From: Halobacteriovoraceae bacterium | GTDB lineage: Bacteria > Bdellovibrionota > Bacteriovoracia > Bacteriovoracales > Bacteriovoracaceae | NCBI GenBank assembly: GCA_963719505.1 | Contig: CAVRCF010000001.1 | Location: forward strand, 1,120,001-1,184,000 | Direction of reading: 5' to 3' | Length of the DNA stretch: 64,000 bases | In this document: piece after piece, positions 1 to 64,000 of the stretch | Numbering within the stretch: the first letter of the stretch is position 1 | How the letters are laid out: each line of letters opens with the position of its first letter | The notes under the pieces: model-generated | What the model saw: only the letters and a program-made list of their open reading frames with translations | Told to the model about the DNA's origin: nothing | The model's database searches: none | Translations under genes and position numbers: made by a program

Positions 1-76
1 CAGTGGCTTTAATCTTCAAACTTTTCCAACAGTTAATCTGATTGAGCCTCTTAGAAAAAGTAAAATCGTCGTCGAG

Positions 77-1183
77 ATGAAACCATATTTCGAAAAACTT
101 GGCTTAAATCCCGATCTTCTTATAAGTGATTTCGACAAAGATGGAATTAGGGACTTTACTGTTTCAACTCATGAAGGGACGACTGTCCTATCAGCAGAAG
201 ATAATGATTGGGATGGTGATGGAGTCGTGAATCTTCTCGATGAGACCGTCGGAGGTACAAAGAGTGCTACTCTAGAGATTAATAGTCCTGATGTGACAAA
301 CGTCTATTCCTTAGAGGGGGTTGAATCTAGCCAAGAGATAGACAAGATTAGTAAAAGGGGAGTTTCTCTTTTACAAAATAAGGGGGCCAAGCATGATGCT
401 CTTATTTTAAAAATTTTTAATGAAGTTTACTCAAAAAGTAATGTCCCAACTGGCAGCCTCTTGACTTTTGTGGCAACAAGTCCAGAGTTCACCTTTGGAA
501 AAAGGTCATTCTTCTCCTATAATAAACAATCAAAGTCTATGGAAGTTTACCCAAGAGAACTTTTAAATTACTTGGCGATAAGAAAGAAGAAAGAGTTTGC
601 CGATGTTCCGAATGGAAAGTTTGTTAACTCTGTTGTGGTGCCACTTTTGATTCACTCTATCGCTCATGAGTTAGGACATACTCAAGATGGGGATCATGAA
701 AAGGTTGCCTCTAAAATGGGGTGGAGTTGGAAAGAAGTTCCCTTTGAAAATGATTACCTCCAAACATACCGACTTGAAATCAAAAAAATAATGAATCAAA
801 AGAAAGATCTCCGATTTAATGGTCAGTCCTATCAAGAAATTTTAAAAGAGCATCAAGAATACCTTGCATTTATTAATTCAAAACTTAAATCAATGAAGTC
901 GAATAAAGCTTTTAAAGAGAGCGTCAAAGACTCTGTTTGGTTCGTTGAATCAAATAAAGAGGAAAGAGAGTTTCAAACAAGTTTTTTAATAAAGAAAAAA
1001 GCTCCGTCTCTATATGCCTTCTCTTCTCCAAAGGAGTGGTTTGCAGAGGTCTATGCCGGCTGTATTTTTAGAAAATTTTTTCCCCAAGTAGAAAAGGTTT
1101 CCGAGTCCATAAGATATGAGATGCTGATTGGCTTCAACCCTTGGAACTTTGAATCTTTTTGCCAACAAAACGACTCAAAGTGA
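77..1183 (+). CDS. Hypothetical protein with HEXXH zinc-metallopeptidase-like motif and DxDxDG Ca-binding-like repeats; probably 5'-truncated by the window edge
   Basis: AHELGH, downstream EWFAE, DFDKDG and DWDGDG; frame is open back to position 2. Confidence 0.55.
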   Translation: MKPYFEKLGLNPDLLISDFDKDGIRDFTVSTHEGTTVLSAEDNDWDGDGVVNLLDETVGGTKSATLEINSPDVTNVYSLEGVESSQEIDKISKRGVSLLQNKGAKHDALILKIFNEVYSKSNVPTGSLLTFVATSPEFTFGKRSFFSYNKQSKSMEVYPRELLNYLAIRKKKEFADVPNGKFVNSVVVPLLIHSIAHELGHTQDGDHEKVASKMGWSWKEVPFENDYLQTYRLEIKKIMNQKKDLRFNGQSYQEILKEHQEYLAFINSKLKSMKSNKAFKESVKDSVWFVESNKEEREFQTSFLIKKKAPSLYAFSSPKEWFAEVYAGCIFRKFFPQVEKVSESIRYEMLIGFNPWNFESFCQQNDSK

Positions 1184-1321
1184 TAATCGATTATTTTCCC
1201 ATTAGTAGTAAGTACTTGATTTTACGAGCGAGTTAGGCTTCTCTCCTGCCTAAGCTGATAATAATGATTGGGAATTGAAGAAAGTATCAAAATTTCCGAT
1301 AAGTCAGATGTGGAGATACGA

Positions 1322-2650
1322 ATGAAAAGATATAACTTAATTCTTGTAACAATGATGCTCATACTTTTTGCCTATGCTGGAAGTAAAGGGAAAAAAGTGG
1401 CCATTGTTAAAATTCAAAAAGGTGTCGTTCACTCGATTAATGCTGTTGGAGAGAAGGTTCTTTTGAAAAAAGGATCATGGGTCGAGCAAGGCGCGGTTGT
1501 GAAAACGCAACCAAAAAGCTTTATTAAACTGAGCTTTATCGATAAATCAACGGTCAATATTGGACCTGATTCTGAAATGAAAATCGAAAAATTTTCAAAA
1601 AATGAAGCAGGGGTCCTCAATGTCATCTCTGGAAAAATAAGATCTCAAGTTTCAAAAAATTACTTAGAAATGGATAAAAATAAATCTAAACTTTTTGTAA
1701 AGTCTAAATCAGCAGTCATGGGAATTCGGGGAACAGACTTTATCTTCTCAACCAATAAGAAGACAGGGGCATCAACGGCTATTTTGTTTGAAGGTTCCGT
1801 AGTCTTTAACAAATTGTCGAAAAACGATAGAAAGCTAGATCTTGAAAGCGTTGTAAATAAAGGATATCGAATAAATCCAGGTCAATTCTCGGTATCAAGA
1901 CTAAATTTGAAAAGACCTACTGTCCCTTCGAAGCTATCGAGTAAACAATTCATTGCTTTAGAAAAAAACAAAAATTTTGCAAAGGTTAAAGTTGATGTAA
2001 AAGCTCCTCAGCGAAAATCAGTAGTGCCACCAGGATTAACTGGAGATATTGTTGCCCCAGAAGGTGTTGGGCTTAGATCGATCGCAAGTTCAGAGAAGCC
2101 AAAAATAGATATAAAATCCACAAAAGGTTTTAAAAGAGGGGATGAAATTAAGCCTACAGATGGCTCAATTGTTCATGTTGATTCTGGAACAATCATCCCT
2201 GTCGCTAAAGATGCACTTTTTGATAAAAACACTAAAGAGTGGTCCTCACAAAAATCTGGCTCTGTTTCAGACTCTGGTGATTATATTCCACCAAAGAGTT
2301 ACTCGATCGACAATGAAGGGAAGATTTATAAAGAGGTCGGCAAAAATAAGATTGAAGTGGATACTTCAATAGTCCCTGTAGGTAAGTCAAATGCGTTTGA
2401 AGGCCAAAAAGGTGGGAGCAAAAAAGAGCTCAAAGGAAAGGCGCCAGCTTCAATCGAAGATAGCTTTAAGTCAGACGAAGAGTCAAAGGAAGAGGATCCA
2501 AGTCTTATCAGACGAGCACCAGTTCCTCCAGGGGAACCAGGGTGGCTACCGGAGAACATTAATAAAAGTCGTCCTCGTTTCATCGACAGGTTTAGAGCTC
2601 CTCCGCCGGCATCTGGCAGAACCAGAGTTAATGGGACAGTTAATAGGTAA
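1322..2650 (+). CDS. Secreted FecR-domain protein
   Basis: Signal peptide after ATG 1322 (SD GGAG); FecR-like AVMGIRGTDF and ILFEGSV motifs. Confidence 0.75.
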   Translation: MKRYNLILVTMMLILFAYAGSKGKKVAIVKIQKGVVHSINAVGEKVLLKKGSWVEQGAVVKTQPKSFIKLSFIDKSTVNIGPDSEMKIEKFSKNEAGVLNVISGKIRSQVSKNYLEMDKNKSKLFVKSKSAVMGIRGTDFIFSTNKKTGASTAILFEGSVVFNKLSKNDRKLDLESVVNKGYRINPGQFSVSRLNLKRPTVPSKLSSKQFIALEKNKNFAKVKVDVKAPQRKSVVPPGLTGDIVAPEGVGLRSIASSEKPKIDIKSTKGFKRGDEIKPTDGSIVHVDSGTIIPVAKDALFDKNTKEWSSQKSGSVSDSGDYIPPKSYSIDNEGKIYKEVGKNKIEVDTSIVPVGKSNAFEGQKGGSKKELKGKAPASIEDSFKSDEESKEEDPSLIRRAPVPPGEPGWLPENINKSRPRFIDRFRAPPPASGRTRVNGTVNR

Positions 2651-2703
2651 CTAACATTTTCCTCCTGCTTCCAAAATAGAGGGATAAGTCTATAATAAGT
2701 GTA

Positions 2704-4308
2704 ATGAAATCCTTACTCTTATTTATCATCCTCTTGAGTTGTTCCGGCTTTGCTGGTGCCCAAGTGAAAAAATCTTTAAAAGACCTCACGTCAAGTGCTT
2801 CAGATGCCTTTGAAGCGGGGGACTATCAAAAAACAGTAGTAGAAATTGAGAAGCTTCTTAGTGTCGATTCCATTTCAAAAAATCTTGAATCTAAAGGCCT
2901 CCTTCTTTATTGGAAGGGGATTTCCAATATAAGAATGAACGAGTATGAAGATGGTATTAAGAACCTTGAAGAGGCGATTAAATTAAAATTCCCAGCCGAT
3001 GATATTCACTATGAATACGGCCAAGCCCTTTATGTTTCTGAAAGACTAAACGAAGCCAGATTGGCCTTTAGTGAATCTGTCAAAGCCAAGTACAAAGTTG
3101 GTGTTTCTCTTTACTATATCGCATTTATTTCTCAACAATTAGGTAGTCAAAAAAAGGCTGTTAACTTTTATACCATGATTGAGAAACTTCCCCAGAGCGA
3201 GAAAGAATCCATTTTACAGGCCAGTAGGATGCAGATTGCTGATATCTATCTTACTCAAGTAGAAAAACTACCCAATAGCTTCTCGTCTATTGAAAAATAT
3301 GTCATTCCTCAATATGAAAAAGCTTTGCAAGTGGACGAGAACTCTAATCTTGCTCAGGAAATAGAGAGAAAAATTAAAGAGATTCAAAGAAAGTATGACC
3401 TCTTGGTTTTTAGAATGAGAAATGGGAGACCAACTTCATTTCCTCGATACTTTATTCGTTCAAGCATTGCTTACGGCTTTGATGATAATGTGAGAAATTT
3501 GGATGAGACCTCCAAAGGGGATCTGAAAGAGGAAGACTTCGCAAGCCCTTACTATAATGCCAGTATCTATTCTCGGTACACGTTCTATCCCAGTTCTGCT
3601 TTGTCTGTCTCTCCTGAACTTACGCTCTCTTATACGGACTATCAGACAGATTCAGATGAGATAAAAGCTTTTAATAACCTCTCCATTATCGCTGGACTTC
3701 AGCTCAACTATGAACATTTGTACAATGGAATTGCGGCGACGACCTATCTTAATTTCGACTATACATATAGAGACGATGACGGAAATTCGGATGATGTTTT
3801 GGAAAAGGCCAGTGATACAGTGAGCATCACTTTGAGTGAGGAGCTTCAGTTTTGGAGAGGAAATCCTTCAACCTTTAGGTACCGCTTCACTCAGTCAACT
3901 GCAGTAGAGGAGACTCTCTCTTTTGATGCCCATAGCTTTATTTATGAACAGTTTCTCTCTCTCAAATCCTTCTCTATCTTTTTATACACCTCTTATGATA
4001 TTTCTCGATTTGCTGAAAATGAAGATCAGGATACTAATAGTTATACCCTAAGGTCAGACTTTCTTCTCGATAGCTTCTACGATCTTTTTAATCCAAATCT
4101 TTTTGTCTCGACGACTCAAACAAGTTATCTAAATGATACTGATCGAGGAACATCATCTTTGATTGAGTATGGAGTAACTTTAAGTCGTCCCATTAGTGAA
4201 AAAGTATATCTCAACTTCTTTTATAATATTGAGTCTCAATCTGGGAAAGAGGATCAAGATACTCACAGCGGGACAGTCGTTGGGGGAAGTTTAGAGTATT
4301 ACTACTAG
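2704..4308 (+). CDS. TPR-repeat protein with C-terminal outer-membrane beta-barrel-like region
   Basis: Signal peptide, N-terminal TPR-like helices, alternating beta pattern ending in aromatic EYYY; follows the FecR-domain gene. Confidence 0.65.
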   Translation: MKSLLLFIILLSCSGFAGAQVKKSLKDLTSSASDAFEAGDYQKTVVEIEKLLSVDSISKNLESKGLLLYWKGISNIRMNEYEDGIKNLEEAIKLKFPADDIHYEYGQALYVSERLNEARLAFSESVKAKYKVGVSLYYIAFISQQLGSQKKAVNFYTMIEKLPQSEKESILQASRMQIADIYLTQVEKLPNSFSSIEKYVIPQYEKALQVDENSNLAQEIERKIKEIQRKYDLLVFRMRNGRPTSFPRYFIRSSIAYGFDDNVRNLDETSKGDLKEEDFASPYYNASIYSRYTFYPSSALSVSPELTLSYTDYQTDSDEIKAFNNLSIIAGLQLNYEHLYNGIAATTYLNFDYTYRDDDGNSDDVLEKASDTVSITLSEELQFWRGNPSTFRYRFTQSTAVEETLSFDAHSFIYEQFLSLKSFSIFLYTSYDISRFAENEDQDTNSYTLRSDFLLDSFYDLFNPNLFVSTTQTSYLNDTDRGTSSLIEYGVTLSRPISEKVYLNFFYNIESQSGKEDQDTHSGTVVGGSLEYYY

Positions 4309-5006
4309 CTCAAACGATTAATTTCAGCTTCTAATTTTTGTCGACATTCAATCATCAATTGAGGGATATCATCTTGTGTTAAGCCTAAGGTTGGGATGGG
4401 CTCTAAGAAAGACATCTTGACGTGACCAGCATGAAATTTATTTAAGTTAATACTTTTTGCATAACGAGATATTGCAAAAATAGTAATAGGTAACTGTAGA
4501 GTAATCGCGGTTCTAAAAGCGCCTTTTTTAAAGGGAAGAAGCTCATCTGAAGTATTCCTGGTGCCTTCTGGAAAGATAACGACACTAATCCCTTTCTCCA
4601 TAAGAGTTTTTCCGACATTTTTAAGACTTTTCTTAGTACTACCTTTGCTTCCTCTTTTGATGGAAATATTTCCAGTAAGCCAAAAGACGAGGCCAAAAAC
4701 GGGAATATAAAGTATCTCTCTTTTTCCTAAAGAGACGACCTTATCTCTAAAAATTTTAGAGACAACCCACAAGTCCATATTATGCTGATGATTTCCTACT
4801 AGAATACTAGGGTGCGCTTTGGTGAGAATGTGTTGATTTTCTACTTCGCTAGTAAGTCCAAGGGGCTTGGATAAAAAAGAGAAAACTCGAAGGAAAAAAC
4901 CAGAGTTTTTATAGCTTGTTGGTCGCAAGAAACAAATGGGCAAAGATATAATCGATGTGATTAGAACAAGAAGAGGAAAATAGATAAGCCTTAATACTTT
5001 TAACAT
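4305..5006 (-). CDS. plsC: 1-acyl-sn-glycerol-3-phosphate acyltransferase
   Basis: NHQxxxD and FPEGTR motifs, PFKKGAF. Confidence 0.9.
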   Translation of the reverse strand: MLKVLRLIYFPLLVLITSIISLPICFLRPTSYKNSGFFLRVFSFLSKPLGLTSEVENQHILTKAHPSILVGNHQHNMDLWVVSKIFRDKVVSLGKREILYIPVFGLVFWLTGNISIKRGSKGSTKKSLKNVGKTLMEKGISVVIFPEGTRNTSDELLPFKKGAFRTAITLQLPITIFAISRYAKSINLNKFHAGHVKMSFLEPIPTLGLTQDDIPQLMIECRQKLEAEINRLS

Positions 5007-6391
5007 TAATTACCTTTGGGAAGAATGATTTTAAACTTCGTGCCTTGTTGCAGCTCGCTTTCTATTTCAATCCTACCGTCATGTTTATTTATAATATGTT
5101 TAACAATTGAAAGCCCCAATCCAGATCCCTCTATATTTGATTGTCTTGAACTCAGGGCATCTCCTTGGACGCGATAGAACCTTTCAAAAATTCGATCCTT
5201 ATTTTCTGATGAAATACCGTAACCATTATCTCGCAAAGTCATGTATGACATCGTTTCATCTGAATAGAGACCTAAGTTAATTGTTAATTCATTTTCAGAG
5301 TATTTAAATGAATTGTCGATAAGGTTAGAGAGGACCTGTTCTATCAAGCGTTTATCACCGTAGACTGTATCTTCTTCTAAATCAAAATTAAAAGTGGCTC
5401 TCTTTTGGGGATGTTTCGCTTCAATGTCTGATTTTACTTTTAAAACTTTTTCTTTGAGTGAGAAAAATTCTTTATCAATTTTGTCTTTTGTTTCAATTTT
5501 AGAGAGGTTGAGAAGGCTATCAAAAAGATCTTTCAGCTTATCGGAGTTAGAATCTATTTTCTGTGTTAGAAGTTTAATCGACTCAGGCAACTCCTTCGCC
5601 TGAGCTTGAAGAAGCTGAGAGTAACCTTTAATTGATGTCAGAGGAGTTCTTATTTCATGGGAAACGTTTGCGACGAAGTCGACTCTCATTTTGTCTGTGA
5701 GCTTTCCGTGAGTCACATCATAAAAAACTCCCACGGCTCCAATAATATCACCTTTAAGATCTGTTAAACTTGAGAGCCTTATATCAAAATAGCGCCCAGA
5801 TTCTTTATGGTAGAAGTCGATAAGATTATTCTCAATTCCTTTTTTAACAAGCTTATCAACCGCTTCGTTAAGTTTAACATCTCGCAAGACTTTCCATAAC
5901 TTCGTTTCACCTTTTAATTCAAAGTGTTTGTCAAAAGACTCATTTGACTGTGTTATATTTTGAAAGTTATCAATGACAACAATAGGAGAACTAACCGAGG
6001 CGATGATGTGATTTGCTTTAATTTGTTGATTTTGGATTTGAGACTTTTGGAGAAAAATTTCACGATCAACGTAATCGAGCATAAAATTTATAATATCCCA
6101 TTCATTTTTTCTGTAGAGCAATTCTACTTGCTGAGAGTGGGCAAGATTAGCCTTCATCTTTTCTAGACGAGCTAGAATTTGGGACAGAGGCCTTGCTCTA
6201 AAAAGGGTGAGAACGGCGCTGTAAAGCCAAAGTGAAATCACGGCCCAGAAAATCGCAGAAAAAGTATTTTCTACGAAGTAGCGGTCGATAACAGCGATTG
6301 TTAGAGCCGTTATTGAAATATAAAAAACTCGCGACCTTAGACTTTGGACAAAGTAGTTTAAAGGAAATGGTCCTTTAAAAAAATTATTCAT
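5006..6391 (-). CDS. PhoR-like sensor histidine kinase (TM-PAS-HisKA-HATPase)
   Basis: DFVANVSHEIRTPLT H-box, NLIDN, DNGYGI, FERFYRV, GSGLGLSIV. Confidence 0.9.
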   Translation of the reverse strand: MNNFFKGPFPLNYFVQSLRSRVFYISITALTIAVIDRYFVENTFSAIFWAVISLWLYSAVLTLFRARPLSQILARLEKMKANLAHSQQVELLYRKNEWDIINFMLDYVDREIFLQKSQIQNQQIKANHIIASVSSPIVVIDNFQNITQSNESFDKHFELKGETKLWKVLRDVKLNEAVDKLVKKGIENNLIDFYHKESGRYFDIRLSSLTDLKGDIIGAVGVFYDVTHGKLTDKMRVDFVANVSHEIRTPLTSIKGYSQLLQAQAKELPESIKLLTQKIDSNSDKLKDLFDSLLNLSKIETKDKIDKEFFSLKEKVLKVKSDIEAKHPQKRATFNFDLEEDTVYGDKRLIEQVLSNLIDNSFKYSENELTINLGLYSDETMSYMTLRDNGYGISSENKDRIFERFYRVQGDALSSRQSNIEGSGLGLSIVKHIINKHDGRIEIESELQQGTKFKIILPKGN

Positions 6392-7076
6392 TCTCTTTAA
6401 ACCTGTATCCTATTCCCCTTATGGTCTCTATGTATTTAGCTTTATCTTTGAGTTTTTTTCTCAGACCCACAATATGAGTATCGATAATCCTGTTCGTAAC
6501 GTGGATATCATCTCCTAGAATATTTGAAATAAGGCTGGCCCTTGAGTGCACGACTCCAGGTTCTTTCATTAGGAGCGCGAGAATTTGATATTCTGTGAGG
6601 GTGAGATTGATTGTATTTGAATCAACTTTCACCTCTTTCTTTGTATCGTTGAGTAAGATTCCATGGAAGTTAAATTCAGAAATTTCTTTTCCTTCAGGAT
6701 AAGAACGTCTTAAATTCGCTCTGACTCTTGCGTTGAGAACATTGATATCAAAAGGCTTCGTAATATAGTCGTTTGCCCCAGCATCGAGACCTTCTATAAT
6801 ATTTTCTGGCTCTGAAAGAGCTGTTACGAAGATAATAGGCGCTGCAGAAGTGGCTGAGTTTAGCCTGAGAAACTGACACATCTCTATGCCGGTTCCATCG
6901 GGTAACATCCTATCGACGAGAAACATATCGTAGGTCTTTTGACCGATTTTATCTTTTGCTTTGGAAATATTAATAGCTGTGTCCACTTGGTAGCCATGCA
7001 GCTCAAGCTGCATCTGAATGAGTTCGCTAATATCGATTTGATCTTCGATCACGAGTATTGATTCTTGATTTTTCAT
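6384..7076 (-). CDS. PhoB/OmpR-family response regulator
   Basis: DRMLP receiver, ANDYITKPF, winged-helix ETIRGIGY; overlaps the kinase start. Confidence 0.9.
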   Translation of the reverse strand: MKNQESILVIEDQIDISELIQMQLELHGYQVDTAINISKAKDKIGQKTYDMFLVDRMLPDGTGIEMCQFLRLNSATSAAPIIFVTALSEPENIIEGLDAGANDYITKPFDINVLNARVRANLRRSYPEGKEISEFNFHGILLNDTKKEVKVDSNTINLTLTEYQILALLMKEPGVVHSRASLISNILGDDIHVTNRIIDTHIVGLRKKLKDKAKYIETIRGIGYRFKENE

Positions 7077-7120
7077 ATGAATGATATAGCAAAAAAGTTG
7101 GGATTTGTAAGTGAATAGTA

Positions 7121-7143
7121 GGGTTGAAGCAGTGCTTCAACCC
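7121..7143 (-). terminator. Hairpin downstream of sodB
   Basis: GGGTTGAAGC-agt-GCTTCAACCC, perfect 10-bp stem just past the sodB stop; weak U-tract. Confidence 0.55.
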
Positions 7144-7150
7144 CTGTGAA

Positions 7151-7723
7151 TTATAAGTTTGAGTTAACGAAGTCCCAGTTAACAAGAGACCAAAAAGCAT
7201 TGATATAGTTAGGTCGTGCATTTCTGTAATCTACATAATAAGCATGCTCCCAAACATCAATCGTCATAAGTGCTTTTCTTCCGTGTTTCATCGGTGTGTC
7301 AGCGTCATTTGTATTAAAGATTTCTAGTTCACCTTTGTTGTCTACTAACCATGTCCAACCTGAACCAAAGTTTGTCGCTGCTGAATTAGTGAATTCTTCT
7401 TTAAATTTGTCGAACGATCCCCATTTAGCATTGATCTTATCAGCGATCATTCCTGTCGCTTGACCACCTTTATTTGGAGCTAAACAGTTCCAGTAAAATG
7501 TGTGGTTCCAAACTTGTGCTGCGTTATTAAAAAGTCCGCCTTCGCTTCCTTTAATGATGTCTTCAAGAGAAGAATCTGCAAATTTAGTTCCTTCAATACC
7601 AGCATTTAACTTCGTCACGTAAGCATTGTGGTGCTTTCCGTAATGATAATCAATTGTCTCTGCCGAAATATGTGGCTCAAGAGCGTTCTTTTCCCAAGGT
7701 AGTTCTGGTAATTTGTGTTCCAT
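7151..7723 (-). CDS. sodB: Superoxide dismutase [Fe]
   Basis: HYGKHHNAYV, FNNAAQVWNH (Fe-type), DVWEHAYY. Confidence 0.95.
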   Translation of the reverse strand: MEHKLPELPWEKNALEPHISAETIDYHYGKHHNAYVTKLNAGIEGTKFADSSLEDIIKGSEGGLFNNAAQVWNHTFYWNCLAPNKGGQATGMIADKINAKWGSFDKFKEEFTNSAATNFGSGWTWLVDNKGELEIFNTNDADTPMKHGRKALMTIDVWEHAYYVDYRNARPNYINAFWSLVNWDFVNSNL

Positions 7724-7890
7724 GTTAATCCTCCATTTTGATAGTAACTAATGGTATTAGTTGTACCATAGATAACCTCAATCTCTTTTACCGGACGCAA
7801 AATAAATGTGATTTTAAATACGCATTGTCTAATGAATATTGACTTATTCGGGTCTTGTTCCGATGATTGTCCTAAAAAAAGGTTTAAATT

Positions 7891-8871
7891 ATGAGATATA
7901 TAACTTTGTGCGCCATGTTGTTCGTTCTTGTTGGATGTGCAACAAAAAAAGATAAAACAAAAACTTCAGTCCTTTCTCCTGAGATGAAAGAGATGCCCTT
8001 GTGGATTCATAGCATCGATGAAGCCTGCGATAACGATACAGAGATTTGTGCATCATCAGAAGGATCAAGTTCAATAAATGCAGATCTAAATGCAAAAAAT
8101 TCTTTGGCCAGTATCTTTCAAACAAAAATTAAATCTAATCTAACTTTAGAAAAATATGGTTTCACGGCTCCTGAAGCTGAAGCTATTGCCGAGAGAGTTT
8201 CTAATACAGTTAATGAATCTGTAAATGTCCTGCTTAAAGCAACTTATATCAAAGAGCGTTTCACCAAAGACAGTCTGTATTTTTCATTAGCCGTTTTAGA
8301 TAAAGAGAAAGTTAAGAAGTCACTGCGGCTAGAAATCAACGCCCTTGATGATCAACTTGCCTTCATCCACAGTAAGGGGTTGAAAAGTTCTCTTATTAAA
8401 ATGCATGTTCTTCTCAATAAGCGAGAAGCTCTTAACGATAAATTTCTTATTGTTTCCGGAACTAGTATTCCTACGGATATGACATTTTCAAAAATAAGTT
8501 CTTTAAAATACGCAAAAAATAATGTGAATAAAATCTCATTTAGACTTGTGGGTGATGTTCCACGAATTATTGCCAAAAAGATAGAATCGATGTTTTCAGA
8601 AATGGGTTATAAAATTGTGAGCACTGGCAAGCAAGATTACGGCATCAAAATCAAGTACAAAATGAAAGATGAGTACTTAAACGTTAAGGGCTTTAAGAAG
8701 TTTCTTGTCACTTTGAACCTCGAAGCCAAAGCCATTGGAGGGGAGAAGCTTGGAACTTATACGGCACAGACAACAGCTCTTGGCCGAAACCAACAAGATG
8801 CATTTTTAAAAATTAAAGATAAAATTGTTAAAGATATTAGAGATAATATTGATAAACTAAATATGAAATAA
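7891..8871 (+). CDS. LPP20-like lipoprotein
   Basis: Lipobox LVGC; PLWI and ADLNAKNSLA pattern; first gene of a three-lipoprotein cluster. Confidence 0.6.
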   Translation: MRYITLCAMLFVLVGCATKKDKTKTSVLSPEMKEMPLWIHSIDEACDNDTEICASSEGSSSINADLNAKNSLASIFQTKIKSNLTLEKYGFTAPEAEAIAERVSNTVNESVNVLLKATYIKERFTKDSLYFSLAVLDKEKVKKSLRLEINALDDQLAFIHSKGLKSSLIKMHVLLNKREALNDKFLIVSGTSIPTDMTFSKISSLKYAKNNVNKISFRLVGDVPRIIAKKIESMFSEMGYKIVSTGKQDYGIKIKYKMKDEYLNVKGFKKFLVTLNLEAKAIGGEKLGTYTAQTTALGRNQQDAFLKIKDKIVKDIRDNIDKLNMK

Positions 8872-8881
8872 AGGATTTAAA

Positions 8882-9487
8882 ATGAAAGTATTAATTATGT
8901 TACTTGCAACTCTTCTTGTATCAAGCTGTGCAAGCTTTAAGGCGGAAAGAGTTGACGCGAAAACGTCTGATGAAAAAGCAATGGAAATTACTGACAATTG
9001 GGTTGCTGAAGACACAAGACGAGCGGTTAAAGAAATTTTAGAACAGATGAAGAATCACAATGGTTTTAAAAAGTATATGAGACGTCATAGTAAAGAGCCA
9101 AAAGTCTTTATCGCAGAAGTGCAAAACAATACTTCTGAAGCTTACTTTCCAATTGATGATATGAATGATGAATTTCTCAATGAAGTCTCAGCTTCTGGAG
9201 ACTTTGTTCTTGTGGACGCCAAGGCGAGAGATGCGATTTTAAAAGAGCTTACTTATCAAAATGACGGAATGGTTGACCCAAGTACAGCTAAGTCAATTGG
9301 TAAACAGCTAGGTGCAGACTTAATGATTTTTGGATCTGTCTACATGAAGCCGGAAAAAAGAGATGGAAAAACTCTTAAAGAGTATTCTGTAAATATCCGT
9401 CTGACAGATATCGAGAAAGGTATTGAAGTCATGAGAACAAGAACAAGAATTTACAAATACTCAGATAAAAAATCTTACGGTTGGTAA
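8882..9487 (+). CDS. LpoB-like (penicillin-binding protein activator family) lipoprotein
   Basis: Lipobox VSSC; VQNNTSE and TAKSIGKQLGADLMIFGSV typical of this family. Confidence 0.75.
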   Translation: MKVLIMLLATLLVSSCASFKAERVDAKTSDEKAMEITDNWVAEDTRRAVKEILEQMKNHNGFKKYMRRHSKEPKVFIAEVQNNTSEAYFPIDDMNDEFLNEVSASGDFVLVDAKARDAILKELTYQNDGMVDPSTAKSIGKQLGADLMIFGSVYMKPEKRDGKTLKEYSVNIRLTDIEKGIEVMRTRTRIYKYSDKKSYGW

Positions 9488-9494
9488 GAGTTAA

Positions 9495-11138
9495 ATGAGC
9501 AAAACCCTTCTTTTATCGCTTCTATTTTTGCTGAGCAGTGCTTGCTCCATAAAAAGTAGAAGCGAACAAAAACAGCTGCGAGATCTTTTTACTCAAAGAC
9601 AGTATACAAAAGCTTTAGAGTTTTTAGAAACCACTGACTTAAAAAAAGAGCCAACAAACAAGTTGTTATACTTAATGGAAAAAGGCCGAATCCTCTTTGC
9701 TAGTGAAAAATACAAAGAGGCTGCTGCTATTTTTATTGAGGCCAATGAGTTGGTAGATAAACTGTATACAAAAAGTATTAAGCAAGAAATAGCTTCGGCT
9801 TTGCTTAGTGATAATTCTAAAAATTATTACGGTTCGATCTTTGAAAGGTCTATGCTTTATTATTATCAAGCAATGTCGTTTCTAAAGCTCTACGAGCTAG
9901 AGGAATTACCTTCGGAGAAAAATAAGTTTCTGTATCAAGCTCGAGCATCTCTTCTGGCCTGGGACAGTTTTTTTCAAGACATTAGTAGACGCTCGGGATT
10001 GAAAACGCTCTATAAAGACTCGCTGGTTGGAAAAGTCCTGGCCGCTTCAGTTCATGAGTTGATAGGAAAGACTAGCGATAGAAATATTGCGCTTCAACTT
10101 TATAAAGATGCACTGTCGATTTTAAAAACTCAGGGACTGACTTATAAAAATCTTAACTCTAAGTCTGTTGAATACATTACAGCTCTTAAAGACAACAAAA
10201 AAACCGATGCCTCAACAATATCAAAAACGAAAAATTATGAATCACTTGAAGACTTTCTTCATTTTAAAATTTTGTCTTTGACGAAGTCACTTCGCTCTTA
10301 TGAATTTGCTAAGGTTCAAAAAAGGCTAAATCCCTCTAAGCAGGTCAAAGCTGAACTAAAGAAAGCCTCTAATGTTGATATTTTTTTGGAAGAGGGAGTT
10401 ATCAATCCTATCGAAGCCAAAATGTATTCCTATACTTTAAAGTCGGCTATCGATTCAATTGAAAACTCAAATACAAGAGCCGTGGTGGCTGGCATAGGTC
10501 TTCCGGTACTATCCTACTTTGCAATGGGACCTCTGGGACTTGGCGTTCGAGCAACCTCTGGCACAACAGCTTTTTATGGAGGACATAACTTAGGCTCCGC
10601 CGTTACACAGGAGGCTGGTATTGAGTTTGAGATGCCCTCGGCAATCGAGCCCAGTATTGAGAAGATTGAGACCATAGAGTTCTACAACGAAAGCGGAGAA
10701 AAGTTGATTACCTCTGATTCATTCACTTTGTATGGAGCTTTAAACGATATTGAGTTTTTACAAGCCAATGAGAGGGCCAGTAATTCCTATGCTAAAGTTG
10801 GGGCCAAGGTCGCTATAAAGCATATCGTGGCCATCATTGCGGCTTTTAAAACATACGACCATATAAAAAAATCAAGCGGAGAGCTCTTTGCTAAGCCGGC
10901 AGCCTTTACTCAATACATTCTTTCAGCAAAGGCAATAGCAGCGTCTGAGAAAGCTGATGTGAGACATTGGACCACCTTACCAGCTGCTCTTAGAACGAGT
11001 TCAAGTTCGCTAGCGCCTGGGAAATACAAGGTGAAGCTTAAGACAGATACTGGGGCAAAAAGCTCAGTCTTAGTTGAGCTGGGTAGCATCGAAGTGACTA
11101 AAGAGCCTAGGCAAGTTTTTACCTTTTCGCGAAATTAA
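9495..11138 (+). CDS. COG3014-like TPR lipoprotein
   Basis: Lipobox SSAC; LLYLMEKG and C-terminal EKADVRHWTTLP motif; adjacent to the LpoB-like gene. Confidence 0.65.
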   Translation: MSKTLLLSLLFLLSSACSIKSRSEQKQLRDLFTQRQYTKALEFLETTDLKKEPTNKLLYLMEKGRILFASEKYKEAAAIFIEANELVDKLYTKSIKQEIASALLSDNSKNYYGSIFERSMLYYYQAMSFLKLYELEELPSEKNKFLYQARASLLAWDSFFQDISRRSGLKTLYKDSLVGKVLAASVHELIGKTSDRNIALQLYKDALSILKTQGLTYKNLNSKSVEYITALKDNKKTDASTISKTKNYESLEDFLHFKILSLTKSLRSYEFAKVQKRLNPSKQVKAELKKASNVDIFLEEGVINPIEAKMYSYTLKSAIDSIENSNTRAVVAGIGLPVLSYFAMGPLGLGVRATSGTTAFYGGHNLGSAVTQEAGIEFEMPSAIEPSIEKIETIEFYNESGEKLITSDSFTLYGALNDIEFLQANERASNSYAKVGAKVAIKHIVAIIAAFKTYDHIKKSSGELFAKPAAFTQYILSAKAIAASEKADVRHWTTLPAALRTSSSSLAPGKYKVKLKTDTGAKSSVLVELGSIEVTKEPRQVFTFSRN

Positions 11139-11139
11139 T

Positions 11140-11166
11140 TTAATACCTGCACTTTCACTCCGATAC
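11140..11166 (+). promoter_or_regulatory. Sigma28/FliA-like promoter
   Basis: TTAA-N15-TCCGATAC, 7 nt before GTG 11174. Confidence 0.4.
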
Positions 11167-11173
11167 AGTTGGA

Positions 11174-12082
11174 GTGAAAACGATATTTATACTGATGATA
11201 TTTACTTTAAACTCTTCCTTTGCAAATGGTATTGTCCATTTGGATGGGCAATTGAGCCAATCATTAAAGTGGACTAAATATAGTAAAGACGAAAAACTAA
11301 ATCTTAAATTTTTGCTTCTCTATCTCGCTAAATCCGATACAGGTAGGGATCTCATCAGAGCCGCTAACAATAAGGCAAAGTCTTATGGATTAGGACTTTA
11401 TGATATTATTTTACCTGGTCGAGGATCAATAACGGATACGACTTTAATTAGAAGATTTAGTCAGGATAATCCAGACAATATCTCATACGAATCACGTTCT
11501 AAAGTTTACATCAATAGTGAACTTAACCAATATGATGCTCTTCTGGATCTTTCCCATGAATTGACACATTTTGTTCATCGAACGGCTTTTAATCCATACG
11601 ATCATAAATTCACCTTACCAAAGTTTATAGAAAGCACAGTTGAGGGAGAGGGCGGTGAGGTCCATGCCTTTTTAACCGAGTGCAAGGTTCTCCATGAGCT
11701 TTTCCCAAAACGAGTTCAGTCGAGATACAATTGCAAAAAAATTATAAGTGCTGATACAGGAAAAATATCAAAAGATATTGCCGTCAAAAAGTTCTATTCG
11801 ATAGGCCCTTATTACTCAAATTTTAAAACGAAACTTGATCTTCATGGGATTGCAGGAGACTTTCCCCTCATCTCGAGAAGTGAAGTCGGCTTCGTCTCTT
11901 CTGCTTATGGTATGCCTTACCCCGTCGCTGCTTACCACGAATATCAAAGCGTGTTAACGAAAGTTTGTGAGAATGATAAGCGAAGAATTGCGTATATGAA
12001 AGTTGGTGAGAAGGGAAGAACTCCGGCATCTATTTCAAAAGTAAAATCTGAATACTTGGATCGATGCTCAAGTCTAGAATAG
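11174..12082 (+). CDS. Secreted protein with HEXXH metallopeptidase-like motif
   Basis: Signal peptide; LSHELTH followed by EVHAF. Confidence 0.6.
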   Translation: MKTIFILMIFTLNSSFANGIVHLDGQLSQSLKWTKYSKDEKLNLKFLLLYLAKSDTGRDLIRAANNKAKSYGLGLYDIILPGRGSITDTTLIRRFSQDNPDNISYESRSKVYINSELNQYDALLDLSHELTHFVHRTAFNPYDHKFTLPKFIESTVEGEGGEVHAFLTECKVLHELFPKRVQSRYNCKKIISADTGKISKDIAVKKFYSIGPYYSNFKTKLDLHGIAGDFPLISRSEVGFVSSAYGMPYPVAAYHEYQSVLTKVCENDKRRIAYMKVGEKGRTPASISKVKSEYLDRCSSLE

Positions 12083-12088
12083 AATCAA

Positions 12089-12463
12089 CTAGTCCTCAAA
12101 GTGATGAATACCATCAACAACGAGTTTACCTTTACTATTTAATTTAAGAACGAACCAATTATCCCCAAACGTCGATTCACTTTTCTCTTTAATATTTACA
12201 AAGTACAGCTCGTCGACGGCACCTTTTTGAACTTTGATATCAAAATCACCCAGCTTTTTCTTTGCTTTTTTGGATTGAAAAGTATCTTTAATAAAACCGT
12301 TGAGTGTCTGAGCTTTAAAGTAAGACTCTGAAACATTGTCTTTGTAAGTTTCAAGGTCTTTGTTAAAAATAGATTCTATATAAGCCTTAGAAACTTTGGT
12401 TGCATCCTCTTTAGAGGCAGCCAGGCAAAGAGAGGAGAGCATAAGAAAGATTAGAACCTTCAT
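12089..12463 (-). CDS. Small secreted hypothetical protein (NTF2-like fold possible)
   Basis: Signal peptide; ATGA overlap with the upstream amidase gene. Confidence 0.6.
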   Translation of the reverse strand: MKVLIFLMLSSLCLAASKEDATKVSKAYIESIFNKDLETYKDNVSESYFKAQTLNGFIKDTFQSKKAKKKLGDFDIKVQKGAVDELYFVNIKEKSESTFGDNWFVLKLNSKGKLVVDGIHHFED

Positions 12464-14511
12464 ATATTCAACTCCTTTACAATCTCATCCTTCTCATCAT
12501 AGAGCCTATCGAGGATTTGATTTGCTCTTACGATCTCCGATGCTCTGTGAGTGCTAGGAAGAGAGTCTTTAAAAATCTCTGTATTGATTTCTAATATAAG
12601 GGCTTCTTGTGTCTTTATCTTATTCATCAGAGCTATAAACTCAGAGTAGGCTGGCTTATATCTATAGCTTACAGCTCTTCCCACTCTTACTTTTTCCAGA
12701 TGTTTATACTTTGAGTTTTTGTACTTGTTAAATTCTTCATCTTTAGAGAGATAAACCTCTAATCCCGTTATTCGACCAACTTCACTAAGTATTTCTTGAA
12801 CTGTTCCTGGGCAAGCTGTGTTTTTAAAGTAGTTATGTGGAACAAGTTTTTTTATATTTGGGTAGTCTTTCTTGAGTGCTTTTACTAAAGCGACAAGTTT
12901 AGGAACAAGTGCATGTTTGACCTTTGATATGTTTACTTTCTGTGCTCGATAAATTTCTGTGCCGTAGAAAGTTCTACTTTGGTGAGTGTCAAAGTTTCCA
13001 ACCACAGCAACACCAATTGATGTCATATTACCACTGAGAGAACCATCTTCATTGACGTCAGCAACATTACTTGTGGTCATGGCACATTTAAACTTATTGT
13101 TTTTAAAGCTTGTATCTTCACAGATATTTTTTGTCGTTATATTTGATCTATTGCTTTGAACTTGAGTTAAATCTTCTTTGCAGTTATAAGACTGAAAAGT
13201 TGAATAGAGAGAATTAATTTTTTCTGGTCCAAGGGGGAGTGTGTCTCCTCCTGCATGGGCACCTCTAAATGCAGGATTTCGACCCTGTATAATAGCGGGC
13301 TTTTCTAAACTTGAACCATTTGATCCCATTCCAATGAGATAGTTGTAGCCGACCATATACCATGAGCTGTTGGCCGTTGTTCTGTTCACGTGCATTTTAT
13401 GAATAGCTTCGGCATTTGTGTTTAGATTCGTTCCATCTCCAGTATGATGAACGACAACAGTATCGATAATATCAGGGCCTCTCATATTGTAAGTTGCATC
13501 TTCAGTCGGCTTTTTCGTCTTAAAGTAATCAATTTTTATTGGACATAAGCGGTCGACAAAACTTCTTTGGTCCAAGTCCACAGGTGGTGTTGGAGTTATA
13601 AGTGTAGGCTTAACAGGCTTAAAAATTGTGTTGAGATCTTTTGAGTTTAAAATATCAGCGATATCGGTTAGATCTCTTTTAAGAGTCGGTGTAGGAGCGA
13701 CATCAATCATATTTGCTGGGCAAAAGTTATTTTCATTATTCTCCAGAACTAATGCTCTAAAGTCAGATTTGCTACAGTAGTCCTTATAGTCTTCAAAATT
13801 CTCAGAATAGATAGAGACGATTGAGTCCATTATTTCTTTTTGAATAGAATCAAGTTTTCTACTGACCTGACTTAACGAGTCCGACTTATCAGAAAAACGT
13901 TTTGTGCTATTGGGATTAAAGGATTTTAAGGCACGTGAGGTTTCCTTAATGTTATTTATAATTTGTTGATTTTCATGATCGAGTCTTCCTATTTCGTCCA
14001 CAAGTTTAGATGTGGCTAGATCCCAAGAGTCGAGTTTTAAGTTTTCAGGGAGATTTTTAAAAAGTTCAGGCTGACTTCTTTGAAGTTCTTTCCATCTTTT
14101 AACAATGGTAAAATATCCTTCGATTTCTACATCTTCAGGGTCTGGGCTATTAGTTAGCCAATCAAAAAAGCCATAATTCATAAAGCTTCTATAGGGTTTG
14201 TTTTTTAAAAGATAGCTCTCGAATTCAGGATCAAGGTTTTTCATGGACAGCCACATTTTTGCCAGCTCTGGTTGATCATCTAGAGAGTTTGTATCAAAGT
14301 TTTTTAGTGTTGAGATGACGGAAGCTAAAAGCTTCTTCTTTGTTCGCTCTATTGATTTATCGAGATTTTTTACGGTTAAATCTTTATAGACCCAATCGAG
14401 AACTTTTTGACATAGCTCCCTGCTGTTCAAACCCGATGTTTGAGCGGTGGCCTGAACATTGATCATGCATATCAAAACCAGAACGAGTGAATGTCGAAAA
14501 AAAGACTTCAT
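12460..14511 (-). CDS. Secreted protein with N-acetylmuramoyl-L-alanine amidase (Amidase_2/PGRP-like) domain
   Basis: VVHHT, VGYNYLI, GAHA, SIGVAVVGNFD, PHN...TACPG zinc-amidase motifs. Confidence 0.8.
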   Translation of the reverse strand: MKSFFRHSLVLVLICMINVQATAQTSGLNSRELCQKVLDWVYKDLTVKNLDKSIERTKKKLLASVISTLKNFDTNSLDDQPELAKMWLSMKNLDPEFESYLLKNKPYRSFMNYGFFDWLTNSPDPEDVEIEGYFTIVKRWKELQRSQPELFKNLPENLKLDSWDLATSKLVDEIGRLDHENQQIINNIKETSRALKSFNPNSTKRFSDKSDSLSQVSRKLDSIQKEIMDSIVSIYSENFEDYKDYCSKSDFRALVLENNENNFCPANMIDVAPTPTLKRDLTDIADILNSKDLNTIFKPVKPTLITPTPPVDLDQRSFVDRLCPIKIDYFKTKKPTEDATYNMRGPDIIDTVVVHHTGDGTNLNTNAEAIHKMHVNRTTANSSWYMVGYNYLIGMGSNGSSLEKPAIIQGRNPAFRGAHAGGDTLPLGPEKINSLYSTFQSYNCKEDLTQVQSNRSNITTKNICEDTSFKNNKFKCAMTTSNVADVNEDGSLSGNMTSIGVAVVGNFDTHQSRTFYGTEIYRAQKVNISKVKHALVPKLVALVKALKKDYPNIKKLVPHNYFKNTACPGTVQEILSEVGRITGLEVYLSKDEEFNKYKNSKYKHLEKVRVGRAVSYRYKPAYSEFIALMNKIKTQEALILEINTEIFKDSLPSTHRASEIVRANQILDRLYDEKDEIVKELNI

Positions 14512-14517
14512 GCTCTC

Positions 14518-14544
14518 TTATCGGGTCAATGCGTAGAATACTTA
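14518..14544 (-). promoter_or_regulatory. Sigma28/FliA-like promoter
   Basis: Minus strand TAAG-N15-CCCGATAA, 6 nt before the amidase ATG. Confidence 0.45.
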
Positions 14545-14585
14545 AGCTAAATTGTTTGGTATTTGGTGTCTGTAAGTTGTTGGAA

Positions 14586-14945
14586 TTAATCATCTCCCAG
14601 ATTGATCGTGATATTTTCGAAGACCATTTTCTCTAAATAATCAATTTCGATAACAGCATCTTTATGTTTGCGGTTGGCCCTATCTTCCCATGTGTCGTAG
14701 ACCAAATGGCCTTTAATAAAAACTTTATCTCCCTTTGAGAGCATCGTTTTGTTATTTTCAGCTTGCTTACCCCAGCGTCTGCACTTGTGCCAAAATGTTT
14801 TTGGCTTGAGGTCTTTGGGAGCAGTGGCTTTTAACCTTTCACTGACTCCGACTGAAAGAGTAAGAACGGCAGTATTATTTTTAGTGTACTTCAGTTCAGG
14901 GTCAGTCCCTAAGAATCCAATAATTGTAATTTCAGAAAAGCTCAT
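14586..14945 (-). CDS. ssb: Single-stranded DNA-binding protein (short, OB fold only)
   Basis: IIGFLGTDPELKY, FWHKC..WGKQAE, LSKGDKVFIKGHL. Confidence 0.85.
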   Translation of the reverse strand: MSFSEITIIGFLGTDPELKYTKNNTAVLTLSVGVSERLKATAPKDLKPKTFWHKCRRWGKQAENNKTMLSKGDKVFIKGHLVYDTWEDRANRKHKDAVIEIDYLEKMVFENITINLGDD

Positions 14946-14952
14946 ATTATCC

Positions 14953-15738
14953 TTATGACGAAGCGGAACTATAGACCTTTAAGCCTCGTTTCCATATAAA
15001 AAGACTAGTACAAAACAAGGCCAAAGTCATCCCAACCACTGTTAACACAATTTCCCAAGTCGCCTCTTCTAGTAGGAATGATGCTGGATACGAAGCCATG
15101 ACTCCAAAAGGTAAAATATAGAGAAAGGCAAATCTAGCTGGGCCTTTGAAAATCTTCATCGGTCTCTCCATCACATGGGAGGCGGCAAAAAAGACATCTG
15201 CAAAACCTCTAGGGGAGCCAGACCAAAAGACACTTAGAAGAAACATTAGGTGCACAAGAAAGTACATCAAAGTTCCAAATAAAAGTAAGACGATAAAGCC
15301 TATAATTTTGAAGGTTGAAAATTCGCCGGGGTAGCTGACAATCATCGTTGTTAAAAGTGCGCAGGCTATGATGAGATTAACAAAAGAGTTTGCCGCGAAG
15401 TCCTTAAAAGAGAGGAAGAAAAGTGTTGAGACAGGCTTTGTAAGATAATAGTCTAAGTCACCTCTGTTTATATAAATAGGAAGCCACCAACAGTTGGTTG
15501 AAAATACAGTCATATGAAGTGCATCAATAAAAATATAGCCCGCAATAAATATAGACATCTGGTCCATATCCCAACCGGCAAGGGTATTCGTGTGAAGATA
15601 CAACACATTAAAGAAAAGAAATTGAACAAGATAGAAAATGCAATCCATCAATATTCGAAAGCAAAAATCCAATCTAAACTGCAGAGCTTTACTAAAAGAG
15701 AATTGAAGAAAGTAGGCATATAGTCTTAAATATCTCAT
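14953..15738 (-). CDS. ABC-2 family transporter permease
   Basis: Multiple TM helices, GDLDYYLTKP motif; operon with ABC ATPase. Confidence 0.85.
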   Translation of the reverse strand: MRYLRLYAYFLQFSFSKALQFRLDFCFRILMDCIFYLVQFLFFNVLYLHTNTLAGWDMDQMSIFIAGYIFIDALHMTVFSTNCWWLPIYINRGDLDYYLTKPVSTLFFLSFKDFAANSFVNLIIACALLTTMIVSYPGEFSTFKIIGFIVLLLFGTLMYFLVHLMFLLSVFWSGSPRGFADVFFAASHVMERPMKIFKGPARFAFLYILPFGVMASYPASFLLEEATWEIVLTVVGMTLALFCTSLFIWKRGLKVYSSASS

Positions 15739-16547
15739 ATGCCGACCCCAGTATATTGATACTTTCCTTTAGTCCAAATAAAGTGAGAGAGTGCGGCAAA
15801 TAAACCCATCCAAAGAAGAAGTATGCCCAAACTTTGAAAATAAGAAAAATACGTAAATTCCCCAAAAAAGACTTTCATCGGAAAATTTATCATGTAAGGA
15901 AAAGGCGTATAATTCAATATCTCTAGAGACCACTGAGGAAAAAAGGAAATGGGAATAATCGCTCCACCAAAGAAGCTTGTAATAAAACGAGTCACTACGC
16001 CTAGTGACCAGATATTATCAGCCCAAAAAGCAAGGAGCTCAGTAATTGAATTGAGAAAAAAGTAAGTGATGGAAGAGACAATTAAGACAATAACAAAAAG
16101 AGTAAGATTTACAAATGAGAAGGAGACCTCTGATTTAGTATCAAAGAAAACCGAGTAAATAAAAGTTAGAGCAAATAACTGAAAAATAAAAAATGAAGAA
16201 TGTGCAAGGTAGGTTGCAATTTTATAGAGATAAAAACTTAAAGGGTAGAGGAGAAACTTATTGAGTCTTCCCTCGTAAATATCACCTGAGATAGCCCCAA
16301 TCGTCTCTCCCTGCTGCAATCGAAAAACGATGGGAACGATGAGGTAGTAAAAAAAGATTTTATTGAGGGTGAAGCCATTAATTGAGTCCACACCTTGCGC
16401 TTCAAAAATACTTGACCATAGGTAGAAAGCGATGAGTATGGAAAAAATAGTTTGACCAAGAAAGTTAATCCAAAAGTCAGACCTGTAGGTAATAAGTTTC
16501 CTAAGTTCCATCAAATAGATATTTCTAAAGGTCGATAGGCCACTCAT
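15735..16547 (-). CDS. ABC-2 family transporter permease
   Basis: Multiple TM helices, GRLNKFLLYP and GGAIIPISFFP. Confidence 0.85.
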   Translation of the reverse strand: MSGLSTFRNIYLMELRKLITYRSDFWINFLGQTIFSILIAFYLWSSIFEAQGVDSINGFTLNKIFFYYLIVPIVFRLQQGETIGAISGDIYEGRLNKFLLYPLSFYLYKIATYLAHSSFFIFQLFALTFIYSVFFDTKSEVSFSFVNLTLFVIVLIVSSITYFFLNSITELLAFWADNIWSLGVVTRFITSFFGGAIIPISFFPQWSLEILNYTPFPYMINFPMKVFFGEFTYFSYFQSLGILLLWMGLFAALSHFIWTKGKYQYTGVGI

Positions 16548-17527
16548 TAGTGAGTTTCTTTCTTCATAATTTCTTCAATAATTGATCCAATATCTTCTTC
16601 TTGGATACTTAAATCAATAACTGAGATTGAGTTCATAAGACTTTTAGAGACCTCAATGGCAAGCTCTTTAGGTGCGTAGATGGTTATGATTCCGCCTTGG
16701 AAGGAGGTTTCACAGTGTTCAAAATATAAGGCTTTGGCTTTATCAAAATCTTCTAAAGAGATAGAAGCTCTAATAAGTCTATTTGTCGCGTACTCTTGTT
16801 TGATTTTTTGAATAGATCCATCAAAGATAAAGGTTCCCTCTTTCATAATAACAACTCTTTCACAAAGTTCTTCAATGTCCTCCATGTAGTGCGAGGTTAA
16901 AATCATGATGGGCTTATGTTTTTCTCGATATTCTTTTATAAACTTGCGAACGGCTTTTTGAGCGAGAAGATCGAGTCCTATTGTGGGCTCATCTAAAAAA
17001 ACGACTTTAGGTTTGTGTAAAAGTGCAGCAATAAGCTCTACTTTCATTCTCTCTCCAAGTGAGAGCTTGCGAACTTGAACCTTTAATTGGTCTTGGACCA
17101 TAAGACACTGTGAAAGATAATCAACCGATTCGCGAAACTCTTGGTCTGGAATTTTATAGATTTCTTTTAAAAGTAAAAAGCCATCCATTGCAGGAAGGTC
17201 CCACCATAGCTGAGCTTTTTGGCCCATGATAAGTGACATCTGGCGTCTATATCTATTGTCTTTTTTCCATGGGTCAAAGCCCACAACGGATACTTCTCCC
17301 GACGATGGGTGGATGATTCCAGAGAGAATTTTTGTAAGCGTTGTTTTTCCAGCACCATTAGATCCAATAAGACCAATGATTTCACCAGGATTAACCGTGA
17401 GATTGATGTCTTTAAGAGCTTGCTTTGTAATATACTTTCTAGAGAAGAGTGATTTTAAAGAACCGAGAAACCCCGGCTCTTTTGTATGAACTTTAAACGT
17501 TTTTGATAAGTTTTTGACTTGAATCAT
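16547..17527 (-). CDS. ABC transporter ATP-binding protein
   Basis: GSNGAGKTT, LSLGE, FLDEPT. Confidence 0.95.
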   Translation of the reverse strand: MIQVKNLSKTFKVHTKEPGFLGSLKSLFSRKYITKQALKDINLTVNPGEIIGLIGSNGAGKTTLTKILSGIIHPSSGEVSVVGFDPWKKDNRYRRQMSLIMGQKAQLWWDLPAMDGFLLLKEIYKIPDQEFRESVDYLSQCLMVQDQLKVQVRKLSLGERMKVELIAALLHKPKVVFLDEPTIGLDLLAQKAVRKFIKEYREKHKPIMILTSHYMEDIEELCERVVIMKEGTFIFDGSIQKIKQEYATNRLIRASISLEDFDKAKALYFEHCETSFQGGIITIYAPKELAIEVSKSLMNSISVIDLSIQEEDIGSIIEEIMKKETH

Positions 17528-18894
17528 CTGTTTCCATTAACAGGCTTCTTAAAGTTTTTACGAAACGGCTTTTTCTTAAAAGGTCTCTTTTTATTCCCAC
17601 CACTAGACTTTTGAGCTCTCTCTATTTCTTCCAGAGGTTTCTCACACTTCTCCAAAAGGAAACCTTTGAGATAAGATCCTTCTGGAAACTTTGGCATTGA
17701 AGGACAGTCGTCATTGAGACCATAGTAAGTCGATGTTTTAAGCTTAAGGCCTTTGGCTTTAATAATGTCGTGAATTTTGAATTGAAACTTTTTGCGATTC
17801 ACTTTATGTGTGTTTAAGAACACAACAGCTTTTCCATTCTCAGATAAAAGAGAATTAATTTGTGGAATTATTTTTTCGTAATCACTTAAAGCATTCGTTC
17901 TTTTGTTACCATCACTACTTGAGCTTGGTGGGTCACAGATAATTAAGTCATATTTTTTGCCACTAGCATTAAGCTCTTTTAAAGCATCCTTAACCGGCAT
18001 GGTCATTGATGTGTGCCCTTTTGTATCAAACTGCTCATTTAGAGCAAGATTCTCTTCGAGCCATTCAATATATTTTTCAGATAAATCGACTGATGTGACT
18101 TCAGTCGCGGCATTTTTAAGAGCGTAAAGTGAAAAGGCTCCCGTGTATGAATAAAGGTTTAAAACTGAACCCGCTTTTTCAAAAAGTGGCGCCATTTTCT
18201 CTCTGACCGAAGACATATCTGTGTAAAGACCAATATCGTACTGACTTCCTAGGTTTAATTTGTATTTAACGCCATACTCTTCAACTTCTAAATTTTTAAA
18301 TGATAAATTCGGATCAAAACAAACAGCTCCTGCTTTATGAGCATCAGAGTCCACTCTCATCTGTTTCCAAATTTGGCTTTTATAGATATCGATATCAAAA
18401 ACATCTCTCATCTTCTTCATAATAGTTTCAAGAATGAAGTTTTCAAATTTATCCCAAAAATAAGTATAGTGTTGAATGAGAATTTCTCCATCAAGGTACT
18501 GAATAAAAAGGCCTGGAAGAAGGTCAGCTTCTCCGAAAACGAGATAGAAATTATTTCTTTTTTCTAAAAGCTTAATTGTTTTTCTCATTCTAAAAGCTGT
18601 ATCAATTCTTTTTGTGCAATCTGCTTTAAACGACTTTGCTTGCTTTTCAAGATTTCCACCTTTGGCCCAAAGTCTTCCTCTTACGATCTTATGTTGAGGG
18701 TCATGGATGAGAAGTGCAAACGGCTTTCTGTCAGCAGTTGCAATAATAAACTTCTCTTTAGGTTGAAATTTCTCTGAGTATTCATCTAATGTCACCCAAG
18801 GGTTTCCTTGATTGATCATCTTTACCGAAGTGGGATGAATTTCATAACTCGCAACACGGCTGTGTGCATTTCCATAATTGTTTGAACGGTGCAT
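17524..18894 (-). CDS. Class I SAM-dependent rRNA methyltransferase (RlmI/RlmK-like)
   Basis: GEADLLPGL, VLNLYSYTGAFS, IICDPPS. Confidence 0.85.
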   Translation of the reverse strand: MHRSNNYGNAHSRVASYEIHPTSVKMINQGNPWVTLDEYSEKFQPKEKFIIATADRKPFALLIHDPQHKIVRGRLWAKGGNLEKQAKSFKADCTKRIDTAFRMRKTIKLLEKRNNFYLVFGEADLLPGLFIQYLDGEILIQHYTYFWDKFENFILETIMKKMRDVFDIDIYKSQIWKQMRVDSDAHKAGAVCFDPNLSFKNLEVEEYGVKYKLNLGSQYDIGLYTDMSSVREKMAPLFEKAGSVLNLYSYTGAFSLYALKNAATEVTSVDLSEKYIEWLEENLALNEQFDTKGHTSMTMPVKDALKELNASGKKYDLIICDPPSSSSDGNKRTNALSDYEKIIPQINSLLSENGKAVVFLNTHKVNRKKFQFKIHDIIKAKGLKLKTSTYYGLNDDCPSMPKFPEGSYLKGFLLEKCEKPLEEIERAQKSSGGNKKRPFKKKPFRKNFKKPVNGNR

Positions 18895-18897
18895 AGT

Positions 18898-19215
18898 TTA
18901 CTGAACTCTTGTTTTGATAATGTTCTCTGTTTTATCTAAGATTTGCAGAAGAACGTTGGTAAATTCAAATGGATTAGATGTAAAGTCTTCTAGTCCAAAC
19001 TCGTTAATTATATTTTCAACTTCCACACCCATATGGTCATCGTACGGATCAAAGTTGTGACACAAAAAATTAAGCTTTTTTATGACGATATCAAGCTGTC
19101 CACTTTCCATATTTTTAAGCATGTTTTCAAAGTCTAAAACAAGGGTTTGCCTTTGCGAAAGATCGGAAATACCTGGGCTAAGTTTAGAAAGTTTTGTCAT
19201 GAAGGTTTTTTGCAC
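18898..19215 (-). CDS. Hypothetical protein
   Basis: 105-aa ORF immediately upstream of the methyltransferase operon; start may be ATG 19200. Confidence 0.55.
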   Translation of the reverse strand: MQKTFMTKLSKLSPGISDLSQRQTLVLDFENMLKNMESGQLDIVIKKLNFLCHNFDPYDDHMGVEVENIINEFGLEDFTSNPFEFTNVLLQILDKTENIIKTRVQ

Positions 19216-19246
19216 TCATCAAGTTCACTGTCAAGCACAAAAATAG

Positions 19247-19297
19247 TAAGTATTTGAAAATAGGTAGTAAAAGGAGACTGTTGGCCTCTAATTTGCT
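19247..19297 (+). promoter_or_regulatory. Sigma54-type promoter with upstream IHF-like site
   Basis: TGGCCTCTAATTTGCT (GG-N10-GC) at 19282-19297; TAAGTATTTGAAA at 19247-19259. Confidence 0.5.
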
Positions 19298-19308
19298 TAG
19301 TTTTTGGA

Positions 19309-20169
19309 ATGATTTTGTTTATAACAAACCTTTTTATCTTTGCTTTAATTTTCTGGAAAATTTCGGACAAGCCTCTTAACGTTGAAGTCTTGAAATCTAG
19401 AGATTCACTAAAGCTGGGCAATGCGCTTTTTGAGCAATTAATGATCTTAGGATCTTTGGGGCATAGGGGAAAGAATAATATTGAACTGAAGCGGTATAAG
19501 TTTTTTACCAAAATAGTCGACTCCCTTATGACTTCGTCTGTTCAATATGGAACTTCTGTTCATGAATATTTGCCCAAGATTAAAAAGGCACTCGTTAGTG
19601 ATTTGCGGTTTGAAAAAAAACTAAAGAATGAATTATTGGGAGGTCTTTTTCAAATGGCCACTGTCCAAGTCTTCTCTTTTATTTTTGTTATGTGTCTGTT
19701 CTATCAATTAAACATCCGCTTTCGAATAATTGATCTTTGGTTTCCTCTCTGTTTGCAAGCTGCGGGTTATATTCTTTTAGTAACTCTCTTTTATGTCATA
19801 AAAAAAAGAACGTTCTCAAGTGTTGAAAGATATATAGAGACATTCTATCTTGTGAGTTCACTTTTGTTCGCAAGACTTCCTCTTGGAAAAATCCACGAAC
19901 AGTGCAAGATTGATTTGCTTCCAAGCAAAAGAGACCTAAACATTTTTAAAAGTAGACTCTCAATCATTTTTCAAGAAATTAAACGAACTGGTACCATTCA
20001 GGACCAAGAAATAGATATCTCCATAGAAGAGCTTTGGTTTTTAGTTGAGTATAAATTCGATACATTTTTAAAACACTTAGCAGCATTAAAATTGGTCATT
20101 ATCGTCTTCTTTTTCTTGAGCTCATTTATGGTCATTCTGATGGATGTTTTGTCGACTCTTAAACTTTGA
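19309..20169 (+). CDS. Membrane protein, TadB/TadC (T2SS F)-like
   Basis: Topology of cytoplasmic domain, TM pair, cytoplasmic domain and TM; QYGTSV resembles the PilC/TadB fold; family call tentative. Confidence 0.45.
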   Translation: MILFITNLFIFALIFWKISDKPLNVEVLKSRDSLKLGNALFEQLMILGSLGHRGKNNIELKRYKFFTKIVDSLMTSSVQYGTSVHEYLPKIKKALVSDLRFEKKLKNELLGGLFQMATVQVFSFIFVMCLFYQLNIRFRIIDLWFPLCLQAAGYILLVTLFYVIKKRTFSSVERYIETFYLVSSLLFARLPLGKIHEQCKIDLLPSKRDLNIFKSRLSIIFQEIKRTGTIQDQEIDISIEELWFLVEYKFDTFLKHLAALKLVIIVFFFLSSFMVILMDVLSTLKL

Positions 20170-20250
20170 ATTTTAGATGACTGTAAGGACTTAACCATAG
20201 ACTGATAGGCCTTAATTTGATTAAATCATGAAAAATTAAAAAGGATTGAT

Positions 20251-21924
20251 ATGACACAGAAGATTATTTTCTCTATGTCGAGAGTGAGTAAGACTTACCC
20301 CGGCAAAAAAACAGTTATCAAAGATGTAAGTCTTTCATTTTTCTATGGCGCCAAAATTGGAGTCTTGGGTTTAAATGGGGCAGGTAAGTCTACGGTTTTG
20401 AGAATTATCGCAGGTCTTGATAAAGAATATGATGGAGAAGTAAATCTCTCAAAGGGAGTCTCCGTCGGGTACCTTGAGCAGGAGCCAAAGCTTGATCCAG
20501 ACAAGACAGTCAAAGAGATTGTCGAACAAGGAGCAGCCGAGCATGTTGCCATAAGAGATGCTTATGAAGCTATAAATGAGAAGTTTGCTGATCCAGATGC
20601 TGATATGGATGCCTTACTTGAAGAGCAAGGCAAACTACAAGACAAGATGGATGCTTACAATATATGGGACCTCGACTCTAAACTCGATTTAGCAATGGAC
20701 GCACTTCGTTGTCCACCCCCAGAACAAAAGTGTGGAGTTCTCTCCGGTGGTGAGAAAAGACGAGTTGCTCTTTGTCGTCTCCTTTTGCAAGAGCCAGATG
20801 TTCTTTTGTTGGATGAACCTACTAACCATCTTGATGCTGAAACGGTTTTCTGGTTAGAGAGGCACCTTCAAAGTTATAAGGGAACTGTTATCGCGATCAC
20901 TCACGATAGATATTTCCTCGATAATGTTGCAGGTTGGATTCTAGAAATGGACAGGGGACGTGGAATTCCTTGGGAAGGAAACTATTCTTCATGGTTGGAG
21001 CAAAAGTCTAAACGTCTCGCTCAGGAAGAGAAAACAGAGTCTAAAAGACAAAAAGCTCTAAAGAGAGAATTAGAATTTATAAATTCCTCTCAAAAAGCTA
21101 GGCAAGCTAAAGGTAAAGCGAGAATTAATAACTATAATCAAATGCTCGATTCTAATACTAGTGAAAAGAGAAATGAGACAAATGATATGTTTATACCAAA
21201 TGGTCCTAGACTAGGAGACGTCGTTATTGATGCTTCTCAAGTCGCAAAGTCCTTTGGTGAAAAGCTCCTTTATGACAATTTGAATTTTAAACTTCCACCC
21301 GGTGGTATCGTTGGTATTATTGGTCCAAACGGCGCTGGTAAGACAACACTTTTCAAAATGATAACGGGTCAGGAAAAACCAGATGCTGGTACTTTCAAAG
21401 TCGGGGAAACTGTCAAGTTAGCTTATGTTGACCAAAGCCGAGAGATGGATCCAAACAAAACAATCTTTGATGTTGTTGCCAATAGTTTAGATGTCATAGA
21501 GGTTGAAGGAAAAGAAGTAAACTCAAGAGCATATATTTCAAAATTCAACTTTTCAGGTGAAGATCAAAAGAAAAAGGTTTCAGAGCTATCAGGTGGAGAG
21601 AGAAACAGGGTTCATTTAGCGACAATGCTTAAAGAGGGTGGAAATGTTCTCTTGCTTGATGAGCCTACGAATGATCTTGATGTGAACACTCTTCAAGCCC
21701 TTGAAGAGGCACTTGATAGTTATGCAGGTTGTGGCGTTGTTATTTCTCACGATAGATATTTTATTGATAGAATCGCAACACATATCTTGGCCTTCGAAGG
21801 CGACTCACACGTTGAGTGGTTTGAAGGAAACTTTTCAGACTATATGGAAGATAAGAAGCGACGACTTGGAGATGCGGCTGATATTCCTCATCGAATAAGC
21901 TATAAGAAGCTTAAGCGTGACTAA
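20251..21924 (+). CDS. ettA: Energy-dependent translational throttle protein (ABC-F)
   Basis: SLSFFYGAKIGVLGLNGAGKST, twin ABC domains, DNVAGWILEMDRG. Confidence 0.95.
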   Translation: MTQKIIFSMSRVSKTYPGKKTVIKDVSLSFFYGAKIGVLGLNGAGKSTVLRIIAGLDKEYDGEVNLSKGVSVGYLEQEPKLDPDKTVKEIVEQGAAEHVAIRDAYEAINEKFADPDADMDALLEEQGKLQDKMDAYNIWDLDSKLDLAMDALRCPPPEQKCGVLSGGEKRRVALCRLLLQEPDVLLLDEPTNHLDAETVFWLERHLQSYKGTVIAITHDRYFLDNVAGWILEMDRGRGIPWEGNYSSWLEQKSKRLAQEEKTESKRQKALKRELEFINSSQKARQAKGKARINNYNQMLDSNTSEKRNETNDMFIPNGPRLGDVVIDASQVAKSFGEKLLYDNLNFKLPPGGIVGIIGPNGAGKTTLFKMITGQEKPDAGTFKVGETVKLAYVDQSREMDPNKTIFDVVANSLDVIEVEGKEVNSRAYISKFNFSGEDQKKKVSELSGGERNRVHLATMLKEGGNVLLLDEPTNDLDVNTLQALEEALDSYAGCGVVISHDRYFIDRIATHILAFEGDSHVEWFEGNFSDYMEDKKRRLGDAADIPHRISYKKLKRD

Positions 21925-22843
21925 TTCTTTAGATTTTCAAAAAATTCTTGAGGAAATCGAACAAGAAGTTAAACAGTTCTATGGAATTGGAGAGGTTGCC
22001 AATTATATTCCCGAACTTGCAAACATCGATCCTGATTCCTTTTCTATGTCGGTCCATTTTTTAAGTGGTCAACATCATAGTGTCGGGAGCTTTGATAAAC
22101 CCTTTTCTATTCAATCGATCTCAAAAGTTTTTCTTCTTGTGATGGCCATGAAAATGGAGAAATCAGATCTGTGGAAAAGAGTGGGTAAAGAGCCCTCCGG
22201 GAATAGTTTCAATTCTCTTGTCCAACTTGAAGGTGAAAACGGTATTCCAAGAAACCCTTTTATCAATGCAGGAGCCCTTGTTACAACAGACTCTGTCGTC
22301 AATAGATCTGAAAACGCTTATTCTTTGATATTGGATTTTGTCAGAAGACTAGCTTGCAACAATGACATCAATTACAATCTGGATGTTGCAAACTCTGAAA
22401 TTGAGGTTTCTGACAGAAATATGGCATTGGCATATTTCATGAAAAGCTTCAAAAATATTACATCTGACCCTCAAGACCTGGTTGATATTTATTGTCATCA
22501 CTGCTCTCTTGAACTCACAACGCTTGATTTAAGTCGCGCATTTCTATTTCTCGCAAATAATGGAGCTGTTCCTGAGACAAAAGAAAAAATTATTTCAAGC
22601 ACTGATACAAAAAGAATAAACTCTTTAATGATAACCTCAGGTTTGTACGACAACGTAGGGGAGTTTGCTTATAAAGTGGGGCTTCCTGCAAAGTCTGGGG
22701 TTGGTGGCGGAATCGTAGCGGTCATGCCAGGACTATTCACAGTAAGTGTTTGGTCTCCAAGACTTAATAGCCACGGTAATTCATTTATAGGTTTAAAAGC
22801 TTTAGAATTGTTTACTGATAAGACAGGTATTTCGATCTTTTAA
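21917..22843 (+). CDS. glsA: Glutaminase
   Basis: YIPELA, FSIQSISK, NPFINAGA, PAKSGVGGG. Confidence 0.95.
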   Translation: MTNSLDFQKILEEIEQEVKQFYGIGEVANYIPELANIDPDSFSMSVHFLSGQHHSVGSFDKPFSIQSISKVFLLVMAMKMEKSDLWKRVGKEPSGNSFNSLVQLEGENGIPRNPFINAGALVTTDSVVNRSENAYSLILDFVRRLACNNDINYNLDVANSEIEVSDRNMALAYFMKSFKNITSDPQDLVDIYCHHCSLELTTLDLSRAFLFLANNGAVPETKEKIISSTDTKRINSLMITSGLYDNVGEFAYKVGLPAKSGVGGGIVAVMPGLFTVSVWSPRLNSHGNSFIGLKALELFTDKTGISIF

Positions 22844-22874
22844 AAAAGGAAGGCCCTGAGGAGATCAGGGCCTT
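22842..22874 (-). terminator. Intrinsic terminator (U-tract on minus strand, may be bidirectional)
   Basis: AAGGCCCTGA-ggaga-TCAGGGCCTT stem with an A-run at 22842-22847. Confidence 0.7.
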
Positions 22875-23259
22875 AACGAAACACTTAACGATAGGGTTTG
22901 GAGACCGTTTCTAAGCTGCAGGAAGTAAACTCGAGAGAGTTTGTCAGCCGAAGAGAAGTATAGTTAGCTTTGAAGGCTAGAGTATTCGGACAGTTGATAA
23001 TGGTCGCCCTCAAAGCTAAAAAATGTGCGTCCTTTGTTGGGGACAAAAAGAAAGCTTTTACACTTCATTCTTTTTTTGAAATAGTTTCCAAAAATTCAAA
23101 CTTATATAAAACCTCCTTGTTATTATTAAATGATTTGTTCAATCATTTTGTTGTACTTAGATTATGAGAATTATGAGGGGAAAGCTTTTCTGAAATGTAT
23201 TTAATTGTAACAAATTGTACCCACGATTTTTTCTTTAAATACTTGTGATATGGTGAGTT

Positions 23260-23955
23260 ATGGCAAATATAATTGTACTCGAAGATGACATTAAATTAGG
23301 AGAACTCGTAAAGAGCTATCTGGAAAAAAATGAGCATAAAGTCACTCACGCATTAAGACCGTCAATTGGTCTTGACCTTATTAATAAAGAAAAATTCGAT
23401 CTTCTGGTTCTTGATGTCATGATGCCGGAGATGGATGGCTTTGAAGTTCTAAAAAAACTTCGAGATGAAAAAAATGAAATTCCTGTCATTATGCTTACGG
23501 CCAGAGGTGATACCGCAGATAGAATAGTAGGCTTAGAGTTGGGGGCAGACGATTATCTTCCTAAACCTTTTGAACCTCGAGAGTTGCTGGCAAGAATTGA
23601 TTCAATTCTTCGAAGAAGTGCTACCGATGAAAGTGTAACATTGCCAACGATTTATAAAGTAAAAAATTTAGAAGTTAATTTTGATAGAAGAGAAGCTTAT
23701 CTTCACGGGGAAAATCTTGATCTCACCACCATGGAGTTTGAACTCCTAACTGTCTTTATCAAAGAGAAAGGTAAGGCACTCAGTCGAGATGATATAATGA
23801 ATAATCTTCAAGGAATAGACTCAAACGTCTTTAGTCGCTCTATCGATATCTCCGTCAGTCGTCTTCGACAAAAACTAGGTGATAGTAAGAAAGAGACAAA
23901 ATTTATAAAAACTATTTGGGGCAAAGGCTATATGTTTATTGGAGCAGATAGTTGA
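23260..23955 (+). CDS. OmpR/CpxR-family response regulator
   Basis: LDVMMP, GLELGADDYLPKPF, KTIWGKGY. Confidence 0.92.
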   Translation: MANIIVLEDDIKLGELVKSYLEKNEHKVTHALRPSIGLDLINKEKFDLLVLDVMMPEMDGFEVLKKLRDEKNEIPVIMLTARGDTADRIVGLELGADDYLPKPFEPRELLARIDSILRRSATDESVTLPTIYKVKNLEVNFDRREAYLHGENLDLTTMEFELLTVFIKEKGKALSRDDIMNNLQGIDSNVFSRSIDISVSRLRQKLGDSKKETKFIKTIWGKGYMFIGADS

Positions 23956-25175
23956 GTCAGATAAAGAGAAGACATACTCTTTTTGGAAGATTACTTGTCG
24001 TTTTCTTTGGAGCAGCGATCGCAATCGGAATCGCTTGGGTCATTAGTTTTAAATTTTTGTCTAACGACTCTTATAAAAAATCCTTTAATAAAAATATCAT
24101 TACTTATACCCGTTTAATTGCCGACAAAATGAGATTTGATCCACTTGCTCAATCTGTTATTGAGAAAGCTGCTGGTGTTAAAATTATTACAAACCGCTAT
24201 GAGATCATTGGTCTGATCAATAAAAAAGATTTGCACTTCAAGCGATTGACTTCATATATATCGGTTACTCAACCTCAAAAAGTGTTTTACGTTCTCTATG
24301 AAAATAACTTTGAATTCTTTATGATCAGAGTTGTAGACCAGACTTTTCATCCAGAAAGAGTTGAAGCGATTATTCTTTCATTGATTTTAGCTTTGATAAT
24401 ACTCTTTTTCCTTTATAAAAAGGTACAAAATATATTTAGACCCGTTGAAAAAATTCAAAAAATGGCGATTGAATATGGTAAAGGAAGATTTGATCAACTC
24501 ATTCCTGTTGAGGGAGATGGACAGTTGGCGGATTTGACCAGGTCGATAAATGACCTCGCTTTAAGAGTGAGCTCAATGCTTAATGCAAAAAGAGATTTAC
24601 TTCTTGCTATAGGACACGAACTTAAAACCCCCCTTGCTCGTTTGAGAATGCAGATAGAACTATTGGATGAGAAACACCCTGAGATGGTCGAAAATATAAC
24701 TGAAATGACTTCCATCATTGATAGTTTACTTGAAGCTGAGAGGGTTTCTCATCACTCTGATCTTAGCAAAGAGAAGGTCGATCTTGTCAGTTTTTTACAA
24801 AACTACAAATCCTATGAAGTCTCTGTCGATGCAACAGGAGAGTTAGAACTAGAAATTGATCCGATTCGAATGGATTTAGTTTTAAAAAATATTATAAATA
24901 ATTCTCTAAAATACTCAGGCCCTTCTCCTTTGATCCAAATAGTACTTAAAAACTCTGAAAGGGAAATTTGGATAACTGATAATGGTCCTGGTGTTAAAGG
25001 GGATAATCTAAACTCTCTAACTGAAGCATTCTATAGACCAGACGAAGGTCGATGTCGAGATGATGGTGGAGTGGGATTGGGTCTTTATTTAGTCAAAAAT
25101 ATTATAGATGCTCATGATGGTGAAATTAATTTTATTAATATGAATCCGGGTCTTCGAGTTATTATAAAGCTTTAA
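23952..25175 (+). CDS. Sensor histidine kinase with HAMP domain
   Basis: Two TM helices, HAMP, GHELKTPLAR, DNGPG, GGVGLGL. Confidence 0.92.
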   Translation: MSQIKRRHTLFGRLLVVFFGAAIAIGIAWVISFKFLSNDSYKKSFNKNIITYTRLIADKMRFDPLAQSVIEKAAGVKIITNRYEIIGLINKKDLHFKRLTSYISVTQPQKVFYVLYENNFEFFMIRVVDQTFHPERVEAIILSLILALIILFFLYKKVQNIFRPVEKIQKMAIEYGKGRFDQLIPVEGDGQLADLTRSINDLALRVSSMLNAKRDLLLAIGHELKTPLARLRMQIELLDEKHPEMVENITEMTSIIDSLLEAERVSHHSDLSKEKVDLVSFLQNYKSYEVSVDATGELELEIDPIRMDLVLKNIINNSLKYSGPSPLIQIVLKNSEREIWITDNGPGVKGDNLNSLTEAFYRPDEGRCRDDGGVGLGLYLVKNIIDAHDGEINFINMNPGLRVIIKL

Positions 25176-26235
25176 TTGCTATCTCTTCTCTATTTTCACA
25201 GACCTCGTGGAAAACCTGTTGTTTTTCGCTACCGAAAATATCTATGATTTGGTCGATTTTTTTGTCTTTGATAAAAACAACATTATCAACACTTTGACAA
25301 ATGATCTTCAAGATTAAGTCGTAGGAGAGATTCGAGTTACCATGAAGAAGAAAGAGAAGTGTTGCCCTATGAATTGCATCGACGGCTGAATTGGCGTGAA
25401 TGGTGGTTAGCATCCCCCTGTGACCTGTATTCATAGCTTGAATAAATGTAGTCACTTCCTTGGATCTCATTTCTCCTAGTATAATTCTCTCTGGTGACAT
25501 TCTTAGTCCATGAGTTAGCAAAGAGTCTAGAGATCCTGAGTTTCTTTGTGTTGAAAGAAGTCTTGTAACGTTTTGATGGGGGGAAATAATCTCTTTGGTG
25601 TCCTCTAGAACTAATAAATGCTCACAAGGCTTAGTTTCAGTTAGAAGACTGTTTATAAGAGTTGTTTTTCCAGAACCTGTGGCGCCGGCGACAATGATGT
25701 TTCTTCTTCCACTGACTAGCTTCTTGAGTTTTTCATGGTGTCTGTAATGACTGAGCGAGATGGCTGATGCATTAAGAACTCGAAAAAAAGCCTTGGGCTT
25801 ATTTGACTCCGTTAGACTTCCATCTGTTAAACTCACTCTAAATCTATTTTTTTGAATAACACAATAAAATGAACAAAATGGAGTTTCAATATTCCACGAA
25901 GCCCCATTTTGTAGAGCTATAATTGAGAGAACGCTTTTGAAATCATCGCCATGAAGATCATGGAGAAATTCGCTACTGCCAGCTGAATCCTTGATCAGTG
26001 AGAAGCTTTCATCATGAAGAAAAATCTCCTCAGTTGTCGGTGGTATCTTTTCTAAAAATTTCTGCTTAAAAAGAAGAGTGTGCCACCTTTTGAGAGCATT
26101 GACTTCAATTTCGCCTAAGAACTCTAAAGGATTTTCAAGGTGAGATGTATATAGCTCTCTCCAGCTAATTAATTGTCCTTTATCTACTGATCTTCTTATA
26201 TAGTCTTTATACTTATTCACGACTATCCTCCACAT
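25162..26235 (-). CDS. cpaF: Tad pilus assembly ATPase (CpaF/TadA family)
   Basis: GATGSGKTT, LEDTKE, GLRMSPERIILGEMR, MNTGHRG..TTIHANS. Confidence 0.85.
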   Translation of the reverse strand: MWRIVVNKYKDYIRRSVDKGQLISWRELYTSHLENPLEFLGEIEVNALKRWHTLLFKQKFLEKIPPTTEEIFLHDESFSLIKDSAGSSEFLHDLHGDDFKSVLSIIALQNGASWNIETPFCSFYCVIQKNRFRVSLTDGSLTESNKPKAFFRVLNASAISLSHYRHHEKLKKLVSGRRNIIVAGATGSGKTTLINSLLTETKPCEHLLVLEDTKEIISPHQNVTRLLSTQRNSGSLDSLLTHGLRMSPERIILGEMRSKEVTTFIQAMNTGHRGMLTTIHANSAVDAIHRATLLFLLHGNSNLSYDLILKIICQSVDNVVFIKDKKIDQIIDIFGSEKQQVFHEVCENREEIAIKAL

Positions 26236-27673
26236 TTATATAGCAGATAATATGCTTGTAGCTTCTTGAGTGAGATGTTCCTGAAAATAGATATTTTAAA
26301 AATGGGATTTTATTTAAGTAGGGTATTCCCTCTAGTTTTGATTGGTCAAAGCTGTGACCAATCTCAAAGAGTTTGGAATACTTATTTAGCTTCACATAGA
26401 GTCCTGCTTTACCCTTTGTTCCCTCTATCGTGTCAGTTCTTGGTGTGGTTAGAGTGGATTCGTAAGACAGAAATGGCTTTCCATTTTTTTTAGAGAGAAG
26501 TGTTTTTATTTTTAGACCATAAAATTTCCACTGAGTATTTTGTCCAATTGTCGACGTTGTTGTCACTGGAATCTCACCTCCAAGGGATAATGAAGCCTTA
26601 GAATTTAAGGTTATTACGGCTTGAGGTTCTGATAGGAGGGTTGCCTTAATATTAAGTTCAGAAACATTTATACTCTCGCCTTCAATCAGAGATAAATGCT
26701 TTCCTTGAATAAGATTTATAAGCGGAGAGCTAAGTTTGGATAATCCTACTTTTATATTTCTATCATCCATTGACTCCACTTGGATAATCTTAAACTTTGC
26801 AAGATAGTTCTTATCTGAAAAGTGATCTATTTCTCGATCAAAAGAGATAAAAAGTTGGGCCTCCAGTTCCTTTACTACAGGGTCTTTGAGATCAATACCG
26901 TCAACGGAGCAATAGATTGAAATCTTCAAGTTTTTACAAATAACCTTACTTGCACCAAATTTATATAAAGAAGAGTAAGTCCTCTCAAAAATTGAATTTC
27001 TAACCTTTTTGGAAAGAGAGATATCAAAAACTAAATTCTCGCTCTTTAGAGATGTAATCTTTTGGATCGCCAAATAAGCTCTTAGGCTATCAACGACTCC
27101 TGTGACCAAAGCGTAGTCACCTTCCAGTGATACATTTAGTCCGATTCTTTTAAGTGTTTCCACATTCTTAAGCTTTTTCAGTTGTTCTCTCTTTGAACTA
27201 ACGTAAATATGGTAAGTTAGCTTGTTTTTACCAGACCAGATGACAAGATCACTGAAGCCAATAGACTTACCCTTAATATAGATTTTTTTTTCTTTTGAGC
27301 GAAAGATGGACTTAATAACTTCTTTATTGCCTACCGAATAATGCGTTAGGCTTTGCGCGTCAATTGTCAACTGTTCACCTTTGCCGATGAAGATGTCCTT
27401 TATTGCTTCATTTGCAGCTATGGCGTAAGATGTACTATAATTTGCGGAAATCAAAAAGATTTTGACAAAAAGCAGGAATCTAGATAAATATAGTGACCTA
27501 ATTTTAAAAATATAGAAACGTAAGGATATTGTTATGGCATCTAAGACTATGCAAACTAAATGTAGAAGAAAGTTAAGAGAGAAAAACGCTGGTAAGAAAA
27601 GAAAGAACAAACTTGCTAACGAAGGTTCAACTCCAAAGTTCGCTATACATAAAGATAAAAAATAATCTGTCAT
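26213..27673 (-). CDS. Tad secretin-like protein (RcpA/CpaC family); start uncertain
   Basis: SVGNKEVI...GKSIGFSDLVIW N-domain; GGEIP, QWKFYGL and GIPYLNKIPFLKYLF secretin motifs; ATG 27673 has SD GGAG. Confidence 0.75.
   Translation of the reverse strand: MTDYFLSLCIANFGVEPSLASLFFLFLPAFFSLNFLLHLVCIVLDAITISLRFYIFKIRSLYLSRFLLFVKIFLISANYSTSYAIAANEAIKDIFIGKGEQLTIDAQSLTHYSVGNKEVIKSIFRSKEKKIYIKGKSIGFSDLVIWSGKNKLTYHIYVSSKREQLKKLKNVETLKRIGLNVSLEGDYALVTGVVDSLRAYLAIQKITSLKSENLVFDISLSKKVRNSIFERTYSSLYKFGASKVICKNLKISIYCSVDGIDLKDPVVKELEAQLFISFDREIDHFSDKNYLAKFKIIQVESMDDRNIKVGLSKLSSPLINLIQGKHLSLIEGESINVSELNIKATLLSEPQAVITLNSKASLSLGGEIPVTTTSTIGQNTQWKFYGLKIKTLLSKKNGKPFLSYESTLTTPRTDTIEGTKGKAGLYVKLNKYSKLFEIGHSFDQSKLEGIPYLNKIPFLKYLFSGTSHSRSYKHIICYINVEDSRE
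27534..27665 (+). CDS. Small Lys/Arg-rich protein (43 aa), not in ORF track
   Basis: SD AAGGA then ATG; MASKTMQTKCRRKLREKNAGKKRKNKLANEGSTPKFAIHKDKK*; TTGACA at 27462. Confidence 0.7.
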   Translation: MASKTMQTKCRRKLREKNAGKKRKNKLANEGSTPKFAIHKDKK

Positions 27674-27689
27674 AGGTTGCTCCACGGGG

Positions 27690-27983
27690 TTACCTAAATG
27701 TTAAAAGAGAATTTATTTTAAATTTTATATCTTGGGAGATCGTTATAAGATCTCCCTTTTTATTTATACAGAGATTAAGAAACCTCTGATCGTAAGCAGC
27801 TTCAATGCAGTCTCCCTTTTTTATCTGAATAAGATCACCAGGTATAGAATAGCGTTCAATGAAAATTGACTTCACCCAAAGGGCGTTTTCAATCGAATCA
27901 TTTTCATACTTAATATTAATTTGGGACGCCAATACTAAGTTGAAAGCTGAAACTAATATCAAAAGACTAAAAAATGACTTCAT
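27690..27983 (-). CDS. Small secreted protein in tad cluster
   Basis: Signal peptide; overlaps the upstream gene; SD GGAGG. Confidence 0.6.
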   Translation of the reverse strand: MKSFFSLLILVSAFNLVLASQINIKYENDSIENALWVKSIFIERYSIPGDLIQIKKGDCIEAAYDQRFLNLCINKKGDLITISQDIKFKINSLLTFR

Positions 27984-28401
27984 AGGACCTTCTTTTGCGA
28001 GATTTGGTGATTTTTAGGTTTGTGGGGTAAAACAGAAAGCTTTTTGATAAGTTTATTCGTTTTGCGTCTTCAGCGTGTATGTGAATCATGTATTCAGAAG
28101 TGATTACACTTGTTCCTAAGATTTGACCTTGATCACCTTCAATCTTTTCTAAAACAAAAACATTCTTAAAGATAGTTTGGTTATCTTTAGATATCATCTG
28201 TACTGGAACTCTGCTATCGAGAGAGGTTTTGTTTTCAGCATTAACTTTGAGTAAAATATAGTCTGCTCTAGGGTTTGAGCTTTGAGAGTTTTTCGGATTT
28301 TTCGGTGTTGAACTCGAAAGTAAAAAGACAGACGCATTGCTAAGGAAGAGGACAAAGAGAAATTTAATTTTTATAGAGCGACTAATACTTTTATTTTCCA
28401 T
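27967..28401 (-). CDS. Membrane-anchored tad-cluster protein (CpaB-like position)
   Basis: Start reassigned to ATG 28401 (SD GGAGG); N-terminal TM helix. Confidence 0.55.
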   Translation of the reverse strand: MENKSISRSIKIKFLFVLFLSNASVFLLSSSTPKNPKNSQSSNPRADYILLKVNAENKTSLDSRVPVQMISKDNQTIFKNVFVLEKIEGDQGQILGTSVITSEYMIHIHAEDAKRINLSKSFLFYPTNLKITKSRKRRSYEVIF

Positions 28402-28645
28402 ATTTATCCTCCAGCTTTTTCCACTTCGACATAAATATCCGGGTATTTTGAACTTCAACTTTATGAAGATTTGAATAGATCTTAAAAAGAGAAAAAATAG
28501 AAAGAGTAATAAAAGAGCACAGTATAAGTATCTCTGTCTGACCTTGACCTTTTTGTTTTAGTAGAAACTTATTTGGGTCTTTATGGCCTTTAAATGCATT
28601 TTTGACCTTATGAGGTTTGATTTGTTCCCACTTGAATATCCCCAT
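28391..28645 (-). CDS. Pseudopilin-like protein (TadE-like)
   Basis: KGQGQTE prepilin-like motif followed by a hydrophobic helix; SD AAGGAG. Confidence 0.6.
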   Translation of the reverse strand: MGIFKWEQIKPHKVKNAFKGHKDPNKFLLKQKGQGQTEILILCSFITLSIFSLFKIYSNLHKVEVQNTRIFMSKWKKLEDKYGK

Positions 28646-29100
28646 TCTTTTCTCCTTTTAGCTACAGTACCGCTTTTATTTCGTCTTAATTTAACGACCG
28701 CAGATGTCTGGTAGAAAGTTTTAGCGACATTTGGAGTGAATAAACATGATCGATTGAATAAAGTGGCAATATTTTTCAAAAATGAAAGGTGATAGATATC
28801 CTGTGTTTTTTGAGTTAATGTCTTGGCCCTTTGAGCATTAATAGTGACTGCTGGGTTTGTGATAAGCCCAACCATCTGACCTAGGTTCGCCAAATTAATA
28901 ATATTGTTGGTGAGCTCTATCATTTTTTTATGACTTGTTATAAGTCCATTAGCTTCTTTTACGCAGAGAAAATTTTGAAAAGTTCTTTTATGTCTTTTTA
29001 TATCGTTTGATTTTTTTATGATGGCCAAGCTGCCTATGCTAATAATTGAAAGTAAGAAGACCAGTCCTAGCGATGTAATATTTCCTTTTTCATTAATCAT
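28558..29100 (-). CDS. Pseudopilin-like protein (TadG-like)
   Basis: NEKG cleavage-like motif followed by a hydrophobic helix. Confidence 0.55.
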   Translation of the reverse strand: MINEKGNITSLGLVFLLSIISIGSLAIIKKSNDIKRHKRTFQNFLCVKEANGLITSHKKMIELTNNIINLANLGQMVGLITNPAVTINAQRAKTLTQKTQDIYHLSFLKNIATLFNRSCLFTPNVAKTFYQTSAVVKLRRNKSGTVAKRRKEWGYSSGNKSNLIRSKMHLKAIKTQISFY

Positions 29101-29338
29101 TGCTAAGACTCCCTTCTAATTTAAAGCGCAGTGAATTCCCTTCAAAAATACAGAAATAAGGCAAGCGGGAGAGTTTTCGAAAATCTGAGCTTTTAGAGCC
29201 TGTTTGTGAAAGTACTTTGAAAAGATCCCTCTCTGTTTGTCTTCGATGACATTCAATCTTACGAAGAGTTTTTTGAAATGAGCTAAAAAATCCAATAAAG
29301 AGTATGAAGGCCAAAAGAGTTGAGAACAGATAGCTCAC
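29093..29338 (-). CDS. Small membrane-anchored protein in tad cluster
   Basis: GTG overlaps the Flp stop (TAGTG); N-terminal TM helix. Confidence 0.55.
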   Translation of the reverse strand: MSYLFSTLLAFILFIGFFSSFQKTLRKIECHRRQTERDLFKVLSQTGSKSSDFRKLSRLPYFCIFEGNSLRFKLEGSLSND

Positions 29339-29517
29339 TAGTTAATTTTAATCTCTTTTACAATCTTGCTATTCATCTGCTCAAGTCTCGTATCAAGACT
29401 TTTCCCAATTTTTTTAACAGCAGCAAGGCAAAAAATTCCTATGAGACTGGTGATTAAGATGTATTCCATTACACCTTGGCCCTTTTGATTTCTCAATAAT
29501 CCTACTTTTTTAGTCAT
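29338..29517 (-). CDS. flp: Flp/Fap type IVb pilin (59 aa), not in ORF track
   Basis: SD AGGAG; MTKKVGLLRNQKG|QGVMEYILITSLIGIFCLAAV..., with the Flp motif G|QxxxEY. Confidence 0.9.
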   Translation of the reverse strand: MTKKVGLLRNQKGQGVMEYILITSLIGIFCLAAVKKIGKSLDTRLEQMNSKIVKEIKIN

Positions 29518-29588
29518 TCTTATCTCCTGGTTTAATCTTTCTTGTAAATGCTGTTAAATCCCATTTAAAGGGCATCTACCTAAATGGT

Positions 29589-29631
29589 TGCATAAATGAT
29601 TCCAAGAAATCTGAACTATAACTGATTGAAA
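29589..29631 (-). promoter_or_regulatory. Sigma54-type promoter plus IHF-like site for the flp/tad operon
   Basis: Minus strand TGGAATCATTTATGCA (GG-N10-GC) at 29589-29604; TAACTGATTGAAA at 29619-29631. Confidence 0.5.
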
Positions 29632-29731
29632 ATTATGAAAACAGGAGTCTTTTAGTGGTGAAATAAATGAACTAGGGTGATTTAATTCATTTACTTGTTG
29701 CTCCTTACATAGGGGCAGTTAAAATAGAAAT

Positions 29732-30409
29732 ATGGATATAGAAGACAAAAGCAAATTATTCGTTTTCGAGAAAAAAGAAGTCATTCTTATTTTCGTTTTT
29801 ATGGTCGTGATAACCATCACTGCTTTTACACTAGGTGTAAGAGTTGGGAAGGGAATTTTTATTGAATCCGTAGGAATTACGAAACCAGATATTCAAAAAA
29901 CAATTGATTTAAAGTCAGTAGAAGAAGAAGGGGCTGACGAAATTGGAACGGGGACAAGTTTAGAAGAATCTCTGAATGAGGGTCCTAAAGAAGATCTAAC
30001 TCAAAAAGTAATTGAAGAAAAATTAAATAGCGAATTTGGCAGTATTGCAAATGACGATGTTCCTGGGCAAGTGCCGGTAGAGTCTCCTTCGATCTCTCCT
30101 GATCCAATGGATACCTTAACTGAGCCAGAAGCTCCTGAAGAGCTCTTTGTTGACGGTGATGCAAACGCAGGTAAGTTTACAATTCAATTAGTTTCCTTGG
30201 AGACACGAGCTGAAGCAGAGAAGTATGCGGAGCCCTTCGTTGCCGCTAGCTATACAGCCGTCATCAATAAAGCAAGTGTTCCTGGAAAAGGAACTTGGTA
30301 CAGAGTGGGTATTGGTCTTTTTGATACTCAAGAGGAAGCGAAGAGCTATCTTGAACAAGAGAAATCTCTCTTTAGAGGAAAGAAATACTTAATAAATCAA
30401 ATTAAATAA
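29732..30409 (+). CDS. SPOR-domain membrane protein (FtsN/DedD-like)
   Basis: N-terminal TM, acidic linker, FTIQL...GKGTWYRVGIGLF SPOR motif. Confidence 0.85.
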   Translation: MDIEDKSKLFVFEKKEVILIFVFMVVITITAFTLGVRVGKGIFIESVGITKPDIQKTIDLKSVEEEGADEIGTGTSLEESLNEGPKEDLTQKVIEEKLNSEFGSIANDDVPGQVPVESPSISPDPMDTLTEPEAPEELFVDGDANAGKFTIQLVSLETRAEAEKYAEPFVAASYTAVINKASVPGKGTWYRVGIGLFDTQEEAKSYLEQEKSLFRGKKYLINQIK

Positions 30410-30453
30410 TCTGGAGAAAGGTCAAGCGTTTTCCAGATCATCCTTCGAATATT

Positions 30454-30488
30454 GGCCCCGATAGTCGTGTGTTGGGGCCTTTTTTTTT
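30454..30488 (+). terminator. Intrinsic terminator
   Basis: GGCCCC...GGGGCC stem followed by a long T-run between convergent genes. Confidence 0.7.
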
Positions 30489-31782
30489 ATTCAGTTGCTC
30501 GTTTATAGACTTTATCAACTTGGGATAGAAATGTGTTTCTCAACATCACTTCGTCCATTTGTTCGATCTTCTTAAAATCTGTTTTTTCAAACTTTCCAGA
30601 GTCTTTTAGAATCTCAAAAAACTCTTCTTTTGTTTTTGCTTCAAAAGATGCTTTTTGAGTTTCAGTATAAATTTCTTCTCTTGAAAGATCATTTTCTTCA
30701 ATAATCTTATGAAGGATAAAACTAGAAATATATTTAAACTGAGAAAATACTTTTGTCTGAATGGTCGTTTTATTAACAACAAGATTCTCGATTGTTGAAT
30801 TCATTCTTTTAAGAGCGTAAAAAAGAAGGCCAAAATTATCGGGTAAAAATATTCTCTCAGCCGAGCTGTGAGAGATATCACGTTCATGCCAAAGTGGTAT
30901 ATTTTCCATCGCAATAAGAACATGTGATCGGATAACGCGTGAAAGACCGGAGATATTTTCGGCTGAGACAGGATTTTTTTTATGAGGCATTATACTAGAA
31001 CCCTTCTGACCCTTAGAGAATCCTTCGAAGACTTCTGCAATGTCTGAGTGATGAAGAAGTCTGATTTCAACAGCAAGCCTCTCTAGTGCCGTTGCAGTAA
31101 GAGCATTAATGGAGACAAGTTTGGCGATTCTATCTCTTGGAATAATTTGAGAAGAAACAGGTTCAACTTTTAATCCAAGACTTTCCATTGCATTTTTTTC
31201 GATTTCACAGTTTAAAACGGTATAATTTCCCACCGCTCCAGAAAGTTGGCCTGTTAGCTCGTTATCATAAAAAGATTGAAGGTCTTCTAAGCGTCTTTTT
31301 AACTCGCTATAGTGAGAGAGAAATTTTTGTCCAAAGCTCATCGGTTCCGCGTTCATGCCATGGCTTCTTCCCATGCAGATAGTATACTTAGAGTCTTCCG
31401 CTTTAACCTTCAAGGTTGCCGTGAGTTTTGTGAGTTGTTTTATGACAAGGCCAGTTGATTTCTTAATTTGTAGTGTAAGTGCGGTGTCAATAATATCAGA
31501 TGAAGTACAACCAAAATGAAAAAACTTTCCTATCTCAGGAGGAAGATTCTCTGTAATCGAGGTACAAAACGCGATCACATCATGCTTGGTTGTTTTTTCA
31601 ATCTCTGCAATTCTTTCAGGATCAATTTTTGCTTTCTCTGATACGACATCAGCTGTTCCTACAGGTATTCTATTGCCTTCAAGTGCTTTAAGCAAAGCAA
31701 TCTCAACCTCCAGGTAGGTCTTAAACTTATTATAGTCAGACCATATGTCGGAGATCTCTGGTGAGTCGTATCGAGATATCAT
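30487..31782 (-). CDS. purB: Adenylosuccinate lyase
   Basis: MISRY, TKHDVIAF, GSSIMPHKKNP, HERDISHSSAER. Confidence 0.95.
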   Translation of the reverse strand: MISRYDSPEISDIWSDYNKFKTYLEVEIALLKALEGNRIPVGTADVVSEKAKIDPERIAEIEKTTKHDVIAFCTSITENLPPEIGKFFHFGCTSSDIIDTALTLQIKKSTGLVIKQLTKLTATLKVKAEDSKYTICMGRSHGMNAEPMSFGQKFLSHYSELKRRLEDLQSFYDNELTGQLSGAVGNYTVLNCEIEKNAMESLGLKVEPVSSQIIPRDRIAKLVSINALTATALERLAVEIRLLHHSDIAEVFEGFSKGQKGSSIMPHKKNPVSAENISGLSRVIRSHVLIAMENIPLWHERDISHSSAERIFLPDNFGLLFYALKRMNSTIENLVVNKTTIQTKVFSQFKYISSFILHKIIEENDLSREEIYTETQKASFEAKTKEEFFEILKDSGKFEKTDFKKIEQMDEVMLRNTFLSQVDKVYKRATE

Positions 31783-31802
31783 TTATTTCCTTTTTTTTAT
31801 TT

Positions 31803-32576
31803 TTAAAAGTAGTAGCCAAAGTCAAAGCCAACTGTTGTCCATCTAAAGACTAAGGAGCGATCTTGTTTTTTCTCGTCATCAGTCGCCTCTCTGACAACGG
31901 AGGCAATATTGTAGCCAATCTTAAAGTTTACAAAGAGTGCTTCGCTCATTCTTCTTTCTATAGAGTATTCAGTCGTTAATCCATAGCCTGCATATTCTTT
32001 TGAGTTGGTTGAGTCTAGGTTCGTAATGTAGTTTCCATAGGCATGAACGTTTTCAAAGACTCGGTCAGAGTCAAACATTTGTGTTAAGGCTTTGAAGCGA
32101 TAACCAAGACCGACACCAATAAGAGTCATGGACTGCTCGTTCGTTCCTCTTCTTAAGAAACCATCGGCATCGGGGTCATCACTTGATTCTAGCTCATCGG
32201 CCAAGGTTGAATAAGCTCCAACAACACTTTGGAGTTGGAAAGCTAGCCATTGATCTTTATAAGAAGGCATCTTTTTCATCAATTGAATATTTAGAACTCT
32301 AAGCTTGGCAAAGTCTTCTAAGCTTAAGGAAGTTTGGTAGCCAATAGACATCTTAAAAGAATCTTTTTTGGTATAATAGGTGTCTGTATAAATGCCGCCT
32401 TCACCTTCGCTGTCTCTGATGAGACTTTCATTGTTAAGGTATATTTCCGGATTCTCTTTTATTTCAGAAGGGCCTAGTCTTTTAAGAGACTCTTGCTTAA
32501 ATAGAAAAGCCGTCTCATTTGCATCGTTTGCAAAAACCAACGGACAAAATAAGGTTAAAAAAATCAAAAATCTCAT
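31803..32576 (-). CDS. Secreted or outer-membrane beta-barrel-like hypothetical protein
   Basis: Signal peptide; C-terminal GFDFGYYF. Confidence 0.6.
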   Translation of the reverse strand: MRFLIFLTLFCPLVFANDANETAFLFKQESLKRLGPSEIKENPEIYLNNESLIRDSEGEGGIYTDTYYTKKDSFKMSIGYQTSLSLEDFAKLRVLNIQLMKKMPSYKDQWLAFQLQSVVGAYSTLADELESSDDPDADGFLRRGTNEQSMTLIGVGLGYRFKALTQMFDSDRVFENVHAYGNYITNLDSTNSKEYAGYGLTTEYSIERRMSEALFVNFKIGYNIASVVREATDDEKKQDRSLVFRWTTVGFDFGYYF

Positions 32577-34030
32577 CGCACCACCAACCCTTCGAATCTT
32601 TCTCCTGGAAAGTCGTCAACGCCCATCAAACGAGCTAGCTGTAGCTTGAAGAATAGATGTTCATATTTAGCGTTTTCAAATTCGATCAAAGAATTTGTCA
32701 TAAGTTCTAAGGTCAGCTTTGTGTCTGCAAAACTTGATTTACTGCCGATATAGTTGTCGAGCGTCTTATCAAAAGTTTTCCGAATGCTTTTGACAAGCGC
32801 AGCACTTGCTTCATACTTCTTTTCTAAAAACCTTATTTTTCTATGGAGTGTATTCACAGAGACTTTAATTTCTCTTTTTGATTCACGGTACTCAATCTCT
32901 GAGATTCTTTTTCTGAGATAGGCTTTTTTATCTCTGTTGGTATTAAATAATCCACCGGCACCAAAGATTGTCCATCTCATATTTATTGAGGCGACAAGTT
33001 CAATGTTTTTATTGCCCGGACTTGTTTCAAAAGTATCTTGAGCTCCAGCATCAGAAAAATTGTGACGTAAAGCCCCAAACCTAACGTCAAACTTTGGTAG
33101 AGGCATGTTTTCTTTTAAGGCTTTTTGGAATGATCTATTAGCGTTATTGAGCCTGGTTTTGGCCGTTAAAAACTCGGGGTTTCTTTCTTGGGCAAACTGA
33201 TAAGATGTACCCGGAAGATTAGTTAGAGTCTTAAATTTTAATTCTTCGATAGGGGTGTAGGTTGTCTCAAGGTCATCTCCCACTGATTTCGCTAGAACTT
33301 GCTCAGCTTCTGTGACGAAGAACAATGAGTTCTGATACTCTTGGTGAGCTTTTAAAAACTCTGATTTTGCCTGAAAAAACTGCTGAGAATTAATTTTTTT
33401 CAAAGAAAGTTTCTCTTTTGCCAGTCTATAAATAAATGAATTTTGTCTGAGTTGATTCCTATTTGCTCTTGCAATCTTTTTAAACCGTATGAGATTGAAG
33501 TAATTGGCGATAATCTCAAAGCGAAGAGCTCTTCTTTGTTCTGTTAAAATCTGTTTTTGTCTTTTGTAGGTTTCTTTATTATTTTGATAGTCGAGGTAGT
33601 CTTTTCCCCAATTAAAAACAGTATAGTTTTCAATCTCTAAGCCCACGTACCCACTTGGAGTCTTGGATGTACCATCGCTATCATCAACGTCACCGTAAAG
33701 ATTATCGACGAGTGTTTCATCTGAATTGATTGTAAGGTTTAGCCTTGGAAACCAGAACTCTTTATAATCGTCGCTCCAATTTATGTCTAGAATTTCGCTT
33801 CTAAAGCGCCGTTCCTGTTGAAGAGCATTTCTTCTTAGGCCCTCTTCCAGGATGTCCTTTAGAGAAATGAGTTTTGATTCATTTTTCAAGTTGGCCGAAG
33901 GTTTTGTCTCGGTGCTTATTTTCTCGATATCTTCTAAATCGGCTTCAATTATATTTTGTGCGTAACCGATTGATGATACGAGAGTCACTAAAGCAACGAG
34001 GTGTAGTCTCCAAGTTGTTTTGAGTCTCAT
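32573..34030 (-). CDS. TolC-family outer membrane protein
   Basis: Signal peptide; OEP repeats (WFPRLNL, ANYFNLI, ERNPEF, LARLMG). Confidence 0.85.
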   Translation of the reverse strand: MRLKTTWRLHLVALVTLVSSIGYAQNIIEADLEDIEKISTETKPSANLKNESKLISLKDILEEGLRRNALQQERRFRSEILDINWSDDYKEFWFPRLNLTINSDETLVDNLYGDVDDSDGTSKTPSGYVGLEIENYTVFNWGKDYLDYQNNKETYKRQKQILTEQRRALRFEIIANYFNLIRFKKIARANRNQLRQNSFIYRLAKEKLSLKKINSQQFFQAKSEFLKAHQEYQNSLFFVTEAEQVLAKSVGDDLETTYTPIEELKFKTLTNLPGTSYQFAQERNPEFLTAKTRLNNANRSFQKALKENMPLPKFDVRFGALRHNFSDAGAQDTFETSPGNKNIELVASINMRWTIFGAGGLFNTNRDKKAYLRKRISEIEYRESKREIKVSVNTLHRKIRFLEKKYEASAALVKSIRKTFDKTLDNYIGSKSSFADTKLTLELMTNSLIEFENAKYEHLFFKLQLARLMGVDDFPGERFEGLVVR

Positions 34031-34095
34031 ATTGTGTGTTTCCCTTATTTGTCTCTAAGGGAAATACTAACATCACCAACAACGGCTCGTAAAAT

Positions 34096-34434
34096 TTATA
34101 ATGAAATTCCTGGGCAGCCTTTTCGAACGATATTCTCTTCCATGGACTTAATTCTAAACTTGGTTAGTCTAAGGTTGTTTTCTAAGGAGATTTTCGTGAT
34201 TTCAAGCTTTTTGCCAACCAATTTTTGATTTACTTTTACATCAGCTAGTAGCTTCTTATTTCTTCTCAATAGTGAGGTTAGCTTTTGTTTCGTTTCAATT
34301 TTCTGGTTTCGTTCTGAAATTAAGGCCTTGCATCTTTTACTAACCGCTGGATCCTTGATGACGTCTCTAATATTGTCTAGATTTGACGCGTATAGACCTA
34401 GGGAAAAAGTAAAAATTATAAATACAGCTTTCAT
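34096..34434 (-). CDS. Small secreted coiled-coil hypothetical protein
   Basis: Signal peptide; two Cys; ends GCPGISL. Confidence 0.6.
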   Translation of the reverse strand: MKAVFIIFTFSLGLYASNLDNIRDVIKDPAVSKRCKALISERNQKIETKQKLTSLLRRNKKLLADVKVNQKLVGKKLEITKISLENNLRLTKFRIKSMEENIVRKGCPGISL

Positions 34435-34550
34435 GGGTATATTTTATCAGATTTTATGAGTTTTTATAGGAGAGGAAATAATGCTTCTTGTTAGACATTT
34501 GAGGTGGAAAAAATGGCCATAAAGTACCGAAATGGGTTAATATTCGCCCT

Positions 34551-35285
34551 ATGTCCAATAGTATAATTTTAATTCCAGCTCGATTTGCCTCCTCTCGTTT
34601 TCCGGGAAAGCCACTGGCGGCGATTAATGGCAAACCAATGATTCAACATGTGATTGAAAACTGTAAAGAGACAGGTTTGGACTATTGTGTGGTGACTGAC
34701 GATCAAAGAATCGAAGACTTTATAAAAAGCATAAATGAGAAAGTTGTTAGAGTCGATGATGATGTGGCTACTGGGTCAGAACGAATCGCTTTGGCTTATG
34801 AGCGTTTTTTTAAAAACAGAAACTATGAACTTGTTGTCAATGTTCAAGGTGATGAACCACTGTTAAAAGCCAAAACAATCCTAGAAGTCACTTCTTCTCA
34901 TTTGGAATCAACGGCAGATATTTTCACAGGATTAAATGAAAGAAGTTCCACTGAACCTGACTTTGATAATCCTAATATTGTTAAATGTATTTTTAATAGA
35001 AAGACCGGTTCGTGTTATTACTTCTCCAGAGCAAAAGTTCCATTTTCACGAGAAAGAGAACCTTATTCATGGTATCAGCATATTGGTATTTATTCCTACC
35101 GGCCACAGGCACTTTTAAAGTTTGTCTCTCTAGATGCTTCTTATCATGAAAATTTAGAAAAATTAGAGCAGCTCAGAGCACTCGATAATAATATGACGAT
35201 TAACGCCAAAATAATAAATGTAAAACTCATCGGTGTCGATGTTGAAGAAGATATTAAAAAAGTTGAGGGAGTTTTCTGTGAGTAA
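34551..35285 (+). CDS. kdsB: 3-deoxy-manno-octulosonate cytidylyltransferase
   Basis: IPARFASSRFPGKPL, VNVQGDEP, HIGIYSY, LEQLRAL. Confidence 0.95.
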   Translation: MSNSIILIPARFASSRFPGKPLAAINGKPMIQHVIENCKETGLDYCVVTDDQRIEDFIKSINEKVVRVDDDVATGSERIALAYERFFKNRNYELVVNVQGDEPLLKAKTILEVTSSHLESTADIFTGLNERSSTEPDFDNPNIVKCIFNRKTGSCYYFSRAKVPFSREREPYSWYQHIGIYSYRPQALLKFVSLDASYHENLEKLEQLRALDNNMTINAKIINVKLIGVDVEEDIKKVEGVFCE

Positions 35286-36900
35286 GAAGTCCAAAAAATA
35301 TATTTTTGTCACAGGCGGAGTTTCTAGTTCTCTGGGAAAAGGTCTTGCTGCTGCTAGTATTGCAAGCCTAGTTGAAAGACGAGGCATCAAGGTCAATATG
35401 TTAAAGATGGATCCCTATATTAACGTAGATCCTGGAACAATGAGCCCCACTCAACACGGAGAAGTTTTTGTCACTGACGATGGTGCTGAAACTGATCTTG
35501 ACCTCGGTCACTACGAGAGATTTACCACTTTGACGTTGAAAAAGAAAAACAACTTCACTTCTGGTCAAGTTTATTTACAAGTCATTGAAAATGAAAGAGA
35601 AGGAAAGTATTTGGGAAAAACCGTTCAGGTTGTTCCGCATATTACAAACGAAATAAAAAGAAGGATTCATTCCGCTGCGGAAGAGTCGGATGTCTTATTG
35701 GCAGAAATCGGTGGAACTGTTGGCGATATAGAATCGGGTCCCTTTATGGAATCGATTAGACAGTTTGCTCACGACGTTGGAAGTGAAAACGTTTTATTTG
35801 TCCACCTTGTGCTAATACCTTACCTACATGCAGCTGGGGAGTTGAAATCAAAACCCGCTCAGCATTCGGTAAAAGAGCTTCGAAGTATTGGGCTTTTCCC
35901 CAATATTATTATTTGTCGGGCCGATAGAGAAGTTGATGCTGATATTTTAGACAAAATCTCACTTTTTTGTAACGTCCCAAGGGCAAATGTTTTCCAATCA
36001 ATAGATCTGGATTCTATTTATAAAGTTCCACTGTCTTTTCATAAACAAGGTTTGGATACAAAGATCGCTGAGCTTCTTGGTATTTGGGCAAGTGAACCTG
36101 ACATCAAAGACATCGTGAAAGTTGTCTATAATATCGATAACCCTAAATCGTCTGTGAAAATTGGTATCGTTGGAAAGTATACCGATTTAACAGAGTCCTA
36201 TAAGTCTTTAGATGAAGCCCTAAGACATGGTGCCATTGCTAATCAGGTCGAATTAGAGATGATTTATATTGATGCTGAAGATATAGAAAAAGGCAAGACA
36301 CAAGAGCTTTTAAGTGTTGACGGTATTCTTGTTCCAGGAGGCTTTGGCCAAAGAGGAACTGAAGGGAAGATTGAAGCGATTCGAATCGCCAGAGAGACTA
36401 AAATTCCTTTTTTTGGAATCTGTCTGGGGATGCAATTGGCCATGATCGAGTATGCGAGAAATATGGCCGGAATAAAAAATGCCACAAGTATGGAGTTTGA
36501 TAAAGGTGGAGAATTCATCATCCACTATATGGAAGGACAGACTAAAGAAGGTAACAAAGGTGGAAGTATGCGCCTTGGGGCTTATGATTGCTCTCTTTCA
36601 AAAGGGAGTCTTGCCCATAAGATTTATAATAGTGAATTGATTTCGGAAAGACACAGACATCGTCTCGAAGTGAATAACGCCTACACTGAAAAACTTACCG
36701 AAAAGGGAATGATTGTCTCGGGTGTAAATGAGAAATTAAATTTGGTAGAAGTCGTTGAGTTGGGAGATCATCCTTTTTTCATAGCGTGCCAGTATCATCC
36801 CGAATTTAAGTCCAGCCCTTTTAAGCCTCACCCTCTTTTTGAGACATTCATAACGGCGAGCTTAAAAAGAAAGGGTGAGCGAGCTGATCACAAAAGTTAA
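35278..36900 (+). CDS. pyrG: CTP synthase
   Basis: KYIFVTGGVSSSLGKG, DGAETDLDLGHYER, GICLGMQ, QYHPEF; start set to GTG 35278. Confidence 0.97.
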   Translation: MSKKSKKYIFVTGGVSSSLGKGLAAASIASLVERRGIKVNMLKMDPYINVDPGTMSPTQHGEVFVTDDGAETDLDLGHYERFTTLTLKKKNNFTSGQVYLQVIENEREGKYLGKTVQVVPHITNEIKRRIHSAAEESDVLLAEIGGTVGDIESGPFMESIRQFAHDVGSENVLFVHLVLIPYLHAAGELKSKPAQHSVKELRSIGLFPNIIICRADREVDADILDKISLFCNVPRANVFQSIDLDSIYKVPLSFHKQGLDTKIAELLGIWASEPDIKDIVKVVYNIDNPKSSVKIGIVGKYTDLTESYKSLDEALRHGAIANQVELEMIYIDAEDIEKGKTQELLSVDGILVPGGFGQRGTEGKIEAIRIARETKIPFFGICLGMQLAMIEYARNMAGIKNATSMEFDKGGEFIIHYMEGQTKEGNKGGSMRLGAYDCSLSKGSLAHKIYNSELISERHRHRLEVNNAYTEKLTEKGMIVSGVNEKLNLVEVVELGDHPFFIACQYHPEFKSSPFKPHPLFETFITASLKRKGERADHKS

Positions 36901-36928
36901 ATATATAATAAAAATTTGAGGAGATAGA

Positions 36929-37732
36929 ATGAAAAAGATGGATTTATTTATTGGGCCTTGTGTCCTCGAGAGTGAAGCTCTCGCGATGCAAGTGTGCGAG
37001 ACAATTTTAAAAGATCTTGAGCCGTTTAAAGATCAACTTAATATCTCCTTTAAGGGAAGTTTCGATAAAGCTAATCGTTCCGCAATAGACTCTTATAGAG
37101 GACCTGGAATTGATGAGGGGCTTAGAATTTTAGAAAAAGTTTCAGATACCTTTAAGATAAAAACAATAACAGACTTTCATTCACCCGCTCAGGCTGACCT
37201 TGTCGCAAGCGTTGTTGATACTCTACAGGTTCCAGCTTTTTTATGTCGTCAAACCGATATGATCCTAGAAGGGGCAAAAGCTTGTAAGAGATATGGAGGA
37301 CAACTGAAAGTTAAAAAAGGTCAGTTTTTATCTCCTGAAGATACAAAAAATATTGTTGAAAAAGCTCTTAACTACTTATCTCTCGATAATATTCTTCTCA
37401 CTGAGAGGGGAACGAGTTTTGGATATAATAATTTAGTTGTCGACATGGCCAGTTTTCAAATCATGAAAAGTTTTGGTGTGAGAACAATTCACGATGCCAC
37501 TCACTGTGTTCAAAGACCGGGGGGATTAGGTAAGTCTACGGGTGGAAAAAGAGAGCAGATTGAAACCCTTGCTAAAGCCGCTATTGCGGCAGGTGCCGAT
37601 GGTATTTTTATGGAAGCTCATCCAAACCCAGAAAAAGCTTTATCAGATGCTACCAGTCAGTTACCACTGACTTCAGTAAAACCGCTAATAGAAAAGCTTT
37701 TAAGAGTAAGACAAGCAGTACAGGAACAATAA
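36929..37732 (+). CDS. kdsA: KDO-8-phosphate synthase
   Basis: GPCVLES, SFDKANRS, QVPAFLCRQTD, ERGTSFGYNNLVVD. Confidence 0.96.
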   Translation: MKKMDLFIGPCVLESEALAMQVCETILKDLEPFKDQLNISFKGSFDKANRSAIDSYRGPGIDEGLRILEKVSDTFKIKTITDFHSPAQADLVASVVDTLQVPAFLCRQTDMILEGAKACKRYGGQLKVKKGQFLSPEDTKNIVEKALNYLSLDNILLTERGTSFGYNNLVVDMASFQIMKSFGVRTIHDATHCVQRPGGLGKSTGGKREQIETLAKAAIAAGADGIFMEAHPNPEKALSDATSQLPLTSVKPLIEKLLRVRQAVQEQ

Positions 37733-37733
37733 A

Positions 37734-38273
37734 ATGAAAAGAGACCTAAGAGCAGAAAGTAAGAAGTATCAAGATAAACTTTCAAAAATAAAGATTGCAC
37801 TTTTTGATGTTGATGGGATTTTAACAGACAGTAAAGTTTATTGGGATGGTGAAGAGAATGGTTTTAATAGATGCTTTAACACCTATGATGGCTACGGACT
37901 CAAAACACTACAAAGAGCAGGCTTGAAAGTTGGAATCATCACCGGAGGAGATAGTCTTGGAGTTAAGAAAAGATTTGAAGGACTCGGTGTTGACTATTTA
38001 AAAATGGGAAAGACAGATAAAAGAGAAGGCTTTGAAGAAATTATGGCCGATTGTGGTTTTGACAAAAGTGAAGCTCTCTACATGGGGGATGAATTTTTTG
38101 ACCTTCCTATTTTAAAGCAAGTTGGTTTTTCAGCAACCGTGCCTCATGCAAGTCATGAAATCCAAGAAGAGGTTGATTATATCTCCCAGCGAGAGGGTGG
38201 CGACGGATGTGTGAGAGAGGTTATCGATATGGTTCGCTATGCTCAAAATATCGTTCCCAAAATAGAATACTAA
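37734..38273 (+). CDS. kdsC: KDO-8-phosphate phosphatase (HAD)
   Basis: FDVDGILTD, DGYG, YMGDEFFD, GGDGCVREV. Confidence 0.92.
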   Translation: MKRDLRAESKKYQDKLSKIKIALFDVDGILTDSKVYWDGEENGFNRCFNTYDGYGLKTLQRAGLKVGIITGGDSLGVKKRFEGLGVDYLKMGKTDKREGFEEIMADCGFDKSEALYMGDEFFDLPILKQVGFSATVPHASHEIQEEVDYISQREGGDGCVREVIDMVRYAQNIVPKIEY

Positions 38274-38878
38274 TGAAAGATTTTAAAATCGGAAAAAGAT
38301 TATACCGGTCAACAGCACTTCTTGAATTTAAAGCTATCTTTCTTTTGATAGCGACATGGGTTCTTGTTAACCTTTATTTTAAAACATATTCCGACCCAGA
38401 CTTCATTGCTAAAGGTTATGACTCATTTGAGGATGTTATTGAGTTTCATTCAATTTATCCGGCACAAGCACTGGGTTTTTTTATTGGGACACTTATCCCG
38501 ACTCTTTATTATTCTTTTTTCAGGGGGATTGTTTTCTTTGAAAAAGGAATGGTTATAAATCGTGGAATTCCATTTTTTAACCAAAGTTTAAAGTACTGCG
38601 ATATTGATTCATTTCGAATTGTTCATCCAAGGTTTCTAATTTCAATTAAAAGAAAAGAAACTGAAGAAGAGACACTTTTTACTATTAGAGATTTAGATAG
38701 GGTTGTCGCTATTTTTGATCAGCATGGAATTGAAGCTGATCTAGGAGCTGCACCTGACGAAGCCAAAAAAACGGTTAGTCGAAAGCTTATTTGGGGATTT
38801 ATTATTTTTGGGACTGTCGTAAGTATATTACAATACACGGGAATCATGATTGAAATAAATCGCTATTTATTTAGATAA
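38273..38878 (+). CDS. Hypothetical membrane protein
   Basis: TAATG overlap with kdsC; about three TM segments. Confidence 0.6.
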   Translation: MKDFKIGKRLYRSTALLEFKAIFLLIATWVLVNLYFKTYSDPDFIAKGYDSFEDVIEFHSIYPAQALGFFIGTLIPTLYYSFFRGIVFFEKGMVINRGIPFFNQSLKYCDIDSFRIVHPRFLISIKRKETEEETLFTIRDLDRVVAIFDQHGIEADLGAAPDEAKKTVSRKLIWGFIIFGTVVSILQYTGIMIEINRYLFR

Positions 38879-39779
38879 AATAGTGGTCGACCGTCTTGGC
38901 CTTATCGAGACGGTTTAATAAGCCTTTAAAATTCTCATTGTCTTTAAAACTTTCATTTAAAACAATTGTAATTGAATTTGTTTGTTCTCGATCCATCTCA
39001 CGAAGTTTTGAGTATAATTCTCGTGATGCCAAAGTTGGATCATCTGGTACAATCCAAGTCGATATGCTGGGGTCTCTAGAGAGGGACCTTTTCTCTAATG
39101 TAATAGGTTTCTTTGGCATGTAATGGTGCTTGAGTGCTCCAGGGGAAACTGGGCTCTCTCCTTCTTTTACACACAAATCAATATTTGCATCCTTGAGCGC
39201 TTTTTCTAGTTCACTTTTTGTGACAGCTCCTGGTCGATAAATTTGAATCCGATCGGGCAATACACCTATGACTGTTGATTCAATACCAACACTGCAAGGC
39301 CCGTCATCTAGAATGTACACACTTTCACCAAATTCATCTTTAACATGAGAGGCTTTCGTCGGTGAAATTTTCGTGAATTTATTTGCTGACGGCGCGGCTA
39401 GTGGAGTTTTTGTTTTTGCAATCAATTCTAGAGTGACTTTATTATTTGGGCATCTTAAGCCAACATCTGGGAGGCCACTTGTAATAAGATCATTAATCTT
39501 TTCATTTTTTGGTATGACCAAAGTTAGAGGGCCTGGCCAAAATTTAGTGGCAAGAACGTCACAAGTTTTGTCCCAACGAGTTGTAAGACTTCTGGCCATT
39601 TCAATAGAGGAGACATGAACGATAAGGGGATCAAAAAATGGTCTTTCTTTAGTTTTAAAGATTTTTCTTATAGCGACTTCACTGTAGATTGATCCCGCTA
39701 GACCGTAAACTGTTTCTGTTGGAATGGCGACCAGTTCTTCTTGCTTTATTAATTGGCAGGCTTTTTCTAATTCATTCAT
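38871..39779 (-). CDS. sua5: Threonylcarbamoyl-AMP synthase (Sua5/TsaC)
   Basis: PTETVYGL, DPLIVH, WPGPLT, APSAN, GIESTV, SPG..KHHY. Confidence 0.92.
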   Translation of the reverse strand: MNELEKACQLIKQEELVAIPTETVYGLAGSIYSEVAIRKIFKTKERPFFDPLIVHVSSIEMARSLTTRWDKTCDVLATKFWPGPLTLVIPKNEKINDLITSGLPDVGLRCPNNKVTLELIAKTKTPLAAPSANKFTKISPTKASHVKDEFGESVYILDDGPCSVGIESTVIGVLPDRIQIYRPGAVTKSELEKALKDANIDLCVKEGESPVSPGALKHHYMPKKPITLEKRSLSRDPSISTWIVPDDPTLASRELYSKLREMDREQTNSITIVLNESFKDNENFKGLLNRLDKAKTVDHYFI

Positions 39780-41764
39780 TGTACTGGTACGGTCGTTCCT
39801 ATTTCTCTTGTAAAGTTATCAATTACACCAAGCCCTCTAAATTGACCAGTCTTAAAAAAGGTCGAAAAAGGTGCGCCAGTATTTGTTTGTGCTGTCATGG
39901 TGCCATGGACAAAAACATTCTGTTCACCAAAGATATTATAGAGGTCTATCAGGTGATCTGTTTTAGAAAAATATTTTCCTACAAACCTTCTTAGTTTCGT
40001 CAGGTTTCTCTGACCAGTCTCCTCGACATGCTCTTTGTAATCAAAATACCTCGCAGTAAGAGTCTTCACACAGGCATTTCGACCAATTTGAGGACGACGA
40101 AGCATTTTTGATCTTTTTCTTGAATTTAACCAATCTTTTAATCGTCTACTATTACAGGTTCTCACGATTGCTGTAACAATATGTTCGGTAGAAAGGCCAT
40201 GGAAGTAGGTAAGTCCAGTTTTTTCGACTTCAATTTGGCTTTCAAAATTTAATGGTCCTTTCAGTTTTTCATCTGAAACTAAGGAAGCCACCTCTCTATT
40301 AAGATTTGACCAAGCTTTTATTCTTTGTACCGCATTTCGTTTTAATTTTCTGTCAAACCAGCGGTGAGTTTTATTCGCCTGATATTTTTGGGTGAAACGT
40401 AGTGAAAATTCTTCATCAGTATTCACAGTTTCTTTTTCTAAATCACTTTTACTCTCATACTCAAGCTTCATCTTTTGAGAGGACTCAGCATAATTGGCAA
40501 CACCGGTGTCAAAGTCAAAGATTCTAACGACAACGATATTAATGAGACGACTTAATAGATTTTGAATGTATTTTGTCGACTGAGAGTAGTGGGTATAAAA
40601 AAGGCTTTCGACACCATCTTTTATGATTCTTACCTGTTGAGTTTGTTTTTTTCTAATCTTTCCAAAAAGTAAAACACTATATCTTGAGTTGAAATTTTCT
40701 TTCACTCTATCTTCTAGAGAAATAATATTTTGTTTCCATGAATTAATAGTGTCTGTTTGTCCTTTTATAATCTTTTTAAATTCCCCGTGGTGGGCTTCGG
40801 AGTTCATCATAAGGCTTATGTCTCTTTCAAAAAAAGAGAGATTTTGTTTATTGGTCTGCCCATAGGAATACTCAAGCTCTCCTTCAAGCAAAGTAAGTTT
40901 AAGAAGATTAAAGAAATCGAGTTGAACTGAAACTGCAGCCGTCGCTGTTATATTCCAGGACTTCTCCCTAGAGACTCTTAAAATCTCATCCTCTTTCTTT
41001 ACATCTGATTGACCCAGACTTTGTAAGATGACTTCGTTTTGAAAAGCGACATCGACTAAAACACCAGCTGATGCAGATATTCCTGATCCTGGAGAGGTAA
41101 ACTTTCCGCCTGCATTAAAGTAGAATGAATCTTCTTTTTTTAGAATTTGATAGGGATCCATATTGATGACATGGTCGACATTAAATTTACTAAAAGAGAG
41201 AAAGAGCTTTGAGTAGTCTGCTCCAACACCTTGGCTATACGTTTCAGCAAAGTGATAGTAGTGATAGACCCTTTTAAAGCCAACACCAACGAAGGCGCCA
41301 ATGTCTGCTTGCGATATCTCTACAACACCATCTTCTTTTAATTGTGACAGGTAGCTAGAAGCATCGATACTAACAGTTAAAGTATCGTGGACGATAAACT
41401 TGTTCGAAAACATATCTGGAGTAATTTCTCTGTTTGCGTATAGTTTTATATTTCCGGCAGGCTTTCTCCAACTGAAGCCAGAAAAGTTTAGAACTCCTCC
41501 GCCAATATCGTGATTTAAAATAAGTGGGCGAGATTCATTCTCGCCAATTTGGTTATAATTGTGACCGACAATCTCATTGATTCTTTCGATCAGTGGCGAT
41601 TGAGAATCTGGAGCAATATTTTTTAATTGAGAAGACTTAGAAGTCCTAAGATTCTTGGCCGCCAGATCTCCCTTAATTGAGAAATGTTTGAATTCATAGG
41701 AGAAGGATGAAAAGCAAAAAAGTGTGCTGACCAAAAGAACTATGCTTGAATAAGAATTCGTCAT
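39776..41764 (-). CDS. Large secreted hypothetical protein
   Basis: Start reassigned to ATG 41764 (SD AAGGAG); signal peptide. Confidence 0.65.
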   Translation of the reverse strand: MTNSYSSIVLLVSTLFCFSSFSYEFKHFSIKGDLAAKNLRTSKSSQLKNIAPDSQSPLIERINEIVGHNYNQIGENESRPLILNHDIGGGVLNFSGFSWRKPAGNIKLYANREITPDMFSNKFIVHDTLTVSIDASSYLSQLKEDGVVEISQADIGAFVGVGFKRVYHYYHFAETYSQGVGADYSKLFLSFSKFNVDHVINMDPYQILKKEDSFYFNAGGKFTSPGSGISASAGVLVDVAFQNEVILQSLGQSDVKKEDEILRVSREKSWNITATAAVSVQLDFFNLLKLTLLEGELEYSYGQTNKQNLSFFERDISLMMNSEAHHGEFKKIIKGQTDTINSWKQNIISLEDRVKENFNSRYSVLLFGKIRKKQTQQVRIIKDGVESLFYTHYSQSTKYIQNLLSRLINIVVVRIFDFDTGVANYAESSQKMKLEYESKSDLEKETVNTDEEFSLRFTQKYQANKTHRWFDRKLKRNAVQRIKAWSNLNREVASLVSDEKLKGPLNFESQIEVEKTGLTYFHGLSTEHIVTAIVRTCNSRRLKDWLNSRKRSKMLRRPQIGRNACVKTLTARYFDYKEHVEETGQRNLTKLRRFVGKYFSKTDHLIDLYNIFGEQNVFVHGTMTAQTNTGAPFSTFFKTGQFRGLGVIDNFTREIGTTVPVQ

Positions 41765-41866
41765 AATTCTCCTTGTGCGACGCGTTACAACTATACAAAC
41801 TGTATCTTTTTCGGTTATACTCATTCACTTCTTTACTTCTATAGTGCGTTATAATCGGAGAAAACG

Positions 41867-42121
41867 ATGGATGTAACTAAATTCAAGGCTTTATTAGATG
41901 AACAGAATTCTTGGCCAGAATACTATACTTTTAAGTTTGTCGTTTTAGCTGACAAGAAGGATCAGGTTCTTGAGCATCTTGCTGGTCATAAAGTTACGGT
42001 CAGAGAGTCTAGTGGTGGAAAGTATCTTAGTTTTTCAAGCCGTTTATTAGTGAACTCTTCTGAGGAGGTTGTTGCCGTCTATGCTAGCCTCAAAGATGTT
42101 GAGGGTATAATGTCTCTATAA
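41867..42121 (+). CDS. DUF493/YbeD-like protein
   Basis: WPEYYTFKFV and SSGGKYLS motifs. Confidence 0.8.
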   Translation: MDVTKFKALLDEQNSWPEYYTFKFVVLADKKDQVLEHLAGHKVTVRESSGGKYLSFSSRLLVNSSEEVVAVYASLKDVEGIMSL

Positions 42122-42136
42122 AGATCAGGAGTCATA

Positions 42137-43165
42137 ATGAATTATAAAACAGCAATTATTTTTGGTGCAGGAGCTTTTGGAACATCTATCGCTTCAGTCC
42201 TTTCTGAAAACTTTGAGCAAGTCATTGTCAAAGTGAGATCTCAAGATATCTATGACTCTATTAAAAACGGTGAGAATGCAATTTATCTACCTGGGCAAAA
42301 ACTCGCTGATAATATTGTTCCCGCTCTAGACTGGGATGAGGTTGATAAATTAACTAAAAGTTCGAAAGTTGAACTTCTCGTTAATGGTTTGCCAACAAGT
42401 GCTATCTGCCCTTTTTATTCTGAAAATAAAGATCGTTTTTTGAAATACTTTGAGGCAAATATCCCTTTTGTTTCGCTCTCAAAAGGAATTGATCCAGACA
42501 CTTTAGAGTTACCTGATGACTTATTTAATCATTACTTCTCAGCTCATCACGATAAATTGACTTATTTGTCAGGACCCTCTTTTGCTAAAGAGATTCTAGA
42601 TAAACAAGTCACTATCGTCTCTCTCGCTGGTAAAAGTCCAGACGTACTTCTTAATGTCAGCTCAATGCTTCAGACCAATTATTTTAAAGCCTTTCCCACG
42701 TATGATGTGAAGGGTGTGCTGTTGGGCGGTGCTTTAAAGAATATCTTAGCTATTGCAGGAGGTATCTTAGAGGGAATGGGCTATAATCATAATACTAGAG
42801 CGGCGATGATCACTCGAGGTATTACTGAAATGCTACGATTTGGTAAGGTTTATAACGCAAGACCTGAGACTTTTTATTCTTTCGCTGGAATGGGAGATTT
42901 AATCCTCACGACGACAAGTAATTTATCGAGAAATAAAACTTTCGGTTTAGAAATTGCTAAAGGAAGAAAACCCTCAGAGATTATAGCCTCTCAAAGAAGT
43001 GTCGTTGAGGGCTATAAAACGACAGCGGCTGCTCATAAACTTGCGAGCAAGTACCATATAAGAACGAGTTTGTTTGATGGTATTTACCAGATACTCTATA
43101 ACGATACGACTCCAGAGGAAGTTATCACAAAACTCATGGAGCAACCGGTTTCAACTATTGATTAG
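42137..43165 (+). CDS. gpsA: NAD(P)H-dependent glycerol-3-phosphate dehydrogenase
   Basis: GAGAFGT, SGPSFAKE, GGALKN, GMGDLILT, SRN. Confidence 0.95.
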   Translation: MNYKTAIIFGAGAFGTSIASVLSENFEQVIVKVRSQDIYDSIKNGENAIYLPGQKLADNIVPALDWDEVDKLTKSSKVELLVNGLPTSAICPFYSENKDRFLKYFEANIPFVSLSKGIDPDTLELPDDLFNHYFSAHHDKLTYLSGPSFAKEILDKQVTIVSLAGKSPDVLLNVSSMLQTNYFKAFPTYDVKGVLLGGALKNILAIAGGILEGMGYNHNTRAAMITRGITEMLRFGKVYNARPETFYSFAGMGDLILTTTSNLSRNKTFGLEIAKGRKPSEIIASQRSVVEGYKTTAAAHKLASKYHIRTSLFDGIYQILYNDTTPEEVITKLMEQPVSTID

Positions 43166-45317
43166 CTTTTATTGTATCCCTTATTTTTGAGATGGATACA
43201 GTCTCTCCTAAATGAATAATCTTACCGCTTGGTGTTTGCATAAAATAAGCTGGAACACCAACGATATGATATTTGTTTAGGAAAGAAGTAATATAATCAT
43301 CCCTTTTGGTCCAGTCTGCGAGAAGCAGCTTCATATCATTTTTTTCTACAAGCTCAGTAAAAGAATCTGTATTTAGAACAAGCTTTTTATTCACTTTACA
43401 TGTCAGACACCATTTTGCGGTAAAATCAACAAAGACCCATTTTGATTCTTTAGCGATTTCAGACATTGACTCTTCTGACCAACGGTTCCAAGTGACATCC
43501 GCTTGAGAATTTATTTTAGCTTTTGCTTCGCCAATCTCAAGACCATTATTGGAAATTGTTGATATGGTTAATCCAATTGGAATAAGAAAAATCAGAAGAT
43601 TCCAAAAAAAGACTTTTGATATTTTTTTTCTAAAGTAGAAAGCCATAAAAAGAGAGATGAAAATGGTGTTGTAGTAGATACCAAAATAATTGAAATCGAC
43701 CAAGGCCATAAAGACATCGTAGAGCCAAACGAAAGTCAAAAGAAGAGTGAAACCTAAAATATTTTTTAATTTATCCATCCAAGCACCTGGTTTCGGAAGG
43801 AATGAAATAAGGGCAGGGAAAAGACCCGTTAGGATAAAGGGAAATGAGAGTCCAAGTCCTACGAAGAAGAAGATCAGAAAAATACCTGATGTTCCTGTTG
43901 TAAAAGCAAACGTGAGAGCTGTGCCTAGGAATGGAGCAGAACAGGGAGTTGATAAGATTGTTGCTAAAACACCGTTAAAGAAATCTCCACCCATACCTTC
44001 TTTAAGCTTGGTATTTCCAAGTTTTCTTCCGCCTGGAGTTAAAAATTCAAAGAGCCCAAGCATATTCATGGCCATAACTAGAAGAATAATCATCATTGTA
44101 AAAACAAAACCAGGAGATTGAAGTTGAAAGCCCCAGCCAATTTTTTCACCTGTGGACTTCAAGAAGATAATGACAACTCCAAAGATCATAAATGTGGCAA
44201 TGACCCCCGCTGTATAGGCCAGGTTATGTTTTAAAATCTTTTTCTTAGACTGCTCAGAATGTGATATTAAACTAAAGAGCTTTAAAGAGATAACAGGGAG
44301 TACACATGGCATTAGATTCAAAATCAATCCACCAAGAAAAGCAAACAGAATAAATGTAAGAAGACTTGTACTACTGTCGGGGTTAGCAAAAGTGAGATCT
44401 TTTAGAGGTGTTAGCTTATCTAAAATTTTATTAAAAGAGCTATCTCCGGTTGCTGAGAACTCATAGAGAGGAACATCAATAATAGAGGCATTTTTTGTTT
44501 TATCATATTGCAACAGAAACTTTACATTCAAAGGCTTATCGAATCGACCCGTTTTTGGAAGTGGAATAGCTGGTTCTTCATAGATTCCATTCCAGTCAAT
44601 ATAGATTCTTCCATAAAGAGTTTTGTTTTTTTCGTCATAGAAAAGCTTCTCATGTTTGTAATCAAAAAGATTAATAAGGTAGGGGGTTAGAAGATTACTT
44701 TTGCTATCAAATTTCTCTATTTGAATATCCGAAAAACTATATTGTAAGACGAGAGTATTCTCCTCTTCACCCTTAGAGAGAAAAACTTCTAAATTATTGG
44801 GCTTTGGTTCCATACTTGGAAGTGCTTCAAAAGCTTTTACAATTTCACCAATATCAAAACTATGATTTGCCGTTTTACCTAAAAGGTTATCAAAGACTTT
44901 TATTTTTACATCACCATCGCCTGGGATACAGATGTCTTTACACACAAGCCATTGTCCTTTTATACCCAATGTTTTATTTTTTAAGGAGTCCGGTAGCTTA
45001 AAGAAGTAATGTTGTGTATATCCGTATCCAAACGCTAAAATATCTCCCGCTTCCATATATTTCTTTGGCGTCGGCCACGGAAATGGTTCAAGCTTAATTT
45101 CTTTTTCGTTAGCACTAAATTTAAACTTTGTCGTCAATCCGGCATCGCCTGGATTTTTCCAGTAGGTGTGCCAATCTTTGTCATGAACAAGACTGACTGC
45201 GAGAAGATTTTGCTCACCCATTTTAAATGCAATGGCACTCATGTCGACGTGTTTCTCTGCATTTAGAGTCAATGCGAAGAGATTTAGTGAGAAAAGGAGT
45301 GTTACAATTTTATACAT
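43155..45317 (-). CDS. dsbD: DsbD-like thiol:disulfide interchange protein
   Basis: WHTYWKNPGDAG, LVCKDICIP, LNLMPCVLP, TPCSAPF, AKWCLTC; start set to ATG 45317. Confidence 0.88.
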   Translation of the reverse strand: MYKIVTLLFSLNLFALTLNAEKHVDMSAIAFKMGEQNLLAVSLVHDKDWHTYWKNPGDAGLTTKFKFSANEKEIKLEPFPWPTPKKYMEAGDILAFGYGYTQHYFFKLPDSLKNKTLGIKGQWLVCKDICIPGDGDVKIKVFDNLLGKTANHSFDIGEIVKAFEALPSMEPKPNNLEVFLSKGEEENTLVLQYSFSDIQIEKFDSKSNLLTPYLINLFDYKHEKLFYDEKNKTLYGRIYIDWNGIYEEPAIPLPKTGRFDKPLNVKFLLQYDKTKNASIIDVPLYEFSATGDSSFNKILDKLTPLKDLTFANPDSSTSLLTFILFAFLGGLILNLMPCVLPVISLKLFSLISHSEQSKKKILKHNLAYTAGVIATFMIFGVVIIFLKSTGEKIGWGFQLQSPGFVFTMMIILLVMAMNMLGLFEFLTPGGRKLGNTKLKEGMGGDFFNGVLATILSTPCSAPFLGTALTFAFTTGTSGIFLIFFFVGLGLSFPFILTGLFPALISFLPKPGAWMDKLKNILGFTLLLTFVWLYDVFMALVDFNYFGIYYNTIFISLFMAFYFRKKISKVFFWNLLIFLIPIGLTISTISNNGLEIGEAKAKINSQADVTWNRWSEESMSEIAKESKWVFVDFTAKWCLTCKVNKKLVLNTDSFTELVEKNDMKLLLADWTKRDDYITSFLNKYHIVGVPAYFMQTPSGKIIHLGETVSISKIRDTIKANQ

Positions 45318-45361
45318 TTTATGACCTTTTAAAATATTCAAATTTTCATTACTATATGTGT

Positions 45362-46162
45362 ATGGATTATACACCAAATTACAATAAACCTCTTAGAATT
45401 ATCTGTTTAACAGAAGAATCTGTAGAAACACTTTTTGAAATTGGAGCGGGTGATCAAATCATTGGCGTCTCGCAATTTGTGAAGAGACCACCTGAAGCTT
45501 TAAAAATTCCCAAAGTTTCAATGTTCACAAGTTCTAATATAAAAAAGATAATAGATCTGCAACCAGATCTAGTTTTAGGGTTTTCAGATATCCAAAAAGA
45601 TATCGCAAAAGATCTAATTGAAGCGGGTATTGACGTTTGGATCGCTAATCATAGGTCGGTAGACGACCTTTTAAAGTACATCTCTACTTTATCCATGATG
45701 GTTGACAGAAAAGATCAAGGTCAGAGACTTATTCAAAAAATTCTTCTCAAAATTTCTCATGCACAAGAATTTTCAAAAAGCTTAGAGAAAAGACCCAAAG
45801 TATACTTTGAAGAGTGGGACGATCCCCTGATAAGTGCGATTACCTGGGTGAGTGAAATTATTGAAATCTGTGGCGGAATTAATGTCTTTAAGGACAAAGC
45901 TTATGGCAACCTAGCAAGTGAGAGGTTTGTCTCGCATGATAAAATTATAGAAGCCAACCCCGACATTATGTTTGCCTGCCACTGTGGAAAGAGAGTAAAT
46001 ATTCAAAAAATTAAAGAAAGAAAAGACTACGCAAACCTTGCTTTTATCAAAAACGATCATATCTTTGAGTTAGAACCGGAGATCTTTTTGCAGCCGGGTC
46101 CGGCAGCTGTGCTGGATGGTATCGATCAGCTATTGGAAATCTTTGAAAAATGGAGAGAGTAG
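45362..46162 (+). CDS. BtuF-like cobalamin/iron-siderophore ABC substrate-binding family protein
   Basis: RIICLTEESVETL, PDLVLGFSD, VYFEEWDDP, LQPGP. Confidence 0.8.
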   Translation: MDYTPNYNKPLRIICLTEESVETLFEIGAGDQIIGVSQFVKRPPEALKIPKVSMFTSSNIKKIIDLQPDLVLGFSDIQKDIAKDLIEAGIDVWIANHRSVDDLLKYISTLSMMVDRKDQGQRLIQKILLKISHAQEFSKSLEKRPKVYFEEWDDPLISAITWVSEIIEICGGINVFKDKAYGNLASERFVSHDKIIEANPDIMFACHCGKRVNIQKIKERKDYANLAFIKNDHIFELEPEIFLQPGPAAVLDGIDQLLEIFEKWRE

Positions 46163-46735
46163 ATGAAGGCTTTGTTTTTGATATTATTTTTAGCGACTAA
46201 TTCTTTATACGCTCAAGATGAAATGAGCCAGCGAGAAAAAATTCTACAGGAGTTCATGGAAAGTCGAAAAGCCATGATGGACAAGATGCTTGATGCATTT
46301 GGAGAGGATGATTTCTTCCAAGATGATATGGACGATGACTTTTTTAAGTCGATCATAGGTGACAGATTCCAAAAATTTCAAAGTAGTAAAATGGTAAGCG
46401 TTGAAAGCTTAACAAATAATGATGGAAGTATTGATGTCTTTATTAGGCCTATTGATAAGACGGTAAAGTTAGATATTGAAACCAAAAGTGATGCTATTGT
46501 TGTTAAGGCAAAGCAAGTTGAAAAGATTGAAAATGAAAGTAAATCTGGGCTCTCTTTTCGCTCTAGTAACCAAAGTATGACTCAGACCGTTCCGATCCCT
46601 TTTGGATATATTGCTAAAGCGCCCCGAGAAGTCGACGGAAAAATTTTAATATCTCTTGTCAAAAAAGGTCGTGGGGCAGTCAAAGATTTAGACAAAGTTC
46701 CTCTTCCAAAAAGAGAAGGTGAAGATACAATCTAG
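46163..46735 (+). CDS. Secreted hypothetical protein (Hsp20-like beta region possible)
   Basis: Signal peptide; Met/Asp/Phe-rich N-terminus. Confidence 0.55.
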   Translation: MKALFLILFLATNSLYAQDEMSQREKILQEFMESRKAMMDKMLDAFGEDDFFQDDMDDDFFKSIIGDRFQKFQSSKMVSVESLTNNDGSIDVFIRPIDKTVKLDIETKSDAIVVKAKQVEKIENESKSGLSFRSSNQSMTQTVPIPFGYIAKAPREVDGKILISLVKKGRGAVKDLDKVPLPKREGEDTI

Positions 46736-47680
46736 CTATTTTTCCCACTCGGGAATGGATTCAATTTCTTCTTTAAGTTTTAAATACGAATAGAGTCTAT
46801 TGAGATGGATTCTCTCCTCAAGGATATCTTCATCTAAGCTGTGAAAGAAACAGCCTTTAGAGTTGTCTTCATGCTTGCAGTCTTTAAATTTACATCTCCC
46901 AAATAACGGTGCTAGGTCAGGAAAGAGATTGGGAAGATCTTCAGCTGCGATATCGAGTAAGCTTAAAGTTCTTACTCCTGGAGAGTCGATCATAAGAAAG
47001 TTTTTACAATCGACAACTTCGGCCCATGTTGTGGTGTGAGCTCCCTTATTAACTTTTTTGGCCAAACGAGAGCTCAATAGATTGACCTTGCCGTCACTTA
47101 GACTTGAGATAAGTTTACTTTTTCCAACACCTGACTGGCCTAAGCAAATGGCAGTTTTATCTTTCAGAAGTGACTGGAGTTCTAAAAAGTCGTCTCTAAA
47201 TCTTGGATCATTAGGATCCTCGGAATTGAGCAGAAATACTCTCACTCCTAGGGACTTAAATTTTTCGAGCTCAAATTCTAATTCGAAGTCATCTTCATAC
47301 TCGTCCATCTTATTCAATATGATGGCCGCCGGCACGTCCCACTGAACAGCTCTGGTTAAATATCGATCGAGTAAAAAAGGTTTGTACTTGGGGTTTGATA
47401 CACTAGACATGATAAGAATGACATCGACATTGCTGGCAATAACTTTCTTTTTATTTGTTCTGACTATTTTTCTGAAAATCTCGTTCTCTCGCGGCTCGAT
47501 TTCAATAATGTCGTAGTCATCAGAGTCTAAGCCTTGTTTGAGGATGACATTGTCACCAACGACCGGATGATCCTTTTTCATGACTTCTCGAAGAACCGTC
47601 GCCGGGACAATATCGTCTGCGCCATCAATTTTGCAGTCGAAAACTCTCTTGGCGGATCTAAAGATTTTGGCTTTTATCAT
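46736..47680 (-). CDS. rsgA: Ribosome small subunit-dependent GTPase
   Basis: PVVGD, IASNVD, LNKMD, GQSGVGKS, GAHTTT, DSPG, CKFKDCKH; start set to ATG 47680. Confidence 0.95.
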   Translation of the reverse strand: MIKAKIFRSAKRVFDCKIDGADDIVPATVLREVMKKDHPVVGDNVILKQGLDSDDYDIIEIEPRENEIFRKIVRTNKKKVIASNVDVILIMSSVSNPKYKPFLLDRYLTRAVQWDVPAAIILNKMDEYEDDFELEFELEKFKSLGVRVFLLNSEDPNDPRFRDDFLELQSLLKDKTAICLGQSGVGKSKLISSLSDGKVNLLSSRLAKKVNKGAHTTTWAEVVDCKNFLMIDSPGVRTLSLLDIAAEDLPNLFPDLAPLFGRCKFKDCKHEDNSKGCFFHSLDEDILEERIHLNRLYSYLKLKEEIESIPEWEK

Positions 47681-47751
47681 TCCAAGAGAATACAAGTATT
47701 TACCGAGAATAAAAAGTGACAAAAATACTCTTATAAATTTTATTTCCTTTG

Positions 47752-47780
47752 TTGACAGACAAGGCAAAAGGGCTTAAATT
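47752..47780 (+). promoter_or_regulatory. Sigma70 promoter of tRNA-Arg
   Basis: TTGACA-N17-TAAATT. Confidence 0.65.
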
Positions 47781-47834
47781 TTACAGCCTATCTACATTAA
47801 TTCTCTGTAATTAGAGGTATTTAGATTATCCAAT

Positions 47835-47911
<77 letters not shown>

Positions 47912-48009
47912 TTTTAAGTCATTTCAAGTACTTGCAATCATTATGTTTTAAGCCCTAAAGTCGAACCCGTAAAGGTTCGATAAACCTATGAGCTTAAAAT
48001 GAGGTTTTT

Positions 48010-49251
48010 ATGCAAGTGAGAAAAGTAAAAAACAGTGATGGGTCTGTGCGTTATCGGTACAGGTACTATGAGAAAGGTAAATTAAAGTCTGTTCTCAACA
48101 GTGACCTCCCTTATCATCCAAAAACTGATGAACAAGCAGAAGTACTAAGGAAGAGATTAGAGTCAACCTATGAGGCTGCCAAGTTAGAAACGAAGAGCCA
48201 AGAAGAATGGCACGAGAAATACTACAGCTATAACTCCCTATTTGAGACTTTCGCAAAGTACCGCAAAAAAAAAGCTAAGAACTCCTATAAAGACAAGCTT
48301 TCATATTTTAGAAACTATGTTCTTCTCTACTTTTTAGAAATCCAAAAGCTTGAGAATCTTGAGACCTGGAAAGAAAGGCGGTACGACTTCGTATTGTGGC
48401 TAAGAGAAAGAGATAAGATGCGAGGAGAAGGTAAATTAGCTTCTCAGACTATCAATCATATAATCACAGAGTTTAATGTATTTATTGATTTAATGGCTCA
48501 GACAGGCAAAATAGAAGCTCCTTTTACTATAAATTTACTGCACAAGGATGAACTCAACAAAAGAGGAGCTGAGGCGGTCCTTTCCGATGAAGAAAGTGAA
48601 CTTCTTTTAGAGGAGCTAGCAAAATTTGATGTAAAAAGCTCTGAAATCTTCAGGGTGCTTCTAAATACAGGTATGAGATACAACGAATTGTTAAGCCTTG
48701 AGAGATCTAGTATTAAAAAGGGTGAAATCCCCGAAAAATCACTGACCAAAGCACTCAACTACGGAATGGCTAATAAAACAATGTATTGTTATATTGTTCT
48801 AAGCTCTCAAATAGATAAATCCACAGGTAAAAGAAAGCCTCTTAAGTCAAAGAAGCAAATCTCTATCGCTGACTCAAGGTTTGTTCCTATTTATGATAAA
48901 GAAACATTCAATATTTTAGTTAGGGCCTTAAAAGAATCTAAAGCTAAAGAAGAAGAAACTTTATTTCACTACTTTTACAAGTATTCTCGATTAAATAGAG
49001 CTTTGAAGAAAGCTTATGATCAAATTGGTCAGTACACAAAAAAGTATTCTTATAAGTCTTCTCACTCTGCAAGGCACACGTATGCTACTTATTTATCTCA
49101 AATTGATCCATCATCTTATTTAGCGACGACTATCTTAGGGCATAACTATCAAACATCGGCTCGGTATAATCACACTCACGCAATATTAATGAAAAAGCTA
49201 ATTAATGAAGCTAATACGGTTGATATAGATGACTGGGAAGAAGTTGCATGA
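48010..49251 (+). CDS. Tyrosine recombinase/integrase
   Basis: NTGMRYNEL (Arg), HSARH (HxxR), LGH, TSARY (Tyr); adjacent to tRNA. Confidence 0.92.
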   Translation: MQVRKVKNSDGSVRYRYRYYEKGKLKSVLNSDLPYHPKTDEQAEVLRKRLESTYEAAKLETKSQEEWHEKYYSYNSLFETFAKYRKKKAKNSYKDKLSYFRNYVLLYFLEIQKLENLETWKERRYDFVLWLRERDKMRGEGKLASQTINHIITEFNVFIDLMAQTGKIEAPFTINLLHKDELNKRGAEAVLSDEESELLLEELAKFDVKSSEIFRVLLNTGMRYNELLSLERSSIKKGEIPEKSLTKALNYGMANKTMYCYIVLSSQIDKSTGKRKPLKSKKQISIADSRFVPIYDKETFNILVRALKESKAKEEETLFHYFYKYSRLNRALKKAYDQIGQYTKKYSYKSSHSARHTYATYLSQIDPSSYLATTILGHNYQTSARYNHTHAILMKKLINEANTVDIDDWEEVA

Positions 49252-49520
49252 CAATTACGCAAGCTAAAATTAAAGAATATAACGCAGATCTAATTAGAGT
49301 TAGAAATACAAGGCGCGATAGGTTTTTGGATACTTACCCAGACTACAAGAGCTTCTATCATTTTTTAATAAAGAAAGGTGATTCAAACATATGTTTTCGC
49401 ATTTTGACGGAGTTTATAGATAGAGATCTTAAAAATTTCCATTCCCCCAATTTTGAAGATTGGATATTTGAAGTAATAGCCAAAGAAGCAGAAAATCTTT
49501 TTTGTCTACCTTACTTTTGA
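49248..49520 (+). CDS. Hypothetical protein translationally coupled to the integrase
   Basis: ATGA overlap with the integrase stop. Confidence 0.6.
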   Translation: MTITQAKIKEYNADLIRVRNTRRDRFLDTYPDYKSFYHFLIKKGDSNICFRILTEFIDRDLKNFHSPNFEDWIFEVIAKEAENLFCLPYF

Positions 49521-49680
49521 GATCGTAACTAGTTTTAGAAAATTTAGTCGAAAATTATGACACCTTATTAATGTCTGGACCCGGAATTATTAACTCTTAA
49601 GCCTTCTTGGAATAATTAAGAGATCTTAACTCATGGCAAATTCAACAATGACGATAAGGGATAGTGACCAAGGAGAATCT

Positions 49681-50052
49681 ATGAAGTTTTTGTTATTGAA
49701 CATTATTTTAATGACATCGTTTAATTTGATGGCCTGTAGGGTTAGAGTTACTAATGGAGTAACGAATGAATCTAAAACATTTCAAGCTACTAAATTTCCT
49801 TTCAAACTAAGTTTAGGAAACTCTAATTGGGTCTGTTTTTTAGATAAAGGTACTTATTCGAAGGAAAGCTATTATGGATTTAAATGTTCCATAGGGTCCA
49901 ATGCATCCTTTCTTTCTTCAACTATTGATAAACATAGTAGCGACTATATAAGTTCGATTCTTGTAGAGAAAAATCCAAAAACTCAATTTGTTATAGAAGC
50001 AGATAGATGTGACTTGAAAAAATCAAAAACAAAAAAGAGTCCTGCCTCATAA
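49681..50052 (+). CDS. Small secreted Cys-containing protein, paralogue A
   Basis: SD AAGGAG, ATG 49681, signal peptide; shares motifs with 50191-50529. Confidence 0.7.
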   Translation: MKFLLLNIILMTSFNLMACRVRVTNGVTNESKTFQATKFPFKLSLGNSNWVCFLDKGTYSKESYYGFKCSIGSNASFLSSTIDKHSSDYISSILVEKNPKTQFVIEADRCDLKKSKTKKSPAS

Positions 50053-50190
50053 GAAATGATTCTTAAACTCTTTAATGATTAAAGTTCATGCTGTTAAACT
50101 CTCTCAGGAAAAGTGTAAAACAGGATTAGATGATAAAGATTTGTGTGAAATTATTTAATAGTAAGATTAGTTTAATTAAAAGGATGATTT

Positions 50191-50529
50191 ATGAAAAATT
50201 TATTATTAGGGATATGTTTCTTCGGTTCATTTTACTCTTATGCCTGTCAAGTTGAAATAAAAAATTTAAATAATACTAATGACGTTATAAAAAGTAAGGT
50301 GGACAGCTATCCCTTCAATATATCTCTTCCTGGTACAAAATGGACTTGTGCAATTATGAAGTCTCCTGGGGAGCCCATTTATTACCAAACTTTATGCACT
50401 ATTGGTGATGAATATAGTGTCATATCTACAGCTGTTCATCGAGAAACAAAGTTCGCAGAAATTGGTCTTGCTGAAAAAAAGACAAAGAAAATGTACCAAA
50501 TTTTACTAAAAGAGTGTCATGTAAATTGA
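50191..50529 (+). CDS. Small secreted Cys-containing protein, paralogue B
   Basis: Signal peptide; AC.V, PF..SL, W.C and YY...C.IG shared with paralogue A. Confidence 0.7.
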   Translation: MKNLLLGICFFGSFYSYACQVEIKNLNNTNDVIKSKVDSYPFNISLPGTKWTCAIMKSPGEPIYYQTLCTIGDEYSVISTAVHRETKFAEIGLAEKKTKKMYQILLKECHVN

Positions 50530-50532
50530 GGA

Positions 50533-50560
50533 CGTAGCCACTACGATTGTAATGGCTACG
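50533..50560. terminator. Hairpin between convergent genes
   Basis: CGTAGCCA...TGGCTACG stem. Confidence 0.55.
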
Positions 50561-50603
50561 AGAGATTAATTAATCCTTAGAGTTTGAGAGAACTTAAGAT
50601 GAA

Positions 50604-50837
50604 TTATTTATCCCAATCACATACTAATTCAGCAGTACAAGTTGTATTTCCTCTAAAGTCTGTAGTGCATCTTGTAACTGTCCTACAAGCTTTTGGTATC
50701 TCATCCATGATTTCATATGATTCTTCATTATAAGCTTTAGTATGAGCAACTAGATCTTGAAGTGTTAATACAGATCCCGTTCCTGCGATTGATGCGAATG
50801 ATAACGTTAATCCAACTACCATAATAATTTCTTTCAT
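50604..50837 (-). CDS. Small secreted protein with four Cys
   Basis: Signal peptide; C-terminal CRTVTRCTTDFRGNTTCTAELVC. Confidence 0.65.
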   Translation of the reverse strand: MKEIIMVVGLTLSFASIAGTGSVLTLQDLVAHTKAYNEESYEIMDEIPKACRTVTRCTTDFRGNTTCTAELVCDWDK

Positions 50838-50883
50838 AATTTTCCCCTATGTATAATTGCTTAATTGCAACTGACGTTCATAA

Positions 50884-50926
50884 AGCAACAGGTGGGCCAT
50901 TATATGATCTATATAGGTTATTGAAA
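50884..50926 (-). promoter_or_regulatory. Sigma54-type promoter with IHF-like site
   Basis: Minus strand TGGCCCACCTGTTGCT at 50884-50899; TAGGTTATTGAAA at 50914-50926. Confidence 0.55.
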
Positions 50927-51101
50927 TATCGTTAACGACGTTCCGAAAATGGATTTTATTGTTCTGAATATAGAATCTTTTTAGAATATTCCATATTTCA
51001 TGAGAGACTTCTTCTGTGAGTGATATTTAATTTATCCTCTCTAATGATTCGGTTCTTGATTATATTCATTACTATTTTCTTCAACACTGTAATCTATTTG
51101 T

Positions 51102-51737
51102 TTAGTACGGCGATCGAATAGTATTCAGAAAGGAAATATACTCCAAGATAATTCTAACTTCTCTTTTAAAGGTCCTACTAAAATCGTTCAGCTTTTGAAG
51201 ATCTAAAAAGCGTTCATGATATATATCTATTGCTTTATGAAAAGCTTCTGAATGAGGTGTTCCTCCGTTCTTGAGAAGATCAATAAGTGACCTTTCCTTA
51301 CTGTACATTTTTACATTATGCTTCTTATCGATTCTGTAATCTTCTATACCGATTAACTTGGATCGACCTACTCTAGTAGCAATAAATAGGTCATTCTCGG
51401 TCAGGGTTGAGTTTCTCGGAATATCAACAGAAAGGGGGCTGGGGAATTGCTCTCCCAATCCGTGATAATATAGCGAGGAAGTACCAGACACAACAGCATT
51501 AGGGTGAGTCTTAGCTAAAGCGATTAGATTCTCGTTGGCCGGGTTATGTATATCTTCGCCTACAATATAGAGACCTCTGCTTATCTGCTTCAAAACTCCG
51601 GCCTTTTTAAAACGTGATATTTCTGTTCTATTACCTAGAAGCTTCAATAGCTCTTTAGTTGAGTACATCTCGCCTTCGTGTCGTTTTAAAAAATCAGTAT
51701 ATTTCTTAGATTTAAGCATTGTTATATTGTACACCAC
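51102..51737 (-). CDS. AbiEi-family (type IV TA) antitoxin-like protein
   Basis: LKQISRGLY wHTH, PNAVVSGTSSLYYHGL, VKMYSKERSLIDL. Confidence 0.8.
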   Translation of the reverse strand: MVYNITMLKSKKYTDFLKRHEGEMYSTKELLKLLGNRTEISRFKKAGVLKQISRGLYIVGEDIHNPANENLIALAKTHPNAVVSGTSSLYYHGLGEQFPSPLSVDIPRNSTLTENDLFIATRVGRSKLIGIEDYRIDKKHNVKMYSKERSLIDLLKNGGTPHSEAFHKAIDIYHERFLDLQKLNDFSRTFKREVRIILEYISFLNTIRSPY

Positions 51738-51993
51738 TTATTGTATTATTGGTATAGAATGTAACAAAGCCAAAGAAGAAAAGGGATATATCACCACAAG
51801 TGATTGATTTTACTCGGTTTCTCATACCAACATCCCTTAACCACTATACCGATGGTTTTTCAAAAAATTGCAGATATATCGAAAATAGCCTATAATGAGC
51901 CATATAGTGCATCTTGTAACAAGCTGATCACTTACTTGCGTTTATGCTTACGATAGCTTGGCGAGGCTAATAAGGTATTATTAGAGGATATTT

Positions 51994-52692
51994 ATGAAGA
52001 CATATACAATTAGAGATTATGAGTTCGAAGAAGGGCTCTATAAGGCAGATTTCCTTAGAGTTGTCTTAAACGGTGGTCAGGATATAAAAGAAGGTACTGA
52101 TGAGTACAAAGAGCTTATTAAGAATGGGATGAACCTTCACAGAGCAGTTGGTCAGCATAGCGATTATCTACACAAACTTAGAAGAGGTTTTTACTATATC
52201 GGTCCCAAGAATAAAGCTCAGAGAAAAACATTTGATTGGGAGATCATCCACGAGTTTTATCCAGATTTTGTTGTTTCTAGAATCCATGCTTTATATCTCT
52301 GAAAGCTCATTGATAAAGAAGATATTGATCAAGATTCAATTTCTCTAGACTATTCCAGTGAATCGAAAAGAAATACGGGTAAAGAGTTAGATATCAAGTT
52401 GTTAGTTGATGAGCGCTTTAAGCCATACATGTACGACATATATAAATTCAAAAATGGAGCCCAGGTTAAGTGCTACACAAAAGAGAGAGCTCTAATTGAT
52501 GCATTTCTAATAGGGAATAAAGACAATCGAAATATCTACTTTAAGGCTATCAGTCGCTATTTCAAGTCAGAAGGCTTCTCTCCTGAGGTTCTCGAACGGT
52601 TTTCTAAGCTTAAGAAAGTCTTTAAGAGAGAATGCAAGGATATCATTGGCAAATTAGAGCATTTAAACTTTCTGAAGAAGAATAAGCTCTAA
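51994..52692 (+). pseudogene. Second AbiEi-like gene interrupted by one in-frame TGA (52300-52302)
   Basis: ORFs 51994-52302 and 52399-52692 share a frame, with 32 open codons between them; LHKLRRGFY, PDFVVSRIHALYL*KL, VKCYTKERALID. Confidence 0.7.
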
Positions 52693-52778
52693 AGACTTAT
52701 ACCTAGTTTTTCTTTAGCTTACTAATACTATTGCTAAACATGCTTCACAGGAGAGCTTGGTAGAGTAGGTATCTCCTA

Positions 52779-53393
52779 TTAAGACGATTTCCTCAAAAAC
52801 AGTTCTCTCATGGTTTTCTTTTCGTCGACATGAGAATAATTCTGGACCATTTTTAAACTCATCTTTAAAGTTTGAGCTATCTGTAAATCTGATAGATTCG
52901 AATTCAGAAGAAGTGAAACGTTACTATGTCTGAGACTATGTAGATCTAGGTCATCGCCTAGGTCTTTCCTTATACATCTGTAACAGAGGTTTCTAGAGAT
53001 TCGGCCATCTTTATTCTTGAAGATAAACTCCTGAGGTTTAAGCCTCTTAAAGATTCTTTCCAGTAAAGGGTTTATAGATGGATCAATAGTAATATATCTC
53101 TCAGTATCAAAGTCCTTTTTCTTCTTTAGAACCTTCATCTTTGCTGTGTAGAACCCATCCTCTAAAACGAAGTCTTTCTTCTTTAAAGATAGGGATTCAG
53201 AGATTCGTGCCCCTGAGCAGTAGATAACTGAATAAAGAAGCCTAAAAATTTCATCGATTTCCTCGTCTTGAATAAGAGTATCTAAGAAAGCACTCAGCTT
53301 AGAATCTTTGACAACACAGACCTTTTTACCTTTAGAAGAGGTTGCTCTAACGGATTCGTAGAAAAAGTCTTTATATCTGTCATTAATTTCCAT
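52779..53393 (-). CDS. Short tyrosine recombinase (catalytic domain only; resolvase/invertase-like)
   Basis: CSGARISESL, LHSLRHS, VQNYSH. Confidence 0.88.
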   Translation of the reverse strand: MEINDRYKDFFYESVRATSSKGKKVCVVKDSKLSAFLDTLIQDEEIDEIFRLLYSVIYCSGARISESLSLKKKDFVLEDGFYTAKMKVLKKKKDFDTERYITIDPSINPLLERIFKRLKPQEFIFKNKDGRISRNLCYRCIRKDLGDDLDLHSLRHSNVSLLLNSNLSDLQIAQTLKMSLKMVQNYSHVDEKKTMRELFLRKSS

Positions 53394-53576
53394 TGATTGC
53401 TCCTATGTCTGAATAAAGAATATCACGTATTGACGCGGCACGCAACAAAATACTCCATATTGTTGCATCGTCTATGAAAAACTTAGTTAAATCGGTAGTT
53501 TAGATGGTTTCAGTCTATTAAAGTTCTCCACAGCTATTTCGATAACTTACAACTGTGGAGGATTGAACTAATAAGA

Positions 53577-53855
53577 TTATTCGTTTAAGGCAAGGTTTTC
53601 TAAATCTCTCTGAACATATTCTAGATTTTGCTCAGCTATTTCGAATGTAATAGTATTTTCTAACTCTCTCTCTATAGATTCTCTCAAACTCGGTCCAACT
53701 TTTCCGCTCTCGTATTCTTTTTGATAATAAGCTTCTTTATCGAACTCACTCATAGTAAAGTGCTTGTATTCAGCAAGTGTTTCTATATACTGCTCAACTA
53801 CTTTGTTTTCGTACCTGTCTCTTTTAATATTTTCATACTCTTGCATATCCAACAA
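53577..53855 (-). CDS. Acidic hypothetical protein
   Basis: 92-aa ORF overlapping the upstream gene end. Confidence 0.5.
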   Translation of the reverse strand: MLDMQEYENIKRDRYENKVVEQYIETLAEYKHFTMSEFDKEAYYQKEYESGKVGPSLRESIERELENTITFEIAEQNLEYVQRDLENLALNE

Positions 53856-54519
53856 ATCTCTTGAATTGTCGAAAAACTCTTTCGAGTAACGGCTCTGTTT
53901 CTATGTTTTCAGCTACAACATTATAAAACACATCCCTATTTCGTTCGTCGTCAATCACTCTCAACATCTCTCGGCCAATATCCGTGAAATTTTCTCTGAC
54001 TACTTTGTCTTCATTCGCTAGAAGCTTAAGGGCTTCTACTATCTTTGGTTCTAGTTTTTTCGAAAAGGGATTGTAAACGGCGTACTCATTGACTAGCGCT
54101 TCAGACAAAAGCGAAAAGTTGTTTAAAATAAATTTGAAGGATTTTATATCTAGGCTTTTTAGTTTGTGAAGAAGGGTTGGGTGCCTTTCTTTAAGGAGCT
54201 TTGAAAATTTCTCCAGATTCTTTTTTGAGAGAGGAAGCATAGAGACAATACTGTCGAAAAGCTTGTTAGTGATGTCATTTACGAATGTTTCTTCTTCAAT
54301 TTTTTTAGCTGTCTTCTTTTTATCTTTAGCTTTAGTTTTAGCTTTTTTATTAAGCTTCTTGCTAGTTTTTTTACTATCTATAACTTCTTTCTTAGTTATC
54401 TGTGTATTTCCAGATTTATCATTGAAATGGTAGTATGCTCCACCAAAACAAAGAACGGTAACGATTAAAGAAATTCCAATTGCTCCAATTATAATACTAA
54501 TTATTATTCTTAACATCAT
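53833..54519 (-). CDS. Membrane-anchored hypothetical protein with Lys-rich linker
   Basis: SD AAGGAG; N-terminal TM helix. Confidence 0.7.
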   Translation of the reverse strand: MMLRIIISIIIGAIGISLIVTVLCFGGAYYHFNDKSGNTQITKKEVIDSKKTSKKLNKKAKTKAKDKKKTAKKIEEETFVNDITNKLFDSIVSMLPLSKKNLEKFSKLLKERHPTLLHKLKSLDIKSFKFILNNFSLLSEALVNEYAVYNPFSKKLEPKIVEALKLLANEDKVVRENFTDIGREMLRVIDDERNRDVFYNVVAENIETEPLLERVFRQFKRFVGYARV

Positions 54520-54542
54520 CCTTCTCCTTGTTGTTTTTCATT

Positions 54543-54554
54543 TAATATACCTTT
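54543..54554 (-). promoter_or_regulatory. Element-specific motif AAAGGTATATTA, copy 1
   Basis: Exact 12-mer 23 nt upstream of ATG 54519. Confidence 0.65.
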
Positions 54555-54593
54555 CCTGCTTATCTACTTACTCTCTTGTTGTGTTTTCAAATC

Positions 54594-55781
54594 CTAAAAC
54601 TTAGAGATCAGCTGAGCTGTTCCATTTGGATAGATAATTACAATTGAAACCGTCCAAGAAGATGCCCCGCCCCTGGCATAGTTTTGCTTCGAGATATCAG
54701 TTAAATGACCTACGGAGAAGTTCTCTCCTGAATATCCCCCAGCGTGATTATGACCTGTACACGATTTTGGTATGTATTTCTCAGCTGATCTATAATTAAA
54801 GCGAGCCCCGTTACTGCCTTTGTGACCATGGAGACTCATTTCGAACCCACACTCTTGAACCGGAGTATCATCCATAAAATTAATGTTTCTGTTTATTTTA
54901 TGGTATTTTTTCAGTGCTATTTCTATAGTAGGAACTGACTGATTAAGAGATAATGTATTTCTCATAAGTTCTGCTTTTAACTCATGAAGAATAATTTTAT
55001 CAATTTCTGCCGCCTTTCTAAACTTCTCGTCGTCTTTTAGAAAGCGATCTAAAAAGTCATCATGATTTGACTCAACGATATTGAGTGTTTTAAATTTAGA
55101 AGAAATCTTATTAAGAGTTTTGGCTAGGGAAGCAAGTTCTTTTTCTAATGAAACCCCATAAGCTATCTTATTTGTTATATACATAGAGGAGTTAACCTCG
55201 TGCGGGTTTAAACTGATGCCGTCGAAGACATCTCCAACATAAATATTCTTAACTCCTACTTTTTGAGCGTAGTTAGTTGCCCAAGCTAACGATTTCTTAT
55301 CATGAGTAAATTCGTGTAGATCTCCGAACAGACAAGCTTTTGCGTTGCCTTTTTTCCATCCATTCTTTGTAAATAATATTCCGTTATCATAGACTTTATT
55401 GTCTCTTTGAGTGAGATTTCTGATTTCAAACTTAGTATCGTTTTTAACCGAGACTAATAGGGCATATGGCCCAACACCTAAACCAACCATAGCTCTTGTC
55501 GATCTGTTTACTGTCGGTATATGACTTAAGTAGTTCTTATTAGATGACATATAGATAGCGCTGGACCCTTGAGATGCTCTACAGGCAGCCATTTCGCTGA
55601 TCTGAGCACAAGGAAAGACAACAAGATTCTTATTAAACTCTATAGTTACGTACTTATTCTTATTGTTCTTAACAAGTAAGCAGAGCTTAGCCTTATATCT
55701 CTTCTTGATCTGAGCTAAAATCTCAGAACTAAATTCACCAAGGTTCTCTTCTCGAATAATAATATAGTTGGTTGCCTTCAT
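54594..55781 (-). CDS. Calcineurin-like metallophosphoesterase resembling phage T5 A1-family proteins
   Basis: GDLH, GDVFD, SNHD, HGHKGSNGAR, GHNH, GASSW...YPNG. Confidence 0.7.
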   Translation of the reverse strand: MKATNYIIIREENLGEFSSEILAQIKKRYKAKLCLLVKNNKNKYVTIEFNKNLVVFPCAQISEMAACRASQGSSAIYMSSNKNYLSHIPTVNRSTRAMVGLGVGPYALLVSVKNDTKFEIRNLTQRDNKVYDNGILFTKNGWKKGNAKACLFGDLHEFTHDKKSLAWATNYAQKVGVKNIYVGDVFDGISLNPHEVNSSMYITNKIAYGVSLEKELASLAKTLNKISSKFKTLNIVESNHDDFLDRFLKDDEKFRKAAEIDKIILHELKAELMRNTLSLNQSVPTIEIALKKYHKINRNINFMDDTPVQECGFEMSLHGHKGSNGARFNYRSAEKYIPKSCTGHNHAGGYSGENFSVGHLTDISKQNYARGGASSWTVSIVIIYPNGTAQLISKF

Positions 55782-55790
55782 AGCTCCCCC

Positions 55791-56321
55791 TTAAGCCGCC
55801 AGCTTCGTTGATGCTTTTTTTTGTTTCTTGTTCTCTCTTGCTCTTTTATTATTTTCTGCACTTGTGACAACTTCCAAGTTCTCGGCTCTATTATCTGACC
55901 TAATCTTATTACCGTGATCAACTTGGCATTTGGTGCCCAAAATTAGACCAGTAAAGCATTCGATCATTAATCTATGCACATACATGTTATTCGATTTTCC
56001 TTTACCGATTCCATGGGTAATGTAGCGATATTCATTAGGCTTAGCGGTTAGCTTTCTCTTTTTCCTGGGACCAAATACTTCACCTTTGATATTTATCGAG
56101 AGTGGCAAGTATGGGTGAGCTATCAATTTCTCTTTGAAATTCTTCTTTTTAAACGCCTTAGCCTTAGCAATAGCTTCTTTGAATTTCTTATTGACTAAAT
56201 CAATCTTCTCGACGCCAATCGGTGTCATCGTCTGAGCTTTGATCTTTCTGTCGTTCATCATTTTTTGTGTTTGTGTCATTTTCTTTGCTTTTGCTTTCAT
56301 CTTCTTTGCTTTTGTTTTCAT
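55791..56321 (-). CDS. HNH homing-type endonuclease
   Basis: VHRL...VDHGNKIRSDNRAENLEVVTSAEN. Confidence 0.88.
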   Translation of the reverse strand: MKTKAKKMKAKAKKMTQTQKMMNDRKIKAQTMTPIGVEKIDLVNKKFKEAIAKAKAFKKKNFKEKLIAHPYLPLSINIKGEVFGPRKKRKLTAKPNEYRYITHGIGKGKSNNMYVHRLMIECFTGLILGTKCQVDHGNKIRSDNRAENLEVVTSAENNKRARENKKQKKASTKLAA

Positions 56322-56372
56322 CTCGCCTCCCAGGCTATTACGTTCTTTAGAGCATTTGCCCGTTCTGGAAAG

Positions 56373-56384
56373 TAATATACCTTT
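56373..56384 (-). promoter_or_regulatory. Element-specific motif AAAGGTATATTA, copy 2
   Basis: Exact 12-mer 51 nt upstream of the HNH ATG. Confidence 0.65.
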
Positions 56385-56561
56385 GTTGAAAAAAAGTGCT
56401 TTTTTAGGGGGTTTAGAATCGAACCATTTGTTACAAACTGTTGTTTTTGTTGGTTTTTTACTGCTTTCGCCATTTTGAGGGTGATTTAAAATAAAACGAA
56501 AGGGAGCTATTTTTTTTTGAGAGGTATATTGTTAAAAACGGACCAAGCGATGGAGCTAATT

Positions 56562-56675
56562 GTGTTTAAAAGAGAGCCTAGTATTTTAGAGAAGACGATA
56601 GAATCAACAATCGATGTCTTTGTCGTTGGATTTAAAGCTACTCTGTATTTAATAATTCAAATGCTAAGAGAATAA
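56562..56675 (+). CDS. Small hydrophobic protein (37 aa), not in ORF track
   Basis: SD GGAG plus GTG; MFKREPSILEKTIESTIDVFVVGFKATLYLIIQMLRE*; variant motif AGAGGTATATTG at 56520-56531. Confidence 0.5.
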   Translation: MFKREPSILEKTIESTIDVFVVGFKATLYLIIQMLRE

Positions 56676-56698
56676 ATTAAATCACTTCGGAGAGACTC

Positions 56699-56827
56699 AT
56701 GGAAAATAATGAATTTACAATATCTAAGATATGTTTTTTGACCATAGTTTCAGGATTATTCCTTGGAATTCTGGTCACTTATTGGTCTGTTAACGAGATT
56801 ATTCTAGTTATCGAATCACTCCGCTAG
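56699..56827 (+). CDS. Small single-TM protein (42 aa), not in ORF track
   Basis: SD GGAG plus ATG; MENNEFTISKICFLTIVSGLFLGILVTYWSVNEIILVIESLR*. Confidence 0.55.
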   Translation: MENNEFTISKICFLTIVSGLFLGILVTYWSVNEIILVIESLR

Positions 56828-56852
56828 ACCAAGCGAGGCCCTCTTGAATCTA

Positions 56853-56864
56853 AAAGGTATATTA
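56853..56864 (+). promoter_or_regulatory. Element-specific motif AAAGGTATATTA, copy 3
   Basis: Exact 12-mer 29 nt upstream of ATG 56894. Confidence 0.65.
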
Positions 56865-56893
56865 AGCAAAACAACAACAACAAGGAGAGGATA

Positions 56894-57388
56894 ATGGAGA
56901 AAGAATTCAACACTACTGTAGAAGACAAGTTTAGAGACGCTCAAAACCTGTTTAAGCAACAACTAAGGAGTAACAACAAGGCTGAGAAAGCTATTGGTCT
57001 AGTATTTTTCTCCCTAACTACTTCGTGGACTCTAGTCCTTATTCATAGCTATCTCTTTTCTACTTATTTCGATAAAAGCTTTAAGGATCTTTATATTCTA
57101 ACTGTTTTCATCTCCATACTTTTTTCTGGAGGCTTGGATTATTCCCTATTTGCTCTCTTCAGATTTACAACGAGCAAAGTGGTATTAATCGTCAATATCG
57201 TACTTTTCTCATATCTATATTATGTAGTTGGAACTCATTCGCTTTTAATTGGACTGGCTATCAACATTGCTCTTCTGTTTTATAGATTCTTAGCACCCAG
57301 TAAGTACTTGATGTTCAGTAATGAATTTATAGATGAGCAGCAAGCTAACCTTAATATCAAATCAACAGATTTATGTAAAAGACACTAG
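56894..57388 (+). CDS. Integral membrane protein (about four TM)
   Basis: SD AAGGAGAGG; hydrophobic segments. Confidence 0.75.
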   Translation: MEKEFNTTVEDKFRDAQNLFKQQLRSNNKAEKAIGLVFFSLTTSWTLVLIHSYLFSTYFDKSFKDLYILTVFISILFSGGLDYSLFALFRFTTSKVVLIVNIVLFSYLYYVVGTHSLLIGLAINIALLFYRFLAPSKYLMFSNEFIDEQQANLNIKSTDLCKRH

Positions 57389-57397
57389 GAGGTCATA

Positions 57398-57868
57398 ATG
57401 CATCTTAATAAATTAATATCAGCACAACGATTAGCGGCATCAGAGCAAAATAGCTTTCCGGCTACAGTATCTCCTAAGGCTGATTACGTAATTAAATTTT
57501 TGTTTGCTGTTTTGCTATATCCTCTTTATTTACTATTCAAAGTTAAAGAGAGTATTTTAAATTCTTTTAAAAATAGAAGAACCACCAAGGTATGGGATGA
57601 CGAAGATCAAGAGTTTAAAAACACTCAAGCCGCCAGTGAAACTATCGCCTACGATACAAACCTTCTTCATAGCATAAGAATTATCTTTTCTTCTTTTATG
57701 ATGATTGATGATGATAACAAAGAAAGAAGGTTTTATCACCAATACTACAACGTCACCGAGCTAATCGCTTATGTATCATCACTATATAGACATGTGGACT
57801 ATATTTTACTTTGCGTGTTTTATACAGGGTTCTTGGTAAGATTCATGAAATTCGTATTGGAGTCGTAA
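57398..57868 (+). CDS. Membrane protein
   Basis: SD AGGAGG; two hydrophobic segments; TAATG coupling to the next gene. Confidence 0.7.
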   Translation: MHLNKLISAQRLAASEQNSFPATVSPKADYVIKFLFAVLLYPLYLLFKVKESILNSFKNRRTTKVWDDEDQEFKNTQAASETIAYDTNLLHSIRIIFSSFMMIDDDNKERRFYHQYYNVTELIAYVSSLYRHVDYILLCVFYTGFLVRFMKFVLES

Positions 57869-60465
57869 TGGAAGATAAATATATGTATTTAATTATTGCC
57901 GTTTGCCTTTTATTTGTAATCCCGGTAATAAAGTTACTTGGTTGGCTTTTAAGTAAGATTATTCGTGTTAATCCAATTCATGATAAGAATTATTATGACA
58001 AGATTAATAGAGAGAATAATAACGGGGGAGAGACTCCATATGGGGAGTTACTTACCTTAAGAGATCTTACTGTTATACAAAAGACTCGAAAGGTTTATAA
58101 CTATACAGATAATCTTGGATACCAAAGAAGAGAAGAGAGGGAGATTGAAGAGACTATTTATCCATCTGTTAAGAAGATAAAAAATGGTGTCCAAATCCAT
58201 TTCAGCGAAGAGTTAAGGAATACTGAGTTTACAAAAGATAGCTATACTCGATATATCGCTGATGTTTTTAACCAGAATTCTGTTACTGAGACTAAGAAGC
58301 TCCTAATGGTGAGAACTCCAAATCCATATATTGTTAATTACTTCCAAGTACATCCAGTTAATTACATGTTTAAGACGCCAATTGATGAGGATAGTGAGTT
58401 TAAAGCCAAACTCGATAAAGTATTAGATAAAGACAGCGCAGAACTTCTATTTGGAGAACCTCAAGTTGAATTAAACGTTCCGGATCAGATAGTTTGGCCA
58501 TTAACAGCTTCTCCTCATGTATTAGTTGCTGGTCAGACAAGATCCGGTAAGACTAAGACTATACTTAGTTTTATAACTCAAATTGCTACTGTCTATCCAG
58601 AGTCTAAATTTTTCTTCGCTGATGGTAAGAGTTCACCTGACTATGATCATTCTGCGGAATTTTTATCATCTCTACCTGTAGCAAAACCCCACCATAGTGA
58701 AGATCCATTAGTGAATCTCGCTTACATGGTTGATAAGGTGTGGGCAGAATATGAGAATCGTAAGAGATTATTTGAAGAACTAGCAGTTAAAGGAAATTCA
58801 TGTAGTACCTATATTGAGTATAATAATTATGTAGATGAAAAGCTCCCTCGTGTGTTTTTATTTATTGATGAATTTGCAGCGTTTTGTTTACTTGCCCCAG
58901 ATAAGGTAGCCTCTCTATTAACAGTCAAAGGTACTCTATTTAACAAGATTAGAAGATTGCTCGCAGAATCGGCTTCATATGGGTTTAGTATTATAATAGC
59001 TTCTCAAAGGGTACAAAATACGGATTTCCCAACTGCAATTCGTGATAATCTAACTACGTGGCTTATCCATTCAGTAAATGAGAAAGCTGCTGAATTTCTT
59101 GATCTTAAAGGGAAGGTGGGGAAACTTAAGCCTGGAGCGTTCATATTGAAGATACAAGGTTTAAGGTGTGAAAACTCTGGCGAAGCTAATATCGAATCAA
59201 GATTGCCTTATGTCGGTAACGAGCCTCAAAAGGTTAAGACCTTAAAGAAGGATATAGTTAAAGAATCTTTTGATGAAGATTACATTTATACTACTGGACT
59301 TGATACTGATTATTCCAAGCTTCCTCCTAATTCATTAAAGAAATATGTAAAGAACCTATTTTGTGTAAGAGAAGGTTTTGAAGTTATCAAGAATGAAGAT
59401 GCTGAACATGATCACCTTTCTCTGTTTGTTAAGAAAGGTAATAAGCAATATGCAATTGGTTTCGTTGAAGTAGATGAGCTTATAGATGAAACATTCTATA
59501 CTCGTTTAAATCGATTTCTTTCAGATGAAGAGAAGCTAATGCAGAAGATTTTTTTTGTAAGAGGTAATATTACCTCAAAAGCTAAAGAAACAAATATCTC
59601 TGAACTAGTTGATATGAACGGTGATATCGCCCTAATACAGCAGGATTATGTGCGTAGGCTTAAGAAGGCTAAGAAGCTGTATGATGATGGGGATAGTGAA
59701 GAGATCTTCTCTGCATTACTTGTTGGTATCAAAGCAGATGAGAAGAAAGAAGCTCTTTTAATCGACAAGAAGGATGCTGAGCTAGGAAGTGTTGAGATCT
59801 CTATTAACGAATTAGAAAGGATCAATAATCTCTCAGGATCTTCTGATGCCCAAAAGATAGCTAAAGGGGAGCAGTTTGAGAGATTCGTTCACGCTCTATT
59901 TAGACAAATTGGTTGGACTACATACACCCCAGAACTGCTATTCGCTAAGAGGATCTATAAAAGACCTGGCGATGTTGGGGATTTAGGGCTGGATATGTTA
60001 TTAGCTAAAACAGATACGGATCTCAGAGAACTATCGCAAGAAGAAGCTGATAATAGAGTTGCTGTACAGATCAAGAATTGGAACTCAGCAATTCCGGCAA
60101 AGGTTCTTGGTGAAGTATTGAGATCCTACCACAATTTTAAATGTCTCAAGAATGGAACTCCTATCAAAAAAGGGATGGTTGTCTCAACGTCCACATACAC
60201 CCAATATACAAAGTTAGAGGCTTCAAATCAAGGAATAGAGCTCATAGGATACAATGACCTAAGAAAGCTCGTTATAGACGCTGTGAGGGACGCTCAGAGC
60301 GCAGGAGAAGCACATCAGGCTATCCCTTTTGCTGAGATGGATAGAGATGAGCAAATCCTTCATTTAAACGAGCAAGGACTAAGTTTGAGAGATATCGCTA
60401 CTAGAGTAGGGGTTAAGTCTCCATCTACTGTTAGGAACGTATTGAAAAAAGCGGAGGCTGCATGA
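57868..60465 (+). CDS. TM + FtsK/SpoIIIE ATPase + Mrr-like restriction endonuclease + C-terminal HTH fusion
   Basis: PHVLVAGQTRSGKT, ADGK, FIDEFA, IIASQR; GEQFERFVHALF..GW, GDLGLD, AVQIK, GMVVSTSTYT, GIELIG; GLSLRDIATRVGVKSPSTVRNVL. Confidence 0.85.
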   Translation: MEDKYMYLIIAVCLLFVIPVIKLLGWLLSKIIRVNPIHDKNYYDKINRENNNGGETPYGELLTLRDLTVIQKTRKVYNYTDNLGYQRREEREIEETIYPSVKKIKNGVQIHFSEELRNTEFTKDSYTRYIADVFNQNSVTETKKLLMVRTPNPYIVNYFQVHPVNYMFKTPIDEDSEFKAKLDKVLDKDSAELLFGEPQVELNVPDQIVWPLTASPHVLVAGQTRSGKTKTILSFITQIATVYPESKFFFADGKSSPDYDHSAEFLSSLPVAKPHHSEDPLVNLAYMVDKVWAEYENRKRLFEELAVKGNSCSTYIEYNNYVDEKLPRVFLFIDEFAAFCLLAPDKVASLLTVKGTLFNKIRRLLAESASYGFSIIIASQRVQNTDFPTAIRDNLTTWLIHSVNEKAAEFLDLKGKVGKLKPGAFILKIQGLRCENSGEANIESRLPYVGNEPQKVKTLKKDIVKESFDEDYIYTTGLDTDYSKLPPNSLKKYVKNLFCVREGFEVIKNEDAEHDHLSLFVKKGNKQYAIGFVEVDELIDETFYTRLNRFLSDEEKLMQKIFFVRGNITSKAKETNISELVDMNGDIALIQQDYVRRLKKAKKLYDDGDSEEIFSALLVGIKADEKKEALLIDKKDAELGSVEISINELERINNLSGSSDAQKIAKGEQFERFVHALFRQIGWTTYTPELLFAKRIYKRPGDVGDLGLDMLLAKTDTDLRELSQEEADNRVAVQIKNWNSAIPAKVLGEVLRSYHNFKCLKNGTPIKKGMVVSTSTYTQYTKLEASNQGIELIGYNDLRKLVIDAVRDAQSAGEAHQAIPFAEMDRDEQILHLNEQGLSLRDIATRVGVKSPSTVRNVLKKAEAA

Positions 60466-60875
60466 ACAAATCAGATATAATTGAGAAGATCGAAACTCTT
60501 AAGAGTATGCCTGTTTTTAAGAAAAGGTTCTTGTCTAAAGATGGGTATCTAATTCCCATTAGGCTCACAATCATCAAATCGAACAAGATTAATGCCTGCG
60601 TATACAAACAAGGATCAAGAAGGGATGTCGCCAATATGAACGTTAATTCGTCATATTTTGGTTTAACTGAGAATCAGAAACTTTTCATTATAGCGCATGA
60701 GATGACCCATATTTTACATAGGGACTATTCTTTCATAGGGGCTCATTTACCTATAGTTTCTCGCATTAAAGAGAAAAGGGCAGATATAACAGCCGCCAAA
60801 GTATGTCGAGATATGGGTATTGATATGGGTGAAATTATAGAACTATTTAAGGGGCCACAAAAGAGGAATATTTAG
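60462..60875 (+). CDS. HEXXH zinc-metallopeptidase-like protein (M48/ImmA-like)
   Basis: INAC, FIIAHEMTH, EKRAD; ATGA overlap with the FtsK fusion. Confidence 0.75.
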   Translation: MNKSDIIEKIETLKSMPVFKKRFLSKDGYLIPIRLTIIKSNKINACVYKQGSRRDVANMNVNSSYFGLTENQKLFIIAHEMTHILHRDYSFIGAHLPIVSRIKEKRADITAAKVCRDMGIDMGEIIELFKGPQKRNI

Positions 60876-60939
60876 CAGGATAGCTTCGTTTCTTGAGGAC
60901 TCCCATCCATCTCATTATGATCGATTTCAATACCTCAAG

Positions 60940-61124
60940 GTGTTCATTCAAGTGTCCATTTAGCTGTTCATATCTGTCCAATCCAGATTGAACGGCCGTT
61001 CATTTCAAATTCTAAATTGCTGTAATTACATGAGAATGAACACTTAACAGGTGAAATGAACAGGTTTCAGAGAATATTTGTGTGTGACGGAATATATTGA
61101 TAATTATCGATATATTTTGAACAG
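60940..61124. repeat. Array of TGTYCA boxes, direct then inverted, around a palindrome
   Basis: TGTYCA at 60941, 60953, 60965 and 60975; palindrome TGAACGGCCGTTCA 60989-61002; inverted TGAACA near 61037, 61057 and 61118. Confidence 0.6.
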
Positions 61125-61296
61125 CAGATGTTGGATGAGGGAGAGGAGAGCCTCATATATTAAGCCCTTAGATTATATACATATAAATATTATTTAATTA
61201 GTTGTTTAGTTAGTTGCTTAATGAGCTTACGTAGATCACTGACTCCTATGATCTTTATGTAAGCTCACTAACTTCATACTTACACAACCTTTTGGA

Positions 61297-61893
61297 CTAT
61301 CTTGATTTATCTAGATCAACTCTGTATTCAGTCCCTAGTTTGCCTTCGATCTCGTGATAAGTTAGCACAAAATCTTTTGTCATTATGACCTCTCCAGCTT
61401 GGATTACTTTAGGATTATTAAATCCCTCATTTATAGCTTTCTCTAGTTCTAAAGCATTCTTCCTCTTAACCTTATTGCGCTTCATCCCAAGGCAGTGAAA
61501 ACCAGAACAATCCCATTTCATAAGAGCTTTTTTAGCTTGTTGTTTAAGTGCTTCAACATCAGAAGAATTGTCTATGTAAAGAGAATAGTCATCCAAGGTT
61601 TTATATTCAATATGTTTCACATCTTTATCATGGGTGTAGGTAACTTTCACATTGAATTTCTTTGTTATAACTTCTAACCCAGATCTGATAATTTTGATCT
61701 CCTCTTTGCCTACTTGATCAAGAACTTCTATTTTGTGATTGAGAGTCGTTCTATTTTCATTGTTTATTGTCTCGTAATATCTATCTCTGATCTTCTCATT
61801 TAATGAGTTGCTTACTTCCTCTGGTAGAGAAGAGGTACAACTAGCAAAAAATAGAATTGATATTACACTAAGTAGGTTTCCGATTTTGATCAT
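61297..61893 (-). CDS. Lipoprotein, hypothetical
   Basis: Lipobox FASC; SD AAGGAG; extended -10 TGTGCTATAAT at 61937-61947. Confidence 0.75.
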   Translation of the reverse strand: MIKIGNLLSVISILFFASCTSSLPEEVSNSLNEKIRDRYYETINNENRTTLNHKIEVLDQVGKEEIKIIRSGLEVITKKFNVKVTYTHDKDVKHIEYKTLDDYSLYIDNSSDVEALKQQAKKALMKWDCSGFHCLGMKRNKVKRKNALELEKAINEGFNNPKVIQAGEVIMTKDFVLTYHEIEGKLGTEYRVDLDKSR

Positions 61894-62013
61894 TTATTCT
61901 CCTTTTTGGTTTCGTTATGAAGTGTTGCCTTTTAGTATTATAGCACAGTATGTAACGATGCGTTAGTGTTAATTTAAAATGGTTCTAGTTTCATTATTTG
62001 GAGATAATCAATG

Positions 62014-62288
62014 AAAAGCGACCACCAATAAATTTTATATAAAAAAGCGACCACCAATAAATTTTATATAAAAAAGCGACCACCATTAAATTGTTTAAAA
62101 GCGACCACCTCAAGTGTTTGAAATATCGATCAGGTGATCCATTTTAAAAAGCGACCACTAGTTTTGCTAAGTATTTGATACTACATAAAAGCGACCACCT
62201 TTAATTGGATCTGGTCCGAAAAAAGGACGTAAATAGCCGTAAATATGCTGGATTAGGTGGTCTCACTAATAATTAATAAAAGCGACCA
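62014..62288 (+). repeat. Iteron-like array of AAAAGCGACCAC(C) direct repeats
   Basis: Copies at 62014, 62043, 62072, 62097, 62147, 62187 and 62278 (last one 11 nt); inverted variant 62255-62264; first two units form a perfect 29-bp tandem. Confidence 0.9.
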
Positions 62289-62304
62289 TTAAGAAGAAAT
62301 CTTA

Positions 62305-62829
62305 TTAGAATCTTGGGGGTGGAGAACAAAGAAGTTTTCTTTCCTGATTATCTCCAACACATTCTTTTACATATTTATCGTTATGAAGATTTGGTGTTCT
62401 AGAGCAGTCCCACTCTTGAAGTTGTTTGAAAGCGTAACTTTCATCCAATTTCCAAAAAGTCGTATGAACAGCAAGAGAATATTCGCTCTGATTTTTTTCT
62501 ATTACATAAGTAAACATCTGTTTCTTTGGGTCCACTTTTGTGATCTTATAGAACAATCCTCTTTTTTGATCGATCAAACATTTTCCTACGCTGATTTGAT
62601 TCCACTTCAACATGTCATAAGTATTCTGATACGGTCTATTTGGAAGCTTGTCACCGTCAGTTAGTTTAACTGGGGCGACTCTCGCTTTTTGCTCTTCACT
62701 AGCTCCTAAGAGCGCTGAACCTTCTGGCATATTAACAACTGAAATTTCTGTACACTTACCATCTCGACAAACAATTTCACCGAAAGCAATTGTAGAAGTA
62801 AGTAAGCTAATTAAAATTAATAGTCTCAT
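62305..62829 (-). CDS. Secreted Cys-rich hypothetical protein
   Basis: Signal peptide; six Cys; SD AAGGAG. Confidence 0.7.
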   Translation of the reverse strand: MRLLILISLLTSTIAFGEIVCRDGKCTEISVVNMPEGSALLGASEEQKARVAPVKLTDGDKLPNRPYQNTYDMLKWNQISVGKCLIDQKRGLFYKITKVDPKKQMFTYVIEKNQSEYSLAVHTTFWKLDESYAFKQLQEWDCSRTPNLHNDKYVKECVGDNQERKLLCSPPPRF

Positions 62830-62904
62830 TTGATCTCCTTGTTTCTAGTATATCACAGAAATGTTACAATATGCGTAGTTTTATGTGTTTTTAGCAGTTT
62901 GTAA

Positions 62905-63459
62905 CTAAGCTACAGAACGTTGCCATTCCTCATCTTCGTCATCAAAGTGAGAATCAAGTAAAGTCCCTCTGTAAAAAAGCTCAGGAAAAGCATCCACAAC
63001 GGAATCGATCTCCTCAATTGTAGTGTCTAGGGCAATGATCATGTGATTCAAATCCATTTCAGTCTGTAGTAGCTGGAAAATTTGTCTTTGTTTCGAATTC
63101 AAACGACTAAGGCCTTCTACTGGTATCTCGACAGCTACATCTTTAAACTGTACTGAAGAGAGCGGTGGAACTATCCCTGTTGTTATTGCTATCCTGGAAT
63201 CCCAATCAATGATTCTTTTTATAGCTTCTTCATTAATTAAACTGTTAATAGAAGCGGTGATATGAGTTTCGAGATCAGATTCTTCCGAATCCCAAGTTCT
63301 CAAGCCTAGCCAAATAGCGATATTTCCTAATTGTGAAACTTCTTCTCGATAGAAAGAGTCCTCAATCATAATTGAGTCAGCAATTTTCTGAATCAACGGT
63401 CTAAATTTAGCTAATTGGTTTTTAAAAGTCTCTTTTTCGCTTTTCTTTGAGTTTTTCAC
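62905..63459 (-). CDS. Sigma-70-family sigma-factor-like protein
   Basis: Region 2-like FRPLIQKIA...EEVSQLGNIAIWLGLRTWD...LETHITASI; region 4-like LSRLNSKQRQIFQL. Confidence 0.6.
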   Translation of the reverse strand: MKNSKKSEKETFKNQLAKFRPLIQKIADSIMIEDSFYREEVSQLGNIAIWLGLRTWDSEESDLETHITASINSLINEEAIKRIIDWDSRIAITTGIVPPLSSVQFKDVAVEIPVEGLSRLNSKQRQIFQLLQTEMDLNHMIIALDTTIEEIDSVVDAFPELFYRGTLLDSHFDDEDEEWQRSVA

Positions 63460-63503
63460 ATCTATTCTCCATTAGTTGTATAAAGCCTTATGCTTCGTAT
63501 CCG

Positions 63504-63515
63504 TAATATACCTTT
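63504..63515 (-). promoter_or_regulatory. Element-specific motif AAAGGTATATTA, copy 4
   Basis: Exact 12-mer 44 nt upstream of the sigma-like gene start. Confidence 0.65.
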
Positions 63516-64000
63516 CAAGTTGAAGATCTGTTCAGAGGCTCGTACAGATGCTTCTCATATCAATATACATGCTCTGAAAGCTCCATATCGGCTTATACAG
63601 GCCTTTCAGAGGCTTTCTTTGTGTTTGGGCTTGGACTAAGGCTCTAAAAGGCTTATATATAGCTTCTAGAGATGATTTGATGTTGCTCTTTCGTTTTATG
63701 ATATTATCTCTAAATTAGAGGTAATTTTTTGGGTTGATCGGGAGAATGTTGGAGATACTCAGAAAATGCTCGTTTTTGAGCTAAGTTATTGAAAATATTC
63801 GTTGTCTTTAACATAATGATACTTATCTAATAATACACTCACTTTAATCTTATTATTACACCTCATCTCTAATTTATTATTCCTCATTTATATATCTACC
63901 ACTAAACCTTTTTTTTCAGGGATTTTCACTTTTGACGATAAATTTACGCTACTAATTTGTAGCTAGAATCTATATCGTAAAGAGCTCTCATTGTATCTAC

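Follow-up and report, generated by a model that had tools for sequence, protein, structure and literature searches.

A 22.75-kb integrative element of a Halobacteriovoraceae bacterium carries eight sites of one 11-nt promoter-like motif, each ahead of element genes, and one of these sites precedes a gene for a small and very divergent sigma-like protein, P0001. The best reading, to which we give a probability of about 0.5, is that these genes form a self-activating regulon in which a private sigma factor would recognise a -10-only element. We infer from sequence the promoter identity of the motif, the nature of P0001 as a sigma factor, its recognition of the motif and the feedback loop. The window is the whole stretch of DNA analysed (64,000 nt), to which coordinates given without a prefix refer, while L003 designates DNA beyond base 64000 (L003:8610 corresponds to window-equivalent 70610).

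The element and its setting

The element is inserted at tRNA-Arg(TCT), is bounded by 28-bp direct repeats and makes up 0.62% of the 3.69-Mb genome. It lies at the right end of the window, which truncates it, so that only the left 16 kb are inside and the remainder is found past base 64000. As expected of an integrative element at a tRNA gene, a tyrosine integrase gene stands beside the tRNA gene and a repeat of the tRNA 3' end stands at the far border; in a genome of the same genus (G159), homologues of the tRNA and of the right flank are 1.3 kb apart, but inverted. No capsid, portal, terminase or tail genes were found with PHROGs (16 window proteins) or Pfam (22 + 11 proteins), and the element is an integrated, non-phage-like one. 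Actinomycete-like conjugative elements of the FtsK/TraB type transfer by an FtsK-family translocase of double-stranded DNA that has repeated recognition sites. The present element encodes an FtsK_SpoIIIE domain (E 2.2e-7), and the NCBIfam model plasmid_TraB gives E 1.9e-4 with 20 bits, far below its cut-off of 800. An array of the iteron AAAGCGACCAC may serve as its replication origin or as a region recognised by the translocase. The features are collected in Table 1.

Table 1. Positions of the integrative element's borders, promoter-like sites and associated genes
Feature	Position	Strand	Basis or remark
tRNA-Arg(TCT)	47835-47911	+	ARAGORN, Rfam
attL, left copy of 28-bp direct repeat	47887-47914	+	repeat search
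attR, right 28-bp copy, outside window	L003:8610-8637 (window-equivalent 70610-70637)		repeat search and sequence reading
Tyrosine integrase	48010-49251	+	Pfam Phage_integrase, E 9.2e-10
92-aa protein, behind copy 1	53577-53855	-	
228-aa protein with N-terminal membrane segment, behind copy 1	53833-54519	-	
Motif copy 1, AAAGGTATATTA	54543-54554	-	23 nt to ATG 54519; weak PHROG spanin-like match (E 3.6e-4) in the unit behind it
395-aa metallophosphoesterase, behind copy 2	54594-55781	-	
HNH endonuclease, behind copy 2	55791-56321	-	HNH_3, E 2.3e-12
Motif copy 2, AAAGGTATATTA	56373-56384	-	51 nt to ATG 56321
Variant AGAGGTATATTG	56520-56531	+	18 nt to in-frame ATG 56550 of small ORF
42-aa ORF, following the small ORF (ATG 56550) behind the variant	56699-56827	+	
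Motif copy 3, AAAGGTATATTA	56853-56864	+	29 nt to ATG 56894
164-aa protein, behind copy 3	56894-57388	+	
FtsK/SpoIIIE-Mrr-HTH gene, behind copy 3	57398-57868 plus 57811-60465	+	
M48-like gene, behind copy 3	60462-60875	+	
Second promoter class, TGTGCTATAAT (TGn extended -10)	61937-61947	-	before 198-aa gene 61297-61893; sequence reading
Iteron array, AAAGCGACCAC	62015-62289	+	6 exact copies and 1 with one mismatch; 0.47 expected
Second promoter class, TGTGATATACT	62847-62857	-	before 174-aa secreted-protein gene 62305-62829; sequence reading
P0001, orphan 184-aa sigma-like protein	62905-63459	-	residues ~10-130, sub-threshold sigma-70 matches
Motif copy 4, AAAGGTATATTA	63504-63515	-	44 nt to GTG 63459, start of sigma-like gene
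Variant GAAGGTATAATG, past window	L003:3176-3187	-	within 36-52 nt of start
Motif AAAGGTATATTT, past window	L003:3366-3377	+	36 nt to ATG
Motif AAAGGTATATTT, past window	L003:3907-3918	+	52 nt to ATG

The repeated motif and the genes behind it

The original prediction named four exact 12-nt copies of the motif in the window, all intergenic, in sense orientation and 23-51 nt ahead of a start codon, and all four were recovered at those places, while shuffled sequences hold 0.02 copies on average and reached four in none of 100 shuffles. The single variant and the similar leaders following two copies were likewise as described, the sites at 54543 and 56853 having AACAACAAGGAGA in common. With the sites past the window, the element holds six exact copies of the 11-mer AAAGGTATATT and two variants, and all eight sites are intergenic, point in the direction of the gene and lie 18-52 nt ahead of starts that have Shine-Dalgarno sequences. 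Their consensus is the 11-nt [A/G][A/G]AGGTATA[T/A]T. The 11-mer is the most repeated of the element after the iteron, its copies are dispersed, and their flanks are unrelated, so they are not duplications. A short conserved element with a TAnnnT-type hexamer, repeated before many element genes, is what is expected of a -10-only promoter, and these observations support the view that the motif behaves like a promoter core with a -10-like TATATT.

The copies precede the sigma-like gene, the HNH/metallophosphoesterase pair and the FtsK-type operon, as had been proposed, and the putative regulon is wider than that, also including genes for envelope or secreted proteins and, beyond the window, a gene for 408 aa. 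The eight motif-bearing units are the HNH and metallophosphoesterase pair, a membrane-protein pair, two small ORFs, the FtsK-Mrr-HTH operon, the sigma-like gene, the 408-aa gene and two secreted or envelope units; the sequence upstream of the integrase gene contains no motif. In the nuclease unit, PHROGs matches are phrog_1745, a 'DNA transfer protein' (E 1.8e-50), and phrog_221, a metallo-phosphoesterase. The two FtsK/SpoIIIE-Mrr-HTH reading frames probably belong to a single gene that an indel has interrupted, the homologues being 1015-1120 aa long and the assembly indel-prone. Near copy 4, the repeat TTCAGAGGCT occurs at 63531-63540 and 63605-63614.

Confinement of the motif to the element

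No exact copy of AAAGGTATATTA occurs in the host part of the window (1-47886), in agreement with the original prediction, and an exact scan of the whole 3.69-Mb genome finds six copies, only two of them outside the element. These two belong to one duplicated stretch on another contig (C4), in which the 50 nt upstream of them are identical, and run antisense to the local ORFs. Half of the 12 genomic copies of the 11-mer are inside the element, and a position in sense within 120 nt upstream of a start is seen for 6/6 element copies and 0/6 host copies, so the motif is not common ahead of host genes. Nor is there an excess of GGTATATT ahead of host genes (10 sense occurrences vs a shuffle mean of 8.0).

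Host promoters and a second promoter class

The aligned sites, read by eye, have no common -35 at 16-18 nt, as had been noted before. In a sigma-70 consensus scan only the 63504 site passes (TGAACA-18-TATATT, 9/12 matches), and no other motif site has even such a partial -35 (TGAACA, 18-nt spacer). Host tRNA promoters, in contrast, have -35 boxes of the TTGACA type: 10/12 matches to TTGACA-16..18-TATAAT are reached in 14 of 27 regions, in seven of them with an exact TTGACA, these being raw counts with no shuffle comparison. The five bases ahead of the -10 vary in these promoters and are AAAGG in none, while TATATT serves as the -10 hexamer in the host tRNA-Gln, tRNA-Asp and tRNA-Ser promoters. 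Where TATATT hexamers occur in the host, a preceding G at -14 and -13 is at the background level (15-17%).

The motif sites share with the host extended -10 (TGn) a G at -14, which is present in 8/8 sites, a TAnnnT hexamer and the lack of a -35. They differ from it at -15, where T is found in 0/8 sites and A in 8/8, and in the A at -16 and -17, which we read as invariant. Elsewhere on the element, two genes stand behind extended -10 promoters of the form TGTGnTATAAT/TATACT, and the AAAGG form is therefore a separate class. We propose that the element employs two promoter classes, a host-type extended -10 for a few genes and a private 11-nt signal.

The sigma-like protein P0001

That the gene at 62905-63459 encodes a sigma factor, as originally predicted, is weakly supported: three best family-model matches of P0001 and its language-model neighbours are of the sigma-70 type, but all these model matches are below cut-off and home-built models rank the protein low. 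The best Pfam match is Sigma70_r2 (residues 18-75, E 0.021, 15 bits vs a cut-off of 24) and the best NCBIfam match is the sigma-70 model PRK06759 (residues 10-127, E 0.0024, 17.6 bits vs 133), while the sigma70-ECF model TIGR02937 gives E 0.025 and 14.2 bits (vs 42.9); thus no family model for a sigma-2 domain exceeds its curated cut-off in Pfam or NCBIfam, and Pfam Sigma70_r4 has no match even at E up to 10. In a language-model search, the nearest cluster (score 0.96, 173 shared features) has Sigma70_r2 in 16% of its members, and the Sigma70_r2 clan is common to all ten best matches that have a family. Residues 96-184 alone lead to viral clusters with Sigma70_r4 in 25-40% of members (score 0.89), a result that serves as a lead only.

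Two sigma models were built, one from nine sigma factors (four of this genome and five of the MAG G223) and one from the five ECF-type among them; neither singles out P0001, which among 3512 crude proteins ranks 78th with the first (E 5.1) and 212th with the second (E 28). Alignment with three host ECF sigmas by hhalign gives a probability of 0.5% and covers only 13 residues, where region 4 begins. AlphaFold, given the single sequence, yields no usable model (pLDDT 37.5), and a sequence search of solved structures returned no sigma, only chance-level matches with E up to 10. No relative of P0001 was found among 1.84 billion representative proteins, and PHROGs give no match. The last 60 residues have a net charge of -12 with 3 K+R, compared with 0 to +5 and 10-15 K+R in five host sigma factors, and such an acidic end fits promoters that have no -35.

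Proposed mechanism and alternative explanations

In the proposed mechanism, the motif would act as a promoter of the -10-only kind, its TATATT forming the -10 hexamer and its AAAGG lying at -17 to -13, and its reader would be the host core RNA polymerase carrying P0001, whose strongly acidic sigma-4-like end is unlikely to read a -35 box. As the same signal stands ahead of the sigma gene, P0001, once made, would reinforce its own synthesis and turn on the whole set. To begin with, the gene could be transcribed by way of the weak host-type -35 (TGAACA) that the promoter of the sigma gene alone possesses, and a repressor acting on the TTCAGAGGCT repeats might gate that promoter. A more far-reaching form of this proposal, which we put forward tentatively, is that P0001 would found a new, so far sequence-orphan branch of sigma factors, whose acidic sigma-4-like domain would no longer read DNA and which would steer host RNA polymerase to the 11-nt -10-only signal. 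P0001 and its own promoter would then make a bistable, self-reinforcing switch, which would serve a non-phage integrative element as a programme for transfer or for suicide/defence by inducing simultaneously the envelope proteins, the nuclease pair and the FtsK-Mrr translocase operon.

The main alternative is that the host housekeeping sigma-70 might still use the motif sites, since they keep G at -14 and their TATATT is also a host -10 hexamer, known from the three tRNA promoters mentioned above. The sites would then be promoters lacking a -35 that resemble an extended -10 in their G at -14 and their TATATT, with the extra conserved bases due to selection for uniform strength or for a co-factor, and P0001 would not be their reader, which its failure at all curated thresholds would also fit. 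Two other mobile elements, which share only the FtsK-Mrr gene with this one, point the same way: a 15.7-kb circular element has four copies of GTGGTATATTA/C, a proper TGn extended -10, and no detected sigma-like gene, and on contig C104 of MAG G223 an invariant ATAGTGTATACT stands at 16 sites, in many of them combined with a TTGACA-like -35 at 16-17 bp, and Sigma70_r2 finds no match there, so an invariant motif does not in itself demand a private sigma. We nevertheless consider this explanation unlikely, if worth keeping in view, because A replaces T at -15 in every site and there is no -35, a separate TGTGnTATAAT/TATACT class serves two genes of the same element, and neither the 11-mer (0/6 host copies in sense upstream) nor GGTATATT is favoured before host genes. 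Moreover, the specific contacts of sigma-70 end at the TGn positions -15/-14, whereas the invariance of the motif extends past them to -17.

The 11-mer could also overlap weak -10 boxes as the target of a DNA-binding regulator encoded on the element, which would control the units jointly, and candidates are the HTH_38 at residues 847-880 of the 884-aa FtsK-Mrr protein, the AbiEi-family HTH protein at 51102-51737 (E 2.8e-28), and P0001 as an activator rather than a sigma. An invariant 11 nt is typical of a specific protein site, and the parallel invariant motifs on relatives with no detected sigma-like gene agree with it. This is quite improbable, given that most operators are symmetric while the motif is non-palindromic and gene-oriented in 8/8 cases, is placed as a -10 relative to Shine-Dalgarno sequences and starts, and has no other visible promoter nearby. 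Least probable by far is that the motif is an RNA-level leader or processing signal, or functionless. At 18-52 nt from start codons it would sit in a leader if transcripts began further upstream, but a consensus scan revealed no upstream promoter candidates, the spacing to the start codon varies over that range, the sequence is -10-like, and four exact 12-mers vs 0.02 expected exclude chance.

Relation to known systems and significance

A private sigma factor with its own promoter is a strategy known from phages, which here probably appears in a new setting, a non-phage integrative element. T4 gp55 is described as reading TATAAATA at -13 to -6, and T4 late promoters likewise consist of a short, highly conserved single element near -10, with no -35 and a sigma of the mobile genome (PMC1524935). 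The T4 motif TATAAATA differs from AAAGGTATATT, and T4 requires gp33 and the sliding clamp, for which no counterpart was identified on the element; T4 is moreover a phage, whereas here the element is integrated and non-phage-like and P0001 has no detectable phage-family similarity. In phiEco32 the single conserved element of middle and late promoters is AATGTA, with its centre at -11.5, and its presumed reader is gp36, a small sigma of the phage, while host sigma-70 serves the early genes (PMC12276001); this matches the two promoter classes of the element. The motif is a different one, however, and no gp79-like partner was identified on the element. Xpf, the positive control factor of the defective Bacillus subtilis prophage PBSX, is a sigma of ~20 kDa with sigma-2 and sigma-4 domains, which is also encoded by an integrated element and turns on the genes of that element (PMC10141391). 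PBSX is a phage-derived particle producer, whereas here no capsid, portal or terminase family occurs among the 16 PHROG-scanned proteins, and P0001 is not detectably related above threshold to known sigma subfamilies.

If the preferred reading of a private sigma is true, the element would be a compact and readily testable case, outside phages, of a mobile element shielding its own genes' programme from the host by means of a private sigma and an 11-nt promoter, and would provide an orthogonal sigma-promoter pair. If host sigma-70 is the reader instead, the sites would be a uniform set of weak host promoters, which is an ordinary finding. The private-sigma reading, if correct, would also open a route to learning how FtsK-Mrr elements, on which little has been described, are regulated; each of the three examined has its own invariant promoter word.

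Motif copies on the element and across genomes

All four copies of the 12-mer AAAGGTATATTA that the original prediction had placed in sense orientation 23 to 51 nt ahead of start codons were recovered at the same coordinates and on the same strands, and the sequence and the ORF list gave the same distances (see the table). The variant AGAGGTATATTG, the leader AACAACAAGGAGA common to two of the copies and the absence of the exact word from the host part of the window were likewise as described. The count of four compares with a mean of 0.02 in dinucleotide-preserving shuffles of the 64-kb window, with none of 100 reaching four. Similarity between the copies ends at the 11 nt of the core AAAGGTATATT, which includes TATATT, and the flanks are unrelated; because nothing outside these 11 nt is common, the copies are not duplications. 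A Shine-Dalgarno sequence lies between each copy and its start codon and, judged from the sequence, the layout is that of a promoter -10 region followed by a leader of roughly 10-45 nt. A look-up of sequencing runs for RNA evidence on a 9.6-kb stretch listed none.

The part of the element beyond the window (locus L003) holds two sites of the form AAAGGTATATTT and a looser variant, GAAGGTATAATG, ahead of a 408-aa gene that probably starts some 50 nt downstream of the variant, at an in-frame ATG with GGAGAG before it. In the entire 3.69-Mb genome the 12-mer occurs six times and the 11-mer 12 times, six of the latter inside the element, which makes up 0.62% of the genome. Placed on a rough gene map (3512 ORFs), all six element copies of the 11-mer are intergenic and have a same-strand start no more than 120 nt downstream, while only one of the six host copies is intergenic and none is sense-upstream, so that in a genome-wide exact scan sense-upstream copies are confined to the element. 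In an unbiased count no other dispersed 11-mer of the element recurs as often as the motif; only a tandem iteron at 62015-62289 is commoner. The two off-element 12-mers, on contig C4, represent a single duplicated stretch and are antisense to local ORFs. This duplication is inverted and carries both copies, with an ECF sigma gene roughly 4 kb away from each, and the ORFs around it appear decayed.

Across 201 family genomes the 12-mer is present zero to six times per genome, with no excess over a reversed-word control; G171 has six, on small contigs. Follow-up of three places (in genomes G032, G081 and G047) met an ordinary TTGAAT-17-TATATT promoter, an upstream site whose architecture is ambiguous and, otherwise, copies inside genes. 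By these counts and at these three places, no relatives of the element with the same motif were recognised among the family genomes. Overview-level accounts of Bacteriovorax/Halobacteriovorax mobile elements, and of integrative and conjugative elements that carry ECF sigma factors, mention no such motif.

Features of the element and of related loci (unprefixed coordinates refer to the window; L003, locus past base 64000; G000, this genome)
Feature	Position	Strand	Remarks
tRNA-Arg(TCT) gene	47835-47911		
28-nt direct repeat, left copy	47887-47914		final 25 bases of the tRNA gene and three more
28-nt direct repeat, right copy	L003:8610-8637		window-equivalent 70610-70637
Tyrosine integrase	48010-49251		downstream of tRNA-Arg(TCT)
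AbiEi-family protein	51102-51737	-	motif-less; E 2.8e-28
AbiEi-like fragment	52399-52692		97 aa
Motif, exact	54543-54554	-	23 nt to start 54519; 228-aa membrane protein, 92-aa ORF
Motif, exact	56373-56384	-	51 nt to start 56321; HNH endonuclease, 395-aa metallophosphoesterase of phrog_1745
Motif, variant	56520-56531	+	18 nt upstream of in-frame ATG 56550; two small ORFs
Motif, exact	56853-56864	+	29 nt to start 56894; 164-aa protein, FtsK/SpoIIIE-Mrr-HTH protein, M48-like protein
ORF, 156 aa	57398-57868		
ORF, 884 aa	57811-60465		
TGTGCTATAAT	61937-61947	-	before motif-less gene 61297-61893; proper TGn extended -10
AAAGCGACCAC tandem array	62015-62289	+	6 exact repeats, 1 with one mismatch
TGTGATATACT	62847-62857	-	before motif-less gene 62305-62829; proper TGn extended -10
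Motif, exact	63504-63515	-	44 nt to start 63459; P0001 gene
TTCAGAGGCT	63531; 63605		
CTCTGAAAG	63572		inverted partner of TTCAGAGGCT
Motif, looser variant	L003:3176-3187	-	408-aa protein
Motif, AAAGGTATATTT	L003:3366	+	36 nt before ATG; 163-aa protein, apparently secreted
Motif, AAAGGTATATTT	L003:3907	+	52 nt before ATG; 221-aa protein, then 417-aa Big_9/BNR protein
PDC-S10 phosphoesterase	L003:6342-7010	+	motif-less; E 1.6e-82
Off-element 12-mers (L008, L009)	G000:C4:7360; C4:37123		inverted duplication
ECF sigma genes near these	C4:11007-11144; C4:33035-33229		
Host rpoC (L037)	G000:C1:221987-225964		

Putative element promoters and host promoters

The lack of a common -35 box at the motif sites, part of the original prediction, was borne out: none has a TTGACA-like hexamer at 16-18 nt except the copy before the gene of the sigma-like protein P0001, where a partial one (TGAACA, at 18 nt, 9/12 matches) makes this the sole motif site found by a consensus scan. 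Among host tRNA upstream regions, 14 of 27 reach 10/12 matches to TTGACA-16..18-TATAAT and seven have an exact TTGACA, figures taken without a shuffle control. In these promoters 14-55 nt separate the -10 hexamer from the tRNA (14-22 nt in nine of the 14), and the five bases preceding the hexamers vary, AAAGG being found in none. Nor is the motif common upstream of host genes, since GGTATATT shows no enrichment in 1819 host upstream regions (10 sense copies versus 8.0 in shuffles) and no host 11-mer is sense-upstream. Before host TATATT, the frequency of G at -14 and -13 is that of the background (15-17%). In the AAAGG class G is retained at -14, all eight sites read A at -15, and invariance extends to -17.

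On the element, two genes that lack the motif are preceded by TGTGCTATAAT and TGTGATATACT. These are TGn extended -10 promoters, near-identical, host-type and similar in their surroundings, so that the element would have promoters of two classes. The word TTCAGAGGCT occurs twice near the P0001 gene, with an inverted partner CTCTGAAAG, and one copy overlaps the weak -35 of that gene's promoter; these repeats may be an operator.

P0001, a putative sigma factor

P0001, the product of 62905-63459 on the minus strand, is an orphan of 184 aa. A word-based homologue search returned only P0001, and phmmer over 1.84 billion representatives gave P0001 and, as a spurious match over 19 residues, one 56-aa-repeat protein. 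In 201 genomes of the order P0001 was found in its own genome alone, besides one match (E 0.0046 over 52 residues), and no homologues were found in viral contigs, in the Oligoflexia MAG G223 or in FtsK-Mrr-related loci, nor any PHROG or PADLOC match. Its description as sigma-like held in part. The best Pfam match is Sigma70_r2 (E 0.021, residues 18-75) and the best NCBIfam match a sigma-70 model (E 0.0024, residues 10-127), with sigma70-ECF at E 0.025; the nearest language-model cluster (score 0.96, 173 shared features) has Sigma70_r2 on 16% of its members, and the ten best family-carrying matches of that search are all in the sigma clan. The C-terminal half alone leads to viral clusters (score 0.89) with Sigma70_r4 on 25-40% of members, which is a lead only. 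On the other side, none of the Pfam and NCBIfam scores reaches its curated cut-off, Pfam gives no match to region 4, and models derived from sigma factors of both this genome and MAG G223 rank P0001 only 78th and 212th of 3512 proteins. An hhalign comparison with three host ECF sigmas was uninformative, a sequence search of solved structures returned no sigma, and the AlphaFold single-sequence model, all-helical with eight helices in two groups, has a pLDDT of 37.5, too low for use. From this evidence we put the probability that P0001 belongs to the sigma-70 family at about two in three.

The helix with which a sigma factor reads the -35 box is placed near its C-terminal end. The last 60 residues of P0001 have a net charge of -12 and three K+R, versus 0 to +5 and 10-15 K+R in five host sigma factors; such an acidic end presumably cannot read a -35 box, which fits promoters without one.

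Proposed mechanism and the main alternative

Host core polymerase with P0001 would initiate at the 11-nt, -10-only signal and, since the promoter of P0001 itself bears this signal, as the original prediction had it, positive feedback would follow. The weak host-type -35, found at this promoter only, could give first expression, gated via the overlapping TTCAGAGGCT repeat. The closest known systems are T4 late promoters, with TATAAATA at -13 to -6 read by gp55 (PMC1524935), phiEco32 middle and late promoters, with AATGTA centred at -11.5 and presumably read by gp36, host sigma-70 serving the early genes (PMC12276001), and the roughly 20-kDa sigma-2/sigma-4 factor Xpf from PBSX, a defective prophage (PMC10141391). 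The element is proposed to work likewise. P0001 is a putative member of the sigma-70 family.

The main alternative is that host sigma-70 reads the motif sites as extended -10-like promoters, and it draws weight from two other mobile elements. The FtsK-Mrr gene is the sole link between the present element and loci L026 and L055-L059. Besides this gene, a circular metagenomic element of about 15.7 kb (L056, L057 and L059, with circularly permuted coordinates) encodes ParA and a Xer-like recombinase. Its four GTGGTATATTA/C sites, located between genes or upstream of them, are all proper TGn extended -10s, yet no sigma-like gene was detected on it. In MAG G223 (3.9 Mb; L026, L039-L054), all 16 genome copies of the invariant ATAGTGTATACT are on the 198-kb contig C104, many with a TTGACA-like -35 at 16-17 bp, yet this contig has no Sigma70_r2 match. 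It also carries an FtsK-Mrr gene, a TraG-like ATPase, thyA and a TnpB, and probably represents a large plasmid or a phage that has a promoter word to itself. FtsK-Mrr elements thus commonly bear an invariant promoter word, which by itself requires no private sigma factor. The element studied here is set apart by three features in combination: the -35 is missing, position -15 is not T, and the sigma-like gene stands behind a motif copy of its own. The motif observation is confirmed and extended, and the reading of P0001 as a private sigma factor is supported in part.

As to spacing on the related elements, one GTGGTATATTA/C site is 7 nt ahead of an ATG and some ATAGTGTATACT copies are 6 nt ahead of one, the latter suggesting leaderless transcripts.

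Element borders, assembly quality and gene content

From the positions of the direct repeat, whose second copy is single and 22.7 kb downstream of the first, the element measures 22,751 bp, and the window holds its left 16 kb only. In G159, of the same genus, 1.3 kb separates the homologue of the tRNA from that of the right flank; the arrangement is inverted, with no such element between the two. An Rfam scan of 47000-64000 found nothing besides the tRNA. The assembly has many indel errors, the host rpoC N-terminal domain match being broken by 11 stops and its frame split, which fits a completeness of 83.5% in only five contigs; ORF borders on the element therefore need care. The 156-aa ORF and the 884-aa ORF share 58 nt and combined match the length of FtsK-Mrr homologues (1015-1120 aa); both probably belong to a single gene that an indel has disrupted. 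For this protein a public gene call gives only 506 aa, on a 22,652-bp contig, near the element's own size.

Motif-less genes include the integrase and a second short recombinase, as well as the AbiEi-family protein and the PDC-S10 phosphoesterase, which by sequence are defence-type cargo. Matches to the 395-aa nuclease came from only three of 200 family genomes, at 27-33% identity, and viral contigs gave none. No capsid, portal or terminase family was matched among the scanned element proteins, and the element therefore looks integrative, possibly self-transmissible or defence-carrying, rather than like a prophage. The AAAGCGACCAC array, whose repeats compare with 0.47 expected, sits between two minus-strand cargo genes and might serve as an origin of replication or be recognised by the FtsK-type translocase.

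Follow-up and report, generated by a model that had tools for sequence, protein, structure and literature searches.

An operon of a predatory-type bacterium, located in a mobile element at a tRNA gene, encodes an 865-aa protein that combines a membrane anchor, an FtsK/TcpA-type motor, two restriction-endonuclease (REase)-fold domains and a helix-turn-helix (HTH) in one chain. We propose that the operon specifies a dsDNA motor that forms a ring, is tethered to the membrane and incorporates an endonuclease, and that it belongs to the backbone functions of a tRNA-integrating mobile element family of Bdellovibrionota. Such a chain could serve to send out the DNA of its own element or to destroy DNA that enters the cell, and the two leading functional readings are DNA donation and membrane-sited restriction or exclusion. 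We tentatively prefer the former, in which the machine would cut DNA and pump it out, comparable to TraB of Streptomyces or to TdtA and its nucleases in Thermus ICEth1, and give it somewhat less than an even chance.

The operon and the domains of the 865-aa protein

Within the window, the 64,000-nt stretch of DNA that was analysed, the operon occupies positions 56894-60875 and consists of four translationally coupled genes (Table 1). The TAG stop codon of ORF1 is followed by a 9-nt gap with GGAGG before ORF2, the junction of ORF2 and the 865-aa ORF is TAATG, and that of the 865-aa and 137-aa ORFs is ATGA; an earlier note on this DNA had given these ORFs and couplings exactly. Transmembrane (TM) segments were counted with a crude hydropathy scan, which predicts a single one in the 865-aa protein (residues 6-24) and none in the 137-aa protein. 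The products of ORF1 and ORF2, which had been described as membrane partners, lack sequence conservation (phmmer, no match among 154 fetched proteins). In a related element, G256, a 5-TM protein is encoded two genes upstream of the FtsK-Mrr gene.

Table 1. Features of the window, with positions counted from its first letter
Feature	Position	Strand	Basis or remark
tRNA-Arg (anticodon TCT), integration target of the element	47835..47911	+	ARAGORN
attL, left copy of 28-bp direct repeat	47887..47914		Exact-word genome scan downstream of tRNA
Tyrosine integrase, 413 aa	48010..49251	+	Pfam Phage_integrase, phrog_1
Short tyrosine-recombinase-like protein, 204 aa	52779..53393	-	Pfam Phage_integrase; kept in G256 element
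Candidate metallophosphoesterase-type nuclease, 395 aa	54594..55781	-	phrog_1745 E 1.8e-50; phrog_221
HNH endonuclease, 176 aa, divergent from operon	55791..56321	-	Pfam HNH_3 E 2.3e-12
ORF1, 164 aa, 4 predicted TM segments, family unrecognised	56894..57388	+	ORF list, hydropathy scan
ORF2, 156 aa, 2 predicted TM segments, family unrecognised	57398..57868	+	ORF list, hydropathy scan
TM / FtsK motor / degenerate REase-like / Mrr nuclease / HTH protein, 865 aa	57868..60465	+	Whole gene
N-terminal membrane helix, residues 2-32	57871..57963	+	AF2 model helix; hydropathy scan
FtsK/TcpA-type ATPase core, residues 178-450	58399..59217	+	Pfam, invariant columns, Foldseek, family profile
Middle domain, residues 480-606, REase-like fold	59305..59685	+	Domain model pLDDT 86.7
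Mrr_cat nuclease domain, residues 646-815	59803..60312	+	Pfam; invariant residues
C-terminal three-helix HTH, residues 826-864	60343..60459	+	HTH_38; three helices in model
M48-like HExxH protein, 137 aa	60462..60875	+	Pfam Peptidase_M48; alignment A4
Array 1, directly 3' of operon	60931..61124		4 TGTTCAT copies + 26-bp palindrome
Array 2, iteron-like	62009..62295	+	7 same-strand copies of AAAGCGACCA(CC) core

The previously claimed succession of TM segment, FtsK/SpoIIIE motor, linker, Mrr-like nuclease and HTH, followed by an HExxH protein, is borne out by Pfam, an AF2 model and Foldseek. In the model, the membrane helix leads into a linker with pLDDT below 50 (residues 33-83). The ATPase core contains Walker A (G222-G227-K228) and Walker B (D334-E335) motifs that are invariant across the 47 family sequences, and Pfam FtsK_SpoIIIE matches residues 206-347 with 31 bits (cut-off 24). 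By fold, the motor matches those of FtsK (Foldseek, E 9.6e-15) and TcpA (5.2e-13), whereas a family profile searched against PDB sequences places TcpA first (1e-13) and FtsK at 2.9e-12. Pfam Mrr_cat covers residues 666-801 (47.2 bits, cut-off 21), its motif consisting of E671, the D in a GLD stretch and Q734-x-K736; E671, G707, Q734, K736 and N737 are invariant among the 14 closest sequences. HTH_38 matches residues 828-861 with 23.4 bits (E 4.8e-5), below the Pfam cut-off of 27.

The domain between motor and Mrr nuclease had gone unnoticed in the earlier note. Its best VIA match is 1y88_A (Z 8.1, rmsd 3.0, 107 aligned), REase-fold nucleases make up most of the other high-ranking rows, and the weak rows returned by Foldseek are nearly all PD-(D/E)xK nucleases. 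An acidic/lysine triad is not conserved in the alignment of this domain (A2), and the domain is probably catalytically dead. Peptidase_M48 scores 26.6 bits (cut-off 20.3) over residues 36-89 only of the 137-aa protein, in which H79, E80, H83, E104, R106, A107 and D108 are invariant; this protein is a reduced form, without the hydrophobic hairpin and the C-terminal motif that its relatives have.

The FtsK-Mrr family is rare, with 41 relatives at E ≤ 1e-30 among 1.84 billion cluster representatives. Its traits are the fusion of FtsK to Mrr_cat, detected by Pfam in 27 of the 47 sequences, intact Walker A/B and Mrr motifs, and membrane anchoring, a TM segment being predicted ahead of Walker A in 39 of 46 relatives. 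The HTH tail is confined to the window's protein and its closest relatives, having been found in P0004, in P0005 and in the G354 copy, which is cut (by Pfam, in 1 of 47).

The integrated element and its relatives

The location of the operon inside an integrated element, which the earlier note did not mention, is defined by two 28-bp repeat copies separated by 22,723 bp; an exact-word scan places the right copy beyond the window, at window-equivalent 70610-70637 (L003 6610-6637), giving an element of about 22.7 kb. The same gene, split into three frames, is present in another public assembly on a contig of 22,652 bp, a length close to 22,723 bp, as would be expected of an element that also occurs in free form. 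The element additionally encodes several secreted proteins or lipoproteins without a known family and a 408-aa protein of the phage-associated family phrog_4756 (E 7.8e-44), and its HNH protein matches 15 PHROG families, of which 13 carry HNH or endonuclease in their name. A second candidate transfer gene was not found in the 22.7-kb element, nor was VirB4 (two queries) or a type IV secretion system in the genome, which is 83.5% complete.

Both repeat arrays that had been claimed within 1.5 kb of the operon are real. The weaker array 1 contains TGTTCAT four times in about 120 bp (two direct, two inverted; genome density 0.18 per kb) and a palindrome at 61091-61116, TRF detecting only a 2.1-copy 12-mer. 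Array 2 is far from chance, with six of the nine genome-wide copies of the 10-mer AAGCGACCAC lying within 62016-62198, and resembles replication iterons. The proposed link between arrays and protein finds no support in relatives: a comparable array accompanies the gene in none of six other loci scanned (L025, L024, L023, L086, L026, L087), and the sole other array in these loci, in G256 (L025), adjoins a primase-helicase gene as replication iterons do.

In mobile elements of Bdellovibrionota the same parts recur, fused or split into separate genes, and are often accompanied by an M48 peptidase and a metallophosphoesterase. The G256 copy lies within a tRNA-Asp element with an integrase. This element and that of the window (G000) have in common the integrase (29% identity), the short recombinase (29%; BLASTP E 2e-23 against L025 3203-3772), the FtsK-Mrr protein (24%), the M48 protein (24%) and a metallophosphoesterase. 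In G385, where metallophosphoesterases recur as well, FtsK (824 aa) is followed by M48, Mrr_cat and a multi-HTH protein as separate neighbouring genes, indicating that the parts are functionally tied; a second G385 locus carries FtsK (306 aa) and Mrr_cat.

In G357 and L086 the gene is transcribed divergently from those for another FtsK-like ATPase and for a protein of 998 aa whose P-loop is of TraG/VirB4 type, which occupy the place usual for a relaxase gene. Relaxase families were found neither among 43 ORFs of two 20-kb flanks (L090, L091; Pfam E ≤ 1e-5) nor among 15 ORFs selected from the central 20 kb (L023; Pfam E ≤ 1e-3). The G357 region, with ApeA and several orphan methylases, is a conflict-gene setting, and the elements also hold stand-alone Mrr_cat, HNH, GIY-YIG and Endonuclease_NS genes. 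G354 shares with the window's element only the FtsK-Mrr-HTH and M48 pair, which looks cassette-like there. All loci with a visible border or hallmark gene appear mobile.

DNA donation and its alternatives

If the operon serves DNA donation, the single N-terminal helix would tether a presumably hexameric FtsK/TcpA-type ATPase ring to the inner membrane and the C-terminal HTH would position this ring on particular DNA, a placing role that other DNA-binding modules or separate multi-HTH proteins may fill in relatives. The HTH-bound DNA would be cut or nicked by the active Mrr domain, which would pair in cis with its degenerate REase-like neighbour in a manner akin to an active/inactive nuclease pair. 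The motor, presumably pumping outward, would then expel the duplex from the donor, no type IV secretion system being involved in donating the element. As to the remaining products, we infer that those of ORF1 and ORF2 probably help to hold the ring at the membrane and that the M48-like protease may be a maturation or control factor at the cytoplasmic membrane face.

Consistent with donation, the motor matches FtsK and the conjugative coupling protein TcpA by both fold and profile. Membrane-crossing FtsK, SpoIIIE, TraB and coupling proteins carry a TM segment ahead of Walker A, an arrangement shared by most of the family. DndH, as described in print, is listed without a membrane segment (PMC10853773). 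ICEth1 provides an experimental precedent (PMC5365140). Support also comes from the mobile look of the loci, from the way the FtsK-Mrr gene and the element backbone have diverged together in G000 and G256, from the separate neighbouring genes of G385, from the contig that fits a free-standing element, and from the lack of a rival transfer gene in the element and of a detectable VirB4 in the genome. On the other hand, Mrr_cat is best known from type IV restriction, the closest relative (P0004) bears the NCBI name 'restriction endonuclease', and the PADLOC defence models mad8 (63 bits, E 6.8e-18) and SspH (46 bits, E 2.6e-13) outscore Pfam FtsK_SpoIIIE (31 bits) and NCBIfam TraB (20 bits) on the ATPase part. 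Extra nucleases on the elements and the conflict genes around the G357 copy also count against donation, as does the cassette-like G354 pair. Moreover, G357 and L086 already own a coupling-type FtsK and a VirB4-like ATPase, a second pump not being obviously needed; the HTH is absent from most of the family, the gene is without a conserved repeat array, the family is sporadic (3/237 and 2/182 genomes in two families), and donation offers no route for duplex DNA through the outer membrane.

Several of these points fit membrane-sited restriction or entry exclusion, a serious possibility although we would sooner doubt it than accept it. Under this reading a nuclease of the 'HerA/FtsK capture' type, driven by ATP and coupled to translocation, would protect host and element by catching phage-injected or conjugating DNA at the inner membrane, where FtsK would reel it in and Mrr cut it. 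The M48 protease would trigger or safeguard the process, for instance by freeing the enzyme from the membrane. Sets of REase, HerA/FtsK and HTH are described as predicted defence systems and tandems of inactive and active REase domains as a conflict-system theme (PMC10853773), while MADS defence is reported to need the ATPase-nuclease module MAD7-MAD8 (PMC13662399). The PADLOC matches, the intact catalytic residues of Mrr_cat, the surroundings rich in nucleases and methylases, and the sporadic distribution agree with this. However, the PADLOC models reach the ATPase part only, none matching ORF1, ORF2 or the M48-like protein, and capture systems, as far as their description goes, have no membrane anchor with polytopic partners (PMC10853773). 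The gene also diverged alongside integrase and backbone between two elements instead of being swapped like cargo, and the family is very rare and limited to one phylum among genomes where it is detectable, unlike most defence genes. The operon includes no cognate methylase or immunity gene, a weak objection since a modification-dependent enzyme needs none. Transfer or packaging and membrane-located defence, the alternatives put forward in the earlier note, are still the leading readings after testing, which did not separate them.

Packaging as such is very unlikely. The HTH would recognise, Mrr cut and FtsK pump the element's DNA into a membrane-bounded particle, either an internal-membrane capsid or a budding vesicle, with ORF1, ORF2 and the element's lipoproteins as components. 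HTH, nuclease and ATPase are the parts of a terminase holoenzyme, and there is a weak match to phrog_2666 'terminase large subunit' (PHROGs, E 9.3e-5). The secreted proteins and lipoproteins, the phrog_4756 protein and a fold match of the motor to the STIV B204 packaging ATPase (E 6.9e-6) would also fit, FtsK-HerA ATPases being reported to package DNA in membrane-containing viruses (PMC6563490). Yet the B204 match is far weaker than those to FtsK or TcpA, and capsid, portal, tail and other virion families were not found by Pfam or PHROGs in the elements of the window and relatives. IMG/VR holds no close relative, matching the ATPase core only, and 50,697 phage records yielded 13 weak ATPase-only matches.

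Very improbable, finally, is a role in maintenance, the motor-nuclease and short recombinase resolving or segregating element copies in an FtsK/Xer-like pairing, or in takeover, host DNA being degraded with the metallophosphoesterase nucleases in a HerA-NurA/Mre11-like pairing. In favour, G000 and G256 both conserve a short recombinase and metallophosphoesterases together with the gene, phrog_1745, whose label is 'DNA transfer protein', is matched by one of the metallophosphoesterases, and HerA-NurA complexes appear among the motor's fold matches. Neither role, however, requires a motor-nuclease fusion with membrane anchor and M48 protease, and no short recombinase turned up at the loci of G385, G357 and G354.

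Comparison with known systems

The earlier note had regarded the system as undescribed. This stands for the exact architecture of the 865-aa protein, of which no published description was found in the literature searched, but not for its themes, which are in print as 'capture' defence (PMC10853773), as MAD7-MAD8 (PMC13662399) and above all in ICEth1 (PMC5365140).

Translocating restriction enzymes (type IV Mrr, type ISP LlaBIII, McrBC) are comparable in that the window's protein joins an Mrr-family PD-(D/E)xK nuclease with intact motif to an NTP-driven motor. In the window's protein, however, the motor is a presumed FtsK ring and not an SF2 helicase or AAA+ GTPase, the Mrr_N-type reader of modified DNA is missing, and the protein is membrane-bound. 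TcpA of Clostridium perfringens pCW3 and cellular FtsK/SpoIIIE, which the motor matches best in structure and profile, share the N-terminal membrane anchor but contain no nuclease, and TcpA partners a type IV secretion system, none of which was found in this genome (83.5% complete).

Streptomyces TraB, which mediates dsDNA conjugation of plasmids and AICEs, resembles the window's protein in that an FtsK-type motor is anchored in the membrane and ends in a module for DNA recognition at the C-terminus, and in being encoded on small integrating elements without relaxase or type IV secretion system. TraB is not known to contain a nuclease and its winged-helix tail binds 8-bp clt repeats, in contrast to the two REase-fold domains, three-helix HTH and lack of a conserved repeat array here; its host is a mycelial actinomycete, that of the window a diderm. 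Classification as TraB was rejected (NCBIfam plasmid_TraB, 20.2 bits against a cut-off of 800).

With the capture systems (DndH/SspH, PMC10853773; MAD7-MAD8, PMC13662399), the window's protein shares the combination of REase-fold endonuclease, HerA/FtsK ATPase and HTH as well as inactive REase domains beside active ones (PMC10853773), sequence similarity to PADLOC SspH and mad8 covering the ATPase part only. It differs from these systems, as described, in placing the motor first and the nucleases after it and in having a membrane anchor, partner proteins with TM segments and an M48 protease, while their kinase, methylase-like, SF2 or Orc/Cdc6 modules are missing from it (PMC10853773).

In the tdtA operon of ICEth1 from Thermus thermophilus, the Tth111II restriction enzyme, a NurA-like nuclease and the TdtA ATPase are encoded as separate proteins, unlike the single chain found here. 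According to its published description, TdtA is a membrane-located, HerA/FtsK-type hexamer that is HerA-like and modelled on HerA, whereas the window's motor is FtsK/TcpA-like; M48 protease, HTH tail and TM partners do not feature in that description (PMC5365140). Donation, which would be the function of the window's operon in the reading we prefer, has been demonstrated for ICEth1, where each of the three proteins is required to drive DNA from the donor (PMC5365140). Like ICEth1, the window's element is small, lies at a tRNA 3' end between direct repeats, is without a type IV secretion system, resides in a host with an outer envelope layer, and encodes an FtsK-HerA-superfamily ATPase, a presumed ring at the cytoplasmic membrane, in the same operon as its nucleases.

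Architecture of the FtsK-Mrr protein and its operon

The earlier note had described a four-ORF operon with tight coupling, and both the ORFs and their overlaps were found as it described. ORF1 and ORF2 are separated by nine bases that include GGAGG, the 865-aa ORF begins at an ATG that shares bases with the stop codon of ORF2 (TAATG, 57866-57870), and its own stop codon overlaps the start of the 137-aa ORF in the same manner (ATGA, 60462-60465). GGAG(G) is found 4-5 bases upstream of the start codons of ORF2, the 865-aa ORF and the 137-aa ORF. An alternative TTG start would give an 884-aa version of the 865-aa protein; the ATG at 57868 has a ribosome-binding motif and is where the alignment of the relatives starts. 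According to a simple hydropathy scan, the products of ORF1, ORF2, the 865-aa ORF and the 137-aa ORF contain four, two, one and no transmembrane (TM) segments, respectively. ORF1 and ORF2 gave no family match in Pfam, PADLOC, PHROGs or NCBIfam and no relatives among 154 fetched proteins, while ORF1 searched against the Atlas returned only leads below 0.9. No inverted repeat of the origin-of-transfer type was detected upstream of the operon (56300-56900), and a promoter and terminator scan of 56200-61400 gave nothing exceeding the shuffled expectation.

By the defining tests of the two families, the 865-aa protein is a member of both FtsK/SpoIIIE and Mrr_cat: FtsK_SpoIIIE (PF01580, FtsK-HerA superfamily) matches residues 206-347 with 31 bits against a Pfam cut-off of 24, and Mrr_cat (PF04471) matches residues 666-801 with 47.2 bits against a cut-off of 21. 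HTH_38 matches residues 828-861 with a score under the Pfam cut-off. PHROGs places the protein in an 'FtsK/SpoIIIE-like protein' family (E 2e-21), and NCBIfam returned weak, far sub-threshold matches to EccC/EssC and TraB. A confident AlphaFold2 model was built on 47 family sequences (mean pLDDT 85.6, pTM 0.71); the domains that it delimits are listed in the table of features. Comparison of the model with the PDB using Foldseek gave the FtsK motor 6t8o_A as top match (E 9.6e-15, ~400 columns, TMt 0.62), followed by the conjugative coupling protein TcpA (5.2e-13) and then EccC/EssC. HerA, B204 (the packaging ATPase of STIV) and the C-domain of DndH matched far less well. When the 14 closest sequences were made into a profile and compared with sequences of solved structures, TcpA (1e-13) came out slightly ahead of FtsK (2.9e-12). 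In the 47 sequences, Walker A residues G222, G227 and K228 and Walker B residue E335 are invariant, and D334 is nearly so.

Within the Mrr domain, the catalytic residues E671, Q734 and K736 are invariant among the 14 closest sequences. The aspartate lies in a G-L-D stretch in which an insertion in the query shifts the alignment, so the exact column is our reading. The middle domain, folded alone (pLDDT 86.7), has the predicted topology helix, three strands, helix, strand. Foldseek gave no match for it at E<=1e-3, and nearly every weak row is a PD-(D/E)xK nuclease or an inactive partner of one (Cdn1, LmuA, FANCM-FAAP24, Mus81-Eme1, FokI, EndoMS, Hjc). A structure search independent of Foldseek returned AF1548 (1y88_A) as top match (Z 8.1, rmsd 3.0, 107 residues); the rows that come after it are mostly BspD6I subunits, Can2, FokI, LlaBIII and Card1. 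Since a Z of about 8 counts as moderate evidence at best, a restriction-endonuclease-like fold is assigned to the middle domain with moderate confidence. In this domain, no aspartate or (D/E)xK is conserved across the 14 closest sequences as aligned, and the domain is probably catalytically dead.

The biochemical picture is well grounded: an FtsK/TcpA-type ring ATPase would be tethered to the inner membrane, each subunit carrying a probably inactive restriction-fold domain beside an active one, with a DNA-reading HTH added in the window's branch of the family. Pairing of an active with an inactive nuclease is also the build of XPF-ERCC1, Mus81-Eme1 and the BspD6I nickase, and because such pairs are built in this way, nicking or controlled cutting coupled to translocation would be plausible.

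The 137-aa protein matches Peptidase_M48 (PF01435) with 26.6 bits against a Pfam cut-off of 20.3, over residues 36-89 only. Both HExxH and the downstream E-x-R-A-D are kept, H79, E80, H83, E104, R106, A107 and D108 being invariant with two relatives. Since it is devoid of a ~50-residue hydrophobic hairpin insert and of a C-terminal HP.T..R stretch, both present in its relatives in G256 and G385 (two other Bdellovibrionota genomes), the protein is read as a reduced and probably soluble form. Judging from topology, the G256 and G385 relatives would be membrane-embedded proteases with a cytoplasmic active site. Complex prediction with residues 33-865 and the M48-like protein scored 0.01 against a mark of 0.32, a result that is uninformative on binding.

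Features of the operon, of the 865-aa protein and of the surrounding element (window positions unless a locus or residues are indicated; L001 and L003 are sequence of the same element continuing past the window)
Feature	Position	Strand	Remarks
tRNA-Arg gene	47835-47911		
Integrative element, ~22.7 kb	47835 to window-equivalent 70637 (part past the window: L003 1-6637)		bounded by 28-bp direct repeat
AbiEi-like HTH protein			in element; weak match
Short tyrosine-recombinase-like protein			in element
Metallophosphoesterase 1	54594-55781	-	phrog_1745, labelled 'DNA transfer protein'
HNH endonuclease	55791-56321	-	
ORF1	56894-57388		164 aa; TAG stop
ORF2	57398-57868		156 aa
Sigma-70-like protein	62905-63459	-	weak; 184 aa; NCBIfam E 0.0024; adjoins iteron-like array
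408-aa protein	L001 2445-3671 (window-equivalent 63945-65171)	-	phage-associated phrog_4756, function unknown, E 7.8e-44
Metallophosphoesterase 2	L003 4342-5010	+	
865-aa protein, membrane helix	residues 2-32		AlphaFold2 model
865-aa protein, disordered linker	residues 33-83		AlphaFold2 model
865-aa protein, small beta-rich domain	residues ~78-160		AlphaFold2 model, lower confidence
865-aa protein, ATPase core	residues 178-450		AlphaFold2 model
865-aa protein, separate alpha/beta (middle) domain	residues 480-606		AlphaFold2 model
865-aa protein, single long helix	residues 614-639		AlphaFold2 model
865-aa protein, Mrr domain	residues 646-815		AlphaFold2 model
865-aa protein, three-helix tail (HTH)	residues 826-864		AlphaFold2 model

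Distribution of the family and loci of its members

HMMER, run exhaustively over 1.84 billion cluster representatives, yielded 352 proteins at E<=1e-3, of which 67 reached <=1e-10 and 41 reached <=1e-30; at least 22 among the 150 matches listed span both motor and Mrr domain. Pfam detects FtsK in 34 of the 47 aligned members, Mrr_cat in 27 and an HTH in one, the query; the HTH tail is visibly common only to the query, its closest relatives P0004 and P0005, and a truncated copy in the Bdellovibrionota genome G354. A TM segment is predicted before Walker A in 39 of 46 relatives. The only named member, P0004, is annotated as 'restriction endonuclease [Bdellovibrionales bacterium]'.

Distribution of the family in genomes is sporadic. 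A relative that extends beyond the ATPase core is present in four of 400 other genomes spread over the phylum (G357, G385, G256 and G354). In the window's own family the gene occurs in three of 237 genomes, the window's genome included, and the three other species of the window's genus carry no family member; in the family of G256 (f9) it occurs in two of 182. FtsK-like ATPases of a separate set, common in f9, occur in a further 27 of these 182 genomes and match the ATPase core only (31 places, open frames of ~360-512 aa); 28 of the 31 places are loci L098-L125 and three have no locus.

Single-protein scans of viral and genome contigs returned no relative. With the 14-row alignment, the scan recovered one genome locus, on the same contig as the G357 relative, four metagenome loci, two of them useful, and 57 viral contigs, all matching the ATPase core only. 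Searches of plasmids and phages with the whole protein and with the ATPase core gave only ATPase-core matches (25-30%), the best being on Bdellovibrio plasmid pBdHM1. The genes surrounding that match are annotated 'hypothetical', except for one clpX-like gene. As tblastn with the Mrr-HTH part gave no match at E<=1e-3 on plasmids, no link was found to the plasmid relaxases of restriction-endonuclease type, MOB-C/TraX.

The relatives differ in how the parts are arranged. The G256 copy resides in a tRNA-Asp element whose integrase is homologous to that of the window (29%), in an operon that encodes, in order, a 5-TM protein, a 125-aa protein, FtsK-Mrr (1088 aa), a DUF6011 protein, M48 (195 aa), a 201-aa protein without known family and a metallophosphoesterase; a short recombinase, 29% identical to that of the window, is encoded further along the same strand, as is a stand-alone Mrr_cat. 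At the first G385 locus (L024, G385:C1:473000-492999, 9804-17138), the parts of the system are separate genes: an 824-aa FtsK without Mrr comes first, followed ~2 kb beyond by a phage-type metallopeptidase, M48, Mrr_cat and a 206-aa multi-HTH protein with about four HTH repeats. This locus adjoins a DUF3854 primase/DNA polymerase A module and a metallophosphoesterase. At a second G385 locus, a 306-aa FtsK that is 39% identical to the core of the window's protein lies 5 kb from an Mrr_cat. The G354 copy, of which the contig end leaves Mrr and HTH_38, is directly followed by a full M48, a toxin-antitoxin-like pair and then chromosomal genes. Altogether, an M48 gene accompanies the nuclease in four of the eight loci examined, those of the window's genome, G354, G256 and the first G385 locus.

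The G357 gene and that on the metagenome contig L086 stand alone, divergent from a conserved block that encodes a second FtsK-like ATPase (~600 aa), a DUF2227 protein and a ~1000-aa protein; the G357 block also has two small 2-TM proteins, and L086 has two small proteins at the matching position. The ~1000-aa G357 protein has a TraG/VirB4-type P-loop, and its VirB4-like identity rests on a single Pfam match just over the cut-off (26.8 against 25.8 bits), with no PDB sequence match. Together, the G357 loci L090, L023 and L091 (G357:C104:38000-97999) form a large plasmid-like region. Besides the VirB4-like ATPase and the 600-aa FtsK-like protein, this region encodes a ClpX-like AAA protein, a PAPS reductase, thymidylate synthase, ApeA and four DNA methylases, several of them orphan. 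The 600-aa FtsK-like and ClpX-like proteins recur on pBdHM1 (L126, AP029175.1), whose genes there are nearly all 'hypothetical'.

The tRNA-Arg element and its repeat arrays

The operon is one part of an integrative element of which the integrase gene follows tRNA-Arg. The last 25 bases of the tRNA gene plus three more constitute the 28-bp repeat, which recurs once, 22,723 bp downstream and just past the window. Several secreted proteins or lipoproteins are also encoded in the element. No virion (capsid, portal), terminase, relaxase, VirB4 or secretion family was seen in it. Two metallophosphoesterase genes are found in this one small element, and such genes are also present in the G256 and G385 elements. 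The start of the HNH gene contains a 21-bp tandem repeat (3.3 copies, 56254-56323) that encodes a lysine-rich repeated N-terminus.

A second public assembly carries the 865-aa gene in three frames (77, 506 and 283 aa; P0041, P0001, P0153) on a 22,652-bp contig, a length close to the 22,723 bp between the repeats. This suggests that the contig is the element assembled on its own from error-prone reads, and hints, without proving it, that a free form of the element, possibly a circle, exists as well.

Array 2 (62009-62295), located between two lipoprotein genes and ~1.6 kb from the gene for the 408-aa protein, contains seven same-strand copies of a AAAGCGACCA(CC) core and is highly non-random; six of the nine genome-wide copies of its 10-mer lie within it. 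In the relatives, arrays were defined as at least four 8-mers within 300 bp and sought at loci L025, L024, L023, L086, L026 and L087. One of these six has an array, the G256 locus (L025), where five copies of CCATCACC are found at 16557-16723, at the end of a VapE-type primase-helicase gene; at none of the six does an array adjoin the FtsK-Mrr gene. Two arrays do lie within 1.6 kb of the window's operon; a link between the protein and these arrays finds no support in the six other loci. Because the G256 array adjoins the primase-helicase gene and not FtsK-Mrr, array 2 is probably, by analogy, a set of replication iterons of the element. Pfam, NCBIfam and PDB sequences gave no match for the 408-aa protein, and in the Atlas it matches clusters whose phage and bacterial members are all hypothetical proteins. 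Only its position makes it a candidate replication protein, and it has no identity beyond phrog_4756, so that the iteron reading leans on the analogy with G256. Array 1, directly downstream of the operon, is a candidate HTH site by position alone.

Proposed functions and comparison with known systems

We tentatively propose DNA donation as the purpose of the operon. Counted in its favor were the membrane anchoring across the family, residence in element backbones, where the gene has co-diverged with integrase and recombinase, the fact that in two relatives it faces a coupling-protein/VirB4 block, the presence of the operon in an element without any other transfer gene, and the experimental precedent of ICEth1 (PMC5365140). 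Restriction or exclusion is a serious competitor that we consider only slightly less probable. It is favored by the Mrr domain itself, by an ATPase that scores better on defence-library ATPase models than on FtsK or TraB models, by surroundings rich in nucleases and methylases, by a distribution that is sporadic, and by the pair in G354, which resembles a cassette. Two precedents point the same way, namely the 'HerA/FtsK capture' theme of REase, HerA/FtsK and HTH outlined in PMC10853773 and MAD7-MAD8 in PMC13662399. The membrane apparatus and the co-divergence of the backbone are the main reasons for placing donation slightly ahead. Particle packaging appears improbable; maintenance or host-DNA breakdown is, by a narrow margin, the least probable of the four.

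A bolder form of the donation reading is rather unlikely; it would make one polypeptide a conjugation engine complete in itself, able to 'bind, cut and pump', within a predator lineage that is Gram-negative (diderm). In such an engine, the HTH would find the element, the restriction-fold nuclease would replace a relaxase, and the FtsK ring with the two small membrane partners would export double-stranded DNA without a type IV secretion system.

Among known systems, Streptomyces TraB is recognized by a C-terminal domain that binds clt direct repeats near its gene, and the window's protein has a predicted HTH. Identity with TraB was rejected, since the protein scores 20.2 bits against an NCBIfam cut-off of 800 (NF041214), over residues 361-413 only. 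TcpA/FtsK-type coupling proteins work with a VirB4-containing secretion system of the same element or genome; a VirB4-like gene adjoins the G357 and L086 relatives. Searches of the window's genome (83.5% complete) with the G357 VirB4-like protein and PF03135 found none. Full-length identity with a PADLOC component was likewise rejected, as mad8 (MADS) matches only residues 212-408 and SspH (Ssp) only residues 214-410 (model positions 1536-1718 of 1766), in both cases the ATPase part; none of the other three operon products matches a PADLOC model. According to PMC5365140, DNA is pushed out of an ICEth1 donor only if three components are all present: a HerA/FtsK-type hexamer located at the membrane, a nuclease resembling NurA, and a restriction enzyme. 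By that description, ICEth1 shares with the window's element tRNA integration with direct repeats and an FtsK-HerA ATPase with nuclease(s) in one operon.

The earlier note did not recognize the architecture as a described system. No membrane-anchored FtsK/REase-like/Mrr/HTH protein, and no pairing of one with an M48 protease, was found in the papers searched; Iyer et al. 2004, on the FtsK-HerA superfamily, and the supplements of PMC10853773 may list it. The exact protein did not turn up, but its themes are already in print: combinations of motor, restriction nuclease and HTH, and DNA donation free of a secretion system.

Either outcome, donation or restriction, would be informative, and the elements offer a first handle on the largely undescribed Bdellovibrionota mobilome. 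As the family is small, well conserved and confidently folded, the soluble part (~residues 84-865) is tractable for biochemistry and cryo-EM. If it serves in defence, the operon would be the first membrane-anchored HerA/FtsK-plus-restriction-nuclease system and a testable model for intercepting DNA at its entry point. If it is a complete bind-cut-pump engine, TraB- and TdtA-like transfer would extend to a new phylum, with a new family of self-transmissible integrative elements. If it serves in transfer, it would bear on the old TraB-type question of how closed duplex enters a ring motor, and would join Streptomyces TraB and Thermus TdtA as the third independent conjugation free of a secretion system, in this case with cutter and pump on one chain for the first time.

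Follow-up and report, generated by a model that had tools for sequence, protein, structure and literature searches.

Results

The locus

The window, by which is meant the whole stretch of 64,000 nucleotides that was analysed, contains one end of an integrated island that is bounded by a 28-bp repeat of the 3' end of tRNA-Arg(TCT) and measures 22,723 bp from att to att. An array of short direct repeats takes up most of the space between two genes of this island, both on the minus strand and both encoding exported proteins. The features that bear on the array are as follows (window coordinates).

47835 to 47914, plus strand: tRNA-Arg(TCT) with attL (47887-47914)
48010 to 49251, plus strand: tyrosine integrase, 413 aa
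52779 to 53393, minus strand: short second tyrosine recombinase, 204 aa, catalytic region only
57811 to 60465, plus strand: FtsK-like ATPase with an Mrr-type nuclease domain and a C-terminal HTH
60462 to 60875, plus strand: M48-like metallopeptidase gene; here and in the related genome G108 it is coupled to the FtsK gene
60940 to 61062: weak repeat cluster, GTTCAT/ATGAAC in mixed orientation, downstream of the M48 gene (P ~0.02)
61297 to 61893, minus strand: 198-aa exported or lipoprotein-like cargo gene, left neighbour of the array
62014 to 62289, plus strand: direct-repeat array of AAAAGCGACCAY, 7 copies
62111 to 62123, minus strand: IHF-type site with 1 mismatch, flanked by copy 4 and the inverted copy 62132-62145
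62132 to 62145, minus strand: degenerate inverted copy, 11/14 matches
62168 to 62180, minus strand: IHF-type site, perfect, between copies 5 and 6
62255 to 62268, minus strand: degenerate inverted copy, 10/14 matches, 8 of them contiguous
62305 to 62829, minus strand: 174-aa exported cargo gene, its stop 15 bp from the array
62905 to 63459, minus strand: phage-type sigma-70-like gene, 184 aa (E 0.0024, below cut-off; other score 0.96)
63944 to 64000, minus strand: 3' end of a gene modelled as winged helix plus family-A polymerase (full gene L001:3944-5170)
70610 to 70637 (window-equivalent; G000:C1:1190610-1190637): attR, the identical 28 bp

Further products of the island are an AbiEi-like protein, a phosphoesterase-like protein, an HNH nuclease, two membrane proteins and much exported cargo; the polymerase is the only recognisable replication gene. 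The island has no helicase, its sole Walker A motif being in FtsK, and among the ORFs scanned no relaxase was detected, nor any terminase, capsid, ParA or ParM gene. A sequence-only reading of this DNA had likened the array to lambda cos and to partition sites; given the absence of any such gene from the ORFs scanned, these analogies are unsupported.

The sigma-70-like gene lies 615 bp from the array and has no relative in 236 family genomes. A homologue of the 174-aa gene was found in G106 and one of the 198-aa gene in G102; neither is accompanied by an array, and a tie between the array and its neighbour genes was rejected on that ground. Upstream of the 198-aa gene is an extended -10-like motif of its own (~61936-61944), which does not overlap the array. 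The upstream regions of the two array-flanking cargo genes are alike (61930-61970 and 62843-62885) in carrying such an extended -10-like motif, and the word TGTAAC/GTTACA, which precedes both motifs, recurs near 51758, 51915 and 56430. In a scan of the region the most AT-rich 40-mer (36/40) lies near ~61170, about 850 bp from the array; it belongs to a stretch (61160-61270) that continues with TTAGTTG repeats and an inverted repeat, and that sits where plus- and minus-strand genes converge. Within 51102-52692 the AbiEi-like gene faces two short ORFs of 102 and 97 aa which, judged by eye, together resemble a split second AbiEi-like gene; no AbiEii partner was detected. Just inside attR are two adjacent paralogous ORFs (L001:9306-10206, ~32% identical) with no family match. 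Elsewhere in the assembly a run of genes that look conjugation-like by eye (L033:8000-15000; G000:C5, ~1,078,000-1,085,000) is a possible helper element; the array motif is not clustered there.

A frameshifted FtsK (both halves), a truncated polymerase and the sigma protein are recorded on a contig of 22,652 bp, and each shows 98-100% identity to its island counterpart. From the contig's base-pair total and its proteins, by which it is known, we infer that these records come from one contig, the island having been assembled apart from the chromosome; its length, set against the 22,723 bp of the island, suggests a free form of the element. The closest named homologue of FtsK comes from a Bdellovibrionales genome, and the host bacterium is probably a predator belonging to the Bdellovibrionota.

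The repeat array

Six exact copies of the 12-mer AAAAGCGACCAC lie on the plus strand, starting at 62014, 62043, 62072, 62097, 62147 and 62187, and a seventh, AAAAGCGACCAT (62278-62289), differs by one mismatch. Seven same-strand copies with start-to-start spacings of 29, 29, 25, 50, 40 and 91 bp had been reported by the sequence-only reading, and all are as claimed. The spacers are 13-79 bp long and 73% AT, against 63% genome-wide; units 1 and 2 duplicate each other exactly over 29 bp, and four of the copies extend into a looser consensus of ~20 bp. Dinucleotide shuffling of the 411-bp intergenic gap gave seven copies of any 9-mer in 0/1000 trials. Across six independent units the 12-mer is 97% identical, as compared with 32-35% for the flanking bases, a difference that fits selection on a putative binding word and not tandem-repeat decay. 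It is clear that these are clustered, conserved, element-specific direct repeats in non-coding DNA.

Measured against classical iterons, the array has neither the length (17-22 bp, the core here being 12 bp) nor the helical phase, the spacings corresponding to 2.38-8.67 turns with no integer value among them. A perfect DnaA box is absent from 60500-64200, the array having just a DnaA-like word with one mismatch, and no second element occurs at a constant distance 3' of the 12-mer across all units. GC skew across the island tracks gene direction and is uninformative.

Inverted copies and IHF-type sites

Two further copies, both degenerate, are inverted, so that the orientations are 7 versus 2. 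The single inverted variant described earlier is present at 62255-62268, but a closer second copy at 62132-62145 had been overlooked; this has 3 mismatches in 14 positions (P=0.002 by spacer shuffling, post hoc) and forms with copy 4 an inverted pair that flanks the IHF-type site at 62111-62123.

Both IHF-type sites, scored against a consensus which we take to be WATCAANNNNTTR, were recovered at the positions previously claimed for them in the 50- and 40-bp intervals, and both are on the minus strand. When the spacers were shuffled (n=20,000), at least one perfect site appeared with P=0.032, and one perfect site together with a second at no more than one mismatch with P=0.017. Since 0.68 one-mismatch sites are expected per 276 bp from the genome-wide frequency, the site at 62111-62123 is unremarkable by itself, and the statistics are modest evidence for IHF sites in the array. 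The host genome contains a gene for IHF-alpha above the model cut-off and an IHF-beta-like gene below it.

Uniqueness of the repeat word

The assembly scanned comprises 3.69 Mb and is 84% complete. Outside the array the exact 12-mer occurs once, at C5:260, within coding DNA; there is no second cluster of the motif anywhere in the assembly, and the word is absent from the att ends and from all other island promoters. A genome-wide scan of the 3.69 Mb found no other non-coding array of this kind, the only other one flagged having the period pattern of a lysine-rich coding repeat. The 8-9-mer cores of the motif are about as frequent host-wide as permuted words, with the 9-mer AAAGCGACC at ~2x. 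A host-wide motif, for which the earlier reading had proposed a genome-wide count of the 12-mer, was not borne out by this single outside copy and lack of enrichment, and on the same evidence a host Chi/KOPS motif or a regulator decoy was rejected.

A two-copy pattern of the word was matched in 4/236 family genomes, always in lysine/alanine-rich coding repeats. Elsewhere it was matched at 51 loci, of which 1 is viral, 39 come from metagenomes and 11 from a genome collection; no viral contig matched a three-copy pattern. None of the 51 pattern-matching loci from the three collections carries an island gene, and an IHF-like word falls between copies in only one; nine of the 51 have at least five copies, six of these being in ORFs and three being regular tandem repeats. 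BLAST of the intergenic gap gave no match in phages and two insignificant ones in plasmids. Thus no homologous array was found in the 236 family genomes, the three collections or by phage and plasmid BLAST.

The array region has no Rfam match at E<=1 and no terminator was called within the array. Its minus strand folds somewhat better than shuffled sequences (z -2.7; 2/100 as good) because of the inverted copies, and its plus strand is unremarkable (z -0.5). A CRISPR array or a type III antitoxin RNA array was rejected on account of the 12-bp repeats and spacers of 13-79 bp, the first two of them identical, of the lack of an Rfam match and of neighbouring genes that encode exported proteins.

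The polymerase as candidate initiator

The sequence-only reading had remarked that no Rep gene is adjacent to the array. This is true of the immediate neighbours, but 1,655 bp from the array, at 63944, is the end of a candidate replication gene, most of which lies beyond the window. In a structure model of its 408-aa product (built on 111 sequences; mean pLDDT 82), residues ~141-408 match family-A DNA polymerases and T7-like RNA polymerases (Z 13.5, rmsd 3.1-3.5, ~222 aligned). Residues 17-142 match MarR-type winged helices (Z up to 6.6, rmsd 3.4, 98 aligned), a Z of 6.6 being middling and in the range that the structure-comparison tool calls a common arrangement. No Rep-family match was found in Pfam, NCBIfam or named PHROGs, and atlas matches to the N-terminal domain were all <0.9 and none was named. 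As modelled, the protein resembles a winged helix joined to a family-A polymerase, of TV-Pol-like type.

The polymerase family is large, with 11,269 clusters at E<=0.001. Relatives occur in 235 phage records, mostly of Rheinheimera and Vibrio phages. In the records listed a genome often has two of them, and they are annotated as hypothetical. Loci were compared at 20-33% identity, several of them being short contigs. A significant repeat cluster within 5 kb was found at 2/10 other bacterial polymerase loci, lying directly downstream of the polymerase gene in G107 and consisting of two palindromes in G502; of 33 viral loci 6 were flagged and 1 was unscorable, and none has a comparable array. 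At these distances an iteron array is therefore not a general feature of the family. In G126 a polymerase island occupies the same tRNA-Arg(TCT), with an integrase that gives no BLASTP alignment to the one described here; a single AGCGACCACTA lies ~95 bp after its polymerase gene (L030:6148-6158), although 8-mer matches of this kind occur 21 times in 24 loci and chance could account for it.

The FtsK-like protein and its candidate sites

The FtsK protein has one N-terminal hydrophobic segment and a C-terminal HTH at residues ~840-884, of the short Hin/IS30-like type, and its gene comes after two membrane-protein genes. A TraB model matches it weakly (E 2e-4, far under the cut-off). These are the features predicted of a membrane-anchored FtsK-like ATPase with a C-terminal DNA-binding domain. 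The gene ends 1,549 bp, or two genes, before the array, as against 1,655 bp from array to polymerase; because these distances are about equal, position has no power to choose between the two proteins. The FtsK-fusion HTH had earlier been put forward as one candidate binder of the repeats. That preference rested on the apparent lack of a Rep gene and is weakened by a polymerase gene 1.66 kb away, but the HTH remains a rival candidate.

A GCACCA cluster follows directly on M48 in G108 (L084:1340-1420; 0/1000 shuffles), the one other FtsK-Mrr-HTH locus for which surrounding DNA could be examined, represented by its 3' part only. Together with the cluster after M48 in the island (P ~0.02), it offers a different candidate site for the FtsK HTH. 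The repeats are mixed in orientation at both FtsK-Mrr-HTH and M48 loci (60940-61062 and G108).

Arrays in sister regions

Relatives of FtsK were collected from 237 family and 401 phylum genomes, and are near- or full-length in G106, G440 and G526 and a 3' fragment in G108. An array was called where a 9-mer occurred in at least four copies within 400 bp of non-coding DNA; the rule covered 193 kb of G106, 80 kb of G526, 40 kb of G440 and the present island, the G108 fragment and three viral loci being excluded. Exactly one non-coding array was found in each of the four regions. In the G108 fragment and the three distant viral loci no 9-mer reaches four copies. The sister arrays are 3.8, ~36 and ~10 kb from the nearest FtsK gene and lie beside it in 0/3.

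In G440, which shares with the island a related integrase, short second recombinase and FtsK-nuclease, the array is directly 3' of primase and VapE-type helicase genes. This sister island (L156-L157) has primase and VapE helicase in place of the polymerase, and the comparison suggests that replication modules may be exchangeable among sister elements. In G106, which carries a homologue of the short second recombinase, the array is directly 5' of a 593-aa ORF (weak TrfA match, E 0.011, under cut-off) and DnaB. The G106 element (G106:C104; L076-L083, L026, L027) is at least 100 kb long and shares five gene families with the island, and its iteron-rich origin-like region (106550-107250) precedes the Rep-like ORF and DnaB. 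The G526 array has a 21-22-bp period and is 5' of a gene without an assigned family (model pLDDT 40). Each sister element has its own repeat word. Judged by eye, the FtsK proteins of G106, G440 and G526 appear to be without a C-terminal HTH, so the sister arrays cannot exclude an HTH-specific site here. It is from these three cases that we infer the probable function of the array.

Discussion

A proposed origin read by the polymerase

That the array is the cis-acting hub of the element, as the sequence-only reading had it, holds to the extent that a protein-binding cis site is supported: the core is conserved where the spacers have diverged, the word is unique in the genome, the array sits in a mobile island and the host encodes IHF. 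Most likely the array marks the place at which the polymerase would bind to start copying of the island. That it is the island's own iteron-type replication origin, read by the winged helix of the polymerase, we put somewhat short of an even chance. An origin is favoured over a loading site for FtsK because the island encodes a polymerase and because the sister arrays are not beside FtsK. More doubtful is a fuller version, in which the array would be the cognate origin of a one-protein initiator whose winged helix reads the repeats and whose fused polymerase domain primes, with the island perhaps also transferring itself by means of a relaxase-free FtsK-nuclease pump.

Under the origin reading, the integrase would first excise the island and the winged-helix domain of the polymerase would bind the 12-mers. 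Host IHF, bending the DNA at 62111 and 62168, could join separated and oppositely oriented sites, and the AT-rich spacers of the array would then open. The polymerase domain would make a primer and perhaps extend it, and the host would supply the helicase. In such an arrangement the sigma gene and the 174-aa cargo gene would sit between the origin and the gene for its initiator. Against it stand the presence of a repeat cluster at only 2/10 other polymerase islands, the out-of-phase spacing, the lack of a perfect DnaA box and the lack of a helicase. Because the repeats are too short for classical iterons and out of helical phase, and there is no perfect DnaA box, the array would at best act like an iteron origin and is not classed as one.

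Alternative readings

The chief alternative, which we consider unlikely, is a TraB/clt-like transfer locus, at which the HTH of FtsK-Mrr would bind the polarised 12-mers, the nuclease would cut and the ATPase would pump the excised island into another cell. As described in the available text of two reports, clt loci carry several 7-9-bp direct repeats bound by TraB or TraA (PMC3583192, PMC4170104). Here 7/9 copies run in the same direction, no relaxase was detected in the island, and the FtsK protein has a hydrophobic N-terminal segment, a C-terminal HTH, a gene placed after two membrane-protein genes and a weak match to TraB (E 2e-4, far under cut-off). However, none of the three sister regions has its single array next to FtsK, G108 is without a long array and has its short GCACCA cluster after M48, and the island's own short cluster after M48 may be the HTH site instead. 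The HTH is, further, Hin/IS30-like and not the winged helix reported for TraB. A decidedly unlikely case is an orphan or mimic origin, whose module has been lost or replaced, or which copies the site of a helper element outside the assembly. The swapping of primase-helicase, Rep-DnaB and polymerase modules among sister elements, each with its own repeat word, would allow for this, as would the absence of arrays from most polymerase islands and a genome that is 84% complete; but a decaying relic would not be expected to show near-perfect conservation of the core or a recent duplication of units 1 and 2, no second motif cluster exists in the assembly and 0/51 collection loci carry an island gene.

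We see a small chance that the repeats are operators or promoter elements, read by the sigma-like factor, the AbiEi-like protein or another regulator and controlling the 198-aa gene or transcription through the region. A sigma-70-like gene is 615 bp away, IHF acts also at promoters, and two-copy versions of the word are found upstream of genes on unrelated contigs. Yet the -10-like motif of the 198-aa gene (~61936-61944) is outside the array, homologues of both neighbour genes (one each) are without an array, no second element keeps a fixed distance across the units and the word is at no other island promoter. Recombination complexes typically involve repeats with IHF sites among them, and with a second recombinase present the array might be its accessory (arm-type) region, for example a multimer-resolution site; we think this very improbable, since the recombinase gene is 8.6 kb distant and its product appears to have no arm-binding domain, the arrays of G440 and G106 adjoin replication genes although homologues of the recombinase are present there, and the 12-mer is absent at the att ends. 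We give as little credence to an RNA-level element (a 3' UTR of the 174-aa gene, a terminator stack or a protein sponge), or to a neutral slippage repeat or assembly artefact. The identity of units 1 and 2 and the somewhat better-than-shuffled fold of the minus strand (z -2.7) would suit these, but that fold is accounted for by the inverted copies, the plus strand has z -0.5, there is neither an Rfam match at E<=1 nor a called terminator, and the conservation of core over flank speaks against neutrality.

Comparison with known systems

Iteron origins of theta plasmids (RK2, P1, F, R6K, pSC101) have 2-7 direct repeats, and IHF acts there, according to the available text of PMC4980987. The array is like them in its direct repeats, AT-rich surroundings and IHF-type sites, and in the presence of a winged-helix candidate initiator on the element. 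It is unlike them in its 12-bp core (theirs is 17-22 bp), its irregular, out-of-phase spacing and the want of a perfect DnaA box; and in place of a theta-plasmid Rep the candidate initiator combines a single winged helix with a polymerase fold and gives no Rep-family match.

As far as the available text of PMC9371898 goes, iterons of SaPIs and PICIs are 5-6 bp long, lie directly downstream of the helicase gene and stand in roughly equal numbers on either side of an AT-rich centre. Short repeats in both orientations, an integrative island and, as there, a winged helix fused to a replication enzyme are points of likeness. In contrast, the present repeats are 12 bp with an orientation of 7 versus 2, are 1.66 kb from the polymerase gene, and are in an island without a helicase; the SaPI/PICI origin layout is met in the sister G440 and not in this island. 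The PLE origin of Vibrio cholerae is several genes from repA (PMC7145576, available text). It too has non-coding repeats at that remove from the initiator, in an element with no helicase of its own (PMC7145576, same text). Unlike the island polymerase, PLE RepA is of RepA_N type and needs the phage ICP1 (PMC7145576, in the same text); none such is known for the present island.

In 2008 it was suggested that TV-Pols of a subset with an N-terminal domain and a linked integrase prime and copy the elements that carry them (PMC2579912, available text). Like the TV-Pol and CCPol-MP enzymes of the accounts available (PMC2579912, PMC10061031, PMC7581432), the island protein consists of a minimal family-A polymerase preceded by an N-terminal domain, and a lambda-type integrase is linked to it, a likeness drawn apart from any comparison of family profiles. 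The TV-Pol N-terminal domain is described, in the text available, as all-helical and uncharacterised, whereas that of the island is modelled as a winged helix. No cognate origin for a TV-Pol-like enzyme was found described in the literature searched, which was mostly non-subscription and without supplements. If the polymerase reads the array, the two would make a defined enzyme-and-site pair for a very large and little-studied polymerase family.

With the TraB/clt system of Streptomyces, in the available text of PMC4170104 and PMC3583192, the island has in common a membrane-anchored FtsK-like protein with a C-terminal DNA-binding domain, polarised direct repeats and no detected relaxase. It differs in its Gram-negative host (inferred), in the added Mrr nuclease and in having 12-bp repeats with IHF-type sites. 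The array is 1.5 kb and two genes from FtsK, where the clt of pWTY27 overlaps traA and that of pIJ101 is near korB in those accounts. TraB-like transfer in a Gram-negative lineage was not found in the same body of mostly non-subscription literature without supplements, and is what would follow if FtsK reads the array.

The architecture is thus of a known kind, and what is new, within the literature searched, is the sequence and its pairing with a winged-helix/family-A polymerase or with an FtsK-nuclease-HTH protein. Since repeats with IHF sites are ordinary in mobile elements, the array alone is not surprising; its value is in its partners, one a candidate replication protein and the other a relaxase-free FtsK-nuclease-HTH protein. 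Because the 12-bp word is sharply defined and unique to the island, which of the two reads it could be tested cheaply, and a working replicon made from the island would be a genetic tool for predatory bacteria.
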